From contig CAXXDV010000003.1 in the NCBI GenBank assembly GCA_963674745.2, forward strand, positions 1,952,001-2,016,000: DNA of 64,000 bases, in the 5' to 3' direction. Below the pieces are notes generated by a model. It saw nothing but the letters and a program-made list of their open reading frames with translations. It was not told the DNA's origin and ran no database searches. This DNA comes from Desulfosudaceae bacterium. Its GTDB lineage: Bacteria > Desulfobacterota > Desulfobacteria > Desulfobacterales > Desulfosudaceae. Below are positions 1 through 64,000 of this stretch, one piece after another (positions within the stretch are counted from its first letter, which is position 1; every line of letters begins with the position of its first letter). The position numbers were made by a program, and so were the translations under genes.

Positions 1-44
1 GACAACGCCTCTGTCAGTTCTGTCAAGCGGCTGTTTGTGCCTGG

Positions 45-1100
45 TTAAACAGAAGCCGACTGGACATCTTCTTCAGCCACAGCGTCGACAATAAACAATA
101 ACGGGTTTTCTCTTAAATCCACAATCCGTTCCGATAAAACCGGTTTTTCCTGTGCGTCTAATAAAATTCTCAACCGGGGGCGCAACGGATCCCGGGAATC
201 TGTTTCAAGAACCCTGCCGACGGCACCGGAATTGAGCTGGACGAAACTGGAAACCGGAAACAGGGAAACCGTATTAACCAGCGCTTTGAGAAGCCGCCTG
301 TCATAAGCCTGCTTGCCGGAACGGATAATTTCCTTGATGGAGGGGAAATGCAGAAACCGATCCCGATGAGGCCGTGAATGCACCAGCGCCTCATACAAAT
401 CCGCCAGTCCGACAATTTGTGCATATTCATGGATATCCCCGGCCGTCAGTCCGGATGGGTATCCCGAACCGTCCAGGCGCTCATAAACCTGAACAGCAAT
501 CTCGGCCAGGTGGGAATATTGACCACCTGTCTGCTCCAATATCTGCTGAGACAAAAGTGTCCGCTGTCTCAACTGACGCAGCTCCTCTTCCGTCAACTGA
601 GACGGTTTATTATAAAGCGATTCGGGAATCCTGGCCGTTCCGATATCATGAAGTAAAGCCGCTGTTCCGAGCTGCACCAGGGCAGATTCACTGAGTCCCA
701 AATCGTTGCCGAGCAGGATGGAAATGATGGCGACGTTCAGGGAATGATGAGCAATCGTGTCATCCCGGTAGTCATTGTAAACCGCCAGAGATAAAAGGCC
801 TTTCGAATTTTGAAGATTGATGATCAGTTTTCTGGTCACGCTGATGGCCTGTTCAACGGGAAACGTTCTTTCCGCCTGAACTGCCGCATAAGCGTCGGTG
901 TAAAATTTCAGACCCGCCTGGTACAGGCGTTCATCTTCTTTCCGAATGGCTGTTTCTGCACTGTCTTTGCCAGAAGCGGCATCTCCAAGGCGGCTTAATT
1001 CCAGTCTTTCCGCGTCATTCCGGCCACTGGATTTTAGCCGCTTGTTTTTATGCCCGCTTTCAGCGGCAAGCTTGGACATGTTCAACTTTGAATCATTCAT
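45..1100 (-). CDS. HD-GYP domain protein, degenerate (probably catalytically impaired c-di-GMP phosphodiesterase)
   Basis: LLHDIG and ERLDGSGYP motifs are present, but HHE reads VYE and HDIGK reads HDIGT. Confidence 0.85.
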   Translation of the reverse strand: MNDSKLNMSKLAAESGHKNKRLKSSGRNDAERLELSRLGDAASGKDSAETAIRKEDERLYQAGLKFYTDAYAAVQAERTFPVEQAISVTRKLIINLQNSKGLLSLAVYNDYRDDTIAHHSLNVAIISILLGNDLGLSESALVQLGTAALLHDIGTARIPESLYNKPSQLTEEELRQLRQRTLLSQQILEQTGGQYSHLAEIAVQVYERLDGSGYPSGLTAGDIHEYAQIVGLADLYEALVHSRPHRDRFLHFPSIKEIIRSGKQAYDRRLLKALVNTVSLFPVSSFVQLNSGAVGRVLETDSRDPLRPRLRILLDAQEKPVLSERIVDLRENPLLFIVDAVAEEDVQSASV

Positions 1101-1218
1101 CGCACACCAAAATTATTCAGAAAGGATTAACAATAAACTTTGTTTAGACTGCCTTTTTAATTTTTTTTATTATATCAAATTCTAGAAAAAAATCAACACT
1201 TTTTAGAGGTTATAATCT

Positions 1219-2394
1219 TTATGATTGCCTGAAAGAACGACCGGATCGTTCCAGCACACTGATCATTAAAACCAGTAACAGCGCCTGTATCAGGAGCAGG
1301 GCGGCTTCCAGCACCCCGGCATGGCGTAAAACCACAGCACTGATACCGAGACAGCCGTTCAAAGCAAAAATGAAGACCACGCTTTTCACATTGCTGTCCA
1401 GCACAACCGCCAACCGGTGATGAAGGTGATCACGGCCGACGTATTCAAGCCATTGGCGTACACTGGCAACCTTACCGGCAACGATACGGTCGATGGTAAT
1501 ATAAAACATGTCAAATATCAGCACCCAGAAAATCAGTACCGGTGAAACCAGGGCCACAACCGGGTTGTCAACGGACCATACGCCATAAACAGAAATACTT
1601 GCAAGAATGAAGCCAATAAATGTGCTGCCCGCATCTCCCAAAAAAATAAAGGCTTTACCTTTGGCGCGAAAATTATAGGGTAAAAACCCGAGACAACTGC
1701 CCATTACCGCAACGGCAATCCAGCCGACAAAAGGTTGATCGGTCTGGTATGCGACCACGCTCAGAAAAAAAGCGATCATGGCGCCCAGGCCTGCCGCCAG
1801 ACCATTCATACCATCAAAAAAGTTCATGGCATTGGTAATGCCGACGATCCACAAGAAAGTCAGGCCGAGGTTGGCCAGTTGAGAAAACAGGCCCAGATGG
1901 TCCGGGACAACACGCAGAAAAACGCCCTGACTGACAACAATTGCTACCGCCAGGAGCTGAACCATTAACTTTATTATGGCTGAGACGCCCTTTGCATCAT
2001 CGGCCAACCCGACAACAAAAACCAGCAATGCGGCCCCCAGGACCCCTCCGATCGCCCTGTTTATAATACCGTTGATAAAAATTGCCGCCAGAAAGGCCAG
2101 AAAAACAGCCACTCCACCGAACAGGGGCGTTGCCTGGTCGTGTGTCTTGCGTTCATCAGGCATATCAAAAGCGTTAAAACGTCGGGCCAGGCGGATGCAC
2201 AGTGGTGTCAGGCAAAATGAAAGTACGGAGGAGATGGCCAGAATATATCCCCATCGCATACCGCAACAGGTAAATGCCCGGAAAACAGGTGGCAGCAAAA
2301 GCAGTCCGGTAATTACCAGTACTGAGAAATAAACAAACCGGCCGGAACGATTACCGCCTGTTATTTTAATCATGACGATGATTTCTCCAAACAA
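1219..2394 (-). CDS. MraY/WecA/TagO-family undecaprenyl-phosphate sugar-1-phosphate transferase
   Basis: Polytopic membrane protein with GLADD, NAMNFFDGMNGLA, FLGDAGS and HLHHRL motifs; true start may be 2373. Confidence 0.9.
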   Translation of the reverse strand: MFGEIIVMIKITGGNRSGRFVYFSVLVITGLLLLPPVFRAFTCCGMRWGYILAISSVLSFCLTPLCIRLARRFNAFDMPDERKTHDQATPLFGGVAVFLAFLAAIFINGIINRAIGGVLGAALLVFVVGLADDAKGVSAIIKLMVQLLAVAIVVSQGVFLRVVPDHLGLFSQLANLGLTFLWIVGITNAMNFFDGMNGLAAGLGAMIAFFLSVVAYQTDQPFVGWIAVAVMGSCLGFLPYNFRAKGKAFIFLGDAGSTFIGFILASISVYGVWSVDNPVVALVSPVLIFWVLIFDMFYITIDRIVAGKVASVRQWLEYVGRDHLHHRLAVVLDSNVKSVVFIFALNGCLGISAVVLRHAGVLEAALLLIQALLLVLMISVLERSGRSFRQS

Positions 2395-3422
2395 TTGTTC
2401 AAAGCGCCAATAATACTTTCTACTTCATCATCTGTTAATGACGGGTATATGGGAACAGACATTGCCGAAAACCAGGCTGCATCCGAATGTTCGTATCCGG
2501 CCAACCCCAGGTATTTGTGAAGCGGTTGATAAACGGGCCGGGCGCAGGCGACACCCTTTTGAGACAAAAGCGCTATCCAGAGACCGGCATCACCCGGCAT
2601 TTGGATGACATAGCGAAAAAAAATACAGCCGGCATTCTGCCGGGGCAAGTGGACGTCGAACAGGCCCAGGGCATCGCTGTATCTTTCGGCTATATCACGC
2701 CGGCTACGGATGAATCCGGCCAGGTGCTGCAGTTGTGAGCGCCCCATGGCAGCCTGAAAGTCACTCATCTTATAATTATACCGGACACGATAATCTTTCC
2801 GGTTATCATAACTCCTCAAGTCCTTTATCTTTTCAATCAGGGCGCCATCCTGTGAAGACACCAGCCCCCCCTCGCCGGTCGTCATGACCTTGGTCGCATA
2901 AAAAGAAAACACGGCCAGACGACCGAAAGTCCCCAGCGGTCGGCTTTTGTATTGACCGCCCACGGCCTGGGCACAGTCCTCGATGACCGGAACATCGAGC
3001 TGCAACAGCCGGTCCATGTCGGCCGGCAGGCCGAACAGGTGGGGAACGATAATCGCCTTTGTCCGGCCGGAAATCCGTTTTTCAACATCCCCCGGATCGA
3101 TGTTGAACGTGTCCGGGATGATATCTGCCAGAACCGGTGTCGCCCCTGCATAATTCACGGCGTTCAAGAGTGCCGTGCAGACAAAAGAAGGAATGATCAC
3201 TTCATCGCCCGGGCCGATGTCCAGGGCCAGCAGGGCCAGATGAAGGCCTGCCGTGCCTGAGCTGACAGCCGCCCCATGCCCCAGTTCAAGGCTTGAAACA
3301 AAATCCTGCTCAAATTGTTCCACCATCTCACCCTGGGCAATCATGCCCGATCTGATGACCTGTCCGGCGGCTTCAGATTCAGACTTGCCAATTGTGGGAC
3401 GTGAATGGGGGATATTTGCCAT
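2370..3422 (-). CDS. DegT/DnrJ/EryC1/StrS PLP-dependent sugar aminotransferase
   Basis: SSGTAGLHLAL, IEDCAQA and SFYATKVMTTGEGG (PLP lysine). Confidence 0.93.
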   Translation of the reverse strand: MANIPHSRPTIGKSESEAAGQVIRSGMIAQGEMVEQFEQDFVSSLELGHGAAVSSGTAGLHLALLALDIGPGDEVIIPSFVCTALLNAVNYAGATPVLADIIPDTFNIDPGDVEKRISGRTKAIIVPHLFGLPADMDRLLQLDVPVIEDCAQAVGGQYKSRPLGTFGRLAVFSFYATKVMTTGEGGLVSSQDGALIEKIKDLRSYDNRKDYRVRYNYKMSDFQAAMGRSQLQHLAGFIRSRRDIAERYSDALGLFDVHLPRQNAGCIFFRYVIQMPGDAGLWIALLSQKGVACARPVYQPLHKYLGLAGYEHSDAAWFSAMSVPIYPSLTDDEVESIIGALNNCLEKSSS

Positions 3423-3441
3423 ACGAACAACGCCTCCCGGT

Positions 3442-4068
3442 TTATTCGTTTAAAAAAAGCCGCAAAGGACAAAAGGCTTCGGCGTATTTCACCCGTCCCT
3501 GGATTCCCCTGAAAACGGCAGCGGCATCAGCGATGTCGAGTATGGATAGCCCCTCGATATTGGTCCTGCTGACCTGAGAGTGGTGGGCCTTAAGCAGCTC
3601 CCGTTTTTTATCCATCCAGCGGCCGACATCGACAAAAACCGTGGGATCGAACCGCTGACTGGTGGGGCCTTCGTAAAACAAGACATTCCGGACATAACGG
3701 GTAGCGGAAACGACCATTTGTGCCAGATGGCGATGGTCCTGGTGGGTATCATCATGGAAATGGCTGAAAATGAAATCCGGTTTTACCGCGGCCATGACCT
3801 GTTCAATATACTGGATGGTATCCAGCCCGATCGCCAGTCGTGTGTCCTCGGCATCTCCCCAGAAAAGGCCTTTTACGCCGACAATCCCGGCCGATGCCAC
3901 CTGTTCCGCCATTCTCAAATCAGGGTCCCCACCCTGTCCGCCTTTGGACATGACCAGCAGGTATATCCGATGGCCGTTACTGGCATAGTCAAGAAGCGTC
4001 CCGCCGCAGCCGAATTCAATATCATCCGGATGCGCGCCGATGGCCAGAATATTCAGAGGTTTTTCCAA
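3442..4068 (-). CDS. PIG-L/LmbE-family de-N-acetylase
   Basis: AHPDDIEFGCGG and HQDH motifs. Confidence 0.92.
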   Translation of the reverse strand: MEKPLNILAIGAHPDDIEFGCGGTLLDYASNGHRIYLLVMSKGGQGGDPDLRMAEQVASAGIVGVKGLFWGDAEDTRLAIGLDTIQYIEQVMAAVKPDFIFSHFHDDTHQDHRHLAQMVVSATRYVRNVLFYEGPTSQRFDPTVFVDVGRWMDKKRELLKAHHSQVSRTNIEGLSILDIADAAAVFRGIQGRVKYAEAFCPLRLFLNE

Positions 4069-4071
4069 GGA

Positions 4072-4755
4072 TCACACTCCTTTTCCGATCAATGCGGCAC
4101 CCTCCGGGCCGCAGTTTAATAACAGGTCGATCACCGACAGGTGGGAAACGAAATCCCCGAACAACTGTGGATATACCGGATGTTCATATTTCTGAAACAA
4201 AACCCTGATCCGGCTCTCCTTAAAACGGGTGATATCCATATAATTGGCTCCGCCCTGCCCTGCCAGATACGTATCAGCACCGAAATGCCGACAGATATCA
4301 ATCAGACGATCGGTGGGGTCCTCTCTCATGACCGGCAGTTCAGACGCGACAACCGTCCTGGTTTCAATGCCAAGGGCCAGGCGCAGTTTTTCGGCCAGAT
4401 TGATGTTCAGCACCGACAGCTTCTCCTGATCGGATAAAATGATCGGGCGGAACATTTCCATGTACCGATTAAAATAAGACGCACGGCTGTAATTCGTGGT
4501 AATGGTCTGCAAATGCTTTTTCCCCCATGCCGTGGTCCGGTTTATGCCGACCTGATTGATTTTCTGCGGAAATCGATACGACACCGGTACCGTCAACCAC
4601 TGCCAGCCCTGCGCCGTTTTAACCCGGTTTCTGTTCTGCCATTCATTTTTTTTGTATTGAACCGTATCAAGATAACAGAAAATATCCACCTTGGCCATTT
4701 TATCAAAATAACCGAGCCAGGGAAGATACTGGGGCTGATGAACAGCAACAATCAT
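4072..4755 (-). CDS. WbqC-family protein
   Basis: N-terminal HQPQYLPWLGYFDK, WQNRNR and C-terminal LSVIDLLLN. Confidence 0.92.
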   Translation of the reverse strand: MIVAVHQPQYLPWLGYFDKMAKVDIFCYLDTVQYKKNEWQNRNRVKTAQGWQWLTVPVSYRFPQKINQVGINRTTAWGKKHLQTITTNYSRASYFNRYMEMFRPIILSDQEKLSVLNINLAEKLRLALGIETRTVVASELPVMREDPTDRLIDICRHFGADTYLAGQGGANYMDITRFKESRIRVLFQKYEHPVYPQLFGDFVSHLSVIDLLLNCGPEGAALIGKGV

Positions 4756-5957
4756 GTACGCCCTCCCAGGACTGATTCGTAAAGCACTTCAATTCTGGAT
4801 ATCATGGCGGAAAGACCGAACCGGTCAGCCGTCTTTCGGCCTTCAATACCCATACTTTCGCGCAACCGGCTGTCATCAAGAAGCCCTGCGACAGCAGTTT
4901 TCAAGGAAACCGTATCCTGCGGATCAACCAGATAACCGTTTTTACCGTGGTGCACCATGTCCGGAATACCACCGACATCAGCCGCTACGACCGGTTTTCC
5001 GGACGCCATGGCCTCGACCACCACTCTTCCCATCCCCTCGTTGAGAGACGGAAGCGCAAAAACATCAAACAGTCGCATCAGTTCCGGGATATCCTTCCGC
5101 CAGCCGGCAAAAACGACTCTATCGCCCCCCCCCTTTTCTCTTGCTTTCTCCCTCAACACTGGTTCCAGCTCACCTTTGCCCACAAAAACCAGATACAGTT
5201 CCGGTCTTTCACACAACAGCGGTATCAAGGCATCAAGAAGTCCCACAGGATTTTTTACAGGCAGCAGCCAACCGACGGAACCAACCACCAGAGCGTCTTC
5301 GGGTATCCCCAGTTCTTTTCGAAGCGCTCCGGTATCTGCTTCGACCTTTGCAAAAGCGTCAATATCCACACCGCTGTGGATGATTTCCATGCTGTCAGAG
5401 GCAAACAGGTTGAGCGCCAGGTAATCGTCTCTTTCTCCTTTGGTCAAAGCTATCAGCTTATGGGTCAGCGGCGCGGTCAGCTTTTCGGTTATCAGGAACA
5501 GTTTTGAGAAAAACGCGGCAAAATGACCGTAAAACACGTGGCCGTGCGGTGTATGAACAATAACCGGTACCCTTGCCAACCAGGCGGCCCATCTTCCCAG
5601 GATACCGGCCTTGGAGGTATGCGTATGAACGATGTCCGGCTTTCCCTTTCTGATGATCCGCCATAACGCCCACAGCGCCTGGATATCATATATGGGATTA
5701 AGACTTCGAGCCAGCGCCGGTACACGGGTAATATCAACGCCATTTTGTACGGCTTCATCCATCATCCGATTAACGGCTTCCGTCTCCGCCTCTGTCATAC
5801 GCGATTCCCGAGACAGCCCGGTCACAAGCGTCACCCGGTATCTGCTTTTATCAAGCCCCAGACAGGTCAACAGGGTGTTCTGGGCCGAACCGCCCATATC
5901 CATCCGGGTGATGATATGCATGACTGTTATTTTATTTATCATATTATCCGTCGGCAT
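4752..5957 (-). CDS. GT4 glycosyltransferase
   Basis: HTSKAGILGR and EGMGRVVVEAMA (EX7E). Confidence 0.92.
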   Translation of the reverse strand: MPTDNMINKITVMHIITRMDMGGSAQNTLLTCLGLDKSRYRVTLVTGLSRESRMTEAETEAVNRMMDEAVQNGVDITRVPALARSLNPIYDIQALWALWRIIRKGKPDIVHTHTSKAGILGRWAAWLARVPVIVHTPHGHVFYGHFAAFFSKLFLITEKLTAPLTHKLIALTKGERDDYLALNLFASDSMEIIHSGVDIDAFAKVEADTGALRKELGIPEDALVVGSVGWLLPVKNPVGLLDALIPLLCERPELYLVFVGKGELEPVLREKAREKGGGDRVVFAGWRKDIPELMRLFDVFALPSLNEGMGRVVVEAMASGKPVVAADVGGIPDMVHHGKNGYLVDPQDTVSLKTAVAGLLDDSRLRESMGIEGRKTADRFGLSAMISRIEVLYESVLGGRT

Positions 5958-7158
5958 TACCGGCTATTTCCATAAGGGCATCAATGTGCCTGTCCCAGGA
6001 GTACCGCGATTCAACAAAAGCGCGTGTTTTCCGCCGCAAGCCATTAACCACTCCGGGATCAAACATCAGCCTGCGGCATTTCGCGTCGATCAACCGGGCC
6101 ATGGCCTTTGCTGAAGTGCTCTCAAAAAGAAAACCGGAATCAAAGGATTCGAGAATTTCTCTGGTCCCCCCTACCGGCGTGCCCAAAACAGGTGTCCCCG
6201 AAGCCATGGCTTCCAGGGTTACCAGGCCGAATCCTTCCAATTCGAGGGTCGGCAGAATGAACAGATCCGCCATGAGATAATAGTCCGGCAGCGTGGCCTC
6301 ATCGATAAACCCCGTAAAAAAAACATGCGGATTTAATCCGGCCCGGTCGACCTGTCCAATCAGGGACTCTCTCATCGGCCCATCTCCGCCGATCACCAGA
6401 TAAACTTCCGGCAGCTTCGAAACGACCTCCTGCATGGCCTCCAGGAGCGCTGAAAGGCCCATCCTCGGTTCCAGGTTCCGTAAAGTAAATAATATGATTT
6501 TATCTGCGGGAAAGCCCATACGCTGCCGGACAGCCGCCCGGTCGTTACAGGGGCTGAACCGCATCAGATCAACCCCTCCGGGAACAATTGAAATTAACTC
6601 ACCCGGAATTCGGTGACTGAGCTGCAGTTTTTCTTTTGTATAATCGCTTAATACAATGATCCGGTCAGAATCCTTTAAAGCGCTCTTTTCCATCCTTTTG
6701 CGAATCAGGGACTGAACTTTTACAGCCAAACGACTGCTGAGACCGGAGGCCATTACTGTCCTGGAAAGGTATTCCTCATGCCAGAGGGAATGACAGGTAT
6801 ACAACTTTTTTGCTGTGTTTTTTTTTGCGGAAGACAACACAGCGCATGCGGTCAACGGCTGATGAAAAAACAAGCGGTCAAACCTCAGATCCTGATTCAA
6901 CTGCTGGAATAAACGGCCAGCGTTTTTAAACGTATCGGCTACAAACCTGACCGGATACCTGTTATCAGCCGGATAACGCCATTCGGTAACACCGGATATC
7001 TCCGCCGCCTCTTTTTTATGGATATCCGGCAGCCAGCGGGTTATCAGGTGCACCTCGTGCCCGGAAGCGGCAAGGCGGGTCGTCTGTTCATACAGAACCC
7101 GCTCGGCGCCGCTTCCGACCCGTGCGATGGAAACATCCGCTGCAAACAGAATTTTCAC
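5944..7158 (-). CDS. GT4 glycosyltransferase
   Basis: EGFGLVTLEAMASGTPV. Confidence 0.92.
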   Translation of the reverse strand: MKILFAADVSIARVGSGAERVLYEQTTRLAASGHEVHLITRWLPDIHKKEAAEISGVTEWRYPADNRYPVRFVADTFKNAGRLFQQLNQDLRFDRLFFHQPLTACAVLSSAKKNTAKKLYTCHSLWHEEYLSRTVMASGLSSRLAVKVQSLIRKRMEKSALKDSDRIIVLSDYTKEKLQLSHRIPGELISIVPGGVDLMRFSPCNDRAAVRQRMGFPADKIILFTLRNLEPRMGLSALLEAMQEVVSKLPEVYLVIGGDGPMRESLIGQVDRAGLNPHVFFTGFIDEATLPDYYLMADLFILPTLELEGFGLVTLEAMASGTPVLGTPVGGTREILESFDSGFLFESTSAKAMARLIDAKCRRLMFDPGVVNGLRRKTRAFVESRYSWDRHIDALMEIAGNADG

Positions 7159-7238
7159 ATCTTTCCCTTTTATGTTAACACTGAAACGTCTGCCGCCATT
7201 ATACTTTTCATTCGTTTTATTGACATTTTGTCAACTCA

Positions 7239-8225
7239 TTAGATTGGCGCCAACCTTTTTGAAAAAATGTCCAAATCATTGGCTACCATTTCTTGGACAA
7301 GCGCTTTGAATTTCACCTTAGGCGCCCAATTAAGTTTCGCTTTGGCCCGGGTAGCATCACCGCACAGAATATTCACCTCCGCCGGGCGATAAAACTGATC
7401 ATCAATCACAACATAATCCTCAAAATTTTTATCAATCTCAGCAAAAGCCGCTTCTAAGAATTCACGCACCGAATGGGTTTCACCTGTTGCAATGACGTAA
7501 TCGTCAGCTTCACTCTGCTGCAGCATCAACCACATCGCTCGTACGTAATCACTTGCATGCCCCCAGTCCCGCTTGGCATCCAGGTTCCCCAACCGTATTT
7601 CTTTGTCGATTCCCAGTTTAATTTTTGCCACACCCGAGCTAATTTTCCTTGTTACAAATTCCATCCCCCTCCTTGGAGACTCATGGTTAAAAAGAATTCC
7701 TGATAATGCAAAGAGGCCATATGCTTCCCTGTAATTGCGAGTCAGTTCAAACCCGGCGATTTTCGAAATACCATAGGGAGATCGAGGATGAAAGGGCGTC
7801 TTTTCATTCTGAGGGACCTCCTCCACCTTTCCGAACATTTCACTGGAACCGGCAAAATAAAATCGACAATGTGGGGCCTGCCGCTTAATGGATGAGAGCA
7901 TGTAATGGGTGCCGTTCAAATTCGTATTGATAGTTGAAAACTCATCCTCAAATGAATAGGACACATAACTCTGCGCAGCCAGATGATAGCATTCATCAGG
8001 CTTCAGCTCCGAAATGATATTAAAAATGCTGGCATAACTCTCCATGGAGGCACTGTGGATATGAATCCGGTCGAGAAGGTGGCGTACTCGCCACATTCGC
8101 AACTCAGGTGTCTCCAGTGCCACACGCCGAACGAGACCATGCACTTCATATCCCTTTTCCAGTAACAGCTCTGCAAGGTAGCTGCCATCCTGTCCGGTAA
8201 TACCCGTAATCAATGCTTTTTTCAT
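7239..8225 (-). CDS. gmd: GDP-mannose 4,6-dehydratase
   Basis: ALITGITGQDGSYL, SPYGISK, FNHESPRRG and RDWGHA. Confidence 0.96.
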   Translation of the reverse strand: MKKALITGITGQDGSYLAELLLEKGYEVHGLVRRVALETPELRMWRVRHLLDRIHIHSASMESYASIFNIISELKPDECYHLAAQSYVSYSFEDEFSTINTNLNGTHYMLSSIKRQAPHCRFYFAGSSEMFGKVEEVPQNEKTPFHPRSPYGISKIAGFELTRNYREAYGLFALSGILFNHESPRRGMEFVTRKISSGVAKIKLGIDKEIRLGNLDAKRDWGHASDYVRAMWLMLQQSEADDYVIATGETHSVREFLEAAFAEIDKNFEDYVVIDDQFYRPAEVNILCGDATRAKAKLNWAPKVKFKALVQEMVANDLDIFSKRLAPI

Positions 8226-9307
8226 TTAATTATCCCCAGCAATCTCTGAATATCACGAATATAGGGTTTCCATGCTATGCGCCCTTTCAACGCAGACGTC
8301 CATACCAACCCCTCATCCACATGTGCCTGGTAGGTTTTTTGATTCTCAAGCTTTTCAAAAGCCGTCAACCATTTCTGCGGCTCAAATGGGTCGGCAGTCA
8401 ACGCTTTCCTCCCTGTTGTCTCCGTCAGAACGGCGATATCACTGACAACCGCAGGCGTTCCGCATGCCATAGCCTCCAAAGGTGGATAGCCATACCCTTC
8501 TGCTGTTGAAGGTTGCGCCAGACAAAACGCCTGCCGATAGAGCCCCGGCAAATCCTCATCAGGTACAAAATCAAGCCAGTGCAATCTTTTTTCGGCCTGT
8601 GCATTACGCCAGTATAACCGGTTTGCAGGCGGGACGCCGACGAAAACGATTTTTCTTCTCAACTGCATGGCGCAGGCCAGGATAACCCCCAAATTTTTAT
8701 GGGGCAGGCCATTTCCGACTACCATGATGTATCCCGGATCAAGCCGGTGTTCAGCCAGGATTTTTTGATCCCGTTCATCTTCGCAAAGAGTAAAATGAGC
8801 CTCCAAACCCGGATAACGGATTGAAAAATCCCCCTTGAGCTCTACCAATTTGACTGTTTCCCCATGACTGTAAACCGAATCGAACCATGTCAGGTCACTC
8901 CTTTTCAACGCCTTCTTGAGACGCCAGGTATCGAACAGAACACGCCCCCGTTTTTTATACAGCGGATGAGTTAAATCCAGCACATCATGAACGGTATTGA
9001 TGCATGCGCAATGGCACCCCCAAAGCGGCAGTTTGGGATACGGGCTAATAAAGAGTTTATTGTTCCGTGTCATTTCAGTCAGGCGCTTTTCAGATCCAAG
9101 GAACGATTTTGGCAACCATATCGTTTCAATCCGCTTACAACCTTTCAGTCGTAATGGGAGTTCACCGCCAGAATTCATACCAAGTATGATCCGCTCAGCA
9201 ACACCACTATCGTCAAGTGCGTCAATAAGCCCAACAAGGACACGGCCTATGCCGGTTAGGCGAGCAGGGGAAAATTCCCTGGCATCAATCAGAATCTTTC
9301 CTGGCAT
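8222..9307 (-). CDS. GT4 glycosyltransferase (MtfB/WbpY-like)
   Basis: TGIGR N-terminus, PHKNL and EGYGYPPLEAMACG. Confidence 0.88.
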   Translation of the reverse strand: MPGKILIDAREFSPARLTGIGRVLVGLIDALDDSGVAERIILGMNSGGELPLRLKGCKRIETIWLPKSFLGSEKRLTEMTRNNKLFISPYPKLPLWGCHCACINTVHDVLDLTHPLYKKRGRVLFDTWRLKKALKRSDLTWFDSVYSHGETVKLVELKGDFSIRYPGLEAHFTLCEDERDQKILAEHRLDPGYIMVVGNGLPHKNLGVILACAMQLRRKIVFVGVPPANRLYWRNAQAEKRLHWLDFVPDEDLPGLYRQAFCLAQPSTAEGYGYPPLEAMACGTPAVVSDIAVLTETTGRKALTADPFEPQKWLTAFEKLENQKTYQAHVDEGLVWTSALKGRIAWKPYIRDIQRLLGIIK

Positions 9308-10489
9308 TCAGATATCCCTCCCCCGCTGGTCTCGCTTTTCGAAGATTTGATTATAAATCTTCATTATCTGGGAAGTATGCCGCGCTAGCGTGAACTGAGT
9401 CGATACCTTTTCCCGGTTACTGACTCCCATTTGCCGACGTCTTTCCGGATCACACGCCAATGTTACAATGGCTTTAGAAAATTCTTCATGATTGGCCGGA
9501 TCTACCAGAATGGCATTTTCACCATCTACCACCGCCTCGGCTATCTCATCAATCCGGCTTGCAATAACCGGTAAACCAACCGCCATGGCTTCAATCAGGG
9601 CCCGACTGAAGCCCTCCCTTCGACTGGGTAGAACAAAAACATCCAATGCTTGGTAATACGGTACGATAACATTCGTAAAATCTTTGAAAACGATAACATT
9701 TGATAAGCCCAGGGTTTCGACCAACTGTTCCAGGTGCTCTCTATATATGACATCGTTGCTTTTCCCGACCAGAAGCGCTTTCATCTTCAAACCTGAGGGT
9801 TGACGAAGGACCAGCGCTAACGCCTGGACAAATTCATGCTGACCTTTAAGGGAAGTGAAATTTCCGATAATACCAAACAGGCACTCGTTTGTCACTCCTA
9901 ACTGTTTCCTCGTTAACTCCCTATTTTGTTGGCTCGGGCAAAAAATGTCCGGGTCCACACCATTGTAGACGATATCTGTTTTATTCTGTATTTGAACTTT
10001 ATAGGCGGCCAACCGTTTTTCTAAAACAGCTTTTGAAACACAAATAATCCGACTGCAAAATCGAGTCAACATCCCATCAATCAGACGAAGGTCTTGTTTT
10101 GTTTCCCGCACATGCCAGATAACGGGTCTCCGCCTCAACAATCCGGCCACTACGCAGTAAATACATGCGCGCGAACCGTTTACGTGCATCAAATCAATTT
10201 TGTCGGCCGATAGTTGCTTATAAAGACGAAATTCGGCATTTAAAACCCTCCAAAATTTGATTGTACGGATACGCGGGAGGTCAATTACCTTCACACTAAG
10301 CCCTTCACTTTTAAGCTTTTCCGAAATTTCACCCCGGCCCGGAACATATACCACAAGCGAATACGCACCTTTGGTGATTGTGCGAACTAAATGGAGAAAA
10401 CTGATTTCACCGCCACCGATGATGGCAGAATGATTGAAAACCATCGCTATTTTTTTGGGGTATATTGCAATTTTCATATTTTTTGTCAT
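9308..10489 (-). CDS. GT4 glycosyltransferase
   Basis: GGGE, KGQ and EGFSRALIEAMAVG. Confidence 0.9.
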   Translation of the reverse strand: MTKNMKIAIYPKKIAMVFNHSAIIGGGEISFLHLVRTITKGAYSLVVYVPGRGEISEKLKSEGLSVKVIDLPRIRTIKFWRVLNAEFRLYKQLSADKIDLMHVNGSRACIYCVVAGLLRRRPVIWHVRETKQDLRLIDGMLTRFCSRIICVSKAVLEKRLAAYKVQIQNKTDIVYNGVDPDIFCPSQQNRELTRKQLGVTNECLFGIIGNFTSLKGQHEFVQALALVLRQPSGLKMKALLVGKSNDVIYREHLEQLVETLGLSNVIVFKDFTNVIVPYYQALDVFVLPSRREGFSRALIEAMAVGLPVIASRIDEIAEAVVDGENAILVDPANHEEFSKAIVTLACDPERRRQMGVSNREKVSTQFTLARHTSQIMKIYNQIFEKRDQRGRDI

Positions 10490-11691
10490 TTATTCGCACT
10501 TCTCGAACCCAGCCCGGGATTTACGTTCATGACTCTGTCGTTATTTAAAAGGGACTCGAGCTGCCCAAAAACAAACTCCGGTTTTATTCCAAGAAGGCAG
10601 AAGTTGGCCCCTCGCCAGCATCTTGCAGCCGTATAATATTGAGAACAGGGGCTACAAAAATCATTTCTATACAGCACCTTGACCTTTTTCACTCTAGGCG
10701 AGGTGCGCTCCGGTGAACCAGGCCCAAACAAAGCCACCACATTTACCCCAACAGCTGCAGATAAATGCAATAAAAAAGAATCGTTTACGATTGTCCCTCT
10801 TGATAATGTTAGAATTCCAGCAACTGTTGAAACCGGCTTGGATATTATGACGGATGGCTTAACCTTGCTATCGGCAACAATTCTATCTATCATGACCTCG
10901 TCTGTTTTCCCTCCAATCAATATCGGTTTCAGCCCTCCTCCTTCCCTGCTGTCAATCAGATCGCAAAGTCGGCTCCAATATTTTTCAGGCCATCGTCTTG
11001 GCGGCCACTTCGCCCCAGGGGCCAGCATAACAGCATCGATCGGCTCAATCCCCAATTCGATCAGGCATTTTCGGCCATCCTCCCGGCAGGCGGCGTCGAC
11101 CTGATAAAGTATTGATACTTCGGAAAGTCCCGGGGGTAACCAATCCTCGGATAGAGACAATGCCATTTGCGGATAGTACGCCTGCTCAGAATAAGGTTTA
11201 GACTGGTTATAAAATCCAGATATTTCAATCTTCCGGAAGCCGTCACTAAGCACCCTTGAAAATCCGACGGTCCAATTGGCCCCCAGCGCATGCACCAAAC
11301 ATGCGGATTCAAGAATGGCAGAACAGTCAAAAACGATATCGAAGTGCTCCTTTCGCAAAGCCGCTACAATACTTGATGGGGCACGGGACAAAACATAAAT
11401 ACGGTCAACCATCGTTCCCAGGCTGAAAACGGCGGCCACATGCTCGTGACAAAGGATCTCAATACTGGAGGACGGATAGGCTGTTTTGATTCCCCGTATC
11501 AGCCCCGTTGTCATCAAACCGTCCCCCATCGCATTTAGGGTAACCAATAATATCTTTGCATTTGCCAGTGTTTCGGGTTTCCGCCCTCGCGACTTTTTGA
11601 ACGGCGGCGCCAGACTTAGCCAGGGACCGGTCCGGCGCCGGCGGCGAACTCGTCTGAGAAATTCAAGCATGCATAACCTCCCGAAAAACAT
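10486..11691 (-). CDS. GT9 (ADP-heptose transferase-like) glycosyltransferase
   Basis: AMGD, PGAKWPPRRWP, NDSFLLHLSAA, LFGP and CSPC; true start may be 11670. Confidence 0.88.
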   Translation of the reverse strand: MFFGRLCMLEFLRRVRRRRRTGPWLSLAPPFKKSRGRKPETLANAKILLVTLNAMGDGLMTTGLIRGIKTAYPSSSIEILCHEHVAAVFSLGTMVDRIYVLSRAPSSIVAALRKEHFDIVFDCSAILESACLVHALGANWTVGFSRVLSDGFRKIEISGFYNQSKPYSEQAYYPQMALSLSEDWLPPGLSEVSILYQVDAACREDGRKCLIELGIEPIDAVMLAPGAKWPPRRWPEKYWSRLCDLIDSREGGGLKPILIGGKTDEVMIDRIVADSKVKPSVIISKPVSTVAGILTLSRGTIVNDSFLLHLSAAVGVNVVALFGPGSPERTSPRVKKVKVLYRNDFCSPCSQYYTAARCWRGANFCLLGIKPEFVFGQLESLLNNDRVMNVNPGLGSRSANK

Positions 11692-12796
11692 ACTCTGTAT
11701 CCGACGCGATCCGTTCCCAGCGAAAACCCTTTACCAGCTTAACAGCACCTTGTTCAAGATGTGCTTTTAATTCCGGGTCCAAAATGATCGATTTTATCGT
11801 TTTTGATAATGACGAGGGATCAAGCCTATCGCAGAAGAGCATATGCAAACCGTTTTGAAAATGAGGTATAGGTATCCTAGGTGGTGTTGTAACAATTGCC
11901 TTTCCGTGGGCTAGCGCCGCCATTAAGCTGCCGCGCCTATCACTGACACCCGATTCATAAGGCAATACCGCCACATCAGCCCTGGCATACAAGGCTGAAA
12001 CAACCTTGGCATCAACTGGTCCTGTAAATACAACCCTGTCCCCCAAATCAAAACGTCGAGCCTGAGCCTTTAGATCGTCGATTACGTTTCCAAGATCAGA
12101 AACCCCGCCGCCGACAACCAGCAACTTTATATTTATGGCTTCCTCGACGACCATTTTCTGGACAGCCTCAAGCAGTATGTGTAATCCTTTGCCATTATAG
12201 ATCATACCAAAATACATCAATACAAAATGGCTGCCCCTGACACCGTATTTATTGAATATATTAAGACTGTCGATGATTTTCGAATCCGGCATGATATTAG
12301 GACCAATGGGAACGAACCTGGTTTTCTGAAGTGCCCATGGCATCCATTTCCGGATGAGATAAAGAATTTCTGAATTTGTTGCGATTACCTTGCTTGCACT
12401 CCTGACGAGCAGATATCCTTGAAGGCGGCTGAGCATCCCGCCCCCCCACAATGAATGAAGACTCAAGGCGGAATTCGTCTTTTTTAATAGACCGGGCAGA
12501 GCCGTGCGAAAAGCAGGAGGATAAGCCGCGGGAGAATACTGGACGTTCAGCACATCAAGGCGCGCGGATTGATAAAAATTTTCTATCGACAAAGCAGTCG
12601 CCCTATCCCATAGCCCCTGTAGCCGGCAGACTTCGCAAATAAGGGAACGATCACATGGCTTATGCTCGTCACCCGCAAATGCGGTAATCCGATGTCCCTT
12701 TGTGATCAACTCCTCTGCGAGAAGGCCACTGTAATGAGATACACCACCATGCCTCAGGGCAGGTGGGAAATCCGGGCATACAAGTCCAATCTTCAA
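11663..12796 (-). CDS. GT4 glycosyltransferase
   Basis: GGVSHY, KG and RRGSLMAALAHG (variant C-terminal motif). Confidence 0.85.
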   Translation of the reverse strand: MKIGLVCPDFPPALRHGGVSHYSGLLAEELITKGHRITAFAGDEHKPCDRSLICEVCRLQGLWDRATALSIENFYQSARLDVLNVQYSPAAYPPAFRTALPGLLKKTNSALSLHSLWGGGMLSRLQGYLLVRSASKVIATNSEILYLIRKWMPWALQKTRFVPIGPNIMPDSKIIDSLNIFNKYGVRGSHFVLMYFGMIYNGKGLHILLEAVQKMVVEEAINIKLLVVGGGVSDLGNVIDDLKAQARRFDLGDRVVFTGPVDAKVVSALYARADVAVLPYESGVSDRRGSLMAALAHGKAIVTTPPRIPIPHFQNGLHMLFCDRLDPSSLSKTIKSIILDPELKAHLEQGAVKLVKGFRWERIASDTEYVFREVMHA

Positions 12797-12797
12797 T

Positions 12798-13997
12798 TTA
12801 TAATTGCCTCTCCCGTATTTTCATATCAATCACTTCTTGAAAAATTTCTTTTAACCGCGTCACATGTTTTGTCATTGAAAAATTTTGGGCCACAAAATCA
12901 GCGGCCTGTGTCCCAAATTTACGAATTTTTTCTTTTGATTTTAAAAGTTCCTCTATTTTTTCCCACATCGCACTAAAATTGCCTGATGGGATGAGATAGC
13001 CGGTCTCCCCGTTCTTTAACCACTCACTGATTCCACCCACATCAAAAGCGACTGTCGGCCTGCAACACATTGCAGCTTCAAGCCCTATGATGCCAAAAGG
13101 CTCCGGCCATAAAGAAGGGACGACCAATACCGCATTATGCCTGTATCGATCTTTAAGAGATTCACCTTCGAGGACTCCATAAAAGGCCACGCGATTTTCA
13201 AGACCCAGCTTCCTGCATTTTTCTTCCGCCTGCAGACGCAGAGGGCCATCGCCGACAACATCCAAATGCACTTCGGCCAATACACCTACCATCGATTCTA
13301 TTAATTCCAAAAGGCCCTTCCCCTCTGAGATCCTGCCGACAAACAGAATTCTATTGAAATCACCAGGCTCAAGCCATGTCTCCTTTGGCCATGTTGTGAA
13401 GTACGGAAGGATCTCGACCTTGTCCCGGGGCACCCCATTCAACACCAGCATATTTTTCATATAGGACGAGGCCACAATTGTTTTGGGCAAAAGAACAGAA
13501 GCGAATAAATTTTTTTTTGCACCATGATAGCAATACCAGGCTTTTCGGGGGGATCTTGGCATACAGAAACGAGAATGTGCTCTTATGGCGCACATCAGGG
13601 AAAGCGGATACCTGCAATCTTCCGTAGGATTTGAGAGCAATCGCTTCCCGTCCGGGCAGGTGTTTGCATGGCCATGGATATATCTGACAGTAGGAATGGT
13701 TGATGCCAAAAGAGAAACAATGCCACCGTTATCCATATTATTCAAAAAAATAACATCCGGTCTGCTATCACCAATCACAGATTGAAGTTCACTTATCATT
13801 TCACAGGTCAACTTCTTTCTCCGATCCCAAAACTCCGGAATTATATAGGCCTTTTTATAAGGCACGTTCTTCTTCCCTTCGCAGAACAAAATATCAACTT
13901 CCATATTGTCTTTTTGAAATTGTGAGCAAAGGTCGATTAAATAACGTTCTACCCCTCCTGCAAACGAAAAATATCGATTTATGCACAAAACCCTCAT
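12798..13997 (-). CDS. GT4 glycosyltransferase
   Basis: GGVERY, VGRISEGKG and EPFGIIGLEA. Confidence 0.9.
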   Translation of the reverse strand: MRVLCINRYFSFAGGVERYLIDLCSQFQKDNMEVDILFCEGKKNVPYKKAYIIPEFWDRRKKLTCEMISELQSVIGDSRPDVIFLNNMDNGGIVSLLASTIPTVRYIHGHANTCPDGKRLLSNPTEDCRYPLSLMCAIRAHSRFCMPRSPRKAWYCYHGAKKNLFASVLLPKTIVASSYMKNMLVLNGVPRDKVEILPYFTTWPKETWLEPGDFNRILFVGRISEGKGLLELIESMVGVLAEVHLDVVGDGPLRLQAEEKCRKLGLENRVAFYGVLEGESLKDRYRHNAVLVVPSLWPEPFGIIGLEAAMCCRPTVAFDVGGISEWLKNGETGYLIPSGNFSAMWEKIEELLKSKEKIRKFGTQAADFVAQNFSMTKHVTRLKEIFQEVIDMKIRERQL

Positions 13998-14009
13998 CAG
14001 AAACTTTCC

Positions 14010-14822
14010 TCAAGGCTTTTCAAAAACAATAACGATCTCACGCATAAATATATAACCGAATAAGTTTTCCATTCGATCCCAGAGCCGATTATAATAATTA
14101 CCGATAAGGCAAAACACCTTTCGATGCCGCCACGGATTTAATTTTTGCAGTTTATTATAAAAACTCCTCAAAACCCAGGCCGGCTCAAGTGGATGTAGCC
14201 AATATCGACAGCCGAAAACTTCAATTTCCTTCATTTCAAGGTTTCGTCCAAGCTGTTTTAATCCCCAATAATTGTATTCCCTTTCATAACCCCAGGGCCA
14301 TTTACCGGTCTTTATTAAATGATGTTTCATTAGCGTGTAGGCTGTATATTTTTGAGGCACATTGATGACAAGCTTGCCCCCTGATTTTAACACACGTGAT
14401 TGCTCCTTTAAAAAAATATTTTCGTCTGCTATATGTTCAAGCACGCCCTGGCTGAAAACCATGTCAAAAGATTCATCACTGAATGGCAAATGCAAACCAT
14501 CTGCATTGACAGAGAATAATTGTTTTGAAAATAATTTATTTGATCCCTTAGCGATCCGCAAAGCTTCATATGACAAATCAATTCCATAGGCAGAGCAATC
14601 TGTACATTCTGAAGTAATAAGAGCATCGATTCCGAAGCCACAACCCACCTCTAAAATTTTACATTGATGTGCCCGGATATTATCATTTTGCACGTACTTG
14701 ATAAGACAATCTAAAAAGCGTCGACGCTCATTGCGATGACCATTGGCTAACAGCGAGGCGTCAGCGAAATCTTGATTTTTATATATTTTATTGAAATCTT
14801 CTTTTTCCCCGAATGTTTTCAT
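14010..14822 (-). CDS. Class I SAM-dependent methyltransferase
   Basis: ILEVGCGFG, LPFSDESFD and GVLEH. Confidence 0.9.
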   Translation of the reverse strand: MKTFGEKEDFNKIYKNQDFADASLLANGHRNERRRFLDCLIKYVQNDNIRAHQCKILEVGCGFGIDALITSECTDCSAYGIDLSYEALRIAKGSNKLFSKQLFSVNADGLHLPFSDESFDMVFSQGVLEHIADENIFLKEQSRVLKSGGKLVINVPQKYTAYTLMKHHLIKTGKWPWGYEREYNYWGLKQLGRNLEMKEIEVFGCRYWLHPLEPAWVLRSFYNKLQKLNPWRHRKVFCLIGNYYNRLWDRMENLFGYIFMREIVIVFEKP

Positions 14823-15057
14823 AAAAACCAGTTCCTCGGCACTTTATTTACAGTGCCTTGTATAATCTTTTATAGAAAAGAACCTCATTATAAATAACCC
14901 AAAAGCGTCCACCACCAATGATGATTAGACAATAAAAAGAAAATATTTCTCTATAAATAAAAAACTAACAGCTTGAGGAGCAGACAAAAAAACATATCAT
15001 TATCAAACATCTTGATGATCCTTGTGGCGACATGGATGCCCTGCCTTGAAACATCTG

Positions 15058-15228
15058 TTCCAACAATTTGACGGCAGGATTCATATCGACACATTTTCCA
15101 AAAGAAGATAATAAACCCGCCGGTCGTGAATCAGGCTGTGAACGACAGCGAAAATATGCGTCCGTTTTTTAGTAATATTTCCATGTGGCATCATATTCTT
15201 CGGTCAGTGTTTACCGATTATCTTTCAT
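15058..15228 (-). pseudogene. Possible decayed 5' fragment of a methyltransferase-like gene
   Basis: ATG 4 nt after the upstream stop; the frame reads MKDNR*TLTEEYDATWKYY*KTDAYF...VKLLE with two in-frame TAA. Confidence 0.3.
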
Positions 15229-15232
15229 CGGA

Positions 15233-16078
15233 TTAGCTCAGCATCTTTTTTATAATCTTTCTCATCGGAAACAAAAGATAGCGTATCGGTTTCGGCAGGT
15301 TGGCCTTGTGAATTTCCCATGCATCCGAAAGTAAAAAAAGCCATCTTTGTCGTCTGGTTAAATGCATCTTCAGCATTTTGTGAAACCGCCGGGACTTTCC
15401 CGGAAGTATTGCATACAGGCTTCCATTTAGCTTTAATCTCTTGAATTTTGTTTTATCCCTTTTTAATCCGCACTCAATCCGTTTTATGGTATTGAAAAAA
15501 ATAAACACATCATGAAAAATAATCGCACTCTGCCCCTGCGTCACTTTAAAACAAAATAAGAAATCAGACAAAACAGCCCGATGTGTATGTTCCCCGTCAA
15601 TAAAACAAACATCGGGCCGGTGTTCAATCCTATGCGGCAATATATCCCTTGCATCCGAATCAAAACAGACTATCTTTCGGGTTCCTTCCGGATCGATGCC
15701 TCGCAGGTTTGCAAGCATTCTTTCCGTTGAATTGCCTTCATAAGTTGCTATATATCCAGGCCTCCGATCATCGGGCTGCTGTGAAGGCCTTTTATCAATT
15801 GAATAAATTCTTCGACATCTGTTGTCCAGTAAATATGGCTGAATGCTGCCACCCAGATGGGAACCTATTTCGAGATAAACATATCCGTCATCCATCGCAT
15901 TCCGAACCACATTCTGCACGGCCAGCAGGGATTTTCTTTCCTCAGGTGTGGTCTGCGAAATGATTTTATCAAAAAGGGAAATATCCAGCGCGTTGAGCTT
16001 CATATCAACCGTATGGGGAGACTCCATATAATATCGGCGCTCCTTATTTTTATTGCTGGTGGTAACCCGCCGACACAT
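15233..16078 (-). CDS. Class I SAM-dependent methyltransferase (Methyltransf_24-like)
   Basis: YLEIGSHLGGS, FIDGEH and IIFHD; start may be further downstream (MESPH). Confidence 0.85.
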   Translation of the reverse strand: MCRRVTTSNKNKERRYYMESPHTVDMKLNALDISLFDKIISQTTPEERKSLLAVQNVVRNAMDDGYVYLEIGSHLGGSIQPYLLDNRCRRIYSIDKRPSQQPDDRRPGYIATYEGNSTERMLANLRGIDPEGTRKIVCFDSDARDILPHRIEHRPDVCFIDGEHTHRAVLSDFLFCFKVTQGQSAIIFHDVFIFFNTIKRIECGLKRDKTKFKRLKLNGSLYAILPGKSRRFHKMLKMHLTRRQRWLFLLSDAWEIHKANLPKPIRYLLFPMRKIIKKMLS

Positions 16079-17417
16079 CGTTGAATATATCCGCCAAACG
16101 TCCAGTCAGGCGCTTTCTGTCATAGCGACGGATAAAAGAGATATCCGGCTCATACTCTTTCACATTTTTCTTCAGCACCAATTTACAGACATTTCGACTG
16201 ATCTGATCAATATCCGTCTGGGATGTAATAAGACCGAGCCTGCTTTGCGTCATGATATCATGTGCATCACCTTGTGGTACCATTGCCAGAACAGGCCGAC
16301 AGGATCGAATATATTCAAATGTTTTTCCCGGAACACAATTGATCACCGGGCTGTCAAGCGGTTTAAAATGGGTCAGAATCAGCGCATCTGCGCTCATCAT
16401 ATACCCCACGGCATCATCATGGGAGACATATCCTGTGCAATGGACGATGTCGTTGATACCCCTTTTGATTGCCGCCTCTTCAGTATATGCCTTACGCGCC
16501 CCCACAAACAGGATTTCCATGCGATCATAGATATCCGGACGTTTTTTTCTCACGACGGCCACGGCATCAAAAAACCTGTCGGGCGCTTCCGTGCTTCTGT
16601 CCATGGGGTTTTTCGTATAATGTAACGCTGTCAACAGTGATTTTATACTGATTGGCGGAGCGTAAATTTTTTTATGCCTGCTGGAAGCGCCGATATTATA
16701 ACTGCCGCAATAAACAAACCTGAATTTCCTGCCAGGCGGTTTCGGTTCTATATTCCGAAAATCATTTTCATCATACCCGTTAGGGATATAAACTATTTTA
16801 TCGGCAAATCGCGGATACCGCCTCTTCATCTCATTTTCAACCACTGTATCCTGCATGATGCTTCTGGCGGAATACCTGATAATACGCCTTTCATAATGTT
16901 TGGCGATGGCAAAGTGCAATCTGGTCGGATAATCAAAAAAACGGATCGAAGAAATGGTATCCCTGAAATCCGCTACCAATGGGACTCCACTTTGACGGGA
17001 CAATCGGATACCCGCGATTCCAGTGCTGACCGGAAGTATGGTGGAGAAAATAACCTGATAGGATTTTTTGGCCAGTTGTCTTTGCCCCTCGGATAAGGCG
17101 GCTTTGCCCCAGGGGCTGAATAGATCTGGAAAAACAAAAACATATGTTCGAAGCAGGGAATAAATCCGGCCGGGTTTTTCCATGATATGATTTAGAAGGG
17201 AGGGAGGAAACGGAACGTGGACGACTTTTACTGGCTGAACATGATCGTCCAACAAGGTATTATCATAAATTTCATGCTTTTTATATCCAGGCCGGACCGT
17301 CACCACCGTTGGGTCCCACCCAAACTCCGGCAGATATTTTACAAATTTTAGGCTTCGGTGAACCCCCGCACCACCAAACGGAGGAAAATCAAATGCCAGA
17401 AACAAAACGTTTTTCAT
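16050..17417 (-). CDS. GT4-like glycosyltransferase
   Basis: FPPFGGAGVHRSLKFVKYL, DFRD, IPNGYD and PGKTFEY. Confidence 0.88.
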   Translation of the reverse strand: MKNVLFLAFDFPPFGGAGVHRSLKFVKYLPEFGWDPTVVTVRPGYKKHEIYDNTLLDDHVQPVKVVHVPFPPSLLNHIMEKPGRIYSLLRTYVFVFPDLFSPWGKAALSEGQRQLAKKSYQVIFSTILPVSTGIAGIRLSRQSGVPLVADFRDTISSIRFFDYPTRLHFAIAKHYERRIIRYSARSIMQDTVVENEMKRRYPRFADKIVYIPNGYDENDFRNIEPKPPGRKFRFVYCGSYNIGASSRHKKIYAPPISIKSLLTALHYTKNPMDRSTEAPDRFFDAVAVVRKKRPDIYDRMEILFVGARKAYTEEAAIKRGINDIVHCTGYVSHDDAVGYMMSADALILTHFKPLDSPVINCVPGKTFEYIRSCRPVLAMVPQGDAHDIMTQSRLGLITSQTDIDQISRNVCKLVLKKNVKEYEPDISFIRRYDRKRLTGRLADIFNDVSAGYHQQ

Positions 17418-17512
17418 CTAAACCATTCCTTGGAAACCATCCTTGAGCTAAATTCGAGGGCAACCAGGCCATGCCTATTAAAAAGCATAAAACCGGTATA
17501 ACAAATCGAAAT

Positions 17513-18295
17513 TCAACTTTTCCGGCAAACCAGGACAATTCTTTTTGCATTATGTTTTTTCGCATGGAAACAATACTTCATGTAAATTCCATATATCAGA
17601 TTCATCAGGTGCCGCTCATTTAAAATAAAAAATCGATTAATCATGCATTTTTCCAGAAAGTTCGAGGCGAGCCAGGATATTTTATTAATATAATAACATC
17701 TTTCAATTGAAAAAAGGCCGCTGAGCGTTTTTTCAAGCAAATTAAAATCAAAATGTTGGTAGTGTTTTGCCTGAACCTTGGTATTGGTGCTGGGGACCGT
17801 CAGCACCAATATTCCCTTACTTGTTAAATGACGATGAACGGCTCCTAGAAAACGATCGATGGAAGATGGCGATATATGCTCCAGCGTTTCAATCATAGTT
17901 ATAATATCAAATGGTTCCTCAAAAGTTCCTTCTTCGGTTATATCCGCACGTACAAAATCGATTTCCGGGTTCATCGACCGTGCAAGTCCAATGGCACGCC
18001 TGGAAAAATCAAGACCGACCACATGCCTGTCCGGAAAAATCGCATGCAATTCCCCGGTGAAGCGACCGTCCCCGCATCCAACATCCAGCAGCGTTGTAAA
18101 CGGTATCTGGCGGATAATATCCAGCACAAAAGTAACATAGGAAATATATTCATATCCCCAGAAAAGCGTCACGGTCTGGGAAAATCGAAAACGCGTCAGC
18201 TTGGGAATGTAATGATAGGGAAAGGCGTACAAATCGTCCTGGCGTTCCTGAACCGGACTTAATGCGTCACTATCTCTTTTTTTCGACCGTGTCAT
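17513..18295 (-). CDS. Class I SAM-dependent methyltransferase
   Basis: LLDVGCGDG and ETLEHI. Confidence 0.9.
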   Translation of the reverse strand: MTRSKKRDSDALSPVQERQDDLYAFPYHYIPKLTRFRFSQTVTLFWGYEYISYVTFVLDIIRQIPFTTLLDVGCGDGRFTGELHAIFPDRHVVGLDFSRRAIGLARSMNPEIDFVRADITEEGTFEEPFDIITMIETLEHISPSSIDRFLGAVHRHLTSKGILVLTVPSTNTKVQAKHYQHFDFNLLEKTLSGLFSIERCYYINKISWLASNFLEKCMINRFFILNERHLMNLIYGIYMKYCFHAKKHNAKRIVLVCRKS

Positions 18296-19635
18296 GGGCC
18301 TAGTTTCTCCGGGGTGGTAACAGCGTCTAAAATTTCAGCCAGTTTTTCAACCTGACATCTCCGGTTGTATGCATCCTCCGCATTAGGACGAAGGGTTGGT
18401 GTTACCCGCCCAGTTTCTTTAAATTCCGAATACTTTTGTTCCAGCCAGTTTGCCACCTCCGATGGAGATTGGAGTACAACCCCGCCGTCCGTATTGGTCA
18501 ACAATTGGATGATACTGCCGGAGTATACTCCCCCCGGGGTGGATAATATCGGTCTTTTTGAAGCCAGATATTCATATGTTTTTGCCGGACAGCACCCTTC
18601 CATATTCAGCGGAAATGATAGCAGGATATGGGAACTCCGCATCTGCCGAATCGCATTCTCCTGGGAAACAGGCGGATTGAAAGTAAAAAAGGGCTTGATT
18701 TGTCCGAACCGATTATATTCTTTTTCGATTCGTTTGTGTCCTGTGCTGTCACCCGTAAACACCACCCTGCAGTCCTCCGGTGTCAGGTGACATCTGGTGA
18801 CAAAACGATGAAAACCTTTCAAAAAGGGACCTGTATTTGTATGATTATGCAATGTCCCCACAAAGGAAAGTAAAAAAAAATCATCCGGAGGAAAATATCC
18901 GCAGCTGTTCGAAAACATTTCCGGATCAAACCCATTGGGAATAACATAAACCTGCCGTTTCAGTATTTTTTCCAAGCCCTTTCCCAACGGCTCCGAAATA
19001 TGGATGACGGCGGAAGCGTTGGCAATGATCATTTTTTCATAAATACGGTTGATGAGATACCAGAGCATGTATTCTTTGGTAATACCCCATGATTTTTTCT
19101 GACTCCATGGATCACGGTAATCGGCTACCCATGGAATCCTTTTTCGTTTACTCAGCGCGGCAGCAACCCTGAAATCCGTCCAGGGCCCGCCGGTGCTTAG
19201 AATCAGATCAATATCATGTCTTGCCGAGATGTCCAGCGCCGTGTCGAGAGCGGCCGGATACCAGCCGACCTGCTCATCTGGAATAAAACATAAATTTATT
19301 AATATAAAATTAATTATTCTGCGCAAATAAACCGCCTTTTTTGACGGAGTATGCCTCCCGGCCAGATTATCGCGCAAGGCAAGAATACGCCCAAACTTCT
19401 GGTGATAGGGGACCCGGTACACCGGGCAATTTAAGACTTCATCCATTGAGCAGGCAGTCGCACCGGAGCCGGCAGTTGACAGCCTCTCGTGCGGCGCATC
19501 CCAATGCCGGGTTAATATGATCGGATCCCAACCGAAGTGCGGCAAATACTTGGCCCATGCATGCATCCTGAAACTTCCGGCCGTCACTTTCGGCAGGTAA
19601 TTATATGCAATTAAAAGAACTTTCTTATTCATCAA
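18292..19635 (-). CDS. GT4-like glycosyltransferase (same subfamily as 16050-17417)
   Basis: DYRDPW, IPNGFD and PAKTYEY. Confidence 0.88.
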   Translation of the reverse strand: MMNKKVLLIAYNYLPKVTAGSFRMHAWAKYLPHFGWDPIILTRHWDAPHERLSTAGSGATACSMDEVLNCPVYRVPYHQKFGRILALRDNLAGRHTPSKKAVYLRRIINFILINLCFIPDEQVGWYPAALDTALDISARHDIDLILSTGGPWTDFRVAAALSKRKRIPWVADYRDPWSQKKSWGITKEYMLWYLINRIYEKMIIANASAVIHISEPLGKGLEKILKRQVYVIPNGFDPEMFSNSCGYFPPDDFFLLSFVGTLHNHTNTGPFLKGFHRFVTRCHLTPEDCRVVFTGDSTGHKRIEKEYNRFGQIKPFFTFNPPVSQENAIRQMRSSHILLSFPLNMEGCCPAKTYEYLASKRPILSTPGGVYSGSIIQLLTNTDGGVVLQSPSEVANWLEQKYSEFKETGRVTPTLRPNAEDAYNRRCQVEKLAEILDAVTTPEKLGP

Positions 19636-19659
19636 CGCCCAAATTTATTACATTTATAA

Positions 19660-21120
19660 TTAGACCTGCCTTTTCAACAACACAGCAAGGCTTTGTTTCA
19701 GCATATAACCGGTATTATGGGAAAAAAGTTTATCAGACAACAGGGTCGCCGACAAATAAATAATCAGCAGCGCTCCCCCGGTGACCAAAAGTTGCATCGC
19801 CCCATGAAGCGGCAGCATTATCTGTATCCACGACGCAGCCTGCAGGCTCAGGCCCATATTTATTAGTGCCAATACAATAATTTTAATTAATTTCAGCATA
19901 TCAAAATCGATAATTCTGCTGGATACCACGACATAGACTAAAAACATCACAATATTACTTGCCAGCACGGAAACCGGGACGCCATTAATGTCCCAGACAA
20001 GGGAACATGGCACAATAACGGCCGCCAGAACGACTAAACCGATACTCTGGCATTTTGTATTGATCCCCGGCTTTCCGGCTGCATTAAAAACCGGAACCAG
20101 AGTTGCGCTCATCGCCCTGACCAAGCCCGACCAAGCCAATATTTGCATCATGGGGACAATCGAAACCCATTTCGGCCCAAGTACAACCTTTGTCAAATCA
20201 TCGGCCAGCATGAAGATACTTCCTGTCATAATGACCGAAGTAACCGTGATGATATGCATGACCTTGAGGTAAATGTCACCAAATTCCGTTTTATCTTTTT
20301 GAATTTTTGAATATGCCGGAAATGTAACATATCCGATGACCCTGGCAATTTCAGTTGTGGGCAGATTCGACACCATAAAGGCCATCTGATATAATCCGAG
20401 AGCCGTAGCACCAAACATTTTCCCGAGAAAAATATCATCACCCTGAGTAATCAGAAAAAAAAGGACCCCGGACCCGAGTATCCATTTGCCATAGCGAAAC
20501 ATCTCAACAAACTTTTCTGTATCAAACTGTAATTTTGGACGGTAAGAATTCAGAAGATAAGACATAACCAACCGGACCAAGCTTCCGGCGATACCTCCTA
20601 ACACAAGCGCCCACACACTTTTTAACATCAGTGCCGCAGGAACGGCCACAACGAGATTACCGAGGGTGGTGGAAAATTCATAGATATACTGGAGCTTAAA
20701 ATTCATTCTTTTTTGAAAGTATATCACTCCGATGTTCCTGCATCCGGTAATCAAAACCGAAAAACCGAAAACTTTTATGACGCTATCCGCTTGGGGAACA
20801 TTAAAAAATTTCGAAGTATAAGGAGCAAAAACATACAATAGCAGAAAAATAATCACGGCACGTACGACAGATACGGTCCATGCCGTATCCAGATATTTTT
20901 CAATGTTCTCTTTTTTCTGGATTAACGACATTCCGATGCCAGGCTGGGAAAACACTTCAATGGTCGCGATGGTGAGCGCGGCAATACCCATCAGACCGAA
21001 ATCCTCCGGCGCAAGAAGACGCGCAAGGACAACGGTCCTTACAAATCCAAGCAGACGGTTCGAAATACGTAAAAAAAGAATCCAGAAAGTGCCTTTTACA
21101 ATTTTATCCGATACGGACAT
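19660..21120 (-). CDS. wzx: Wzx (WzxC-like) polysaccharide flippase
   Basis: LARLLAPEDFGL and many TM helices; start moved to the ATG at 21120 (MSVSDK), immediately after the upstream stop. Confidence 0.9.
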   Translation of the reverse strand: MSVSDKIVKGTFWILFLRISNRLLGFVRTVVLARLLAPEDFGLMGIAALTIATIEVFSQPGIGMSLIQKKENIEKYLDTAWTVSVVRAVIIFLLLYVFAPYTSKFFNVPQADSVIKVFGFSVLITGCRNIGVIYFQKRMNFKLQYIYEFSTTLGNLVVAVPAALMLKSVWALVLGGIAGSLVRLVMSYLLNSYRPKLQFDTEKFVEMFRYGKWILGSGVLFFLITQGDDIFLGKMFGATALGLYQMAFMVSNLPTTEIARVIGYVTFPAYSKIQKDKTEFGDIYLKVMHIITVTSVIMTGSIFMLADDLTKVVLGPKWVSIVPMMQILAWSGLVRAMSATLVPVFNAAGKPGINTKCQSIGLVVLAAVIVPCSLVWDINGVPVSVLASNIVMFLVYVVVSSRIIDFDMLKLIKIIVLALINMGLSLQAASWIQIMLPLHGAMQLLVTGGALLIIYLSATLLSDKLFSHNTGYMLKQSLAVLLKRQV

Positions 21121-21121
21121 T

Positions 21122-21901
21122 TTATCGCCCCAATTTCGGTCGTAAATAAAGCCACCGCATTGCCTGGGGTCGATGCTCATAGATGCTCCCGAGTTTGTAT
21201 TTTTTTGGGATAAACCATGTTCTGTGTGACAGGGAGGGAGGAAAATTTTCAATTGTCCGGGGTTCGGAATCAATTGTTTTGATTTGATGGGTATCTGAAA
21301 ATCTATTCTTAAGTATGGATTCAATCTTAGGATGAATAAAGGCATGAAGTTCAACGAGAATATGCTTATGCCTGATGGCGGGTAGAATCTCAGGGGCCAG
21401 AAAATCCTTTTCCCCTCCTTCTACATCCAGAATCATCAATTGTTTTTCTCCGGGAACTGACTTGAGGAGTATTTCCGACAGAGCCGAGAGGGTGCAGGTT
21501 CCCTTGATGTTTATCCGATCTCGCACATTATTGATGGCGGCATTCTTTTCAATGGCAGACCGTCCGGTGGGCTTGGTTTCAAAGGCGATAACCTGTACTT
21601 TCGGATTTCGAAAAGCAAATCCAACGGCGTAGTATCCTTCGGCGGCCCCGATATTGATAATGCTGTAAAATGGTTTTTGGCATAAAGAATCGATCACCGG
21701 ATGTAATTCGATTTCATAGGTACCCAATATTAATTGACAGAACCCGCGGGACGAATTTTCAGCTGTTTTTAAAAACCGCATATCAGCAAACGGCCCTGAC
21801 ACGATAATATTTTTCGATATACCAGCGATATAGCGATTAACGAGTTCCTGCGGACGGCAAAAATCCGGCATCTTGTTTCTTATAAGTTCCACCAAGGTCA
21901 C
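21122..21901 (-). CDS. FkbM-like SAM-dependent methyltransferase
   Basis: GTYEIEL, INIGAAEGYY, LDVEGGE and LVELH. Confidence 0.8.
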   Translation of the reverse strand: MTLVELIRNKMPDFCRPQELVNRYIAGISKNIIVSGPFADMRFLKTAENSSRGFCQLILGTYEIELHPVIDSLCQKPFYSIINIGAAEGYYAVGFAFRNPKVQVIAFETKPTGRSAIEKNAAINNVRDRINIKGTCTLSALSEILLKSVPGEKQLMILDVEGGEKDFLAPEILPAIRHKHILVELHAFIHPKIESILKNRFSDTHQIKTIDSEPRTIENFPPSLSHRTWFIPKKYKLGSIYEHRPQAMRWLYLRPKLGR

Positions 21902-21943
21902 CTTTGGTTTTTTCAGACACTTTTTGTTTTTACCTTCTTGCGA

Positions 21944-22747
21944 TCATTGCTTTTTTATTGCTACCGCCAGCATCTGATCGGCCCGATACGGGAAAAGGCC
22001 CATCAGTGCATTTAAAAAATGTGCCCGCAAACGGGACGACTTCGGCAGTTTTTTTGTGACAGTCCGAATATCTTCAACCCAGAATCCTGCATCAACCAAA
22101 TATTTTGTAATTTCACTCACCGTGTATTCACGGGGATGCACACGCGGATCCATTCCCGCAACCTGATGGTTTAGTACATCCTCGGGGAACCTGCCGGCCG
22201 GATTAATACCCCGAAATAGATATCCCATATTTCTCAGATTAGCAAAATTAGGCGTGGTCATAATGAGACAACCGTTTGGTTTTAAAACAGGATAAATTTT
22301 TCTAAACAATAAGGCCGGGGACACCAGAAGATGCTCTAGTATTTCGGACGCAATGACTGCATCGAAACTGTTGTCTGGCCAAGGGATACTTTCTGTATGC
22401 AATTCACAAGGTCGGATACAAATTTTTTGGGCCTCGGCATAACGGCAGTATGCCTTAATATTATCCGGGTGTTCTATGCCGAAAACGTCAAACCCATAAT
22501 GTTGTTTCAAAACTACCGCACTCAATCCATAACCGATACCGACGTCCAATATACGCTTTCCGGGTGAATGAAAAAGGGTCATGGATATGCCATACATTTG
22601 ATGGCGGCTGATTGCGGAAGCTTTTACGCTCTCGGGAGTAACTCTTCGGCCTTTGTAATCTGCCGGTGTGTCAGAAAAAAAGGATGCCGCCCTGTCGGCA
22701 ACATCATTTATTAATATTTCTATTGTTTTTTCGTTAATCCGTTTCAT
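21944..22747 (-). CDS. Class I SAM-dependent methyltransferase
   Basis: ILDVGIGYG, SEILEHL, TTPN and HPREYT. Confidence 0.88.
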   Translation of the reverse strand: MKRINEKTIEILINDVADRAASFFSDTPADYKGRRVTPESVKASAISRHQMYGISMTLFHSPGKRILDVGIGYGLSAVVLKQHYGFDVFGIEHPDNIKAYCRYAEAQKICIRPCELHTESIPWPDNSFDAVIASEILEHLLVSPALLFRKIYPVLKPNGCLIMTTPNFANLRNMGYLFRGINPAGRFPEDVLNHQVAGMDPRVHPREYTVSEITKYLVDAGFWVEDIRTVTKKLPKSSRLRAHFLNALMGLFPYRADQMLAVAIKKQ

Positions 22748-22998
22748 CGTCTTTATTCACATGTTATTATGATTATAATATCATGGTAAGTTACTTGTAT
22801 TCAAATGATTATTGCGTTTATTGACGGCCTGTCCAGGGAGATTCTTATCTTTCAGCCTCTGCCTGGTTTTTGGGATCTATTACTCAAGCCTTGTCCTTGT
22901 TTAATTTCAAACAGGATAAAAAAATGCGATTTGCCGAAAAAACAGCAAACCGCATTCTTGAATAATTATCAGATTAATACTGATGAAACGGGCTTTAA

Positions 22999-23769
22999 CT
23001 ATTCGCCTTTAAACTCGGGATCGCGTTTCTGCATGAAGGCCATAAAACCTTCAGCGGCGTCAGCGGAGGTGGAAACCAGTTTGGTCCCTTCCAGCTCTGT
23101 CTCCAGGCCCTTATCAAAACTCCAGTCAATTCCCGTGGCAATGGCTTTTAACACGCTGGCGACGCCCAGCGGCGGGCGATTGATCAGTTTTTCCGCCATG
23201 GCCTTGGCTTCATCCATCAGCTTATCCGCCGGGCAGACCTTGTCGACCAGGCCGATATCACACGCTTCCTGGGCGGTCAACCGCTTGCTGAACAGAATCA
23301 GGTCCAGTGCCTTGGAGCGTCCCAGCAGGACGGTCATGCGTTGGGTGCCGCCCCATCCGGGGATGATCCCCAGGTTCAGCTCGGTCAGGCCGATTTTCGC
23401 CTTGGGCGCGTCAGACATCAACCGGAAATGACAGGCCATGGCCAATTCACATCCACCGCCGAAGGCAAAACCATTAATGGCGGCAATAACCGGCTTGGTT
23501 AACCGGAAAATCTTGGTCCAGACGCGCTGGCCTTCTTCACCCGCCGAAGCGGCATTGCCGGCGTCACTCACGTCAAACCCGGCGGAAAAGGATTTTTCCC
23601 CTTCTCCGGTCAGAATAATCACCCGCACGTCTTTGCTGGCTTCAAGCTCGTCAAAAGCCTTTTCAATATCATGAATCGTTGCCAGGTTTACGGAATTTAC
23701 CGGCGGATGGTTGATTTTCACGGTTGCCACGAAATTATCAATCGTGATGTTCAAATTTTCGTACGCCAT
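22999..23769 (-). CDS. Enoyl-CoA hydratase (crotonase family)
   Basis: FSAGFD, GGGCELAMAC and TELNLGIIPGWGGTQR (both catalytic Glu present). Confidence 0.93.
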   Translation of the reverse strand: MAYENLNITIDNFVATVKINHPPVNSVNLATIHDIEKAFDELEASKDVRVIILTGEGEKSFSAGFDVSDAGNAASAGEEGQRVWTKIFRLTKPVIAAINGFAFGGGCELAMACHFRLMSDAPKAKIGLTELNLGIIPGWGGTQRMTVLLGRSKALDLILFSKRLTAQEACDIGLVDKVCPADKLMDEAKAMAEKLINRPPLGVASVLKAIATGIDWSFDKGLETELEGTKLVSTSADAAEGFMAFMQKRDPEFKGE

Positions 23770-23874
23770 TTCTTTCCTCCTTTATAGTTTAATTATAATT
23801 GGTATATTCGGTTATGCGAAGCCTATTACGAAAATCCGACACAAGTCAAGACCTATTCCATGCCTACGTTTTTC

Positions 23875-23902
23875 TTGACAAGCCTGTTTTACTTTATATA
23901 GT
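23875..23902 (+). promoter_or_regulatory. Putative sigma70 promoter of the MCP gene
   Basis: TTGACA-N16-TATAGT, ending about 40 nt before the ATG. Confidence 0.5.
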
Positions 23903-23941
23903 TAACCCGGGGGTTAAAGCTAAATCACAGGGACTTTATAC

Positions 23942-25852
23942 ATGGATTCCAGAATCTTTCTTGCCCGTCTTGTCACGGTCATTCTGTCGGTTGTGACGTT
24001 TCATATACTGGGCATTGAATTTCTGATCTTTTTTGTCATGACACCGTCGCCCCAGGAATTCATGGCCATGTTACTTTATCCCCTGCCTTTAGCCCTTTCA
24101 ATCATCCTGATTTACATGGTCATCACGTTTTTTTTTATCAAACCCATCCTGCAGTTATTCAAAACCGCCGGGGATAGCACTATCCCTGATACGAACCTGG
24201 CCCGACTGGCGCAGGACCGATGCATCAACCTTTCTTATTTCCTGTCGGCCCTGTCCTTTCCCGCATACATCCTTGGGGGTACGGGCGGGGTATGGATTGT
24301 ACGAATGGCCTTTCCTCACTGGCCGCCGCATATATTGATTTACGGTTTTATGGCGGGCATAATTGCCGGGCTGCTGACCATCCCCGTTTCCGAATACGGG
24401 ACCGCCTGGGCCATAAAACCGGCCCTGGGCATGATCATGAAGAACAGCCCTGACCTGGAAAGAGCCCGTTCCGCAGGCATAAACATCCCTTTGCGTCTTA
24501 AATTCGTTATTATCGTCGTTGTAATGGTCGTCGGCATAGCCGGGTTTACGGTAATTATCAGTTACAGCCTGATCGATAAAAGTATTAATAACATGAGCCG
24601 GATTGAAACCCTTCTCCCCGCTGATACGGCATCGATGCTGGCAGACCATTCTGAAGGCTCAACCGACACCCGGATAAAGTCCTCCGCCTATTTTAATTCC
24701 CGAATGGGCAGTTTGAAGCTGTTCTACATCGGCATCATTTTTATCGGGTCACTTTTATCTCTGGCCGTTGCTTTTGCCGCAGCGGATGCGATCACCCGGC
24801 CCTTAAGCCTGTTCGGCAAAGTAGCCGAAAAAATTAAAAACGGCCGCTATAACGAAACCATAAGCATCATCAGCAATGACGAGTTCGCCGAACTGGGTGA
24901 CGCTTTTAACCGGATGACCGGTTCATTACTGTCCCACCTGCGGCAAAATCAGGCGCTTATGGACAGTATCAGTGATGCCGTCAATACGCTGAACCCCATG
25001 TCCCGTGATCTTGTCTCAATTGCAGACCTGCATGCCACCGGTAGTGTTCAGCAGGCAGCTTCAACGGAAACCGCGGATGACATTGGAAAAAAAATAACGG
25101 AAACCGCTCGACAGATCGCGGAAAACGCCTCGCATATTACCAGAAACAGCGAAAAGACCCAGGAAATTACCCGTGAGGGGCGGCAGCGACTGAGTGAAAC
25201 CAATGCCCGGCTTGAGGGAATCGCCGGCAAAATGGGGCATATTGTTGAATCGATCGATCTGCTGAAACGGCAATCCCTGGAAATCAACGATATCGTGGAA
25301 ACCATAAAAAAAATAAGCGGCAAAACGAATATCCTTTCACTTAATGCCGGTATAGAAGCCATAAAAGCAGGAGAAGCCGGCCAGCGTTTCGGAATGGTGG
25401 CCGAGGAGATTCGACTTTTGGCCCAGGGAACAGGAAAGTCGGCCAAGCGTATACGAAAAAATATTGAACAGATCCAGGAATCCGTTGTCATGGCGATCTC
25501 TTTTGCCCGGGCGGGAGAACAGTCTGTGAACGAAGGCAAAGCGGCCATGCTACAGATGACGGCCCAGTTTGAAGACATTTCCGGGGCCAACGCGGCGGCC
25601 GTCCGGAATCTGGAAAAAATCGAATCCATGACGGCTGAACAGGCGGAAACCAATGAAAAGCTAAGCCGGATACTATCCACTATCAGGCTGACCGCCCGGG
25701 AAAACGCCAGCGCTTCGGAACAAACTCACGGCTCGATAAAGAATCTGAAAAAACTGATCAACCAGTTAAAGACACATACCCGCCAGCATCAACAACAGGA
25801 AGAAGGCGTTATCGACGCAACAAGAGCCGTTAATCCTGATCTTTCCAGGTGA
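23942..25852 (+). CDS. Methyl-accepting chemotaxis protein (multi-TM N-terminus, HAMP, signalling domain)
   Basis: HAMP (DEFAELGDAFNRM) and hairpin tip TNILSLNAGIEAIKAGEAGQRFGMVAEEIRLLA. Confidence 0.93.
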   Translation: MDSRIFLARLVTVILSVVTFHILGIEFLIFFVMTPSPQEFMAMLLYPLPLALSIILIYMVITFFFIKPILQLFKTAGDSTIPDTNLARLAQDRCINLSYFLSALSFPAYILGGTGGVWIVRMAFPHWPPHILIYGFMAGIIAGLLTIPVSEYGTAWAIKPALGMIMKNSPDLERARSAGINIPLRLKFVIIVVVMVVGIAGFTVIISYSLIDKSINNMSRIETLLPADTASMLADHSEGSTDTRIKSSAYFNSRMGSLKLFYIGIIFIGSLLSLAVAFAAADAITRPLSLFGKVAEKIKNGRYNETISIISNDEFAELGDAFNRMTGSLLSHLRQNQALMDSISDAVNTLNPMSRDLVSIADLHATGSVQQAASTETADDIGKKITETARQIAENASHITRNSEKTQEITREGRQRLSETNARLEGIAGKMGHIVESIDLLKRQSLEINDIVETIKKISGKTNILSLNAGIEAIKAGEAGQRFGMVAEEIRLLAQGTGKSAKRIRKNIEQIQESVVMAISFARAGEQSVNEGKAAMLQMTAQFEDISGANAAAVRNLEKIESMTAEQAETNEKLSRILSTIRLTARENASASEQTHGSIKNLKKLINQLKTHTRQHQQQEEGVIDATRAVNPDLSR

Positions 25853-25882
25853 GCAGCGTCTGGTCCAAATCGCCGCTGAAAG

Positions 25883-26842
25883 TTATTCTTCCGGAATTAA
25901 ATCGCTTTTGGAAATACGTTTCAAAAACATGATATGACGATCAAGGTCTTTTTTGTCTTTAAACGTCAATTGAAGCGTATAAGCCGTTCCTTCAAAGTCG
26001 ATTGGCGGCATCAGCTTCGCCCCCCGACCGGGCTTTAACCCCTTTATTTTTTTTGAGAAATCCGCCTCGGCCGAGGAAAGACGAGGAAAACGTCGCGATC
26101 GAAGATAGGTGAAAAAATGTTCGCTCCTGCGGGCGCGATCAGCGTCCGGGTCAATTATTATTGTCTGATCGCTTATTTGATCAAGCAGTTGATGAAAGGA
26201 GATATCTTCTGCGGCGGTTATTTCCTCTACAAGCGTTATGGCGGCCCGCTGCTTGTTCCCACCCAGTTTCAAGTCGACAAAAAGACGGGCCATTATACCA
26301 GCCGTCTGCGTATCCAGGGAGTTGAGAAACAAGGCCGTGGAAATGGCAATCCGACCGGCTGAAACATCGTCAAAAACAGCTTCCGGCAGGGAATAAACAG
26401 CCTGAAGATTGGTTAACGCCGTAACGGTTGAAGGCAACCCCAGCCTGTTGGCATTCCGGCAAAGCTCATCCTGATTTCCAATCATCAGAGAAAGTTTGTG
26501 AATGGCCCTGGCCTGTTCACCCGGATTCAGCGGTCGCTGCCATGAATTATCGATAATCGCGATTTTAAGGCAGTCAAGATCGGTTGCCGCCTGACCCAGA
26601 AGGCGGCAGGCCGCTTCCGTTTTTTTCAATCGCTGCATGACCGCAAGGCGCCTGAAACCGGCCACCACGCGGTATGTATCACGGCCTGATTTCTGAAGAA
26701 TGGGCGATGTCAGCAGTCCGACTTCTTCAATTGACTGCTCAAGCCAGGCATCATCTTTATCGTTCTCGGTGGTAATACGATATGATCGGTCATCAAATTG
26801 GACATCGGAAAACGGCACAACGGCTTCTGAATATGAGAGCAT
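25883..26842 (-). CDS. ParB/Srx N-terminal domain protein
   Basis: SIEEVGLLTSP...VVAGFRR and DN..RPLNPGEQA. Confidence 0.8.
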   Translation of the reverse strand: MLSYSEAVVPFSDVQFDDRSYRITTENDKDDAWLEQSIEEVGLLTSPILQKSGRDTYRVVAGFRRLAVMQRLKKTEAACRLLGQAATDLDCLKIAIIDNSWQRPLNPGEQARAIHKLSLMIGNQDELCRNANRLGLPSTVTALTNLQAVYSLPEAVFDDVSAGRIAISTALFLNSLDTQTAGIMARLFVDLKLGGNKQRAAITLVEEITAAEDISFHQLLDQISDQTIIIDPDADRARRSEHFFTYLRSRRFPRLSSAEADFSKKIKGLKPGRGAKLMPPIDFEGTAYTLQLTFKDKKDLDRHIMFLKRISKSDLIPEE

Positions 26843-26849
26843 GGCCGTC

Positions 26850-27731
26850 TCAGCTGGTCAATAACCGCAGCGCCTCTTGGTATTTACGCTGTGTCACTTC
26901 GATGACATCCTGGGGAAGAGAGGGCGCCGGTGGTGTTTTATCCCAGTCTAATGAAAGCAGGTAATCCCTGACATACTGTTTGTCAAAACTTGACTGCGCG
27001 CCACCCGGCCGATAATTATCCATCGGCCAGAACCGGGATGAATCGGGCGTAAGAATCTCATCAATTAAAATCAGCCTATCGTCAACATAACCGAATTCAA
27101 ACTTGGTGTCGGCGATAATGATGCCCCGCTGTTCAGCAATCTGTACGCCTTTCTGATAAACAGCCAGGGTTAAATTTCTGACAGACTCGGCCGCCTCGCT
27201 GCCAACCACCTTAACGGCCTCTTCAAATGAGATATTGATATCATGTTCACCCACTTCAGCCTTGGTGGATGGTGTGAAAATAGGTTCCGGCAAACGGTCG
27301 GACTCGCTCAAACCTTCGGGCAGTGCGATACCGCAGATCGTACCGTTTTTTTGATAATCCTTCCAACCGGAACCGGAGATATACCCTCTGACCACACATT
27401 CAATGGCCAGGGGACGGGCTTTTTTAACCAGCATGCTCCTTCCGTCAAGGACTTCAGCGTACGGCCGGCAAATATCAGGATAATCCTCAACATGGCTGGT
27501 AATAAGGTGATTATCAACCAGATCACGCATCTGGTCAAACCAGAATAGTGATATCTGTGTTAAGGTTTTACCTTTATCCGGAACAGGGTCCGGTAGAATA
27601 ACATCAAAAGCCGACAATCTGTCGGTTGCAACAATCAGCAATTTATCATCCAGATCGTACACATCACGCACTTTGCCCCGCTTTAAAAGCGGCAGGCCCG
27701 GAAAATCTGTCTGGTATACCGGTGAACTCAT
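26850..27731 (-). CDS. purC: SAICAR synthetase
   Basis: [21 protein letters not shown] and TPDSSRFW. Confidence 0.97.
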
Positions 27732-27748
27732 TCGATTAAAACCGTCCT

Positions 27749-28105
27749 TTATTCAGTTTTTGCCTGATGCCTGGTAAAAGCATCAATATATTTTTTGATG
27801 ATCCGTTGCGTGTTTTCATCCGGAGCAACAAACTCGATTCCTGACTGCCACCGATCTTTTTCGCCCTGCTTGCTGTATACCACCTTACCTATGACATCCG
27901 TGAGGTCTTCCTGAAAACCGATGGACAGAACTACCGCATATTGGGTTTCAATAGGCACATGGGTTTCCAGCAGAATACCGCCTTCGCTGACATTCAACGT
28001 TCTGCCCATCCCCTGGGTGACCTTTTCCTGATTATCATCCACACAAAAATAAGAGAGCAAATTCAGTGAATCAACCCGCTCGTGCTTTCTTTGATGCTCT
28101 GACAT
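27749..28105 (-). CDS. Stand-alone PilZ domain protein
   Basis: RKHER (RxxxR) and NVSEGG (D/NxSxxG) c-di-GMP motifs. Confidence 0.9.
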
Positions 28106-28120
28106 AATGAACGACCCGCC

Positions 28121-29281
28121 TTATTGTTTTTTTTCAATATTAAGTGCGATATCCGTTGTAGCTGCAATAAAATTGGAAAAATTTTCAACCATATTGGCCA
28201 TTGTTCCGGATAATCGGCTATGTTCCTGGGCCAGAGCGTTTGTGTCCAGGGCATCCATTTCAAGGTCCTCGGTGCCATAAACAGCTGCAGAGTCAGGCTC
28301 ATGGCCGATATTTAAAAACGGTATCCGGCCGACGAAATCATTTGGGCCGAGTTCACAAAACACCAGTTGTCCCTGGGGCAACTTTTTCACGATAAAGGCT
28401 TTTCCATGGCGAATGGAAAACAGCTTCTTTTTTTCACTTCCTTCCTTGATGATCAGCTTTTTATCTTTCAGTTTTTTCTGGGCTTCCTGCATATTCTTTT
28501 TACTGGATAAAGCCAGATCCGTTACCTGCTTCAACCGGTTATCAAGGCTTAACAAAACATTTTTAAATTCCGCCGAGAAAGTTGAAAACTCATGGCTCAG
28601 CCGCTGCCGGTCAAGAACCCCCAGGATAACACGGTCAGAGGCAACCGCACTGGCGCTGCGGACATAACCCTCTGCGGAAAAAGAAGACATGCTGCCGATA
28701 AAAGATCCCGCACCCACATTCAGCAGAGGTGCCATGCCCTCTGCCGTTTCTTTGCAGATCTTTATCTTTCCTTCAAGAATAACCCAGATCCAGACACCAT
28801 GTTTCCCCTCATTTACAATAGGCTGACCGTCCTGATACTCCTCTTCAGCCACCACATCCATATAATCAATCATCGGCCCCCGGATCAATGGTAAGGGGTC
28901 CTTGCCGGGTTCTTTCCCGTCGATATCAACACTGACAGCCCCTTTAACTTCGATATTACCGTCGTCAAGAAGCCTCAAACCTTCCAGAATAATTTCCATC
29001 CGGCTGCTCTTGATGATATGCTTGACGTCGACTGTCTGCCTGACGAATTCAAAGTCACCTTCTGTCCAGCCGAAAAGCGCGTAAAGTGCTTCGAGCCCGT
29101 TTTGAGCACCTGCCGTCGCGTTGATCGGGTTTCCCTCTCTGAAATAAATCAACCCCGGATTTTCGACATATTTGCTGATGATACGAAGCATGCCGGTGCT
29201 GCCGTTAGAGCCGATAAGCTGGATAAGCTCACCCAGGTTGAGATATTCTAAATCACCGGAAAAAACAACGCCACTTTGCAT
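28121..29281 (-). CDS. DUF4388 (PatA_N-like) domain plus two cyclic-nucleotide-binding-fold domains
   Basis: FSGDLEYLNLGELIQL...W.EGDF.F N-terminus, followed by two cNMP-like repeats (EG..G...VILEG...RSASA). Confidence 0.82.
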   Translation of the reverse strand: MQSGVVFSGDLEYLNLGELIQLIGSNGSTGMLRIISKYVENPGLIYFREGNPINATAGAQNGLEALYALFGWTEGDFEFVRQTVDVKHIIKSSRMEIILEGLRLLDDGNIEVKGAVSVDIDGKEPGKDPLPLIRGPMIDYMDVVAEEEYQDGQPIVNEGKHGVWIWVILEGKIKICKETAEGMAPLLNVGAGSFIGSMSSFSAEGYVRSASAVASDRVILGVLDRQRLSHEFSTFSAEFKNVLLSLDNRLKQVTDLALSSKKNMQEAQKKLKDKKLIIKEGSEKKKLFSIRHGKAFIVKKLPQGQLVFCELGPNDFVGRIPFLNIGHEPDSAAVYGTEDLEMDALDTNALAQEHSRLSGTMANMVENFSNFIAATTDIALNIEKKQ

Positions 29282-29299
29282 GGTCTAATCTCTTTAGCC

Positions 29300-29914
29300 C
29301 TATTCCGCCCATTTCAATTGTTTCTGAAGGCTCTGCAAGGTGAGCCGCATACAGGCTTGCAATGTCGGGCCGACGCCATCACCATTCAGTGCGCTGCCTT
29401 CAAAGGCAGGCACTTTAAGCTGCCGGTTTAAATCTTTATCCATTTGCTCGATGGACATGATGGGAATACCGTCTTTGGCCAGATCGCGTTTATTGTATTG
29501 AAGGACCAGGGGAACTTTAAATATGCTTAAATTGTATTCCTTCAGATTCTTCTGAAGGTCCTTAAGAGAAAGCATATTTTTCTCTCTGCGGATATCCATG
29601 GAATCCGCGACAAAAACAATACCGTCCGCCCCTTTTAAAACAAGCTTTCGGGTAGAGCTGTACTGGACCTGACCGGGAACGGTAAAAAGTTGAACCCGGA
29701 CATCACACCCTTTAATTTTGCCCAGATCCATGGGAAGAAAATCAAAGAAAAGCGTTCGGTCTCCTTCGGTATCAATGGAGACCATCTCTCCCTTGACCTG
29801 TTTTTTATATGCCTTGAAGATATATTCGAGGTTGGTAGTTTTACCGCCTCGGCCGGGCCCGTAATAAACTATTTTGCACTCGATTTCACGCTTATTAATA
29901 TTAAAAACAGCCAT
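29300..29914 (-). CDS. mglA: MglA-family small GTPase
   Basis: YYGPGRGGKTTN, DRTLFFDFLP, TVPGQ and NKRD. Confidence 0.93.
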   Translation of the reverse strand: MAVFNINKREIECKIVYYGPGRGGKTTNLEYIFKAYKKQVKGEMVSIDTEGDRTLFFDFLPMDLGKIKGCDVRVQLFTVPGQVQYSSTRKLVLKGADGIVFVADSMDIRREKNMLSLKDLQKNLKEYNLSIFKVPLVLQYNKRDLAKDGIPIMSIEQMDKDLNRQLKVPAFEGSALNGDGVGPTLQACMRLTLQSLQKQLKWAE

Positions 29915-30067
29915 AACGGTATCAATAGCCCCTGGGACGAATCCGGTTTCAGTAACGCTTTATCATAGTGCACTTATCTGTATTGTGTAAATATAACATA
30001 TTTACAACATCATGCAAAAAAATAAAACGCTTTTTTTATAAATTAATGAATGATAGTAATAAAGAGA

Positions 30068-30952
30068 TTACAAGCTGTCAATCTTTATATCCATGCTGTA
30101 ATCACCTTCTTTGGGACCAGAGGCAATTTTTGTCTTGGAGACAATTTCTCCGGAGCCTCTGAAAATGGCGATGGGGGAGTAGAAATGGACATCGTCCAGG
30201 CGGGCACCTTCTTCAAGATCTTTGATACGTTCTTCATCAGATTTATCGATAATTAAACTGACGACATTGCCGGATTGGAAACTGACGTCAAGCTCCAACT
30301 GGTCGCCATTAGCCAGGGTAATGGCAACCGCACTGATATCCAGAAAGTCGCTATCATCAACAGTGGCGCCACCGGTAATTGCTTCTGAACGGGCAGCGCC
30401 TTTTTCATCCCATTTTTTATCCAGGATATCTTCAAAAAACGTTTTGACTTTTTTTAAATCATCTTCTGAAAAAAGGTTGTCACTTTTCCATTCGGTGAGT
30501 TGGGAAAAGGCTTCATCGGAAGACTTATAGGCAATCAGACATCGGAGAATGTTCTTGGCTGCCGCGACTCGCTGGGAGTCAATTTCAAGCAAACGGCGAA
30601 ATTCTGCGATGGCATCGTTGTACTGACCGAATTTCGCAAGTGCGACAGCCCCCTCCAGTTCTGCGGCGTGTGCGTCATTATCAGCAGATTGAGCAAAAAG
30701 ATTTCTGATCAACTGGTTGACCTCTGCTGACATCTGGGGATTATCGGAAGCCCCCTCTACTTTGACAATGCTGCTTTGAACCTTATCAATTTTTTTGGAT
30801 ATGTTTTTAAGCAGTTTTTCACGGTTGGGAAGCTGTTTACTCTTTTGAATAATCTTTTTTACACGTTCATATGTCGCCCGGGATTCATTAAACAGCCCCT
30901 GGGAACGATAAAGTTCAGCCTGCTGTAAAAGAGATTTAATTTTGTCCCGCAT
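30068..30952 (-). CDS. TPR-like helical protein with a C-terminal beta-rich (possibly degenerate PilZ-like) domain
   Basis: AELYRSQGLFNES and ALAKFGQYNDAIAEF TPR-like helices; alternating hydrophobic beta pattern at the C-terminus. Confidence 0.55.
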   Translation of the reverse strand: MRDKIKSLLQQAELYRSQGLFNESRATYERVKKIIQKSKQLPNREKLLKNISKKIDKVQSSIVKVEGASDNPQMSAEVNQLIRNLFAQSADNDAHAAELEGAVALAKFGQYNDAIAEFRRLLEIDSQRVAAAKNILRCLIAYKSSDEAFSQLTEWKSDNLFSEDDLKKVKTFFEDILDKKWDEKGAARSEAITGGATVDDSDFLDISAVAITLANGDQLELDVSFQSGNVVSLIIDKSDEERIKDLEEGARLDDVHFYSPIAIFRGSGEIVSKTKIASGPKEGDYSMDIKIDSL

Positions 30953-31092
30953 TGTTACAGCGTACCCTCTATGTCAACAATATTATTGATAAAAGTTCAA
31001 TCGACCGCATACTTTGACTATCATGAATGTTCTTTTATATCAACTAAATATATGTATTGTCAATATATTAGATACCAACATAGGGAAACACA

Positions 31093-32676
31093 TTAGTTGC
31101 CGGCGATCTTTCCAGCCAGGATTCCGGCTGCTTTGACAAAATCACTGCCCATGTTAGCCGCCATGGTCACAAAAGCCAACCGGTTTTTATCAATCCCCGT
31201 CTCGTCCAGCATTCTTGAAGCTTCTTCAATCCGCCATCTGGCGTAGTTACTGCCGTATTCAGACTTGCAGTTTCCGTTATGACAGGCGGCTACAAGAACC
31301 CCGCCGGCGCCTTCAACAAACGCCGAAAGGATATATTGAATATCGACTTTTCCGGCGCAAGGCACCTTAATAATGGAAAGTTTTTCCGGAAGCGGCATGC
31401 CGAATCGGGCGGCGGCTTCAGCTGCTTCGGCGGCTGAATTTTCACAGCAGAAAGCGACAATGGCGCCAGGGGTTTTCTCCAAAGCTTTTTTAACCTCACC
31501 CGAAATATCATCATCCGTGAACGACATCAGCTGAATCGCGTCATTCGGGCATTCGCTGGCACATATGCCGCAACCCTGACAGGCCACAGGAGAAATAACC
31601 GCTTTATCATCCCAGTATATGGCCCCATGGGGACAACACCGGTAACATGTCAGGCAGATGGCGCACTTTTCCCGATCAACAACGGCGATCCGGTCTGTAG
31701 GTACTTCTTCTTTAAACAGCACCCCCAGTTCAAGTAACACACTGGCCACATCTGTAACGCAACCGGTCAGGTTCTGTGCCTGCCGGGCGCCGCCGATGAC
31801 AAAAATACCTTTACGGTTGGATTTGGCTGGAAAACGATGGACATTATCTTTCTGCAGAAACCCTGACGGTGTAATATGCAGCCCCATGACCTCGGCCAGA
31901 GAGAGATTGGCCTCATCGGTCAGATTTTTTTCCTCAACCACCAGCAAATCATGGGTGGCTTCAACCGGCCTGCCCAGTACCATATCCTGAAAAACAACGC
32001 TGGTACCGTTAATTTCGGGCGCTTCTTTCATCTTGAAATAAACGGCCCCCTTGTCACGACCGGCCTTGTATAATCTGTCCAATCCGTTATCAGCCAGCTT
32101 GATATCATTGACATAGACAGAAGCATTTCCACCGTTTTCGACAATTGCCAGCACGGATTTGAATATCCGCTTCATGATTACCGGATCGCTGTTCTGCTTC
32201 AAGCCCACCAGGAATCCGACACTTTCATTCTTGATCTTGCCATCGGCAATGCGGGCTTCGATCTGTGACAGAGAAAGGGTATTATCCGACAGGCCAATAC
32301 CGTAAGCCTCGTGTTGAGCAACGGCCGCCAGATCAGTTGAGACGACGATGGCTCCGACCTTCTTGTCCTGCTTACCGCCTTTACCATCGGAGATTCTGGC
32401 GGTGAAGTCGCCGCATACACCGGCCAGGCCGGTGACACTGACGTTATTGAAAATTTCGATATTTTTATGGGATGATGCCTGCCCGGCAATTTTCTGCCAT
32501 TCGGCCAACGCCTCATCACTTGCCCCCAGTAACGCAACCGACTGGCCGGAAGAATCAGCACCTTGTTTCGCCAGCAGGACCTGGTATCCCGCATCCGCGA
32601 TTTTGACGGCCATTCCGTCTCCTGTTAAATTACCACCGATAACCAGCACGTCGGTATTCATATTGATGTTCTCCAT
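31093..32676 (-). CDS. HdrA-like/ferredoxin/MvhD fusion (QmoB-like architecture)
   Basis: Degenerate Rossmann motif (GGNLTG), two CxxCxxCxxxCP motifs, MvhD motifs AFCC, VPCAGK and ACHNGNC. Confidence 0.85.
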   Translation of the reverse strand: MENINMNTDVLVIGGNLTGDGMAVKIADAGYQVLLAKQGADSSGQSVALLGASDEALAEWQKIAGQASSHKNIEIFNNVSVTGLAGVCGDFTARISDGKGGKQDKKVGAIVVSTDLAAVAQHEAYGIGLSDNTLSLSQIEARIADGKIKNESVGFLVGLKQNSDPVIMKRIFKSVLAIVENGGNASVYVNDIKLADNGLDRLYKAGRDKGAVYFKMKEAPEINGTSVVFQDMVLGRPVEATHDLLVVEEKNLTDEANLSLAEVMGLHITPSGFLQKDNVHRFPAKSNRKGIFVIGGARQAQNLTGCVTDVASVLLELGVLFKEEVPTDRIAVVDREKCAICLTCYRCCPHGAIYWDDKAVISPVACQGCGICASECPNDAIQLMSFTDDDISGEVKKALEKTPGAIVAFCCENSAAEAAEAAARFGMPLPEKLSIIKVPCAGKVDIQYILSAFVEGAGGVLVAACHNGNCKSEYGSNYARWRIEEASRMLDETGIDKNRLAFVTMAANMGSDFVKAAGILAGKIAGN

Positions 32677-32680
32677 ATTG

Positions 32681-34015
32681 CTATTCTCCCAGATATGTCA
32701 TGGCTTCCTCTGCTGCCTGAATTGCCTGGGCAATGGAAGCATCTATTGTTTTAGGCTGATGAGCGGTTCCAGCAACAAAAATACCCTTTTTACCGGTTGC
32801 GGCGGCATCCAGATCGCCGGAGGCGCAAAGAAAACCATCCTTGTCAAGATCAAGCCCCAACAGATCGGCCAAAACCAGATTATCCGGATTCGGTGTAATC
32901 CCGACAGATAAAACCAGTAAATCAAACGTGTCATAAACAGCCGTCCCCGCAGTTGACACCGGCCCGGTATCTTCTTCACCTTCGGCCGCCGGAGCGGTTT
33001 CCTGTTCTTCAAGGGATTTTCCGGCTGCACCATCTTCATCGTAAAAACGGATGGACAGACAATCATTTTCCGCCGGGAAGGCATCCACGGGGATGCTTCT
33101 GACGAACCGGAACTGTTCGTTACAGGCTTCATAAAACATCGGAAACTCTTTACCAATATTTTGAATATCCATATAAAAAACAGTTATTTCGGAATCAGGC
33201 TGATGATGTTTTATCGACCGCGCCGAACGAAGTGCGTAAGGGCAGCAGACCCGGGAACACCAGAGGTTACCAAGCCGCTCATCACGACTGCCGACACATT
33301 GGACAAAGGCAATTTTTCTGGCCGGTTGCCCATCAGAAGGACGTACCAGCGATCCGTTCTCCCGTTTAATCCTTTCCATATCCAGTCCGCTGATGACATT
33401 GGGGAATTTCCCGTAGCCATAGGTACTTTTCTTGGAAGGATCAAAAGCCGAAAAGCCGGTAGCGACGATCACCGCATCCGCTTTTATCGTTTCAAAAGAC
33501 GCTTTGTCATCAACATTGATCGCACCCTCGGGACAAAGTTCAACCAGTGGTTTGCAATCATGAATTTTGTTTATGTCCAGGGCGTAAAGGGGATTGTTGT
33601 TTTTTGAATATCCCCGGAGCACAGCTCCCTTGACCGGTGATTTTTCAAAACAGACGCCGCAGTTATTACATTTCTCAGAATCGATAAAAATCGGCCCTTC
33701 TTTCAGGCTTATTGTGAAGCCGTCACTGTAGTCTACTTTTTCTATTTCGGAAAAAAGATGAACCGAGATATTATTGTCGGTGCTGACATCCTTCAGCAAC
33801 TCTTCGACGCTACAGGCGCCGCACTGCATGCATTCATCAGTTGCCTTGCAGGTATAACCGATGGCGTGCCCACCTAAAAAGTTTGTTTTTTCAACAATAT
33901 GGACGCCCACACCGGAGCCTGACAGTGCCCTGGCTGCCGCCAGCCCCGCGGCACCGCCACCGATAATTACTACTTGTTTTCCAGCCATATCCGTTCTCAA
34001 GCTCCTTGTATTCAA
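32681..34015 (-). CDS. HdrA-like flavoprotein
   Basis: GGGAAG, VATG, CVGSRD, CSRVCC and GIFVAG. Confidence 0.9.
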   Translation of the reverse strand: MNTRSLRTDMAGKQVVIIGGGAAGLAAARALSGSGVGVHIVEKTNFLGGHAIGYTCKATDECMQCGACSVEELLKDVSTDNNISVHLFSEIEKVDYSDGFTISLKEGPIFIDSEKCNNCGVCFEKSPVKGAVLRGYSKNNNPLYALDINKIHDCKPLVELCPEGAINVDDKASFETIKADAVIVATGFSAFDPSKKSTYGYGKFPNVISGLDMERIKRENGSLVRPSDGQPARKIAFVQCVGSRDERLGNLWCSRVCCPYALRSARSIKHHQPDSEITVFYMDIQNIGKEFPMFYEACNEQFRFVRSIPVDAFPAENDCLSIRFYDEDGAAGKSLEEQETAPAAEGEEDTGPVSTAGTAVYDTFDLLVLSVGITPNPDNLVLADLLGLDLDKDGFLCASGDLDAAATGKKGIFVAGTAHQPKTIDASIAQAIQAAEEAMTYLGE

Positions 34016-34042
34016 AATTATCCGAACATACGATTTTAAAAA

Positions 34043-34966
34043 TCAGACTTCGGGCCTCGGAAGAACACCGGCCTGTTCCGCAATCTCGGGCACTTTATGC
34101 TCCCATTCAATTGCCATTAGATGAACACCGGCGATGCCTTTCATCTCTTTGAATTCTTCAATCTGCTCACAGGCAATCCTGATGCCTTCTTTGGCCTGTT
34201 CATTTTTCTTGACACCCTTGAGTCGATTGATTATTTCATCCGGGACATCCATCCCCGGCACGTTTTTCTTCATATACCGCGCCATACCAAGGCTTTTCAT
34301 GGGGGTAACACCGGCCAGGATAAAAACCCTATCGGTAAGCCCCATATCATTTGCCTCTTTTACCCATTCCCGCATCCTGACCATGTTGAACACGCACTGG
34401 GTCTGAATGAAATCAGCTCCGGCAGCAACCTTTTTGGCCAGACGGTGCACCCGCCACTCATAAGGCCTGGCAAAAGGATTGGCCGCGGCACCGATAAACA
34501 GCTTCGGCGGTACGTCGATGTCCTGGCCGCTCAGGAATTTCCCTTCATCCCGCATGGTTTTAACGGTATTCACCAGTTGCATGGAGTCTATATCAAAAAC
34601 GCCCTTGGATTGCGGATGATCACCGAATTGCTGATGGTCACCGGACAGACATAACATATTATGAATGCCGTGTGCATAGGCGCCGAGGATATCCGCCTGC
34701 ATGGCCAGACGGTTACGATCGCGGCAGACCATCTGGAAATTAGGCTCCAGCCCTTCTGATATCGCGAATAATGAAGCGGCAAAGCTTGACATTCTGACAA
34801 CTGCCGTCTGATTGTCGGTAATATTCACCGCGTCAACCATGTTTTTCAAGGGTTTGGCTTTTTCCCGCAGGGCTTCTACGTTGGCACCCCGGGGAGGCCC
34901 TAGTTCACCGGTAAAAGCAAAGTGACCCGCACGCAGTATTTTCTCAAGTCTGCTTTCAGATTTCAT
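34043..34966 (-). CDS. metF: Methylenetetrahydrofolate reductase catalytic subunit
   Basis: NITDNQ, CRDRNRLAMQ, LCLSGD and KVAAGADFIQTQ. Confidence 0.93.
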   Translation of the reverse strand: MKSESRLEKILRAGHFAFTGELGPPRGANVEALREKAKPLKNMVDAVNITDNQTAVVRMSSFAASLFAISEGLEPNFQMVCRDRNRLAMQADILGAYAHGIHNMLCLSGDHQQFGDHPQSKGVFDIDSMQLVNTVKTMRDEGKFLSGQDIDVPPKLFIGAAANPFARPYEWRVHRLAKKVAAGADFIQTQCVFNMVRMREWVKEANDMGLTDRVFILAGVTPMKSLGMARYMKKNVPGMDVPDEIINRLKGVKKNEQAKEGIRIACEQIEEFKEMKGIAGVHLMAIEWEHKVPEIAEQAGVLPRPEV

Positions 34967-34989
34967 AATATCCTTCTTTCCCGAAAAAA

Positions 34990-35673
34990 TTACTTTTCTT
35001 CAAAAAATGCTTTACGCTCAACATAACCAGTCTGTATCAACGTCTGTGGCGTCTGATTTCTCCAGTCATTAATCGGATTCAGCGACAGGATGTTATCAAG
35101 ACGATTCTGCGCTTTCAGACGCTGGTATATCATAAACCACGCACAGGGCTGGTCCTTGTTGATTTCACAGCTTTCACCATTAGTGCCCCCGCAGGGTCCG
35201 TTAAAGAGCGATTTGGCACACATGGTCACCGGACAGATACCACCTGTCAATCCCAGCTGACAATTGCCGCAGGCACGGCATTTTTCCTCATACCAGCCCG
35301 CATCGCGGTTTACACCGATAAAATTGGTGTTCACCGCCGGAAAAACCGGTGTTTCAGGGTACCTTTCCGCCAGGAATTGAATACCCGCGCCACAGGCCAT
35401 GGAAAGGAGCGCACCGTGCCGGGGCACCAGATCATCCAGTTGGGCCAGGAACTCCATGTCACACTGACGCTGCACGGTTATTCCCTGGAATTCCGCGGTG
35501 CGGCCCTTTTCCCTGGCACTCATGGCCAACTCGGCATTCAAAATACCGACCTCTTTTTCACCACCCGCAAGGCAGACGGTGACACAGGTAGCACATCCCA
35601 CGGTCAGCACATTCTGGTAGTCTTTTATAAAATTCTCAATCTCTTCAAATGGTTTTCGTTCCGCTACTATCAT
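34990..35673 (-). CDS. metV: MTHFR Fe-S/Zn subunit (MTHFR_C)
   Basis: CRACGNC, CPVTMCAKSLFNGPCGG and PCAW; start set at MIVAERK. Confidence 0.9.
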   Translation of the reverse strand: MIVAERKPFEEIENFIKDYQNVLTVGCATCVTVCLAGGEKEVGILNAELAMSAREKGRTAEFQGITVQRQCDMEFLAQLDDLVPRHGALLSMACGAGIQFLAERYPETPVFPAVNTNFIGVNRDAGWYEEKCRACGNCQLGLTGGICPVTMCAKSLFNGPCGGTNGESCEINKDQPCAWFMIYQRLKAQNRLDNILSLNPINDWRNQTPQTLIQTGYVERKAFFEEK

Positions 35674-35918
35674 AGAGCATCCTCCTAATTGCGACAAACA
35701 ACATCATAGCCGATGTACAAAAGAGAAAACATGCCATAAAAACTGAAAAAAAGTCAATAAATTTTACAAAAATTCAAATTTTTTTTAACGTTTTCAGATA
35801 ACTATTTTTTAATACTGTAAAAAACACGCTGACCGGACACAGTTTTGATTGACATATAAAAAATGGGTTGCCTAATATACATATTTTTACTCATATACTT
35901 ACTTAACCCAAACACTAA

Positions 35919-36866
<948 letters not shown>

Positions 36867-36915
36867 TCATTTCAACCCGGATATTTCATTTTCTTTGTTT
36901 TATTTAAAGATATGT

Positions 36916-37057
36916 GGGCACCTCTAAAAACTAGAATTTGGGTTCGAGGTCAAGGTGCGCGAAAATTTTTACCGAAGGAATACATTGACGTATTTCGAGG
37001 ATTAAAACTTGAGCACAAGGCCGGCATCGGGCCAAAAGATAGTTTTTAAAGGTGCCC
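36916..37057. mobile_element. 142-bp MITE-like element
   Basis: 18-bp terminal inverted repeats GGGCACCTCTAAAAACTA / TAGTTTTTAAAGGTGCCC (1 mismatch), internal AATAC-N6-GTATT hairpin, no transposase. Confidence 0.8.
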
Positions 37058-37078
37058 GGGAAATATCCGGAGCAGCGC

Positions 37079-38464
37079 CTAAAGCCCGCCGCGAACCGGA
37101 CGGACCAACGCATTTGCATACATATAAGTCTTATCTACGCCACTCGGGCTGTTACCGCTGTCAAAATGAACAAACCATGCTGAGCTCGCATCAGGGGCAT
37201 GAGTCGTTGAGGACCAGAAAATGTTGGAGTAGTAGGAAATTGAACTTGTTTTTGGAAAATAATTCTCATTTATGGCCTGCTGATATCTTCCATAATCCAC
37301 AAGAGACCTTAATTCCTTGATGTTCGGCATCCGCCAGTCGGAATAACCGGCCAAAGTCATGTCCTGGCAATACCTCAAGGCGTCCTGCCAGGTCATGGCC
37401 TCCGAAGATGAATCCCGCGCCCACATCAGATGCTTACCATTCTCGGTAACCGTGACCGTGCCGTCGCCATTATCCGTATATATCGGCGATGACCCGATCC
37501 CACGAACGGCACGCACGGAAAAGTTTTTTTGTTTATCGTTCTTGACGATGCCGCCGTCATCAAAATCCAAAGACCAGGCGGAACTGGCATCGGCGGCATT
37601 CATCGTGGCAGACCAGTAACTGGCATCTATCGTGTTCGGAAAAAAATCCGTATTAATCGCCGGACTGCGGCCAATAAAATTTGCGATTGAATTCAATTCC
37701 TTTATGGTCGGCAAACGCCAGTCTGAAAATCCTCCGAAATTTTCGTCGTTCAGTTGAGCCATAAACGCGTCACCGGCACGATCCCAGTCCGATACCAGGT
37801 TTTTGTCATGGATGGTACCGTCTTCGGTTTTGACCTCCCAGATCAGACCGGTCAAATTATCCCTTACCATGGCCCAGTTAAGGGCGTCTTTTGTTAAAGG
37901 GAAACCACCTGCGTCCAGCCTGGTAAAGGGTGAACTGATTGTGGCATAACAGGCATCCTGACCGTAAAAGTCCTCGCCAGGTGACGGGCAGGGATAAAGG
38001 AAATAAATCGTATCATAGCATCGGGTCTGGCCGGTATCAGAAACAAACGAGTTGCCCAGCAAACACGCTTCATCATTTATGCCGTCACCGTCATTGTCTA
38101 TCCCGTCATCGCAGACTTCCGGCAGGCAATCCTCATCAACCAGCCCGTCGCAGTCGTTATCAATGCCCACACAAAATTCTTTTGCCTGAGGATTAATCGT
38201 CGGGTCTCTATCGTCACAATCCAATCGTTTGCCGCAGCCTTCTTCAACATAAAAGCCATCTCCGTCATTGTCTGTGCAGCCGACAGAATCTTCTTTTTGC
38301 ACACTATTGCCGGGACCGCTGCTGTCGCCAAAACTGCAGCCGGACGTGCCGACGAGAATCACCAATAAAAGGCCCGTCATCATCACGAAAAAGACAGAAC
38401 GAACCTTGTTAAAAATCTCTGATATGTGTTTCATGGACGTCTCCTTTTGGGGCGATGCTATCAT
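37079..38464 (-). CDS. Putative lipoprotein with Asp/Cys-rich metal-binding repeats and two DUF1566 (Lcl C-terminal) domains
   Basis: Lipobox-like TSGC, DCDD..P and DGIDNDxDG repeats, GxSDWRxPxIKEL twice, VRAVR/VRPVR. Confidence 0.87.
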   Translation of the reverse strand: MIASPQKETSMKHISEIFNKVRSVFFVMMTGLLLVILVGTSGCSFGDSSGPGNSVQKEDSVGCTDNDGDGFYVEEGCGKRLDCDDRDPTINPQAKEFCVGIDNDCDGLVDEDCLPEVCDDGIDNDGDGINDEACLLGNSFVSDTGQTRCYDTIYFLYPCPSPGEDFYGQDACYATISSPFTRLDAGGFPLTKDALNWAMVRDNLTGLIWEVKTEDGTIHDKNLVSDWDRAGDAFMAQLNDENFGGFSDWRLPTIKELNSIANFIGRSPAINTDFFPNTIDASYWSATMNAADASSAWSLDFDDGGIVKNDKQKNFSVRAVRGIGSSPIYTDNGDGTVTVTENGKHLMWARDSSSEAMTWQDALRYCQDMTLAGYSDWRMPNIKELRSLVDYGRYQQAINENYFPKTSSISYYSNIFWSSTTHAPDASSAWFVHFDSGNSPSGVDKTYMYANALVRPVRGGL

Positions 38465-38492
38465 AAAAAAGTGTAAAACGCGATTTAACCAG

Positions 38493-40313
38493 TCATGTGT
38501 ACAGGGCCTCTTTAATCCCGATCGCTATTTTTCTGGAAATGCCCGGTACCGCCGTAAGCTGATCAATATCCGCCCGGCGGATGTGCTCCATGGTGCCGAA
38601 ATGATCCAGCAGGGCCTTCTTCTTTTTCAAACCGATCCCGTCCACTTTATCCAATGCGGACTGAAATGCCACATGGCCGCGACGAATTTTCTGGTAAGAA
38701 ACGGCAAACCGGTGCGCTTCGTCTCTGACCTGCTGCAGCAGGAAAAGCGCCGTATCCCCGGCGGTAAAATTCACGGGATTGACCCGCCCGGGCAGATAGA
38801 TTTTATCCTCTTCGTCCTTGTCCCGATCTCGTTTGGCAATGGCTGCTACGACAAAACTACCGGCCAACCCAAGGTCTTTAAGGACTGAAAGTGCAATATT
38901 CAACTGCCCCCTGCCCCCGTCTACCAGCAGCAGATCCGGATAAACCGGCCTTTTTTCATCGTTTGAAAATCGACGGTAAAGCACCTCCGCCATGCAGGCA
39001 TAATCATCCCGGCTGTCAGCCTGCTTGATCCGATATCGCCGATAGCGATCTTTGGCCGGACGGCCGTCCACAAAAACCGCCATGGCCGCCACCGGTTCAG
39101 TACCACCCAGATGGGAATTATCAAAACATTCGATCACCTCGGGCAATGTCGTCATGTGCAGTTTTTTCTGAATACGCGCCAGCACCTGCCGGTTGGATTC
39201 GAACTGCGCCGTGCGATCGGCCAGTTCATTCCTGGCGTTTTCTCCGGCCATTTCAACCAACCGCTTTTTTTCACCCCGTTGCGGCACCAGCAGGCGCACC
39301 GTTTTCCCTCTGTTTTCTCTCAATGACGCCGCCATCAGCATCGTATCAGCCGGAGGAAAAGCCGTCAGAATTTCATCCGGGATCACACTGTTCTTGCCGT
39401 AAAATTGTGCCATAAAGGACCGGATGGTTTCCGGTTGGGGTGTGAGTGCCCGATCGAAATGGAAAAAAGCGGTACCCACCAGAAAACCACCGCGAACATG
39501 CAGTAACGTAAAGACCGAGAACCGTTCGTTTTCAGCCAGACCGATCACGTCACGGTCCGCAAAGTCAGTGGTAACAACGACCTGCTTTTCAAGCATTCTT
39601 TCCACGGCAAACATCTTGTCCCGAAGCCGGGCGGCCAGTTCAAAATCCCGGGTTGATGATGCCTGCGTCATTTCCTGCTTGATCTTGGACACCAGGTCCG
39701 ACCGTCTCCCTTTTAAAAACAAGACCACCTCTTTTAAAATTTCCTGATAATCACTTTCGGAGATATCGTTACAGCAGGGTGCCAGGCACAGCCCCATCTG
39801 GAAGTTCAGGCACGGCCGCTCCCGTTTTTTAAATCGCTTGTCGCGGCACTTTCTGAGCTTAAAGGTTTTGTCGATTATTTTCATGGTTTCCCTGACCGCT
39901 CGGGAAGACGTATAGGGGCCGAAATACAGCGCGCCGTCGTTATTAATTTTTCTCACGATTTCCAGAGCCGGATAGGGTTGCCCGTTGATATCGAGTCGTA
40001 GTGAGGGATAACGCTTGTCGTCCTTTAAAATCACGTTATACCGGGGTTTATAGCGCTTGATCAGGTTGGACTCCAGGATCAGGGCTTCTTTTTCCGTGGC
40101 CGTCACCAGGGTTTCAAAGTCGACCATTCTTTCAACCAGAACCCCGGTTTTCGGATCCATCCGTTTTCGATCGATAAAATAGGACGCCAGGCGCTTTCTC
40201 AGGTTGGCAGCTTTGCCGACATAGATGACCCGGCCGGTTTCATCTTTAAAAAGATAAACCCCCGGGCTTGAAGAAGCGCCCGCCAGTTTTTCAGATAAAG
40301 GGTGATGATTCAT
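38493..40313 (-). CDS. uvrC: Excinuclease ABC subunit C
   Basis: GIY-YIG (PGVYLF...YVGKA), [14 protein letters not shown] and HhH. Confidence 0.97.
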
Positions 40314-42319
40314 TTCTCAAAATCGAACAGCATCAATTTCTTCAACTCAATAATCCGGTCCCTGATTTCGGCCGCTTTTTCAAACTCATACTCATCTGCG
40401 GCATTTTTCATTTCCCGTTCCAGCCCGGCCACGATTTCGCCCAGGTCTTCAACCGTCTCGTATTGTGCCAGGGTTTCCTCAATGCCGACTTGGTCACTTG
40501 TTTTCGTCAATTCCTGCATGGCCTCGAAGGTGGTGGCGATCTCCTTGACAATGGTTTTGGGCGTAATGCTGTGAGCATGGTTATACTCAACTTGAATGGT
40601 CCGCCGCCGGCTGGTCTCGTCCATGGCCCGGCGCATGGCATTGGTCACATGGTCGGCATACAGGACAACTGTTCCATTAACATTTCTGGCCGCCCTCCCG
40701 AATGTCTGCACCAAAGACCGTTCCGATCGAAGAAACCCCTCTTTATCGGCGTCCAGAACTGCCACCATCGACACTTCCGGGATATCCAGCCCTTCCCGCA
40801 AGAGGTTGATGCCGATCAAAACATCAATCTCACCCCGCCTCAATTCCTGGATCAACCCCATCCGCTCGATGGTTTTAATCTCGGAATGAAGGTATTTTGT
40901 CCGCACCCCCAGGTCAGCGTAATAATCGGTCAGGTCTTCGGCCATGCGCTTGGTCAGGGTGGTAACCAGCACCCGTTCCTGCCGATCGACACGTTTCCGG
41001 ATTTCATCATATAAATCATCCACCTGATTGGCGGCCGGGTGTATCTCAATCCCGGGATCCACCAGGCCGGTGGGGCGGACAACCTGCTCCACCACGGCAC
41101 CGCCGGCTTTATTATATTCATATTCCGCCGGTGTGGCCGAGACATAAGTAATGGCCGCACGTTGCGCCTTCTCATTAAATTCATCAAAGGTCAGAGGCCG
41201 GTTGTCCAGGGCCGACGGCAGCCGGAACCCGTATTCCACCAGGGTTTCTTTCCGCGAGCGGTCCCCTTTGAACATGGCGCCCAGTTGCGGCACCGTGATA
41301 TGACATTCATCCAGAAAAATAAGAAAATCATCCGGAAAATAGTCCATCAATGTCGAAGGCGGATCCCCCTGGTTGCGGCCGGTAATATGGCGGGCATAGT
41401 TTTCAATCCCGTTGCAGTAGCCCATCTCCTGTATCATTTCCACGTCAAAATGAGTCCGCTCCTCAATCCGTTGCGCTTCGATGAGTTTGCCCTGGTCCCT
41501 GAAAAAATCAATCCGCACTTTTAACTCATCCAGGATGCGGTCGATGATGGCCTTGCGGCTCTGTTTTTTGGTTACATAATGGCTGGCCGGATAAATCACC
41601 GCCCGTTCCAGCCGGTTCACCACTTCCCCCTTGAGTGGATCGATTTCCGAAATGGCTTCGATCTCATCACCGAAAAATTCCACCCGAAGGGCACGGTCCT
41701 CCTCGTAGGCGGGGAAAACATCAACCCGATCACCACGAACACGAAAGACACCCCTGAAAAAATCCAGGTCATTGCGTTCATACTGGATGGCCACCAGGTT
41801 TTTCAGAAAGTCGTCACGGTCCATGAGTTGGCCGGATTTAATATCAATACGCATCTCAAGATAATCTTCGGGCGCGCCCAGGCCGAAAATGCAGGATACG
41901 CTGGCCACCACGATAACATCACGTCTGGACAATACCGACCGGGTGGCGGAATGACGCATCTTGTCGATCATCTCATTGATGGACGAGTCCTTCTGGATAT
42001 ACGTATCGGATACGGGCAGATAAGCTTCCGGCTGATAATAATCATAATAACTGACAAAATATTCGACGCTGTTGTCGGGAAAAAGGCCCGTAAACTCGTT
42101 GTACAGCTGCGCCGCCAGAGTCTTGTTCGGCGCGATGATCAGGGCCGGTTTTTCCAGCCGCGCGATGACATGGGCCATGGTAAAGGTTTTGCCGGACCCG
42201 GTAACGCCCATAAAAACCTGGTGCTTACGGCCGGACCGGATATGACGGCACAGTCCGTCAATGGCCTGCGGCTGATCGCCCATGGGCGTAAAACTGGTGG
42301 TAAGGGAGTATAGCGACAT
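40310..42319 (-). CDS. uvrB: Excinuclease ABC subunit B
   Basis: [18 protein letters not shown] and C-terminal UVR domain. Confidence 0.98.
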
Positions 42320-42338
42320 GATGACTTACTGGTTTCTT

Positions 42339-42668
42339 TTATTCTCCCCAGACGCGGATAGCCTGCTGTTCCCATAAGCCACCCAGGAGACTGATTGTTT
42401 TCATATCGGCAAAATAAAATGTCTCAAACCCCGCTTTCCGGGCGGCATCCCCGATGGCCCTGCTGTCCCATTCAACGGATATGTCTAATCCGGTAACCGG
42501 CTCCTGCAAAAGCTTGCTGTTAACCGAGGTGACCGTGTGCCCTATGGGGGTTTGATTCATATCGGTCGTCAAGGGAAACGTCACATTGGTATAAATAAGC
42601 CCCGAGGTGCAGCCCGGTCCGAGCAGCAGAAACATGAGCAAAAGCATAATCATGGGTGCTGACCGCAA
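42339..42668 (-). CDS. TRL-like family lipoprotein
   Basis: Signal peptide with GC, then AIGDAARKAG...AD...V.G; TTG start follows GGAG (alternative ATG at 42653). Confidence 0.7.
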   Translation of the reverse strand: MRSAPMIMLLLMFLLLGPGCTSGLIYTNVTFPLTTDMNQTPIGHTVTSVNSKLLQEPVTGLDISVEWDSRAIGDAARKAGFETFYFADMKTISLLGGLWEQQAIRVWGE

Positions 42669-42669
42669 C

Positions 42670-42981
42670 TTAATCTCCATAAGCGATGGTGGTGTGGCGG
42701 GCGTACAACCCGCCCAGTAAAATAAAATATTCTCCATCCAGATGATTGATGATCCGAATATCAGCGTTTTGGGCCGCTTTAGCCGTGCCGGCATCACCCC
42801 AGCTCACCAGCCAGGCAATGGAATGAACACTGGACCTGCCCACCTTATCTCCCAGCCGGGTCTGATCGACATCCCGATCAAGGGGGTACCGTACTTTGCC
42901 GTACATGCATCCTGAAAACAGAACCGCGCATAAAACCGGCAGCAGTATTATCCTGAATATTTTTGTACGCATAAGCTTCAT
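42670..42981 (-). CDS. TRL-like family lipoprotein
   Basis: FSGC lipobox, LVSWGDAG..AA...I and TTIAYGD. Confidence 0.8.
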   Translation of the reverse strand: MKLMRTKIFRIILLPVLCAVLFSGCMYGKVRYPLDRDVDQTRLGDKVGRSSVHSIAWLVSWGDAGTAKAAQNADIRIINHLDGEYFILLGGLYARHTTIAYGD

Positions 42982-43101
42982 ATCCGTCTGTCCTTTTTCA
43001 TAAACCCGTCAATGGCATGCCTCACAAGCCGGCAACCTGAAAATACGTCTAAATTATGTTTAATAATAGCCCAAATTGAAATAAAACGCCATAGTCGTCT
43101 G

Positions 43102-44061
43102 TTAACCCGACTGAAGGTTCCAGGCATCCTGAAGTTTGTCCCTGTTGTCGATCAGCAGCTTCATGTAGACTTCTTCCAGGTTGATCATTTCCCTGTCCTT
43201 ATTCCGCAGCCATTCGGCCAGCCAGGCAAAACGCAGGGCAATCACAACCTCCACCAGAAATCCCCAGCTGGCTTCACTGATAACCGATGTCTGTCGCACC
43301 TCGCGGATAAAATTCAGGACAAGATCGTCCATCAACCCGGAGGGGTGTTCCATACCGACACAGCCGATCAGGTTGGCGACATCGTAGATATCTATTTTAA
43401 GCCCGCAGAACTCCCAGTCGATGACAGCCGTAACGGCATCTCCGCGCCAGATGACGTTCATGGGGTGAAAATCCCCATGACAGAAGGCTACCGGCAGCGT
43501 GTCATGAACCGCCAGAAAAGAACCGCCCAGAAAATCGAAAACCGGTTTGACCCGCTGCCCGACATCAGGATCATGCTGATTTATTTGCGGTTCCAGCTTG
43601 AGAAGATATTCTTTAAGTGAAAAAAAAGGCAAATCGCGGGCCTTGATTTTCCGGGCGTGCCGGTAAAAATTTTCCAGAAACCCCGCCAAAGAGATTCCCT
43701 TGCCGGCATCATGAATATAACGGGGCCGATCCAGGTCATCCCCCGCGACAAAAGGTGACAACTGCCACCAGGCATCGTTAGAAGGGGCCAGATAATCACC
43801 GGTCTTTGTCCTGAGATAAGGCGGCACCTGTTCCAGGCCGCCGGCATGGAGCCGTTCCAGAATATGGCCGATAAAAGCCCGACGCCGGTGCCGGCCGGCA
43901 TCGATCTGCTCCAGAACAAAGATCCCGTCTTCTTTATCCTCAACGGCGACTCTGAAACTGGATCGATCGGGACTGCCGTAAAGTTCGATATCATGACGGA
44001 TGGTTTTCAGGTGAATATCCCAGAGCCGGACAACCGTATTGATCACTTCAGACGTCATCAT
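43102..44061 (-). CDS. APH/homoserine kinase type II-like phosphotransferase
   Basis: HGDFHPMN and IDWE motifs. Confidence 0.88.
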   Translation of the reverse strand: MMTSEVINTVVRLWDIHLKTIRHDIELYGSPDRSSFRVAVEDKEDGIFVLEQIDAGRHRRRAFIGHILERLHAGGLEQVPPYLRTKTGDYLAPSNDAWWQLSPFVAGDDLDRPRYIHDAGKGISLAGFLENFYRHARKIKARDLPFFSLKEYLLKLEPQINQHDPDVGQRVKPVFDFLGGSFLAVHDTLPVAFCHGDFHPMNVIWRGDAVTAVIDWEFCGLKIDIYDVANLIGCVGMEHPSGLMDDLVLNFIREVRQTSVISEASWGFLVEVVIALRFAWLAEWLRNKDREMINLEEVYMKLLIDNRDKLQDAWNLQSG

Positions 44062-44076
44062 ACAGAATATCTAAAT

Positions 44077-44742
44077 CTATTTTTTTCTTGCGATAAGGCT
44101 GGCCCAGCCATGGTTGTGCGGCCGCCCGTGTGAAAGATCCTCCTCGACCCCTTCATAGTAGTAGAGGCGTTTCAAATCTGAAAAACAGGCGCTCAACTCA
44201 TCGGGCTTAAAATAATGGGCCATACCGAATGACGTGTCACTGACGTCTTCCCGGGCACCTGGGGTTGTGACAGCCTGACATCCCGGATCCCGGGTGGTAA
44301 AAACATTTACATAAAGCAGGCCGCCCGGCTTTAATGTCTTCTTAATACCCTGTACAACACGGTTCCTGGCAGGGGTTTCCAGGTGATCGAGAATGGTTGC
44401 CGCAACAACCAGGTCATAAGCCGCTTCTTTGAACGTATATTCCGACAGATCACACAATAATGTGCTAATCGGCAGGTGATGCTGTCCGGCAATGGATTTG
44501 AGCTTATTAATACCTGAGGCTGAAAAGTCCACGGCCGTTACCAGGCATCCCCGCCTGGCCAAATAAACGGCGTATCGACCTTCTCCTGCCCCCAGGTCAA
44601 GGGCGTGATAACCCTTCAGGATCATCCGGTCGAAAAACGAATGAAACTCCGGACGGACATCCCATCCGTAATACATGTCGGTTCCATCATAGGCCAGGTC
44701 AAAGGAATGCGCCTTGGCATTTTTTTTAACGGGTGTATCCAT
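44077..44742 (-). CDS. Class I SAM-dependent methyltransferase (TehB-like)
   Basis: ALDLGAGEGRYAVYLA and C-terminal HGRPHNH. Confidence 0.85.
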   Translation of the reverse strand: MDTPVKKNAKAHSFDLAYDGTDMYYGWDVRPEFHSFFDRMILKGYHALDLGAGEGRYAVYLARRGCLVTAVDFSASGINKLKSIAGQHHLPISTLLCDLSEYTFKEAAYDLVVAATILDHLETPARNRVVQGIKKTLKPGGLLYVNVFTTRDPGCQAVTTPGAREDVSDTSFGMAHYFKPDELSACFSDLKRLYYYEGVEEDLSHGRPHNHGWASLIARKK

Positions 44743-44940
44743 ATGAAATGATTTTATCGCCGTCTGTTACCAGTTTGCGGATACGATCTTAACCGAATAT
44801 TTCATGTTATCCAGTATAAGTCAACCGGTGGCCAGAGGTATAACCTAATCCGAATAATGCTTAACCGGCCAAATTGACACCCTTTGCAGGCTCTGTTAAA
44901 CATGATTTATACAATAACCCCAACCTGACAAGGAGGAACG

Positions 44941-45675
44941 ATGAAGTACAGAATCCTGCTGATTATCGCTGCCGTTTTAATAGCCGGAGGCGTTGCCTGT
45001 GCCGAAGATGAAAAGGCGTGGCGTGGATCAGGAGAAGTGGGATTTCTGATGACCACCGGGAACTCGGAAACCGAGTCGGTTAACACTAAAGCGGGCCTGG
45101 AATACGAAAACGCCCACCTGTTGAGCGAGATTAACCTGGCAGCCCTTTACAGTTCTGAAGAAACGGAAACCGATGGAGAAACCGAGAAGACCACTTCCGC
45201 GGAAAAATATAACGCCGACGCCAAAATCGGCTATAAGTTCCGACCGGTTGATTATGTTTTTTTCAACGCCGCCTATGAAGACGACCGGTTCAGCGGATAT
45301 GATTACCGCAGCAACTATGCCGCCGGCTACGGACGAAAGCTGGTCAACAACGATACCGTAAAGCTGAACATTGAAGTCGGCCCCGGTTACCGCTATGACA
45401 AGCTTGATAATGGCCAAACGGAAGATGAAACCGTATTCCGTGGATACCTCATGTTTCATTTTCAACTTTCCAAACAGGCCGCTTTTCAGCAGGAGATTAC
45501 GCTTCTGGCCGGTCCGGACAACACCGGCACCAAATCCATAACCGCCTTAAAATCTCAGATCGCGGGCGCACTGTCCTTGAAAGCAACATACACGGTGGAC
45601 CACAATGCTCATGTTCCGGACGACAAAGCGCACACGGACACGGAAACCGCACTGACATTGGTTTATGATTTTTGA
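44941..45675 (+). CDS. DUF481/YdiY-family outer-membrane beta-barrel protein
   Basis: Signal peptide, TTGNSET, DRFSGYD, C-terminal YDF and AGGAGG RBS. Confidence 0.88.
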   Translation: MKYRILLIIAAVLIAGGVACAEDEKAWRGSGEVGFLMTTGNSETESVNTKAGLEYENAHLLSEINLAALYSSEETETDGETEKTTSAEKYNADAKIGYKFRPVDYVFFNAAYEDDRFSGYDYRSNYAAGYGRKLVNNDTVKLNIEVGPGYRYDKLDNGQTEDETVFRGYLMFHFQLSKQAAFQQEITLLAGPDNTGTKSITALKSQIAGALSLKATYTVDHNAHVPDDKAHTDTETALTLVYDF

Positions 45676-45685
45676 TTTTTTTTGA

Positions 45686-45840
45686 GGATTCAAGGATTCA
45701 AGGGTTCAAGGGGTCCAGGGGCCAAGGTTCGGGGTTCAGGGTTCAGGGTTCAGGGTTCAGGGTTCAGGGTTCAGGGTTCAGGGTTCGGGGTTCAGGGTTC
45801 GGGGTTCGGGGTTCAGGGTTCAGGGTTCGGGGTTCGGGGG
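45686..45840 (+). repeat. Heptamer tandem repeat (GGGTTCR)15 preceded by degenerate GGRTTCAA octamers
   Basis: 15 consecutive GGGTTCA/GGGTTCG units at 45732-45836. Confidence 0.95.
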
Positions 45841-45842
45841 TT

Positions 45843-45984
45843 GTAGGGGCGACCCGCGGTCGCCCGATAAATGGGCAACCACAGGGGGGTGCCCCCTACG
45901 GGCCGAAGAAAGCGTTCATGAACAATGTAGGGGCAGGCCCCTGTGCCTGCCCGGTGAAGGGCAACCACGGGGGGTTGCCCCAAC
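45843..45984. repeat. Two inverted pairs of GTAG-type REP elements (REPIN-like doublets)
   Basis: GTAGGGGCGACCCGCGGTCGCCC...GGGCAACCACAGGGGGGTGCCCCCTAC (45843-45899) and GTAGGGGCAGGCCCCTGTGCCTGCCC...GGGCAACCACGGGGGGTTGCCCCAAC (45927-45984). Confidence 0.85.
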
Positions 45985-46090
45985 GTTAGCAACAGAGCCG
46001 TCCTGATGGACTCGTGAATTATGCGGGCAAGACACTGAAACCGAATAGAATGTCCGGACTAAAGTACGACTGAAAGAGAGGTCTTTTTTG

Positions 46091-46885
46091 ATGAAATGGT
46101 CAGATGAAGCTGAAGAGGCCCTGAAAAAAGTGCCTTTTTTTGTCAGGAGCAAGGTCAGAAAAGCCATCGAAAAACAGGCAGCCGATCAGAATAAAAGCCG
46201 GGTAACCCTGGATGACGTCATGGCCGCCAAAAAACGGTTTCTCAACAAAATGGCCGAAGATGTACGGGGTTTTCAGGCGGACACCTGTTTCGGCCCGTCC
46301 GGATGCCCGCATCGGACAGTGGCATGCGGCAACCTCATGCAGCAGGTGGAAGATCGACTGGTCAGGGCCGACCTGCTCGGCTTTCTGAAACAGACTGTTG
46401 GTGAACAATTGAAATACCACCATGAATTCCGGGTGTCCGCGGCTGAATGCCCCAATGCCTGTTCCCAGCCCCAGATCAAGGACATCGGCATCATCGGTGC
46501 GGTTGTGCCTGAAATCACCGACCAGGCCTGTACCGGTTGTGAGTCATGCCTTGATGCCTGTCCGGATAACGCCATCACCATGGATCATGACCGGAATATT
46601 CCCGTTATCAGCACCGCTGACTGCCAGAAATGCGGGAGATGTATCACCGCCTGCCCCACCGGCACCATCATGGCCGGCGAAAAGGGTTTCCGGGTGCAGC
46701 TGGGCGGACGCCTGGGCCGGCATCCCCGGCTGGGACTGGAGCTTCCGGGTATCCTGACGGAAGACCAGGTACTGGAAGTACTGGACAATGCCCTGCGGTT
46801 CTATAAAAACCGGTCGCAAAAAGGTGAACGGTTTTCCCGCCTGCTAGAGGAAGAAGACCTGGAAACAGTTTTTCCCGAACGATGA
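46091..46885 (+). CDS. Small siroheme/4Fe-4S sulfite-reductase-like (Dsr-LP/AsrC-like) protein with an N-terminal PCP_red-like domain
   Basis: W..EAE..L.KVPFFVR N-terminus, CX5C...CPNAC siroheme motif, two CxxCxxCxxxCP motifs, GGRLGRHP and GERF. Confidence 0.85.
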   Translation: MKWSDEAEEALKKVPFFVRSKVRKAIEKQAADQNKSRVTLDDVMAAKKRFLNKMAEDVRGFQADTCFGPSGCPHRTVACGNLMQQVEDRLVRADLLGFLKQTVGEQLKYHHEFRVSAAECPNACSQPQIKDIGIIGAVVPEITDQACTGCESCLDACPDNAITMDHDRNIPVISTADCQKCGRCITACPTGTIMAGEKGFRVQLGGRLGRHPRLGLELPGILTEDQVLEVLDNALRFYKNRSQKGERFSRLLEEEDLETVFPER

Positions 46886-46921
46886 TCATTCTTGTAAGCA
46901 GAATCAGGAAATCGATGCAGG

Positions 46922-47527
46922 CTACTCAGCGACCGGCTTATCTTCCTGTTTTAAGATGGTTGCCTTCTTGATGACAATGGGTTCTATCGGCACATTCTGG
47001 AACATACCCACGGTGCGGGTGGGCTTGCCGGCAATGGCGTCGACCACATCCATCCCGCTGACGACCCGGCCGAAAACACAATACCCCCACCCCGACATGC
47101 TCTTGTTGCGATGATTTAAAAAGGCGTTGTCCTTGAGATTAATAAAAAACTGGGCCGTGGCGGAATGGGGCGCAGAGGTTCGGGCCATGGCAATGGTACC
47201 CCGCTTATTGACCAGACCGTTGTCAGCCTCGTTGGTGATCGGCGACCGGGTCTGTTTCTGTTTCATATCCGGCGTAAATCCGCCCCCCTGATTCATAAAA
47301 CCGGGAATGACCCGGTGAAAAACAGTACCGTCATAAAAGCCCTCTTTTACGTATTGAATAAAATTAGCCGTCGTCAGCGGTGCCTTGGCCTGATCGAGTT
47401 CGATGGTAATTTCCCCCAGGCTGGTTTCCAGTGCAACCCTCGGATTCTGATCAGCAGCTGAAGCAAACGCAAAAAACAGAAAAAACAAAACCGTTAAAGC
47501 AAAAATAAAAGAATGTCGGTGACTCAT
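46922..47527 (-). CDS. ppiA: Periplasmic cyclophilin-type peptidyl-prolyl isomerase
   Basis: Signal peptide, [17 protein letters not shown] and QFFIN. Confidence 0.93.
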
Positions 47528-47607
47528 GGCGGCTCCTTGTTAAAACTTATTAAATTTTCTGGCTAACCCGATATTTCATTAAATATTCTGGCTATTTATA
47601 GGTACCG

Positions 47608-47636
47608 GATATAACATTTTCCATGGCGAATGTCAA
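47608..47636 (-). promoter_or_regulatory. Putative sigma70 promoter of the cyclophilin gene
   Basis: TTGACA-N17-TATATC with an extended TG on the minus strand. Confidence 0.45.
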
Positions 47637-47739
47637 TCGCGCGGCCCAGAAAAAGCATTGACACCTTTTGCCTGTCCTGCTTAGATAGGCACTCTAAACA
47701 CTTGGACGTTTAACAACCTGAAAACAGTTAGTATTATTA

Positions 47740-49065
47740 ATGATTTCAATTTTAAAATATGACGGCCACCAGACCATACAAAAAGCCGTCAATCTGGTGA
47801 ACGGGTTTGAGCGTTTACGCACCGGCCACCGTGTCATGATCAAACCCAATGCGGTCGGCGCCGACCCCAACATGCCGTATTTCGGCATGATGACCACGGC
47901 CACCGTGGTGGAAGGTATCGTTCTGGCACTCCTGGATTTCGGCTGCGACCCGAAAAACATTACCATTGGAGACGGGGGCGCCGCCCGGCGGGAATTGGGG
48001 TTGAGCACCCGTGTCATTCTGGCCGCCATGGGCATGGCCCATATTGCCCGCAAGTACGGGGTGAAGGTGATGGATTTCAACCAGGCACCCACGACCCGTA
48101 TCAAATGCGGCGATCTTGATCTGGATATCGCAAAACCGGCGCTGGAGACGGACTTCCTCATCAATGTGCCGGTACCCAAGTATCATGACCAGACCCTGGT
48201 CACCTTAAGCCTGAAAAATCTGAAAGGCTGCCTGGCCCCGGATTCCAAGCGTCGTTGTCACACGGCCCGGCTGGAGGATCATATTGCCGCCTTTAACACG
48301 GAAATCCCCTGTCACCTGACCGTGATGGACGGCATATATTTTCTTCGCGGCGGCGGCCCCATGATCGATTCCGGAGAGCCCTGTCGAAAAGACATGATCA
48401 TGGCCGGGACGGACCGCATTGAAATGGATTCAGCGGCAGCCAGGATACTGGGTGTTGAACCCGAAAACGTGCGTCACCTGACCGCATATGCGCGCCTCAA
48501 AGAACGGGAGAGTGACATCGGGCGGGTTGAGTGGATCGGAGACAACCCTGAACACTTTCGTGAACCGCCTTTCGGCGGCACAATGGAAGTCTTCGGCCGG
48601 AACTTTCAGCGGGCTGATATAACCGGCATTCATCTCCAGCCGCCGGGCCAGACCTGGTGTACCGGCTGCAACATCAGCCTGCGGGCAGCGCTGTACATGC
48701 TCTGTAAAGACAATCCCGGTCAGGATTTTGGCGGCGTTGAGATCCTGTGCGGTAAGCAAACCCGGGCGGATGGCCACCATGAACGAACCATTCTGTTCGG
48801 TGACTGCCCGATCAAAACCAATGCCAAAAACAAAAAAATCAGAAACCGCCTGGAAATCCCGGGTTGTCCGCCATCGTTCATCAAGTCCTATCCGGCCATG
48901 ATGCGGTTTCTCCAACCAACCCTGAAAGCCTGGTGGCAGGTCACTAAAAACCTTGCCCTGGGGGGGCTGACCCATACCGGCCTGTATCGGATGCGATTTC
49001 CTTTTTTTGACGAAATGACCCGTTCCGCGGAGTTTGATCCGCTTGATTTTTATCGTAAATCCTAA
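47740..49065 (+). CDS. DUF362 domain protein with a Cys-rich C-terminal domain
   Basis: VMIKPN, NVPVPKYH, LSLKNLKG; C-terminal CTGC, GDC and GCPP. Confidence 0.85.
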   Translation: MISILKYDGHQTIQKAVNLVNGFERLRTGHRVMIKPNAVGADPNMPYFGMMTTATVVEGIVLALLDFGCDPKNITIGDGGAARRELGLSTRVILAAMGMAHIARKYGVKVMDFNQAPTTRIKCGDLDLDIAKPALETDFLINVPVPKYHDQTLVTLSLKNLKGCLAPDSKRRCHTARLEDHIAAFNTEIPCHLTVMDGIYFLRGGGPMIDSGEPCRKDMIMAGTDRIEMDSAAARILGVEPENVRHLTAYARLKERESDIGRVEWIGDNPEHFREPPFGGTMEVFGRNFQRADITGIHLQPPGQTWCTGCNISLRAALYMLCKDNPGQDFGGVEILCGKQTRADGHHERTILFGDCPIKTNAKNKKIRNRLEIPGCPPSFIKSYPAMMRFLQPTLKAWWQVTKNLALGGLTHTGLYRMRFPFFDEMTRSAEFDPLDFYRKS

Positions 49066-49101
49066 TAAATCAACAAAAACTGAATTTCGAAAGACATATT
49101 T

Positions 49102-50064
49102 ATGAAAAAATGGCTGCATAACAACCTGCGTTGCCCGGAGTGCCTTCCGGACGAGGTGCCCCTCACACTCGACAGCGATGACCAGGATCAGGATGAGATC
49201 ATCAACGGTCAGCTGATTTGCCCTGAATGCCGGCAGACATATCCTGTTGAAAACGGCGTGGCCATTGTCCTGCCCAGGCGGACAAAACCGCTCCTGTCAA
49301 ACGGAACCGGTTACAACTCCTGGGGCATGCTGTCCTCATACCTGTGGAGTCATTACGGTGAATTTTTCAATGATCCGGAAGCCACCGACGCCTACCGGCT
49401 ATGGTCGTCGTGTTTTATCGAATCCCAGGGATATGCCCTTGATATCGGCTGTGCGGTGGGCCGTTTGTCGTTTGAGTTGAGCAAAACCCACGCCCGCGTC
49501 ATCGGGATCGACACATCGCTTTCTTTTATTACAAAAGCAAGAACCCTGCTGCAGCAAAAACGACTTGAATTCGATCTGATAAAAGAAGGCCTGATTACAG
49601 AAAAACGTGCCTGTGACCTGGATCCGAACTGGAATTATGAAGGGATCGAGTTCATTGTGGCCGATGCCCTGGCCCTGCCATTTGCCCGCAACTTCTTTGC
49701 CACCGTGGCTTCGGTCAATGTTCTGGAAAAAGTTTCCCATCCCCGGCATCACCTGATCGATGTCGATCGGGTGTTGCGGGAACAAAGGGCCATGTTCGTA
49801 TTCGCCGATCCCTTTTCATGGGATGAAAACGTGTGCCCGCCGGAAATGTGGCTGGGTGGGACGGACAACGGAAAACATCCCGGCCGGGGGATGGATAACA
49901 TGACGGAATATTATCTGGGGAAGGACGGCCTTTTTGACCCGCCTTTTGAAATTCTGGATAAAGGGAAAGTCCTCTGGAAGATCAGAAAAACCGAGAATCT
50001 TTGGGAATACATCAATTCACAATATATTGTAGGCATCAGAAATAACCGGGAGAACAACGATTGA
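49102..50064 (+). CDS. Trm112-like Zn-ribbon plus SAM methyltransferase resembling the OvoA C-terminal mercaptohistidine N-methyltransferase domain
   Basis: CPEC..CPEC..YPV.NG; Y...HYG, ALDIGCAVGRLSFEL, GIDTS..FI, EG.I, PFSW.E..P.E.WLGG and W.IR.T. Confidence 0.75.
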   Translation: MKKWLHNNLRCPECLPDEVPLTLDSDDQDQDEIINGQLICPECRQTYPVENGVAIVLPRRTKPLLSNGTGYNSWGMLSSYLWSHYGEFFNDPEATDAYRLWSSCFIESQGYALDIGCAVGRLSFELSKTHARVIGIDTSLSFITKARTLLQQKRLEFDLIKEGLITEKRACDLDPNWNYEGIEFIVADALALPFARNFFATVASVNVLEKVSHPRHHLIDVDRVLREQRAMFVFADPFSWDENVCPPEMWLGGTDNGKHPGRGMDNMTEYYLGKDGLFDPPFEILDKGKVLWKIRKTENLWEYINSQYIVGIRNNRENND

Positions 50065-52268
50065 AAACCAGACATGGCATTTGCGGTATCTGTTTCCACA
50101 GCCCTGGATGCGGTGCCATCGTTCATTTTGATGACGACGGCCGGATAGTGCGGCTGACGCCTGACCCGGAAGCGCCGGCAGGCAAAGTTCTGTGTCCTAT
50201 CGCGGACAGCGTTCAGGAAATCGTCTATTCGGACAAACGGCTCAAACAGCCGTTAAAACGGATCGGCGCCAAAGGTTCATATGACTTTGAACCCATCACC
50301 TGGGACGAAGCCTATGACATCATTGTGGACAGGTTAAACGACCTGAAAAAACGCCACGGGCCGGAGACGGTGGGATTCTACGCGGGGACAGGCTCATATG
50401 AACGGGCCTTCAAGGACGTGTTTCAATTAAAGGGGTCGGAAATATACCTGGCTTCCAGCATCCTGTTTCCGTTCGGCTCACCCAATACGTTCGGCGTTGG
50501 CGCCCCCTGTTACACCTCCCTGGGCGTCCTGGCACCCAAGCTGACCATGGGATGCCGGCACATCGACATGTTTTCAGATATCGACAATTCCGACCTTATC
50601 CTTGTCTGGGGGACGGACCCCTCCCGGTCCACGCCACCGGAAATGTTCCAGCGGATCCGGGTCGCCGCCGAAGAGGGCGCCGAGATCATTGTCATCGATC
50701 CCCGCAAAACCAAATCCGCCAACCTGCCGGGCAGCCGCTGGGTCCCCATCCGGCCGGGTTCTGACGGCGCACTGGCCCTGGGTTTGGCCCACGTGATGAT
50801 CAGGGACAATCTTTACGACAAAGCCTTTGTTGATGAATGGACCATCGGGTTTGATGCATTTGCAGAATATGTAAAGAATTTCACACCGGCGCATGTGTCA
50901 AAAATTACGGGGGTATCTGAAAACATCATAGCGGACCTGGCGGAAAACATCGCTGAAGCCGAAGGCGCCTCTTATGTCATGTATACCGGACTGGAATATA
51001 CCAAAAGCGGCGTTCAGAACATCCGGGCGGTCATGGTCCTGTGGGCATTGGCCGGTCAGCTGGACGTACCCGGAGGCCGCTGTTTTCTAGGGCAGGACAG
51101 AATGATCCCCTTGAACAGAAGCCGGCAGCTGGAAACGCCCGGGTTTGACCGGTCGATTGCCGGGGGCAAGTTTCCGGTCTATTCCCACTTCTGCGGCGGC
51201 GAGCCCCACGCCAATCTCCTGCCGCAGGCGATCGTTGAAGGCGATCCCTACAAAATCAGATCCTTGTTTGTTCTGGGCGCCTCCCTTATAACATCCTGGC
51301 CAACCCCCGAACGCTGGCGCAAAGCCCTGTCCGATCTGGAATTTTTGGTTTGCATTGATCTGCAGCTGACAGCCGACGCGGCTTATGCCGACATCGTGCT
51401 GCCCGCCGCGACCGCCTTTGAGCAGGAATCCTACTGCTATTATGGAAATGCCATCCGTTTCCGGGAAAGAATGATCGCCCCCGTGGAACAGGCCCGGCCC
51501 TGTTACGACATCCTGGCGGAACTGGCGCAACGACTGGGGTACGGCGATTTGTATCCGCAAAGCACAAAAGAACTGATGGACTATGTCCTGGGCGAATCCG
51601 GTTTTACCTTTGATGACATGATGAATGCGGACCGGTATGTGCTGCGGATGCCCGGCCGCCCCATGGAATATCAAAAATGGGAAAAGGGGTTGCTGCGAAA
51701 GGACGGTCAACCGGGATTCGACACCCCTTCGGGAAAATTCGAGATCGGTTCGACCACCCTTGAAGATTATGGATATGACGCTATTCCCCGGTATGAAGAA
51801 TCCGATGAGACACCGGCCAGCCGACCGGATCTGCTTGGCAAATATCCCTTAATCCTGGGTACCGGTCCCTTCAAGCCGGACATGAAATCCTGTTTCCGGG
51901 CCATACCGCGCTTCATAGAAAAATATCCCTGCCCGCTGATTGAGATCAACCCGGCCGACGCCGAAGAACGCGGTATCAATACCGGCGATCCCGTCAGCGT
52001 CAAAACCGTCCGTGGCGCCATTATCATGCAGGCCATGGTGACCGACACCATCATGCCCGGTTTTGTCTACGCCCAGGTGGGCGGCGGCGGGCCGCTCGGC
52101 CCGGAGGCCTGGCAACAGGCCAACGCGAATACGCTGACCGATCTGGATCAGTTTGATCCGATCTCCGGCTTTCCCGTCTATAAGACCCTGTTGTGCCAGG
52201 TCAAAAAAAAACGCCGTAAACGCAAGGGCATCGCCGTTCAAGACCCGTCCCTGGGATGCGTGGGCTGA
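50061..52268 (+). CDS. Mo/W-bisPGD (DMSO reductase superfamily) enzyme, acetylene hydratase/MES-like, cytoplasmic
   Basis: CGICFHSPGC...LCP Fe-S motif, ITWDEA, GSPNT...C ligand, ADIVLPA and INPADAEERGI; no Tat signal; TTG start overlaps the upstream TGA. Confidence 0.88.
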   Translation: MKTRHGICGICFHSPGCGAIVHFDDDGRIVRLTPDPEAPAGKVLCPIADSVQEIVYSDKRLKQPLKRIGAKGSYDFEPITWDEAYDIIVDRLNDLKKRHGPETVGFYAGTGSYERAFKDVFQLKGSEIYLASSILFPFGSPNTFGVGAPCYTSLGVLAPKLTMGCRHIDMFSDIDNSDLILVWGTDPSRSTPPEMFQRIRVAAEEGAEIIVIDPRKTKSANLPGSRWVPIRPGSDGALALGLAHVMIRDNLYDKAFVDEWTIGFDAFAEYVKNFTPAHVSKITGVSENIIADLAENIAEAEGASYVMYTGLEYTKSGVQNIRAVMVLWALAGQLDVPGGRCFLGQDRMIPLNRSRQLETPGFDRSIAGGKFPVYSHFCGGEPHANLLPQAIVEGDPYKIRSLFVLGASLITSWPTPERWRKALSDLEFLVCIDLQLTADAAYADIVLPAATAFEQESYCYYGNAIRFRERMIAPVEQARPCYDILAELAQRLGYGDLYPQSTKELMDYVLGESGFTFDDMMNADRYVLRMPGRPMEYQKWEKGLLRKDGQPGFDTPSGKFEIGSTTLEDYGYDAIPRYEESDETPASRPDLLGKYPLILGTGPFKPDMKSCFRAIPRFIEKYPCPLIEINPADAEERGINTGDPVSVKTVRGAIIMQAMVTDTIMPGFVYAQVGGGGPLGPEAWQQANANTLTDLDQFDPISGFPVYKTLLCQVKKKRRKRKGIAVQDPSLGCVG

Positions 52269-52340
52269 TTCGGAACTGAATATTTCATCGGGAACTGAAA
52301 ACCGGAAAAACAACCGATTTGCCGATTTTCTTATTTAGGC

Positions 52341-54017
52341 TTAGCGGCAATATCCTTGTGCTTTAACCATTTCCAGTATCTGACATTCTTTTAAGGCACA
52401 TGCCTTTTTCGCATCTTCACACCCTGAAGTTAAATTACCCAGTTTAAAATATACACAAGCCCGGTTTTTGTAAGCCTCGGCGAAGTTCTTTTTAAGACTG
52501 ATGGCTTTGCTGTAGTCTCTGATAGCCAATTGATTGTTGTTCACATAATCGTAAAGAACGCCCCTGTTGTTGTATGCGTTCGCAAAATTTAAATTCAGCG
52601 TAATGGCTCGATTAAAATCATCAAGAGCTTTCTGATACTGGCACTCTTTCAAGTAAATAATTCCCCTGTTATTGTACGCATTGGCATAATAAGGATTTAT
52701 CAGCAAAGCCTGGTTATGATGATAAAGCGCTCTTGCAATCTCGCCTTTATTTTTGTAAGCGACGCCCAGTTTATCATGAGCCATATAGTTATTTTCCGTC
52801 ACCATAACCGCGTGGCGGAAAAGTTCTATGCTGTTTTTCCAATAACCGCATTGTATCCAGGTTAGAATCGCCAAACTAAAAAGTATTGCTGCTGAAAACG
52901 TAAACAAAATCGTTCCCCGGATTTTTTTGCGTCGAAATAAAAACGCCCCCCCCCAGGAAAGCATGATAGCAATGCCGATAGAAGGTAGATAAGTATAATG
53001 GTCGGTCACCAGTGCATTGGTCGGCACTATTCCGATGACCGGAATTAATGTTCCCAAAAACCAAAACCAGCCCACAAATAAAAACGGCCATTTCCTGACT
53101 GTGTAAAGAACAACAAAAGTTATTCCGATCAAGATAAAACCGGAAAATAAAATATGCCATAAGCGGAAATCAACGTGGTAATAAGAAAGTGTTAAATCCA
53201 CCGGCCGGAATGTCTTTCCAAGGTATATAACATAGGCAACAACGGCGTTGGAAATACGTGAAAGAAAGGACGGATAAGTCGTACCGGCTTTATATTGGGC
53301 CAGGAAAGTTATGATACTTAATAAAATCGACAGGAGGAAAAACGGCGTTTTTTCTTTGATCAGTCTTCCAGCTGAATGGAATACCTGCTTTTTTTCCATC
53401 AATACGTTGTCCCACCGCCCTAGAGGCCAGTAATCAATAATCAAAAAGACAAAAGGCAGGGTGACCATCATGGATTTGGACAGAAGGCTTAAACAAAATA
53501 AGAACAAACATATGATATATCTATAAAAATTGTTTTTCTGCACATAAAAAGCATAAGCGTATAAACTGGCCATTCCAAAAAACAAACTTAACACATCTTT
53601 TCGTTCGGATGCCCATGCCACCGATTCTACCCGCAGAGGATGAAGAGCAAAAAAAGCGGCGGCAAAAGCCGATGACCAGATGTTGTTAGTTGTTTTATTT
53701 AAAAAGAGAAACAGAAAGATAACAGATCCAATATGCAGCAACAGACTGATTATATGATGGCCGGAAGGATTGGCTCCGAACAGTTTCCAGTCCAGCATGT
53801 GAGAAATAATCGTTAGTGGGACCCAGTTTTTTTCAACAACGGCTGTAAATGCCCATCTGATACTTTTCGAATTGATTCCTGATTTAATAAAATAATTATC
53901 AGTGATGTAACCGGTGTCATCAAAACAGATAAAATCATTACCTGCTATCCGTCCAAAGGCGACAAAATTAGCAACAATTAGCAGTATAATTATGAGGTAA
54001 GTATATTTATTATTCAT
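52341..54017 (-). CDS. TMTC-like GT-C membrane glycosyltransferase with C-terminal TPRs
   Basis: DD in the first loop, HPLRVESVAWASERKD, multiple TM helices and AYNNRG TPR repeats. Confidence 0.82.
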   Translation of the reverse strand: MNNKYTYLIIILLIVANFVAFGRIAGNDFICFDDTGYITDNYFIKSGINSKSIRWAFTAVVEKNWVPLTIISHMLDWKLFGANPSGHHIISLLLHIGSVIFLFLFLNKTTNNIWSSAFAAAFFALHPLRVESVAWASERKDVLSLFFGMASLYAYAFYVQKNNFYRYIICLFLFCLSLLSKSMMVTLPFVFLIIDYWPLGRWDNVLMEKKQVFHSAGRLIKEKTPFFLLSILLSIITFLAQYKAGTTYPSFLSRISNAVVAYVIYLGKTFRPVDLTLSYYHVDFRLWHILFSGFILIGITFVVLYTVRKWPFLFVGWFWFLGTLIPVIGIVPTNALVTDHYTYLPSIGIAIMLSWGGAFLFRRKKIRGTILFTFSAAILFSLAILTWIQCGYWKNSIELFRHAVMVTENNYMAHDKLGVAYKNKGEIARALYHHNQALLINPYYANAYNNRGIIYLKECQYQKALDDFNRAITLNLNFANAYNNRGVLYDYVNNNQLAIRDYSKAISLKKNFAEAYKNRACVYFKLGNLTSGCEDAKKACALKECQILEMVKAQGYCR

Positions 54018-54198
54018 AGACCTTAATGCACGATTGTCAGAATACCAGCAAAAGGAGTCTTTTCTTCTTATCCGTATTTTTTCATTTAAACCGGCAATTC
54101 ACGCAGAGACTAATTCACCTAACTTATTATGATGATGAACCAAGCGTAAAACGTTTTTTAAGGCGAGTAAAACAAAAAGAAGAAAAGCTGACTAAACC

Positions 54199-55992
54199 TT
54201 ATTCATCCGTTTTCAATACCGCAAGGAAAGCGGACTGGGGAATGGCCACCTTGCCCACGGTCTTCATCCGCTTCTTACCCTTTTTCTGCTTCTCCAGGAG
54301 CTTGCGCTTACGGCTGATATCCCCGCCGTAGCATTTGGCGGTCACGTCTTTTCGCAGCGGTGAAATGGTTTTTCGGGAGATGATCTGTGAACCGATGGCA
54401 CCCTGGATAGCAACCTTGAACATCTGCCGGGGGATCTCGTCCCGGAGCCTTTCGCAGATCTGACGGGCCCTTTCTACAGATTTGCTGCGGTGGATCAGTT
54501 GTGAAAAAGCGTCCACCTTTTCACCGTTGAGCAGAATATCAACTTTGACCAGGTCGGCTTCCCGGTAGTCCTTGACCTCATAATCAAAAGAGCCATACCC
54601 CTGGGTAACCGTCTTCAGCCGATCATAAAAGTCATAAACCACTTCGGCCAGGGGCAGCTCGAAAATCATTTCCAGCCGGTTGCCGGTCAGGTAGTGATAG
54701 GTGGTATTGATTCCCCGCCTTTCCAGGCAGAGATTCATGACCGCCCCCATGTAACGGTCCGGTGTCATGATCGAAGCCCGGATATACGGTTCCCGGGTGA
54801 GCTCGATTCTGGTCGGATCCGGATAGGCATCCGGATTGTCGATAAACTCGACGCTGCCGTCATGAAGCGTGATTTCAAAACGAACCGACGGTGCGGTTAC
54901 AATCATGGAAATATCATATTCCCGCTCCAAACGCTCCTGAACGATTTCCAGGTGCAGCAAGCCCAGAAAACCACAGCGGAATCCGAAACCCAGGGCAGCA
55001 GAGGTGGTTTTCTCAAACACCAGCGAGGCATCGTTCAACTGGAGTTTGTCCAGGGCGGTGGCCAGTTCCTCATAATCATCCGAGGCAATGGGGAATAGGG
55101 AAGAAAAGACCATGGGCTTGGCTTCTTTAAAACCCGGCATGGGTGCCGCGCATCGATTTTTCTTCAATGTAATGGTGTCCCCGGAACGGGTGTCGCTGAC
55201 GGTCTTGATACCGGCAATGATATAACCGACCGCTCCGGCGGAAAGCTGCTTGACCGGTTTGCGCGTAATCTGAAAAATACCGACCTCCTCCACCTTGTGA
55301 ACCGCTCCGGTTGACATGAGCAGAATCTCGTCCCCGGCCTTGACCGTACCGTCAAACAGGCGGCAGTGAATGACCGTGCCGCGATAATCATCATAATGGG
55401 AGTCAAAAATCAGGGCCCGCAACGGTGCCCCGGGGTCGCCCTGGGGCGACGGTAACCGGTGAATAATGGCTTCCAGGACCGCCTCTATACCGATATTGGC
55501 CTTGGCCGAAATCTGCAGGGCCATAGCGGAATCCAGGCCCAGGTCATCTTCGATTTCCTCCAGTACCCGGTCCACATCCGCTGCCGCAAGGTCTATCTTG
55601 TTAATCACCGGAATAATTTCCAGGTCATGTTCCAGTGCCAGGTAAAGGTTGGCCATGGTCTGTGCTTCCACGCCCTGACTGGCATCAATCAGCAGCAGCG
55701 CCCCTTCGCAGGAAGCAATGGCGCGGGATACTTCATAGGAGAAATCCACATGCCCGGGGGTATCGACAAAATTCAAAGTATACAGCTTGCCGTCTTTGGC
55801 CCGGTATGGCAAAAGCACGGTCTGGCTTTTGATGGTAATGCCCCGTTCTTTTTCGATGTCCATACTGTCAAGTATCTGGTCATGGAAATCCCTGGCCGAG
55901 ACCAGTTCCGCTGTTTGAATAAACCGGTCACTTAAAGTCGATTTGCCATGATCGATATGCGCGATAATGGAAAAATTTCGAATCTCTTTCAT
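54199..55992 (-). CDS. lepA: Elongation factor 4
   Basis: IRNFSIIAHIDHGKSTL, GFRCGFLGLLH and KCYGGDISRKRKLL; start moved to the ATG at 55992. Confidence 0.97.
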   Translation of the reverse strand: MKEIRNFSIIAHIDHGKSTLSDRFIQTAELVSARDFHDQILDSMDIEKERGITIKSQTVLLPYRAKDGKLYTLNFVDTPGHVDFSYEVSRAIASCEGALLLIDASQGVEAQTMANLYLALEHDLEIIPVINKIDLAAADVDRVLEEIEDDLGLDSAMALQISAKANIGIEAVLEAIIHRLPSPQGDPGAPLRALIFDSHYDDYRGTVIHCRLFDGTVKAGDEILLMSTGAVHKVEEVGIFQITRKPVKQLSAGAVGYIIAGIKTVSDTRSGDTITLKKNRCAAPMPGFKEAKPMVFSSLFPIASDDYEELATALDKLQLNDASLVFEKTTSAALGFGFRCGFLGLLHLEIVQERLEREYDISMIVTAPSVRFEITLHDGSVEFIDNPDAYPDPTRIELTREPYIRASIMTPDRYMGAVMNLCLERRGINTTYHYLTGNRLEMIFELPLAEVVYDFYDRLKTVTQGYGSFDYEVKDYREADLVKVDILLNGEKVDAFSQLIHRSKSVERARQICERLRDEIPRQMFKVAIQGAIGSQIISRKTISPLRKDVTAKCYGGDISRKRKLLEKQKKGKKRMKTVGKVAIPQSAFLAVLKTDE

Positions 55993-56002
55993 TATGGTAC
56001 TC

Positions 56003-56146
56003 TCGTAAAAAGTCAAAATTTGGATGGCAAAGTAAAAAGTTCAAGATCAAGGCGCGCAAATCCTGAGGAATGCAGCGTACATGGGAGTACGTGAAATTCC
56101 GAAGGATGCAGCGCAACGAAGATATTGGACTTTTTACGAATCCATC
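56003..56146. mobile_element. MITE-like element with a duplicated left end
   Basis: GATGGCAAAGTAAAAAGTTCAA (56023) versus TTGGACTTTTTACGAATCCATC (ends 56146); extra TCGTAAAAAGTC copy at 56003; GTAC-N6-GTAC hairpin. Confidence 0.75.
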
Positions 56147-57076
56147 TCATCTGGTCATTACCTTTAAATACAGATCACCCGTTGTTCCATCGGCCCTTCT
56201 TTTACCAAGTCCGGCCAGCCGCAAGGTTGAGCCGGGTTTGATGCCGGCCGGCACTTTTACCCGGTAAAGCCGGGATTGAAAACCCCAGGGAATATTTACG
56301 GTTTTAGTGGTTCCGGTCAGCGCTTCCACACTGGTAATGGTGATATTCCCATACAGATCGTCATCATTGGCGCCGCCGCCGGGGCGGATCACTTGCAGGC
56401 GGGGCGTCGTCTTTTTCGAAACCGCTTGCCGGTATCGGTTTTCAGAAATTTTCTCCGGACCGACACTGAAAAATTTTAAAAATGCTATCCCGGCGACAAA
56501 TCCGCCCACATGGGCCCACCAGGCGACTCCGGTAGCGCCGGCAGTCGTGGATGCGGCGTTCAGCAATTGAATGACAAACCATACTCCAAGCAGAAAAAAA
56601 GCCGGGATTTCAATAAAAAGCGGGATAAAAAAAAGCGGCACCAGGGTCAGCACTCTGGCATGGGGGAACAGCACCAGGTAAGCGCCCATCACGCCGGCGA
56701 TAGCCCCGCTGGCGCCCACGATGGGAACGGGCGAGCCGAGATTCAGCATCAGATGAGCCAGGCCGGAGGCTAATCCGCACCCGAGATAAAATATCAGGTA
56801 TCGTGCCGGTCCCAGCCGGTCCTCGATATTGTCACCAAAAATATACAGGAACCACATATTTGAGAGCAGATGCCAGAACCCGCCGTGCAGAAACATATAA
56901 GAAAAAAGCGGGATAATCTTCACCTGTGCCGGCACCAGGCCGAAATGATGAAAAAAGGCCTCCCTGCTGGCGCCGTAAAACAGCTCCAGAACGTAAACAA
57001 TTATACAGACCGCAATAATCGTGTTGTTGACGACAGGATGGGTTTCCGAAGGGTTAATGTCACGAATCGGTATCAT
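56147..57076 (-). CDS. Rhomboid intramembrane serine protease fused to a DnaJ C-terminal-like domain
   Basis: HLLSNM, GASG and AHVGG; C-terminal DLY...EALTG...VPAG...LRL.GLG...GDLY. Confidence 0.9.
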   Translation of the reverse strand: MIPIRDINPSETHPVVNNTIIAVCIIVYVLELFYGASREAFFHHFGLVPAQVKIIPLFSYMFLHGGFWHLLSNMWFLYIFGDNIEDRLGPARYLIFYLGCGLASGLAHLMLNLGSPVPIVGASGAIAGVMGAYLVLFPHARVLTLVPLFFIPLFIEIPAFFLLGVWFVIQLLNAASTTAGATGVAWWAHVGGFVAGIAFLKFFSVGPEKISENRYRQAVSKKTTPRLQVIRPGGGANDDDLYGNITITSVEALTGTTKTVNIPWGFQSRLYRVKVPAGIKPGSTLRLAGLGKRRADGTTGDLYLKVMTR

Positions 57077-57116
57077 GCTATCTCATTTGATAAGCGCGGC
57101 TGATTGACCACACCGG

Positions 57117-57956
57117 TCAGGCACCGGAATCAATGCGCATGCTCAGGTCAACAGCCCTGGCCGAATGGGTCAGGAATCCGGCGGAAATAATATCCGCGCC
57201 CGCTTCTGCAATTTCCCGCAGGTGCTGTTTATCCACGGAACCGGACACCTCTACCATGGCCCGGCCGTTAATCCGTTTAACGGCCTCCCTGATCTGCGGC
57301 AGGTCCATGTTGTCCAGCATAATCACATCCGCTCCAGCGGCAACAGCCTCGTCCACTTCTTCAAATGTGGCGGTCTCCACTTCAATTCGAACCAGGTGGT
57401 GCGTATACGCCCGTGCCCGTTGTACGGCCTGGGAAATCCCGCCACAGGCAACAATATGGTTATCCTTGATTAAAACGCCATCAAACAGACCGATACGATG
57501 ATTGTGCGCCCCGCCGACACGGACAGCGTATTTTTCAAGCATCCGCAATCCCGGCAGGGTCTTGCGGGTATCCACCAGCCGGGCGCCGGTTCCCTTTAAC
57601 ATGTCAACCCAGGAACGCGTCAGGGTGGCGATTCCGGAAAGGTGTTGCAGAAAATTCAGGGCTGTTCTTTCCGCCTTGAGGATTGCGGCCAGATCACCGC
57701 TGACCTCAAACACCCTGGTTCCGGCGTCTATGGCAGCACCGTCACGACAGAGCGCGGTAAACGTCACCCGGGGATCCAGAAGCAAAAAAACCCTGCCGGC
57801 CACTTCAAGACCGGCCAGGACCAGTGCTTCCTTGGCCACAACATAACCGTGCCCTTCTGTGTTTTCCGGGATCAGGGCATCGGTCGTAATATCGCCTGTG
57901 CCGATATCTTCCCGCAAGGCGCTTTCGATAACGATATCAATATTCATATCCATCAT
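57117..57956 (-). CDS. nadC: Nicotinate-nucleotide pyrophosphorylase
   Basis: ED...GDITT, ERTALN, DTRKTLPG, KDNH and MLDNM. Confidence 0.97.
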   Translation of the reverse strand: MMDMNIDIVIESALREDIGTGDITTDALIPENTEGHGYVVAKEALVLAGLEVAGRVFLLLDPRVTFTALCRDGAAIDAGTRVFEVSGDLAAILKAERTALNFLQHLSGIATLTRSWVDMLKGTGARLVDTRKTLPGLRMLEKYAVRVGGAHNHRIGLFDGVLIKDNHIVACGGISQAVQRARAYTHHLVRIEVETATFEEVDEAVAAGADVIMLDNMDLPQIREAVKRINGRAMVEVSGSVDKQHLREIAEAGADIISAGFLTHSARAVDLSMRIDSGA

Positions 57957-60622
57957 GGCGCAATACCCATTAATTTATCAAGGGTTGCCTGGAGCTTATC
58001 TTTCCTGTCCAGCAGTGCCTGGTTGTTCTCCCGGGCCTTTTCAATCACGTTTTCCGGTGCTTTTTTCAAAAAATCACTGTTGTTCAGTTTTTTAAACGTC
58101 GCTTCGATGTCCCGGCTGATTTTAGTCATCTCTTTTTCAATGCGTGCTTTTTCCTTGTCAACATCGATAACCCCTTCCAGCAGGACATAAACCGTGGCAT
58201 CCTTAACGACCGATGTAGCTGCAAATTTCGGTTTTTCCGCTGAAGGCAACACGTCAAACGAGCCCAGCCGGGCCAGGTTCATAATCATGTCCCGGTTGGC
58301 GTGTATCTGATCGCGAATGGTATCACTATCGACATGAACCAGCACATCCAGACTTTTTCCCGGGGAGATGTTCATCTCTCCGCGGACATTCCGGATACCC
58401 GTTATCACATCCATGACCAGTGCCATCTCGGATTCCGCGTCCGGATCCTTTTGTAAACCATTGGCCGATTCCGGTGACGGCGGAAATTCGGCTTTCATTA
58501 TCGAACCTTCGGTACCCGGCAGAATCTGCCATATTTCCTCGGTAACAAAAGGAATGAACGGATGAAGCATGATCAGCATGTCCCGCAGCACCCGCCACAG
58601 AACACGTTTTGAAGCCGCCATCCGGATTTCGCTCTTGTTCCCATAAAGATCCGGCTTAACCGCTTCCAAGTACCAGTCACAGAATTCGTGCCATGAAAAG
58701 CGGTATAACGCCCCGGCCCCTTCATTGAAGCGATAATGATCCAGGGCATCGGTCACTTCTTCACGCACGGTTGCCAGTCTTGACAGGATCCACCTGTCGG
58801 CCAGGCTGAGATTATCCAGTTCTCCATCAGCACAGGCATCATCTATATGCATCATGGAAAAACGGGCGGCATTCCACAGTTTGTTAATAAAATGGCGGTA
58901 GCCCTCGATCCTGTTCTCGGACAGCTTGATGTCGCGGCCCTGGGCAGCAAAGGCGGCCAGTGTAAAACGCAGGGCGTCGGCACCATGAACGTCGATGACG
59001 GTGATGGGATCGATCACGTTCCCGGTGGATTTGCTCATTTTTTTACCGTCTTTATCCCGGACCAGGGCATGAATATAGACGTCTCGAAAAGGCACGTCCT
59101 CCATAAAATGAAGCCCCATCATCATCATACGGGCAACCCAGAAAAACAGAATATCGAATCCGGTCACCAGAACACTGGTCGGGAAGTAGGTTTTCAGCAA
59201 CGGTGTGGTATCCGGCCACCCCAGAGTGGAAAAAGGCCACAAGGCCGAACTGAACCAGGTGTCCAGGACATCCTCATCCTGTCTCAAGGCATTGTTTCCG
59301 CAGGCGGTACACGTCTCCGGGGCCTCTTCAGCCACGATTTCCTGCCCGCACTGGTCGCAATACCAGGCAGGGATACGATGTCCCCACCAGATCTGACGGG
59401 AAACACACCAGTCCCGGATATTGTCCATCCATTCATAGTATGTTTTTTCCCAGTGTTCCGGAACGATCATTGTCTTTCCGTTTTTGACCGCCCTGGTGGC
59501 TACTTCCGCCAGTGGCTTGACATTGACAAACCACTGTTTGGACAGATTCGGCTCGACCACGGTATGGCAACGATAGCAGGTACCCACGCTGTGGGTCAGG
59601 TCTTCGACTTTTTCCAGCAGGCCTTCTTCTTGTAGCGCAGCCACAACCGCCTTGCGACAAGCAAAACGGTCCAGTCCCGCAAACCGATCGCCGGCTTCGG
59701 GTGTCATTTTTCCCGTTTCATCAATGACTTTAACCATGTCCAGGTCATGTTTGCGCCCCAGTTCAAAGTCATTGGGGTCATGAGCGGGCGTGACCTTTAA
59801 GGCGCCGGTACCGAATGAAATATCCACGTAACTGTCCTCGATGACCGGTATGATTCGGTCGGTCAGAGGCAAACGGACTTTCCGTCCGGCTGAACCGGCA
59901 TATCGCTTGTCTTCCGGATGCACGGCCACCGCCGTGTCTCCCAGCATGGTTTCCGGCCGGGTCGTGGCCACGACAAAGCCCTTTCCCCCGTCATGTGCGG
60001 GATAACGGATATGGTACAGTGCACCGTTCTGCTCCTCATGCTCGACTTCAATATCAGCCAGGGCGGTGTGGCATCGGGGGCACCAGTTGATCAGATACTC
60101 ACCCCGGTAAATCAATCCTTCCTGGTAAAGCCGGACAAAAACCGTCCGGACAGCCCGGGAAAGGCCTTCGTCCATGGTAAACCGCTCCCGGTCCCAATCA
60201 CAGGAAGCACCCAGTCGTTTCAACTGCCGGATAATCCTGCCGCCATAGTCCCGGCGCCATTCCCAGACACGGTCAATAAATTTTTCCCGGCCCAGGTCGT
60301 GCCGACTCTTTTTTTCTTCCCGCAACTGTCGTTCAACCACGTTCTGAGTGGCGATACCGGCATGATCCGTCCCGGGCATCCAGAGCACGTTATCCCCGAA
60401 AAGCCGCCGATAACGACACAGAATGTCCTGGAGTGTAATATTAAGGGCATGCCCCATATGCAGCATGCCGGTTACATTGGGCGGCGGGATAACAATTGCG
60501 TAGCACCGGCTGTCGCCGGGGTCATCCGGCGCGGCGAAAAGTTTTTCACGTTCCCAGAAATCATACCACCGCTGTTCGACACCTGTCGGGTCATAACCTT
60601 TGTCAAGCAAGTTGGACGTCAT
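57953..60622 (-). CDS. valS: Valine-tRNA ligase
   Basis: PPPNVTG.LHMGH, KMSKS and C-terminal coiled coil. Confidence 0.98.
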   Translation of the reverse strand: MTSNLLDKGYDPTGVEQRWYDFWEREKLFAAPDDPGDSRCYAIVIPPPNVTGMLHMGHALNITLQDILCRYRRLFGDNVLWMPGTDHAGIATQNVVERQLREEKKSRHDLGREKFIDRVWEWRRDYGGRIIRQLKRLGASCDWDRERFTMDEGLSRAVRTVFVRLYQEGLIYRGEYLINWCPRCHTALADIEVEHEEQNGALYHIRYPAHDGGKGFVVATTRPETMLGDTAVAVHPEDKRYAGSAGRKVRLPLTDRIIPVIEDSYVDISFGTGALKVTPAHDPNDFELGRKHDLDMVKVIDETGKMTPEAGDRFAGLDRFACRKAVVAALQEEGLLEKVEDLTHSVGTCYRCHTVVEPNLSKQWFVNVKPLAEVATRAVKNGKTMIVPEHWEKTYYEWMDNIRDWCVSRQIWWGHRIPAWYCDQCGQEIVAEEAPETCTACGNNALRQDEDVLDTWFSSALWPFSTLGWPDTTPLLKTYFPTSVLVTGFDILFFWVARMMMMGLHFMEDVPFRDVYIHALVRDKDGKKMSKSTGNVIDPITVIDVHGADALRFTLAAFAAQGRDIKLSENRIEGYRHFINKLWNAARFSMMHIDDACADGELDNLSLADRWILSRLATVREEVTDALDHYRFNEGAGALYRFSWHEFCDWYLEAVKPDLYGNKSEIRMAASKRVLWRVLRDMLIMLHPFIPFVTEEIWQILPGTEGSIMKAEFPPSPESANGLQKDPDAESEMALVMDVITGIRNVRGEMNISPGKSLDVLVHVDSDTIRDQIHANRDMIMNLARLGSFDVLPSAEKPKFAATSVVKDATVYVLLEGVIDVDKEKARIEKEMTKISRDIEATFKKLNNSDFLKKAPENVIEKARENNQALLDRKDKLQATLDKLMGIAP

Positions 60623-60686
60623 TTTTCAAAAACTCCATATATCGTCTTTTAAGGATCTTCCATTCATTATCAAAGGTGATATTAAT

Positions 60687-60712
60687 AAAAAAGGGATTAT
60701 TAAAAAATCCCT
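60687..60712 (-). terminator. Putative intrinsic terminator between the acidic-protein gene and valS
   Basis: Minus strand AGGGATT-loop-AATCCCT followed by a T run. Confidence 0.5.
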
Positions 60713-60801
60713 CTTGGTTTTCAATGCTTTTATGATTTTTTTAAAATGAAATACTCAGTGTGTGTCCGGCAACGGCTGTATGAACATCCAAAAAGGCGGG
60801 A

Positions 60802-62784
60802 TTATTCGTCTCCTGACAATAATTTAGAAAGCTTGTCGATTTCCTGCCGAATGGTTTTTTCTACCATTTGTTCGATCATTTTTTCGAGCTTCTCTGCATA
60901 TGTTTCCCTGATGGCCCGAACCAGGGCGTCTTCGAGTTGCTGTTCGGAAACAAGACCGGCCCCGGCCTCGATGATCTGTTTTTTCACACCTTCATGCCAG
61001 GCATGGATGGTTTCCGATTCAAAATCCGTGGGGATATCTATTTCCCGGCGATTATGTACACGCGCCGAGACTTTCCCTGTTTCCATAATTTTCTTCACAT
61101 CGGCTTCGGCTTCAGAAAGTTCAAAGGCGGTTTCCAGTTCGTTTTCCAGGGAGTTCGAGAATTCACCATTTTCAGCGGCAGGTTCAGTCTCCTGCTTTCT
61201 GTGCTCTCGAGACGGGATCTTGCTGTCCAGACCGCCGGCCGTGATATCCTCGAGTTCAACCGTTTCCGTTAATTCAAGTAACTGATCATCTTCCGGTGCA
61301 ACCGCAGCTGTTTCTTCTTCAGGCACGTCTTCGTCTCTAATGCCCCCGACTGTTTCCGGTATGCCTTCTTCTTCTGCTGATGCCTCAATTGCTTCTTCTG
61401 AGAACAGGCTGTCTTCAGTTAAGTCAAACAGCTCATCGCCGGACGGGCCTTCGGCTTTAACCACCTCTTGGGCTTTTTCACCAAGAATATCCTCAACCGA
61501 GATGGTTTTATCGCATTGTTGGTCATCTATTTCTTCGGCCTCATCATCCAGACCATCCATATCATCAAAGGTCAATTCGGTGGTCTCCGACATTTTCAGC
61601 AATTCATCATCGTCCTCCGCGCTCCCTTCATCAAAAAACGCGTCTTCATCAAAATCATCAATATCCTCGGTCATGTCCAGCAGATCTTCATCTTCTTCCG
61701 ACAAGCCCAGCAGCTCTTCATCTTCGTCATCATCATAAGCAGCAAGGCTGTCTTCATCTTCGACGTCGATCGTAATTTCACGCAGATCGAGGAATTCTCC
61801 GGGCACCTCTTCTTCAGTCAGACCGGCATCAACCGCAGGAATCGGCCCGGTTTCTTCATTGGCCGTGATTGGTACCGCCACCTTATCGGCAACGTCCGTC
61901 AACTCCAGTACGTCTTCAGCGTCGTCGGTCAGTTCCAGCACATCCTCATCCGCCGAATCTTCAAGTTGAATCGCTTCCTCTTCTTCGCCTTCTTCAAGAT
62001 CCAGGGTATCTTCATCATCCCCGGTCAAATCCAGAATATCTTCTTCGGTTTCGTCCGTAAGCTCAAAAACATCTTCATCTTCAGCATCGTCGGTCAGTTC
62101 CAGCACATCCTCATCCGCCGAATCTTCAAGTTGAATCGCTTCCTCTTCTTCGCCTTCTTCAAGATCCAGGGTATCTTCATCATCCCCGGTCAAATCCAGA
62201 ATATCTTCTTCGGTTTCATCCGTAAGCTCAAAAACGTCTTCATCTTCAGCATCGTCGGTCAGTTCCAGCACATCCTCATCTTCTGCGTCATCCGTCAATT
62301 CCAACACATCGTCTTCGGCTTCATCACTTAATTCCAGAATATCATTTTCGTCCTGAATTTCATCGCTCAGTTCCAGAATATCCGACTCGTCTTCCGCTTC
62401 ATGATTCAACTCCAGGACATCTTCTTCGGCATCATCCATCAATTCCAGCACATCATCGTCTTCGGCATCATCCGTCAAATCCAGGACGTCGTCTTCGTCT
62501 TCAACTGTATCGGTCAGCTCTAGCAGGTCTTCCGCTTCATCCTCTTCATCGGTCAAGTCAAAAACGTCCTCATCCGTTTCCGAGGCTCCCGACAAATCAA
62601 TGGCATCCAGTTCATCGTCTTCGTCATTGACAATATCATTAATAGAAATCGTCTCTTCATCTTCAGGCGATCCGACAACAATGGTTCGTTCCGTCATCTC
62701 GAGGATTTCAAGATCATCGTCCGTAGCCATTATGTCACTTATAGGTTCCGGCTTCTTTTTATCGGATTTTTTATCGTTTGCCAT
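60802..62784 (-). CDS. Very acidic, disordered repeat protein with a PopZ/RomR-like C-terminal helical region
   Basis: Many D(V/I)L(E/D)LTD repeats; C-terminus LEKMIEQMVEKTIRQEIDKL; ATG at 62784 follows AGGGGG. Confidence 0.7.
   Translation of the reverse strand: MANDKKSDKKKPEPISDIMATDDDLEILEMTERTIVVGSPEDEETISINDIVNDEDDELDAIDLSGASETDEDVFDLTDEEDEAEDLLELTDTVEDEDDVLDLTDDAEDDDVLELMDDAEEDVLELNHEAEDESDILELSDEIQDENDILELSDEAEDDVLELTDDAEDEDVLELTDDAEDEDVFELTDETEEDILDLTGDDEDTLDLEEGEEEEAIQLEDSADEDVLELTDDAEDEDVFELTDETEEDILDLTGDDEDTLDLEEGEEEEAIQLEDSADEDVLELTDDAEDVLELTDVADKVAVPITANEETGPIPAVDAGLTEEEVPGEFLDLREITIDVEDEDSLAAYDDDEDEELLGLSEEDEDLLDMTEDIDDFDEDAFFDEGSAEDDDELLKMSETTELTFDDMDGLDDEAEEIDDQQCDKTISVEDILGEKAQEVVKAEGPSGDELFDLTEDSLFSEEAIEASAEEEGIPETVGGIRDEDVPEEETAAVAPEDDQLLELTETVELEDITAGGLDSKIPSREHRKQETEPAAENGEFSNSLENELETAFELSEAEADVKKIMETGKVSARVHNRREIDIPTDFESETIHAWHEGVKKQIIEAGAGLVSEQQLEDALVRAIRETYAEKLEKMIEQMVEKTIRQEIDKLSKLLSGDE
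61922..62280. repeat. 165-bp (55-aa) near-perfect tandem duplication inside the acidic gene
   Basis: TCGTCGGTCAGTTCCAGCACATCCTCATC recurs at 61922, 62087 and 62252. Confidence 0.93.
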
Positions 62785-63180
62785 GTTTCCCCCTAAAGGT
62801 GGCATTTTCAAACACAGTCTTCTCGCAGGTCATAACAGTGACCACCTGAGAAGAGCGGAAACTATAGGATGCGAATGTATTACCCGCTTCCCGACTTCCC
62901 CCTGACAAAAAAATATAATAAGTTAAACAATATTAATACCGTTTATCACACAATATGTCAAGGTATTTGGCGCCTTAAAACCATCCCCCCCCGGGGGAGT
63001 CGTCGGCTTATTCAGTGAATGCCCTTTTCAACTTTAAATAGTGTCGTTTTTCTCCGGTAATAGATGAACATGCCTTTAAATAACAAGCGCTTTGAATTTT
63101 ATTGAACAACTGGTAAAATTAAAATTAATACTTTATTACCGGATATGTAATAATCAAAATATTTAATAAAGGCGCCCTTA

Positions 63181-63939
63181 ATGAGACGTTTTTTTATCAA
63201 CCAGCCGGCTGCTCCCGGAACTTTGTATACCATACCCCATCCGGACGCCAATCACATCAGCAACGTACTTCGAATGAAAACCGGTGATGAAATATGGCTG
63301 TTTGACGGCCAGGGTTATGAATTTAAGGCGCGGGTCAACGACATTGCCGGCAACGGGGTAACCGTCGAGATAATCGATCGTTTGTTCTGTCCGTCGGAAT
63401 CACCCGTGCGTCTCACCGTCGGGCAGGCGGTTTTAAAACACAAAAAACTCGACACCACCCTCAGGCAGCTGACCGAACTGGGTATTGACGGTTGGATACC
63501 GGTCAACACGGAACGATCCGTTTCAAAAATCGATAACAAAAAAGAAAACGCAAAAATCGCGCGGTGGCAAACCATTATCCAGGAATCGGTCAAGCAATGC
63601 CAGCGGGGACAGATTCCCATTGTTTATCCGCCGGTTAACTTCCCGGAAGCCCTTTCTCTGAGTCGAAATCATGACATTAATATCATTTTCAGCGACAAGA
63701 ACGGAGAACCTCTTGACCGGATAAAGACCCGTATCCATTGCCCCGGAGCATCTATTTTCCTTCTACTGGGTCCTGAAGGCGGATTCACGCCCCGGGAAAT
63801 AGCCTCGGCCAGGCAGCATGGTTTCATTTCAGCCGGTTTGGGCCCGCGCATCCTTAAAGCGGATACCGCCGCCATTGCGGCCTGCGCCATTCTCCAGACT
63901 CTTTTTGGCGATATGGGAAAAAACGATCAATCTTCCTAA
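63181..63939 (+). CDS. rsmE: 16S rRNA m3U1498 methyltransferase
   Basis: H...VLR, ELG, QC.R, GPEGGF and LGPRILKADTA. Confidence 0.94.
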   Translation: MRRFFINQPAAPGTLYTIPHPDANHISNVLRMKTGDEIWLFDGQGYEFKARVNDIAGNGVTVEIIDRLFCPSESPVRLTVGQAVLKHKKLDTTLRQLTELGIDGWIPVNTERSVSKIDNKKENAKIARWQTIIQESVKQCQRGQIPIVYPPVNFPEALSLSRNHDINIIFSDKNGEPLDRIKTRIHCPGASIFLLLGPEGGFTPREIASARQHGFISAGLGPRILKADTAAIAACAILQTLFGDMGKNDQSS

Positions 63940-64000
63940 TTATTTCTCTTGACAAAGCAGCGCCTTTCAAATTATTAACACATTTAATTGCCTGGGCCGA

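Follow-up and report, generated by a model that had tools for sequence, protein, structure and literature searches.

A conserved methyltransferase and Mo/W enzyme gene pair of a Desulfosudaceae bacterium as a candidate oxygen-independent route to an N-methyl-thiohistidine

In the genome of a Desulfosudaceae bacterium (Desulfobacterales), we found a SAM-dependent methyltransferase (P0002) encoded next to a Mo/W bis-MGD enzyme (P0003), and related loci keep these two genes together as a cassette that is probably coupled in translation. Judged from the sequence relationships described below, we consider it rather likely that the two enzymes jointly make an N-methyl-thiohistidine (ovothiol A or an isomer) without the need for oxygen. 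Literature searches returned no description of this methyltransferase and Mo/W enzyme pair, whose probable product is an ovothiol-like thiol formed along a hitherto undescribed route.

Gene organization and conservation of the pair

The window, the whole stretch of 64,000 nt that was analysed (positions 1,952,001 to 2,016,000 of contig CAXXDV010000003.1, assembly GCA_963674745.2), contains the following features, numbered from its first nucleotide:

47740..49065, + strand: DUF362 protein P0001, 441 aa (Pfam DUF362, E 4.7e-41)
49102..50064, + strand: SAM-dependent methyltransferase P0002, 320 aa (Pfam, TIGR04345, structure profile and Foldseek)
49111..49257, + strand: N-terminal Trm112-like zinc ribbon of P0002, residues 4-52 (Pfam Trm112p, E 4.2e-09)
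49327..50028, + strand: OvoA-C/OvoM/OvsM-like catalytic domain of P0002, residues 76-309 (profiles and fold)
50061..50064, + strand: TTGA overlap of the methyltransferase stop and the Mo-enzyme start (read from the sequence)
50061..52268, + strand: Mo/W bis-MGD enzyme P0003, 735 aa, TTG start, predicted cytoplasmic (Pfam, identity to MES, trees)
50082..50195, + strand: N-terminal [4Fe-4S] motif of P0003 with Cys8, Cys11, Cys17 and Cys45 (alignment with the MES fusion)
50508..50510, + strand: Cys150 of P0003, predicted Mo/W ligand (alignments with 2e7z, 2vpw and the MES fusion)
52203..52265, + strand: basic C-terminal tail of P0003, residues 715-735, KKKRRKRKGIAVQDPSLGCVG (LGCxx ending kept in orthologues)
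52257..52259, + strand: Cys733 in the C-terminal tail of P0003 (LGCxx ending)

The gap between the DUF362 gene and the methyltransferase gene measures 36 bp, and the four-base overlap of the latter with the Mo-enzyme gene suggests that these two genes are translationally coupled; a GGGAG Shine-Dalgarno-like site is located 9-10 nt 5′ of the TTG start. On its other side, the gene for P0003 adjoins a convergent TPR/PMT_2 gene. The first-pass annotation had reported the three ORFs, the gap and the overlap, all of which are present, and the motifs that it quoted recur in the translations of the methyltransferase (YLWSHYGE, ALDIGCAVGRLSFEL, GIDTSLSFI, EG, PFSWDENVCPPEMWLGG and WKIRKT) and of the Mo enzyme (SILFPFGSPNTFGVGAPCY and YVMYTGLEYTKSGVQNIRA). 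The sequence observation underlying it (ORFs, overlap, motifs) is confirmed and its functional interpretation partly supported; each of the three computational checks that it had suggested turned out in its favour. The host, which it had taken for a sulfate reducer, has a dsrA hit that scores 621 bits over a cut-off of 393 and fits a sulfate or sulfite reducer.

Of the proposed three-gene unit, the common orientation stands, but the DUF362 gene is not a conserved member. It adjoins the methyltransferase gene in none of 80 related loci, among which the lone, distant DUF362 match lies 3.4 kb off (locus L075), and in the congener G402 an 80%-identical DUF362 orthologue is located on contig C5 and the gene pair on contig C1; synteny with G402 breaks off precisely where the DUF362 gene terminates at its 3′ end. 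The DUF362 gene is part of an upstream syntenic block, outside the conserved module. The Mo-enzyme gene, by comparison, directly follows the methyltransferase gene in 73 of the 80 loci, and 4 further loci have no room downstream. Desulfonema magnum, Desulfoluna spongiiphila, Desulfatibacillum alkenivorans and Desulfosarcina variabilis are among the carriers of the pair. Within a sample of 401 genomes, the two genes are adjacent in 7/7 carriers, and the 7 pair carriers, the 25 genomes with a MES fusion and the 10 with a true OvoA do not overlap. The association that the first-pass annotation had suspected from a single locus is a conserved one.

The earlier remark that the locus lacks an OvoA Fe(II)/O2 synthase extends to the whole genome (99.96% complete), where no OvoA N-terminal domain was found above the cut-off (best TIGR04344 match 41 bits, cut-off 400). 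Likewise, an EgtD-type gene is missing from the neighbourhood, as noted earlier, and no PF10017 match was obtained anywhere in the genome. Five Aminotran_5 matches were detected at four loci of the same genome, two adjacent ones looking like a single gene, and these proteins could act as sulfur suppliers.

Affinity of the methyltransferase to OvoA-C, OvoM and OvsM

Besides the Trm112-like ribbon, Pfam matched P0002 to Methyltransf_11 (3.6e-13) and Methyltransf_25. The ovoA_Cterm model TIGR04345 aligned over profile positions 6-238 of 242 with 113.6 bits (E 1e-32), which is below its curated cut-off of 170 and far ahead of the next non-Trm112 model (E 2e-07), so that the OvoA-C model clearly outscores the generic ones. 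In the genome scan, true OvoA domains of the same phylum reached 337-355 bits and members of the P0002 family about 90-114 bits. TIGR04345 was the top family for 16/16 members (best member E 1.4e-39).

A profile of the P0002 family searched against solved structures gave OvsM (2.4e-27), OvoM (1.2e-25) and OvoA (5.7e-25), with the next match at 7.8e-11. The AlphaFold2 model of P0002 (pLDDT 84.5) led to the same proteins: Foldseek ranks 1-10 were all entries of 8khq, 9bxh/j/k or 9bxl/m/n (E 3.5e-21 to 1.5e-19; next match 2.3e-10), and the target-normalised TM-scores to OvsM and OvoM were 0.78-0.82. Other methyltransferases trail these three by about ten orders of magnitude in both the sequence and the fold searches. 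When 10 true OvoA-C domains, 15 members of the P0002 family and 17 members of a sister subfamily were compared, 22 positions had the same residue in at least 90% of each group, including Y71, Y80, H84, R121, E125, E162-G163, N206, P237, W240, W250 and R295, at an identity between P0002 and true OvoA-C domains of 25-31%. By these sequence comparisons, P0002 is assigned to a separate subfamily beside OvoA-C/OvoM/OvsM. Its description as an OvoA-type methyltransferase holds insofar as the best matches are solely OvoA, OvoM and OvsM, but the protein falls below the TIGR04345 cut-off and into a subfamily of its own.

For the sister subfamily, about 40% identical to the P0002 family, 20 loci were read: in 9 of them the partner is a Mo enzyme of a different, ACH/Psr-like clade, and in 3 a B12 radical-SAM enzyme together with a Peptidase_M19. 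Because of these other partners, a link to thiohistidines may not hold for the methyltransferase family at large.

The Mo/W enzyme is related to MES

Pfam assigned Molybdopterin (8.8e-43) and Molydop_binding (5.9e-19) domains to P0003 and, in agreement with the first-pass annotation, no desulfurase domain. When 1.84 billion cluster representatives were scanned, the second-ranked entry, and the best match beyond the own cluster of P0003, was a 1139-aa MPT-plus-Aminotran_5 fusion of the MES type (E 2e-248); its alignment with P0003 spans 716 residues at 53% identity and contains 6 gaps. With Cys18/21/25/52/157, Lys955 and Cys1077/1100/1138, this fusion contains all nine functional residues of CaMES, the enzyme of Caldithrix abyssi, at constant offsets of +4 and +3, and in 8 of the 9 loci read, an EgtD gene (PF10017) adjoins a fusion of this type.

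The resemblance to MES that had been noted earlier from motifs was borne out by trees computed with FastTree (91 rows) and IQ-TREE (36 rows), which gave the same result: the P0003 family and the MES clade, supported at 100 and 99, respectively, are immediate sisters that join at a node with support 99. P0003 falls beside the MES clade and not inside it, its family forming a separate clade with a stem length of 0.44, and the P0003 paralogues of the own genome sit elsewhere in the tree. Both families are conserved at 230 columns, 197 of them with the same residue and 33 with different ones, the latter including an active-site-proximal FH insertion and Pro149 beside the ligand Cys; since these conserved columns differ, the substrate of P0003 could differ from that of MES. 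From this evidence, P0003 is predicted to be a thiohistidine synthase in the form of a standalone MES-like metallopterin module.

Predicted metal site and C-terminal cysteine tail

The Fe-S cysteines of CaMES are Cys14/17/21/48 (PMC9516567). In the alignment, Cys8/11/17/45 and Cys150 of P0003 are placed opposite Cys18/21/25/52/157 of the MES fusion, equivalent to CaMES 14/17/21/48/153. The N-terminal Fe-S Cys motif is present in 65/65 full-length P0003 orthologues, and the Phe12-His13 insertion within it is specific to the P0003 family (CGIC-FH-SPGCG versus CGICSAGC in MES). Cys150, the counterpart of fusion Cys157 and, at offset +4, of CaMES Cys153, also aligns with Cys-containing segments of acetylene hydratase 2e7z and PsrA 2vpw and does not vary in alignment A2.

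Like the 735-aa P0003, which has no Aminotran_5 domain, the 65 full-length orthologues are without exception standalone proteins, and 64 of the 65 end in LGCxx. The AlphaFold2 model of P0003 shows residues 721-735 without secondary structure and with pLDDT values under 50. MES fusions end in ...CR, with a penultimate Cys in 10/10 examined that corresponds to CaMES Cys1135, the relay cysteine essential in that enzyme (PMC9516567). Cys733, three residues from the end of P0003, mirrors this residue by its analogous position, with a cysteine 2-3 residues from the C-terminus in either enzyme, and is not homologous to it by alignment. By this analogy, the tail of P0003 is predicted to be a persulfide-carrying swinging arm that takes the place of the fused desulfurase and the relay cysteine found in MES. 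CaMES passed sulfur poorly from one polypeptide to another and could not do without its cis desulfurase (PMC9516567), and therefore a standalone module such as P0003 would need a putative separate sulfur supply.

Proposed pathway

In the mechanism that we propose, a trans-acting sulfur donor, either a class-V cysteine desulfurase of the genome or sulfide or polysulfide, would charge Cys733, in the flexible basic tail, with a persulfide. The tail would pass the sulfur to the Cys150-ligated bis-MGD Mo/W centre to give a metal-sulfido species, as proposed for MES, and a ring carbon of histidine or N-methylhistidine would attack the sulfido group to form the C-S bond, with the family-specific His13 beside the Fe-S cluster as a candidate general base. 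The OvoM/OvsM-like methyltransferase would then methylate a ring nitrogen with SAM. We infer all of the specifics: what the substrate is, where the sulfur comes from, in which order the steps run, whether insertion takes place at C5 or at C2, and which product results. MES sulfurises C2, not C5; the combination of sulfur insertion at C5 with ovothiol A as the product, put forward in the first-pass annotation, is likewise something that we only infer.

A thiohistidine-type product appears somewhat better than an even prospect to us, and the more specific assignment to exactly ovothiol A is possible, with the balance tilted against it. Similarly tentative is the full version of the proposal, in which the two genes would encode the first pathway that leads to ovothiol A, or to a novel N-methyl thio-/selenohistidine, independently of oxygen: P0003 would be self-charged via its C-terminal Cys arm and sulfurise histidine directly, and the OvoM-like methyltransferase would complete the thiol. 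If the pathway is real, the Desulfobacterales would gain a dedicated low-molecular-weight thiol. The pairing of the sister methyltransferases with a second, unrelated ACH-like Mo-enzyme clade hints that metallopterin-dependent C-S (or C-Se) bond formation had more than one origin and extends beyond MES.

Alternative explanations

The same enzyme classes might act on a substrate other than free histidine, P0003 transferring sulfur or selenium or reducing a metalloid oxyanion and the methyltransferase methylating the product; candidates would be a different imidazole, some other heterocycle, a residue within a peptide, or a species of arsenic, selenium or tellurium. The partners of the sister methyltransferases (a non-MES Mo clade, or B12 radical-SAM plus Peptidase_M19), a weak ArsM_2 match in 16/16 methyltransferase members (best E 1.8e-09), the score below the OvoA-C cut-off and the 33 family-specific differences from MES, with the FH insertion at the Fe-S loop among them, are all compatible with such a role. 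We nevertheless regard it as unlikely, given the 53% identity to MES with 197/230 jointly conserved columns identical, and given that thio-/selenohistidine N-methyltransferases are the sole strong structural relatives of P0002. Moreover, arsenic, selenium, transporter or histidine-degradation genes did not recur in the flanks of the 80 loci.

The latter observation also argues against salvage or catabolism, in which P0003 would catalyse the reverse of the MES-type reaction, or an exchange, so that imported thiols of the ovothiol or ergothioneine type lose or swap their sulfur. Such a direction is conceivable, as the MES reaction is reversible in cells, with 34S exchange between ergothioneine and trimethylhistidine (PMC9516567), but the near-constant (73/80 loci), coupled partner is a biosynthetic-type SAM methyltransferase and the conserved tail Cys, of the persulfide type, is in keeping with sulfur delivery, which makes this explanation improbable.

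With MES as its closest relative, P0003 might instead be an ergothioneine synthase without a desulfurase that uses imported trimethylhistidine (hercynine), the methyltransferase being functionally unrelated. This is very improbable: no EgtD was found in the genome, the family is a separate clade (stem 0.44) that never co-occurs with the MES fusion in the 401-genome sample, and an OvoM-like methyltransferase gene is adjacent almost universally.

Finally, an ordinary respiratory or detoxifying DMSO-reductase-family enzyme, of the polysulfide/thiosulfate reductase or acetylene hydratase type, placed by chance beside an unrelated methyltransferase, suggested by the top solved structures (acetylene hydratase 9.2e-58, PsrA 4.8e-53) and by the top NCBIfam rows (Fdh-alpha, DmsA and PhsA, all far under their cut-offs), has next to no likelihood in view of the Fe-S motif starting at residue 8, the lack of adjacent electron-transfer or membrane subunit genes, the Phe-His at the Asp position of acetylene hydratase, the pairing kept in 73/80 loci and the position of the own-genome paralogues elsewhere in the tree.

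Comparison with known systems

The closest solved structures to P0003 are acetylene hydratase 2e7z and PsrA 2vpw, both with a Cys-ligated metal, and acetylene hydratase also shares the N-terminal [4Fe-4S] cluster. In the HMMER alignment, Phe12-His13 of P0003 lie opposite Asp-Ile of 2e7z; the Asp directly after the second Fe-S Cys, which we take to be catalytic in acetylene hydratase, is absent, which sets P0003 apart from that enzyme. It also differs from PsrA/PhsA: there is no Tat signal, because the Fe-S motif already starts at residue 8 and leaves no space for one, genes for a PsrB-type Fe-S or PsrC-type membrane subunit are not adjacent, and the PhsA model NF012032 scored 239.8 bits against a cut-off of 694.

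With MES (CaMES; Beliaeva & Seebeck 2022, PMC9516567), P0003 has the bis-MGD module in common, at the 53% identity given above, and both are cytoplasmic enzymes of anaerobes whose partner is a methyltransferase of a histidine pathway. Unlike MES, P0003 has no fused PLP cysteine desulfurase, and its partner is an OvoM-like ring-N methyltransferase, whereas that of MES is the N-alpha-trimethylase EgtD. EanB, a rhodanese-type anaerobic ergothioneine synthase, forms an imidazole C-S bond without oxygen, using persulfide or polysulfide sulfur (PMC9516567); likened to P0003 by description, it is a functional analogue with an unrelated fold and cofactor. On the side of the methyltransferase, OvoA-C, OvoM and OvsM (PDB 8khq, 9bxl-n and 9bxh-k) are N-pi-methyltransferases of 5-thio- or 5-selenohistidine, and P0002 shares their motif series over the whole catalytic domain. 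P0002 differs from them in its extra N-terminal Trm112-like zinc ribbon and in its partner, a Mo/W enzyme in place of the O2-/Fe-dependent sulfoxide or selenoxide synthase OvoA or OvsA.

The conserved unit is a mobile two-gene cassette

The first-pass annotation had described three co-oriented ORFs joined by a 36-bp gap and a TTGA overlap, and all of them were found in the window together with every motif that it had quoted:

47740-49065, + strand, DUF362 ORF (441 aa)
49102-50064, + strand, methyltransferase ORF (P0002, 320 aa)
50061-52268, + strand, Mo/W enzyme ORF (P0003, 735 aa, TTG start)

The 36-bp gap lies between the DUF362 and methyltransferase genes, and the TTGA overlap at the methyltransferase/Mo enzyme junction is preceded by a GGGAG site. 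The genes on either side of the cassette, encoding a cyclophilin and a TPR/PMT_2 protein, are both on the minus strand. A scan for promoter-like (4 versus 5.3 expected) and terminator-like sites (13 versus 7.2±2.9 expected) was uninformative.

Scanning a genome collection with a methyltransferase alignment yielded 80 loci, every one of them in Desulfobacterota and including Desulfonema, Desulfoluna, Desulfatibacillum, Desulfobacula, Desulfobacter, Desulfosarcina, Desulfatiglans, Dethiosulfatarculus and Desulfocapsaceae; cultured organisms occur among the carriers, for example Desulfonema magnum, Desulfoluna spongiiphila, Desulfatibacillum alkenivorans, Desulfosarcina variabilis and Desulfobacter curvatus. 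The proposed conservation of the pair was borne out: in 73 of the 80 loci the methyltransferase is immediately followed by a co-oriented P0003 orthologue (67-76% identity), the median gap by tblastn being 28 bp. Of the other loci, four end <400 bp from the methyltransferase, a fifth carries the Mo gene immediately upstream, and two offer room for a Mo gene but have none. A DUF362 gene adjoined the methyltransferase in 0/80 loci. In the congener genome G402, the DUF362 orthologue (80% identity) and the pair (methyltransferase 59%, Mo enzyme 71% identical) reside on separate contigs; synteny with the window covers uvrC, uvrB, cyclophilin and DUF362 and ends exactly at the DUF362 3′ end, and the G402 pair locus is matched by window positions 49090-52320 only. 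DUF362, previously taken as the third member, is thereby ruled out, and the conserved unit is a mobile two-gene cassette, whose genes together span only 3.2 kb. When 818 ORFs from 81 loci were clustered, no widely recurring flank genes other than the methyltransferase and the Mo enzyme were found, the next-largest clusters, in 12 and 10 loci respectively, being sensor kinases and an Rv2258c-like methyltransferase.

The latter, a winged-HTH (HTH_65) and Methyltransf_31 protein of ~358 aa, is encoded directly upstream of and co-oriented with the pair in 10 of the 80 loci (L014-L018, L020, L026, L034, L035, L089; e.g. L020:5797-6873) and might, speculatively, add further methyl groups. In six other loci, of which four bear the title Desulfatiglans, a divergent Peptidase_M19-like gene lies upstream of the pair (L057, L061, L063, L065, L066, L067; e.g. 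L066:5063-6085 and 4223-5062), adjoined by a gene for a ~279-aa protein with a metallo-beta-lactamase-like motif, judged by eye. Elsewhere in the window, positions 44941-46885 form a block that is extra relative to the G402 locus L147; it separates the TehB-like methyltransferase and cyclophilin genes and contains a DUF481 gene, an ORF of 105 aa and, at 46088-46885, a PCP_red/NIR_SIR/4Fe-4S protein. Collinearity with L147 is lost from 49066 onward. Next to uvrC, the minus strand at 37079-38464 encodes a 461-aa protein in which a MopE-type metal-binding motif accompanies two Lcl_C domains.

The Mo/W enzyme family is sister to MES

The closest solved structures of P0003 are acetylene hydratase (9.2e-58) and PsrA (4.8e-53). 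Acetylene hydratase has an Asp after the second cluster Cys, whereas P0003 has Phe-His at that position; the Fe-S motif of P0003 begins at residue 8, so that a Tat signal would not fit ahead of it. When 1.84 billion cluster representatives were searched exhaustively, the top match after P0003's own cluster was P0125, a 1139-aa fusion of a molybdopterin module and an Aminotran_5 domain with 53% identity over 716 residues, which substantiates the likeness to the module of MES (the ergothioneine synthase that is metallopterin-dependent) noted earlier. P0125 was recognised as MES-type by EgtD adjacency and by residue positions, as its Cys18/21/25/52/157, Lys955 and Cys1077/1100/1138 correspond at constant offsets to all named functional residues of the Caldithrix abyssi enzyme, CaMES (PMC9516567).

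Among 401 sampled genomes of the phylum, seven encode a P0003-type gene (the other six 69-73% identical, frames of ~740 aa) and 25 an MES-type fusion (49-53% identity; frames of 1125-1192 aa, one of 962 aa), and six matches to distant standalone relatives (41-44% identity) were obtained. Standalone MES-superclade members at this distance (L103-L108) showed no Cys tail, adjacent methyltransferase or recurring neighbours. Ten fusion loci were fetched, nine of which remained for the neighbour count after the ORF caller had missed the gene in L096, and an EgtD gene with a PF10017 match (E ~1e-100) directly adjoins the fusion in eight of these nine; these fusions therefore correspond to MES as published. 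The MES homologues in the supplement of PMC9516567 include Desulfobacteraceae and Desulfomonile.

In a FastTree analysis (91 rows, two long-branched own-genome paralogues left out), the P0003 family (support 100) was sister to the MES clade (99), with a joint node support of 99, and the same grouping was recovered with IQ-TREE (LG+G4, 36 rows, with 7 outgroup rows as the root). The own-genome paralogues were placed elsewhere. P0003 thus groups with the MES clade, as its sister and not within it.

Of the 230 columns conserved in both the P0003 family and MES, 197 are identical and 33 differ. All 65 full-length P0003 orthologues (not counting 3 partial ORFs and an unrelated paralogue) carry CG(I/L)C-(F/Y)H-SPGCG, where MES has CGIC(S/P)AGC, and in 64 of the 65 the C-terminus reads ...LGCxx after a basic stretch. 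All ten MES fusions end in ...CR; this penultimate Cys is Cys1135 of CaMES, mutation of which cut ergothioneine production 2000-fold (PMC9516567). In the AlphaFold2 model of P0003 (pLDDT 80.2), residues 721-735 are unstructured (pLDDT <50). The C-terminal tail may therefore act as a built-in sulfur-relay arm in place of the fused desulfurase, and could be loaded by class-V-type Aminotran_5 proteins, for which the genome holding the window has five matches at four loci (two are adjacent and probably one gene).

The methyltransferase is related to, but distinct from, OvoA-C

The first-pass annotation had assigned P0002 to the OvoA C-terminal (OvoA-C) type. The best NCBIfam model is indeed ovoA_Cterm (TIGR04345, E 1e-32, profile positions 6-238 of 242), as it is for 16/16 members of the family, but P0002 reaches only 113.6 bits, short of the 170-bit cut-off. 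The family profile retrieved OvsM (2.4e-27), OvoM (1.2e-25) and OvoA (5.7e-25) from all PDB sequences, the next match being at 7.8e-11. With the AlphaFold2 model (pLDDT 84.5), Foldseek ranks 1-10 were all OvoA, OvsM and OvoM chains, with target-normalised TM-scores of 0.78-0.82 to OvsM and OvoM and the next match at 2.3e-10. P0002 is 25-31% identical to ten true OvoA-C domains of the same phylum, which score 337-355 bits, and 22 positions are common to all groups compared, true OvoA-C included. P0002 thus represents a distinct Trm112-fused subfamily of the thio-/selenohistidine N-methyltransferase group and is not an equivalog of OvoA-C. The ovoselenol preprint reports OvsM to methylate 5-selenohistidine and not histidine; this preprint was the only open literature using the name OvsM, and none was found with the name OvoM.

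A sister subfamily, ~40% identical to P0002 and also below the cut-off, occurs in 31 of the 401 genomes; its members in the type B pairs described next are Trm112-fused as well. We read 20 of its loci, two of them from relatives outside this sample. In nine (L128, L132, L137, L138, L139, L141, L142, L144, L146; e.g. L141:5918-6937 and 6962-9019), the methyltransferase is followed directly by a different, type B ACH/Psr-like Mo enzyme of ~687 aa, which starts TVCRLCSACCP, lacks the Cys tail, has 2e7z as its best solved structure (1e-74) and is placed outside the MES superclade. In three further loci (L127:5016-9178, L140:4818-9184, L143:4970-8475), a B12 radical-SAM gene (~675 aa) on one side and a gene for a Peptidase_M19 dipeptidase on the other flank the methyltransferase, and no recurring partner was present in the remaining eight. 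One hybrid locus, L091:4732-7939, combines a tail-bearing MES-like Mo enzyme (71% to P0003) with a downstream sister-class methyltransferase, 51-53% identical to those of type B and 40% to P0002.

Locus L143 also has a class-V aminotransferase gene close by, and the M19-like genes of the six pair loci share 39-41% identity with those of L127 and L140. A selenocysteine reading of the G407 and G409 sister methyltransferases was rejected, as judged by ORF ends, the reported internal TGA being their own stop codon.

A candidate oxygen-independent route to N-methyl-thiohistidine

Two independent lines, the MES-sister Mo/W enzyme and the thio-/selenohistidine-type methyltransferase, point to sulfur chemistry at the histidine ring. 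We therefore favour, with some reserve, a role of the pair as an oxygen-independent route to N-methyl-thiohistidine. That the product is exactly ovothiol A is a more tentative proposal, because MES acts at C2.

The pairings of the sister subfamily with type B and other partners lowered our confidence in the thiohistidine reading: either a second Mo-enzyme clade supplies a common substrate class, or the scope of the methyltransferase family extends beyond thiohistidines. Action of the pair on a different substrate is accordingly the foremost competing explanation, albeit an unlikely one, and salvage or catabolism is improbable. Hercynine-dependent ergothioneine synthesis is very improbable; profile searches of the own genome (5.55 Mb, 99.96% complete, dsrA match of 621 bits) found neither EgtD nor an OvoA N-terminal domain above cut-off, extending to the whole genome what had been stated from the window. 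Least probable of all is an ordinary reductase. The genome has 15 DMSO-reductase-family matches, two of which, formate-dehydrogenase-like (G000:C2:53687-55156 and G000:C3:2042670-2044130), contain a single in-frame TGA each, which suggests selenocysteine use.

The sampled phylum is mostly anaerobic. True OvoA was found in ten of the 401 genomes (L113-L122; G145, G255, G102, G066, G260, G160, G234, G135, G309, G166), nine times full-length (frames of 706-745 aa, 337-355 bits with the C-terminal model) and once as a standalone frame of 298 aa. The 7 pair carriers, 25 MES genomes and 10 true-OvoA genomes do not overlap in this sample, which is descriptive only, as related genomes are not independent.

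No description of the methyltransferase and Mo/W pair was found in the open full-text literature, PMC9516567 or its supplement, from which the words ovothiol and OvoA are absent, and among the open full texts searched, no paper beyond PMC9516567 was found that connects a molybdopterin or tungsten enzyme with ovothiol or thiohistidine. The accessible part of a September 2026 review describes neither the pair nor any ovothiol route besides OvoA.

The hypothesis is directly testable, as the pair is small, cultured carriers exist and an assay is available from the published work on CaMES. Small thiols of sulfate reducers are poorly known, and the proposed route, if true, would provide a candidate redox-buffer thiol and bear on whether thiohistidines predate atmospheric oxygen. 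To our knowledge, the MES family comprises the only metallopterin enzymes that form C-S bonds; an N-methyl-thiohistidine route would add a second reaction type to it and show how this chemistry works without a fused desulfurase. Among the known systems, ergothioneine is made by two anaerobic routes, EanB and MES (PMC9516567), and the sole route to ovothiol described in the accessible part of the review is the O2- and iron-dependent OvoA, beside which the pair would stand as an oxygen-independent counterpart.

Follow-up and report, generated by a model that had tools for sequence, protein, structure and literature searches.

A valS-linked acidic protein of Desulfobacterales with an array of DVLELTD-type motifs: a candidate distant relative of PopZ

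The gene described here encodes an acidic protein of 660 aa upstream of valS, and its features are collected in Table 1, where all positions refer to the window, i.e. the whole 64,000-nt stretch of DNA that was analysed. An earlier note on this DNA had reported such an open reading frame together with a C-terminal amphipathic segment; the frame is real, and the segment is present inside residues 613-657. The open reading frame 60802..62811 on the minus strand would give 669 aa from a TTG codon. The ATG at 62784 is favoured over this start because of the position of an RBS-like AGGGGGAAAC, located immediately 5' of the ATG. Asp and Glu are the two most frequent residues of the 660-aa product (E 143 and D 122, D+E 40.2%), with K+R at 5.0% and a net charge of -232; the description of the protein as "overwhelmingly Asp/Glu" is thus right as to the commonest residues and somewhat strong in its wording. 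Proline accounts for 2.1%, as compared to a median of 4.6% and a maximum of 10.4% in relatives (complete ORFs among the loci listed). At full length the protein matches no Pfam family at E ≤ 10 and is likewise without any NCBIfam domain, in line with the claim that it has no receiver domain. The gene is followed by valS on the same strand after a gap of 179 nt, which contains a hairpin resembling a terminator as well as a promoter-like site. A conserved block (54199..57956, minus strand) extends beyond valS.

Table 1. Features of the acidic gene and its surroundings, in window coordinates
Feature	Position	Strand	Basis or remark
Acidic protein CDS	60802..62784	-	660 aa from ATG 62784; stop 60802-60804
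Possible 9-codon N-terminal extension	62785..62811	-	if upstream TTG 62811 is used
Short basic tip MANDKKSDKKKP, residues 1-12	62749..62784	-	composition
Subfamily N-terminal motif DDDLEILEMTERTIVV, residues 22-37	62674..62721	-	conservation in close relatives
Dense DVLELTD-type array, residues 70-298	61891..62577	-	16 units embedded in poly-Asp/Glu
Recent tandem duplication, 165-nt (55-aa) unit x2.2	61913..62280	-	Tandem Repeats Finder, 98% nucleotide identity
Second acidic region, residues 299-540	61165..61890	-	less repetitive; motif search and alignment
Semi-conserved element EFSNSLENELETAFEL, residues 541-556	61117..61164	-	two family alignments
Subfamily-specific block KVSARVHNRREIDIPTDFESETIHAWHE, residues 571-598	60991..61074	-	invariant alignment columns
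Family-defining terminal amphipathic helix (predicted), residues 613-657	60814..60948	-	Pfam, AF2, hydrophobic stripe
Terminator-like hairpin (60715-60689) and overlapping promoter-like site (60724-60696)	60689..60724	-	consensus matches only
valS, valine-tRNA ligase	57953..60622	-	NF004349, 1272 bits
nadC	57117-57956	-	domain scan; conserved block
Rhomboid gene with DnaJ_C domain	56147-57076	-	domain scan; conserved block
lepA	54199-56016	-	domain scan; conserved block
rsmE, divergent upstream neighbour	63181..63939	+	domain scan

The basic tip is the only Lys-rich stretch ahead of the C-terminal region, and Lys/Arg-rich N-termini are found in relatives too. The motif at residues 22-37 is kept in the close relatives P0002, P0003, P0005, P0008, L011 and L070. 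It is followed by the array, in which the units are 10-13 aa apart, with 32 aa at two points. Counting confirmed the roughly 20 DVLELTD-type units that had been claimed: the protein has 8 copies of the strict pattern D[VI]L[ED]L[TS]D (0 in 1000 shuffles) and 20 of the relaxed pattern [VILF][LF][ED][LM][TSNM], corresponding to about 18-20 units (shuffle mean 0.14, maximum 2). The duplicated protein blocks 169-223 and 224-278 are identical at 55/55 residues, and periods of 33-39 nt were found by Tandem Repeats Finder across 62189-62503. The linker length of the acidic protein varies through tandem duplication. The second acidic region contains three relaxed units (at residues 368, 452 and 502) as well as looser variants, including a conserved DELLKMSETTE, and the element at residues 541-556 follows the family pattern (D/E)F.ESLG.EL.

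An AF2 model of the last 80 aa contains a confident helix at 34-77, with pLDDT blocks of 81-95, preceded by a short predicted helix at 10-26 in which the end of the subfamily-specific block falls. The long helix displays a conserved hydrophobic stripe (617, 621, 624/625, 628/629, 633, 636/637, 641, 645, 649, 652 and 656). In the relative P0054, AF2 placed a helix at 161-209 with pLDDT 95-98, while residues 1-155 had pLDDT 40-60 and no order was predicted for the DVLELTD-type motifs. The body of the acidic protein is a predicted-disordered polyanion bearing hh(D/E)LT motifs, and its end a single long conserved amphipathic helix. Against PDB sequences the N-terminal 130 aa gave 0 matches, and the C-terminal 150 aa matched only designed PPR repeats (E 0.01-0.03), which was taken as chance helix likeness. 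A short family member weakly resembled a trimeric GCN4 adaptor (E 0.11), which is suggestive at most.

Judged from its sequence, the 660-aa protein is an extreme member of a large family that carries no Pfam or NCBIfam name. Out of 1.84 billion, a profile search with the C-terminus retrieved 96 representatives at E ≤ 1e-3; in the majority of the 96 the match is confined to the terminal helix, at their own C-terminus. The full-length profile retrieved 328 clusters at E ≤ 10, and the best 120 of the 328 are all family members. A genome scan with a DNA pattern for the terminal helix gave at least 112 true loci, and since the helix is conserved in these, a spurious ORF is ruled out. The named loci among those listed are all Desulfobacterales-type, except for one Magnetococcales metagenome-assembled genome (MAG). 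Members of the family (122-696 aa) have hh(D/E)LT motifs close to the N-terminus, then a disordered acidic body and, at the C-terminus, a single helix predicted with confidence; the alignment is collinear in element order, and most members begin with an IIELT motif. At least one strict motif was found in 57 of the 64 complete genome ORFs from the loci listed, the first located no more than 80 aa from the start in 56, and the median D+E content of these ORFs is 32%.

The adjacency to valS was checked across the family and proved to be conserved, with a co-directional valS downstream in 74 of the 75 assessable loci among those listed (gaps of 61-535 nt; 35 family loci carry only ~250 nt of flank), a synteny for which, inside a single order, common ancestry may be the sole reason. 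Similarly, nadC was present in 55 of the 63 listed loci whose downstream DNA covers at least 3.7 kb, and divergent rsmE in 42 of the 57 whose upstream DNA covers at least 1.3 kb. The Magnetococcales protein (L018) has an EEILASL motif, 36% acidic residues and a terminal helix, with no valS nearby. It scores 24.2 bits on the family model, on which pattern-selected false positives score 13-17 bits, and is possibly a distant family member; with 13.5 bits on DUF2497 it was rejected as a bridge to PopZ.

When the C-terminus of the 660-aa protein was searched in isolation, the top Pfam match was DUF2497 (PF10691), with 17.2 bits and E 0.007 over profile positions 34-74 of 75 (residues 613-653). The gathering threshold of this family is 27 bits, and by that threshold the protein, as judged by its sequence, is not a DUF2497 member. 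The best-scoring relative, from Desulfosudis (L043), reached 26.4 bits (E 9.6e-6), and the threshold was attained by 0/95 relatives and 0/100 family C-termini. At E ≤ 0.01, DUF2497 was matched by 25 of the 100 C-termini and the next family by 3, the remaining 75 giving no DUF2497 match. The matches stand in a fixed register, covering profile positions ~33-74 of 75 and ending 5-8 residues before the end of the protein. Profile positions 1-32, the H2/loop part, were never aligned in family matches, and the place of this part in the 660-aa protein is taken by the subfamily-specific block. In a control with ValS coiled-coil segments (n = 62), DUF2497 appeared in at most 1/62 and was absent from the 25 families listed; ABC_tran_CTD, however, was matched below threshold in 36/62. 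Coiled-coil-like helices can thus draw consistent sub-threshold matches to other helical families, and helix similarity alone is consequently no proof of homology. The best named Atlas cluster belongs to DUF2497 (0.83-0.85), which is no more than a lead, as are all matches at 0.83-0.89 by the calibration of that tool. The Desulfosudis C-terminus, used as a bridge query, returned 7 matches, all of them family members and none a true PopZ/DUF2497 protein, and tblastn against plasmids for PopZ/DUF2497 proteins gave no match.

We consider the family most likely to be a distant relative of alphaproteobacterial PopZ, and the 660-aa protein a genuine extreme member of it, with a probability slightly above even (roughly 0.55). 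The proposal that the protein is of PopZ type accordingly survives as the best reading, carried by the top DUF2497 match, the motif, the architecture and valS, while falling short of formal family membership. Two features of PopZ that the earlier note had mentioned are in print: DDEVLELTD is given for wild-type Caulobacter PopZ, and popZ is described beside valS in Agrobacterium and Caulobacter, valS lying a few hundred bases downstream in both and constituting, in the published description, the only genomic context common to the two. Counting against kinship are the restriction of the match to the ~33-74 half of the profile and the proline-poor linker.

These same two points, together with the sub-threshold level of all DUF2497 matches and the ValS helix control, in which cross-family matches of this kind proved common in coiled-coil-like segments, would fit a protein without kinship to PopZ that arrived at acidic disorder and a coiled-coil anchor by convergence. 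Such a protein might, for instance, buffer cations as a polyanion, mimic nucleic acid or serve as an entropic spacer rather than organise a pole, its likeness to PopZ arising from composition and generic helix features. However, the matches are specific for DUF2497 (25/100 compared to 3/100 for the next family) and always in the same terminal register, a near-identical heptapeptide is found in the PopZ linker, and both the element order and the downstream valS are as in PopZ. Convergence would require four independent coincidences, and we regard it as unlikely.

A function tied to valS itself, with the polyanion as a tRNA mimic that binds or regulates ValRS or with the gene as a platform for valS expression, would account for the adjacency in 74/75 assessable loci among those listed, an arrangement also described for popZ. 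Still, the consensus matches to a terminator and a promoter lie between the two genes, the gaps range from 61 to 535 nt, and the possible Magnetococcales member has no valS nearby. To our knowledge the 660-aa protein has no ValRS-binding feature. As the functions established for PopZ in the published accounts are also unrelated to ValRS, this explanation appears improbable. The earlier note had further suggested a receiver-less RomR/PopZ-type factor that may link the two families and may act with MglA; read as a RomR-type protein, it would work in an MglA/MglB polarity module. A small Ras/Arf-like GTPase (~30 bits) is indeed encoded at 29300-29914, beside PilZ, DUF4388/cNMP and TPR proteins, and RomR has a Glu-rich C-terminus. 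Nevertheless, this GTPase is 31 kb away from the acidic gene, no Roadblock/MglB domain was found among the 12 context ORFs scanned, and a receiver domain is absent not only from the protein (Pfam, NCBIfam) but also from all 95 relatives scanned and from the best 120 of the 328 clusters. Neither the kinship with RomR nor the link to the gene at 29300 found support, and we hold this reading to be very improbable.

If the protein is indeed PopZ-like, its mode of action may be sketched by analogy. The terminal helix would form a parallel coiled-coil oligomer, as in the PopZ trimer, a reading for which the hydrophobic stripe and the faint GCN4-adaptor likeness speak, and the oligomers would stack into higher-order assemblies in nucleoid-free space, e.g. 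at the poles. Electrostatic repulsion within the acidic chain would set the ease of condensation and the fluidity of the assembly, and the DVLELTD-type units may be "stickers", short linear sites to which clients, or the protein's own helix, bind. Carrying 18-20 such units, the 660-aa protein would form a hub of unusually high valency. That this protein forms condensates or sits at the poles is what we infer from the PopZ case only. Longer PopZ linkers are reported to raise the saturation concentration, and a polyanion of ~600 aa might therefore oppose condensation.

PopZ is treated in the published accounts consulted as alphaproteobacterial, and it serves as the standard example of a bacterial hub in which a self-assembling helix is combined with a charged disordered linker. 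Among the titles listed by a literature search there was no report of PopZ in Desulfobacter and similarly named genera or in Deltaproteobacteria. More tentatively than the kinship itself, and with some doubt, we suggest that PopZ may be no alphaproteobacterial invention but may belong, as one branch, to an older superfamily of acidic scaffolds linked to valS that also populates the Desulfobacterales. The element (D/E)(V/I)(L/I)(E/D)LTD, present once in the PopZ linker, which is supposed to be unconserved, might then be an ancestral functional motif, a client-binding or self-docking sticker, whose copy number was raised by tandem duplication from 1-2 to 18-20, so that valency and linker length were tuned together. 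These are the two parameters shown to determine the properties of PopZ condensates. Were the two families related, the scaffold design and its valS linkage would have originated before the split of the two phyla, the VLELTD element would be flagged as a functional site within the PopZ linker, and the range of the family (122-696 aa, 0-18 motif copies) would be a natural series in which to follow how linker length and valency affect assembly. The family would also provide candidates for pole organisation in the sulfate reducers, a major anaerobic group in which we know of none.

Among known polar hubs, those of the HubP/FimV type in Vibrio and Pseudomonas are large pole organisers rich in acidic repeats. 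They combine a LysM domain with a membrane span and a C-terminal FimV domain, none of which Pfam finds in the 660-aa protein (whole protein, E ≤ 10). RomR has a low-complexity region and an acidic, Glu-rich C-terminal part, but also an N-terminal receiver domain, which is lacking in the 660-aa protein and the relatives checked. It is described in a preprint as an essential polar hub.

The closest parallel is Caulobacter crescentus PopZ. In both proteins a short element at the N-terminus and a conserved helix at the very C-terminus flank an acidic disordered linker, the linker contains (by eye) a (D/E)VLELTD heptapeptide, and valS lies downstream of the gene; the terminal helix of the 660-aa protein aligns to DUF2497 positions ~33-74. 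In PopZ, according to the published descriptions, client binding is the task of H1, fluidity is tuned by the acidic linker, and H3H4 assembles into a trimeric coiled coil from which hexamers, filaments and condensates are built, the hexamers requiring the H2 helix and the loop upstream of H3H4 (PMC12999525). The published supplement places DDEVLELTD inside the acidic linker of the wild-type protein and EEILASIRRII in H1. Residues 22-37 of the 660-aa protein resemble this H1 core, with EIL....R.I in common, by eye alone; an ordered N-terminal helix was not predicted by AF2 in the relative P0054. The two differ in length (177 aa compared to 660 aa), in motif number (one compared to 18-20 copies) and in linker composition, Caulobacterales PopZ linkers being reported to contain 23-29% proline, as compared to ~2% here, with an acidic fraction of 0.29 given for the PopZ linker. 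They further differ in taxonomy, Alphaproteobacteria as opposed to Desulfobacterales, and in that the 660-aa protein scores below the DUF2497 threshold without an H2/loop match. PopZAt of Agrobacterium tumefaciens, described as 333 aa long and as having H1, followed by an acidic PED region and helices at the C-terminus, is likewise similar in layout. Unlike the 660-aa protein, with its one long terminal helix and subfamily-specific block, it is a recognised PopZ ortholog with H2-H4. At 333 aa, and with valS as the only context in common with Caulobacter, PopZAt demonstrates that both length and genomic context vary within true PopZ.

The acidic open reading frame described in the earlier note lies upstream of valS as claimed, and translation from ATG 62784, with AGGGGGAAAC just 5' of it, yields a protein of 660 aa. 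Asp and Glu account for 40.2% of its residues and Lys and Arg for 5.0%, with a net charge of −232. The strict DVLELTD-type pattern is present in 8 copies, compared with 0 in 1000 shuffles, and a relaxed form, hh(D/E)(L/M)(T/S/N/M), in 20 copies (shuffle mean 0.14, maximum 2, again from 1000), the units being spaced by 10–13 residues within the array. Tandem Repeats Finder detected a 165-nt unit repeated 2.2 times at 98% identity as well as 33–39-nt periods. The two 55-aa repeat blocks of the protein are identical at 55/55 positions, and the array is thus still growing by duplication. Counted with one common expression, hh(D/E)L(T/S/K/N/M), the window protein carries 18 copies, the maximum seen; the highest count is otherwise 15 in genome ORFs (n = 64) and 12 in database proteins (n = 212); consequently, the description "strongly amplified" was fair. 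The C-terminal segment quoted in the earlier note was found within residues 613–657.

A word-indexed search with residues 530–660 retrieved two close relatives (363–1155 aa band), which have five elements in common with the window protein (see table). A profile of the last 119 residues, run against 1.84 billion representatives, returned 96 proteins of 60–660 aa at E ≤ 1e-3 (10 at ≤ 1e-10 and 6 at ≤ 1e-30), with most matches spanning only positions ~70–116 and located at the relatives' own extreme C-terminus. Pfam thresholds were reached by none of 95 relatives apart from P0012 (247 aa), in which an LptF/LptG permease domain (6–213) runs into the terminal helix (201–246); this probably reflects a gene call that is frameshifted or chimeric rather than a genuine fusion. 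Another database relative, the 65-aa fragment P0058, is the helix alone, and the name "23S rRNA maturation-related 3'-5' exoribonuclease YhaM" attached to it by one source is evidently a mis-annotation. A second profile, built from 30 PopZ-sized members over their full length, gave 328 clusters at E ≤ 10 among 8000 candidates scored. The best 120 of these are without a precomputed Pfam domain, and those with a name are all annotated "hypothetical protein" and come from Desulfosarcina, Desulfobacteraceae, Desulfobacterales or "Delta-/Proteobacteria" MAGs. In genomes, the family was sought with our own 57-nt degenerate DNA pattern for the helix, which at the protein level fits 66 of 98 family sequences. 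It matches the window once, at the acidic gene, and at least 116 stretches in the genome collection. Four of these, from Firmicutes or Anaeroplasma (L005, L007, L028 and L115), do not lie within an acidic C-terminus and were rejected as chance matches. At least 112 loci are acidic ORFs ending in the helix; Desulfosarcina widdelii and D. variabilis, both with complete genomes, and a Desulfosudis oleivorans MAG are represented among them.

The 64 genome ORFs that are complete range from 122 to 696 aa in length (median 267.5) and contain 21–41% Asp+Glu (median 32%) and 0.5–10.4% proline (median 4.6%). At least one strict motif occurs in 57 of them, with the first no more than 80 aa from the start in 56; EEIIELTD and EDIIELTD are the most frequent forms, and longer proteins carry more motifs (Spearman 0.53, p 7e-6). 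The terminal helix has a hydrophobic position every 3–4 residues over ~40 residues. Conservation at columns 631–634, 636–637, 641–645 and 648–649 is uninformative, since these were set by the pattern; Q616, L617, E618, L621, R623, I625, L652, K653 and L656, free in the pattern, are 85–100% conserved. For the window C-terminus, AF2 with a 100-sequence alignment predicts two helices, one short and the other of 44 residues (pLDDT blocks 81–95 for the latter), and for a 210-aa member disorder over residues 1–155 (pLDDT 40–60) and one helix at 161–209 (pLDDT 95–98). The helix of a 122-aa member (L035) resembles a trimeric GCN4 isoleucine-zipper adaptor on autotransporter fragments (PDB 3wpr, E 0.11; 2wpr, E 1.8), a sequence likeness that is not significant and would fit coiled-coil character.

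Features of the acidic gene, its family and the window (window positions unless a locus is named)
Feature	Position	Remark
Acidic ORF	60802-62811	minus strand; 60802-62784 from the ATG
165-nt tandem repeat	61913-62280	within the acidic gene
Hairpin C5/G8 (CTCCCCCGGGGGGGG)	62984-62999	AT-rich (37-43% GC) divergent promoter region, window gene/rsmE
D(E/D)DLEILEMTERT motif		shared element 1, N-terminal
Acidic array		shared element 2
DELLKM(S/T)ET		shared element 3
SARVHNR.EI.IP.DF.SETIHAWHE		shared element 4, near-invariant block
Terminal helix		shared element 5
Rhomboid protease/DnaJ C-terminal domain fusion	56147-57076	
GTPase cluster	25883-30952	one strand
Weak ParB-like ORF	25883-26842	GTPase cluster
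PilZ protein	27749-28105	GTPase cluster
DUF4388 + cyclic-nucleotide-binding protein	28121-29281	GTPase cluster
Small Ras/Arf-like GTPase	29300-29914	GTPase cluster
TPR protein	30068-30952	GTPase cluster
HdrA-like/MetF/DUF5981 genes	31093-35697	
Lcl-domain protein	37079-38464	
L018 ORF	L018:5971-8040	minus strand; contig JADGBX010000009.1
L035 ORF	L035:5947-6315	122 aa

In the window, valS (NF004349, 1272 bits) starts 179 nt 3' of the acidic gene on the same strand; the gap holds a terminator-like hairpin and a promoter-like site, and adjacency therefore need not mean co-transcription. Synteny with valS, which the earlier note proposed to check, was scored by tblastn with the window's own neighbour genes as queries; of the 77 true loci that have long flanks, 75 had enough downstream DNA for assessment. 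Among the matches listed, valS is found on the same strand, 61–535 nt downstream, in 74 of the 75, the sole exception being L018, a Magnetococcales MAG. The first 33–54 residues of ValS are visible in 11 of 35 loci with short flanks. Where the downstream DNA extends for 3.7 kb or more (63 loci), valS is followed by nadC in 55, and where 1.3 kb or more is available upstream (57 loci), a divergent rsmE precedes the family gene in 42. Adjacency is kept within one order and, because the genomes are related, shows stability within that order, not repeated independent association. The rhomboid protease/DnaJ fusion is encoded downstream of valS-nadC in 51 of the 77 loci. In one MAG (bin.38), two contigs (L038 and L075) both have a family gene flanked by rsmE on its upstream and valS on its downstream side, which points to two strains or a mixed bin rather than to paralogs.

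The kinship with RomR and the MglA partnership also raised in the earlier note were considered as well. A receiver domain is absent from the window protein (Pfam, NCBIfam), as stated there, and was found in 0 of 95 relatives and in none of the best 120 of 328 clusters. The supposed MglA at 29300 is a small Ras/Arf-like GTPase (~30 bits) encoded 31 kb from the acidic gene; nothing links the two, and a scan of 12 context ORFs gave no Roadblock domain. The cluster around the GTPase is a possible signalling module for polarity or motility, the GTPase being only a putative MglA. Elsewhere in the window, genes for two HdrA-like proteins, for MetF-type methylenetetrahydrofolate reductase and for its C-terminal partner protein (DUF5981) lie together, a grouping expected in a Wood-Ljungdahl-using sulfate reducer and one that favours a Desulfobacterales origin for the window. 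The Lcl-domain protein (C-terminal domain, 223 bits) also has a MopE-type metal-binding motif and is possibly a surface adhesin-like protein.

The relation to PopZ was assessed with DUF2497 (PF10691), the Pfam domain of PopZ, which is the top match of the isolated window C-terminus (profile positions 34–74 of 75, 17.2 bits, E 0.007, cutoff 27). It was matched by 1 of 3 close relatives at E ≤ 10 and, across the family, by 8 of 15 members at E ≤ 1 and 25 of 100 at E ≤ 0.01 (next family, 3 of 100), the highest score belonging to the Desulfosudis member L043 (26.4 bits, E 9.6e-6). In the negative control, the Glu/Lys-rich coiled-coil arm of ValS from family loci (n = 62), all 62 matched their own family and DUF2497 fell outside the 25 families listed, i.e. 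at most 1 of 62. However, sub-threshold matches to ABC_tran_CTD appeared in 36 of the 62; since control helices draw such consistent matches to other helical families, the DUF2497 matches alone are not proof. In the Atlas, a cluster that is 54% DUF2497 ranked fifth (0.85) for the window C-terminus and first among named clusters (0.83) for L043, both being leads only by the tool's calibration. When window residues 616–655 are set by eye, without gaps, against the final 40 aligned residues of PopZ, 10 of 40 positions are identical, and the shared stretch stops 3 residues short of the C-terminus in PopZ and 5 in the window protein.

The DVLELT-type motif that the earlier note gives for the PopZ linker is indeed printed in the wild-type Caulobacter sequence in Supplementary Data 1 of PMC9512792, as DDEVLELTD within the acidic linker, together with EEILASIRRII in H1. 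That paper gives the PopZ layout as H1, then a disordered linker of 78 aa that is acidic and proline-rich, then helices H2, H3 and H4; the order of elements in the family is identical, whereas its linker is proline-poor. A few hundred bases downstream, valS is described in PMC5686542 as the only context common to Agrobacterium and Caulobacter popZ. Sequence, motif, architecture and synteny thus converge on a PopZ relation. The PopZ-type reading stands on the sub-threshold DUF2497 register, the DDEVLELTD motif, the architecture and valS; against it, no family member reached the DUF2497 Pfam threshold or matched the H2/loop half, and the proline-rich linker is missing. We put homology of the family to PopZ at roughly 0.65, and regard a pole-organising role as tentative, at slightly under even odds. 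Literature searches pairing PopZ with Desulfobacter found nothing, and for PopZ with Desulfo* or Deltaproteobacteria no title or abstract opening among the papers listed concerned such a family, the second term occurring 1–3 times per paper. The L018 ORF (689 aa, 36% Asp/Glu) has a PopZ H1-like EEILASL and a family-like terminal helix, with nadC directly downstream and no valS closer than 6 kb. The family model gives it 24.2 bits, against 13–17 for false positives picked up by the pattern, and DUF2497 gives it 13.5 bits; it may connect the family with PopZ or be a chance match.

The family combines a polyanionic chain predicted to be disordered, short hydrophobic-acidic motifs that recur along it and one long conserved amphipathic terminal helix, with a linker length that changes rapidly by duplication and a stable position upstream of valS. 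PMC12999525 describes the conserved H3H4 of PopZ as a trimeric coiled coil from which hexamers, filaments and a condensate are built, and H1 as binding clients or docking back on the helix. By analogy, the terminal helix would form a parallel coiled-coil oligomer, and such oligomers could nucleate higher-order assemblies in nucleoid-free space, with the acidic chain opposing and tuning assembly; the motifs may, like H1, bind clients or dock back on the helix. A longer PopZ linker is reported in PMC9512792 to raise saturation concentration and fluidity, with added valency compensating. Speculatively, the ~600-aa linker of the window protein with its 18–20 stickers would match this length/valency trade-off of PopZ.
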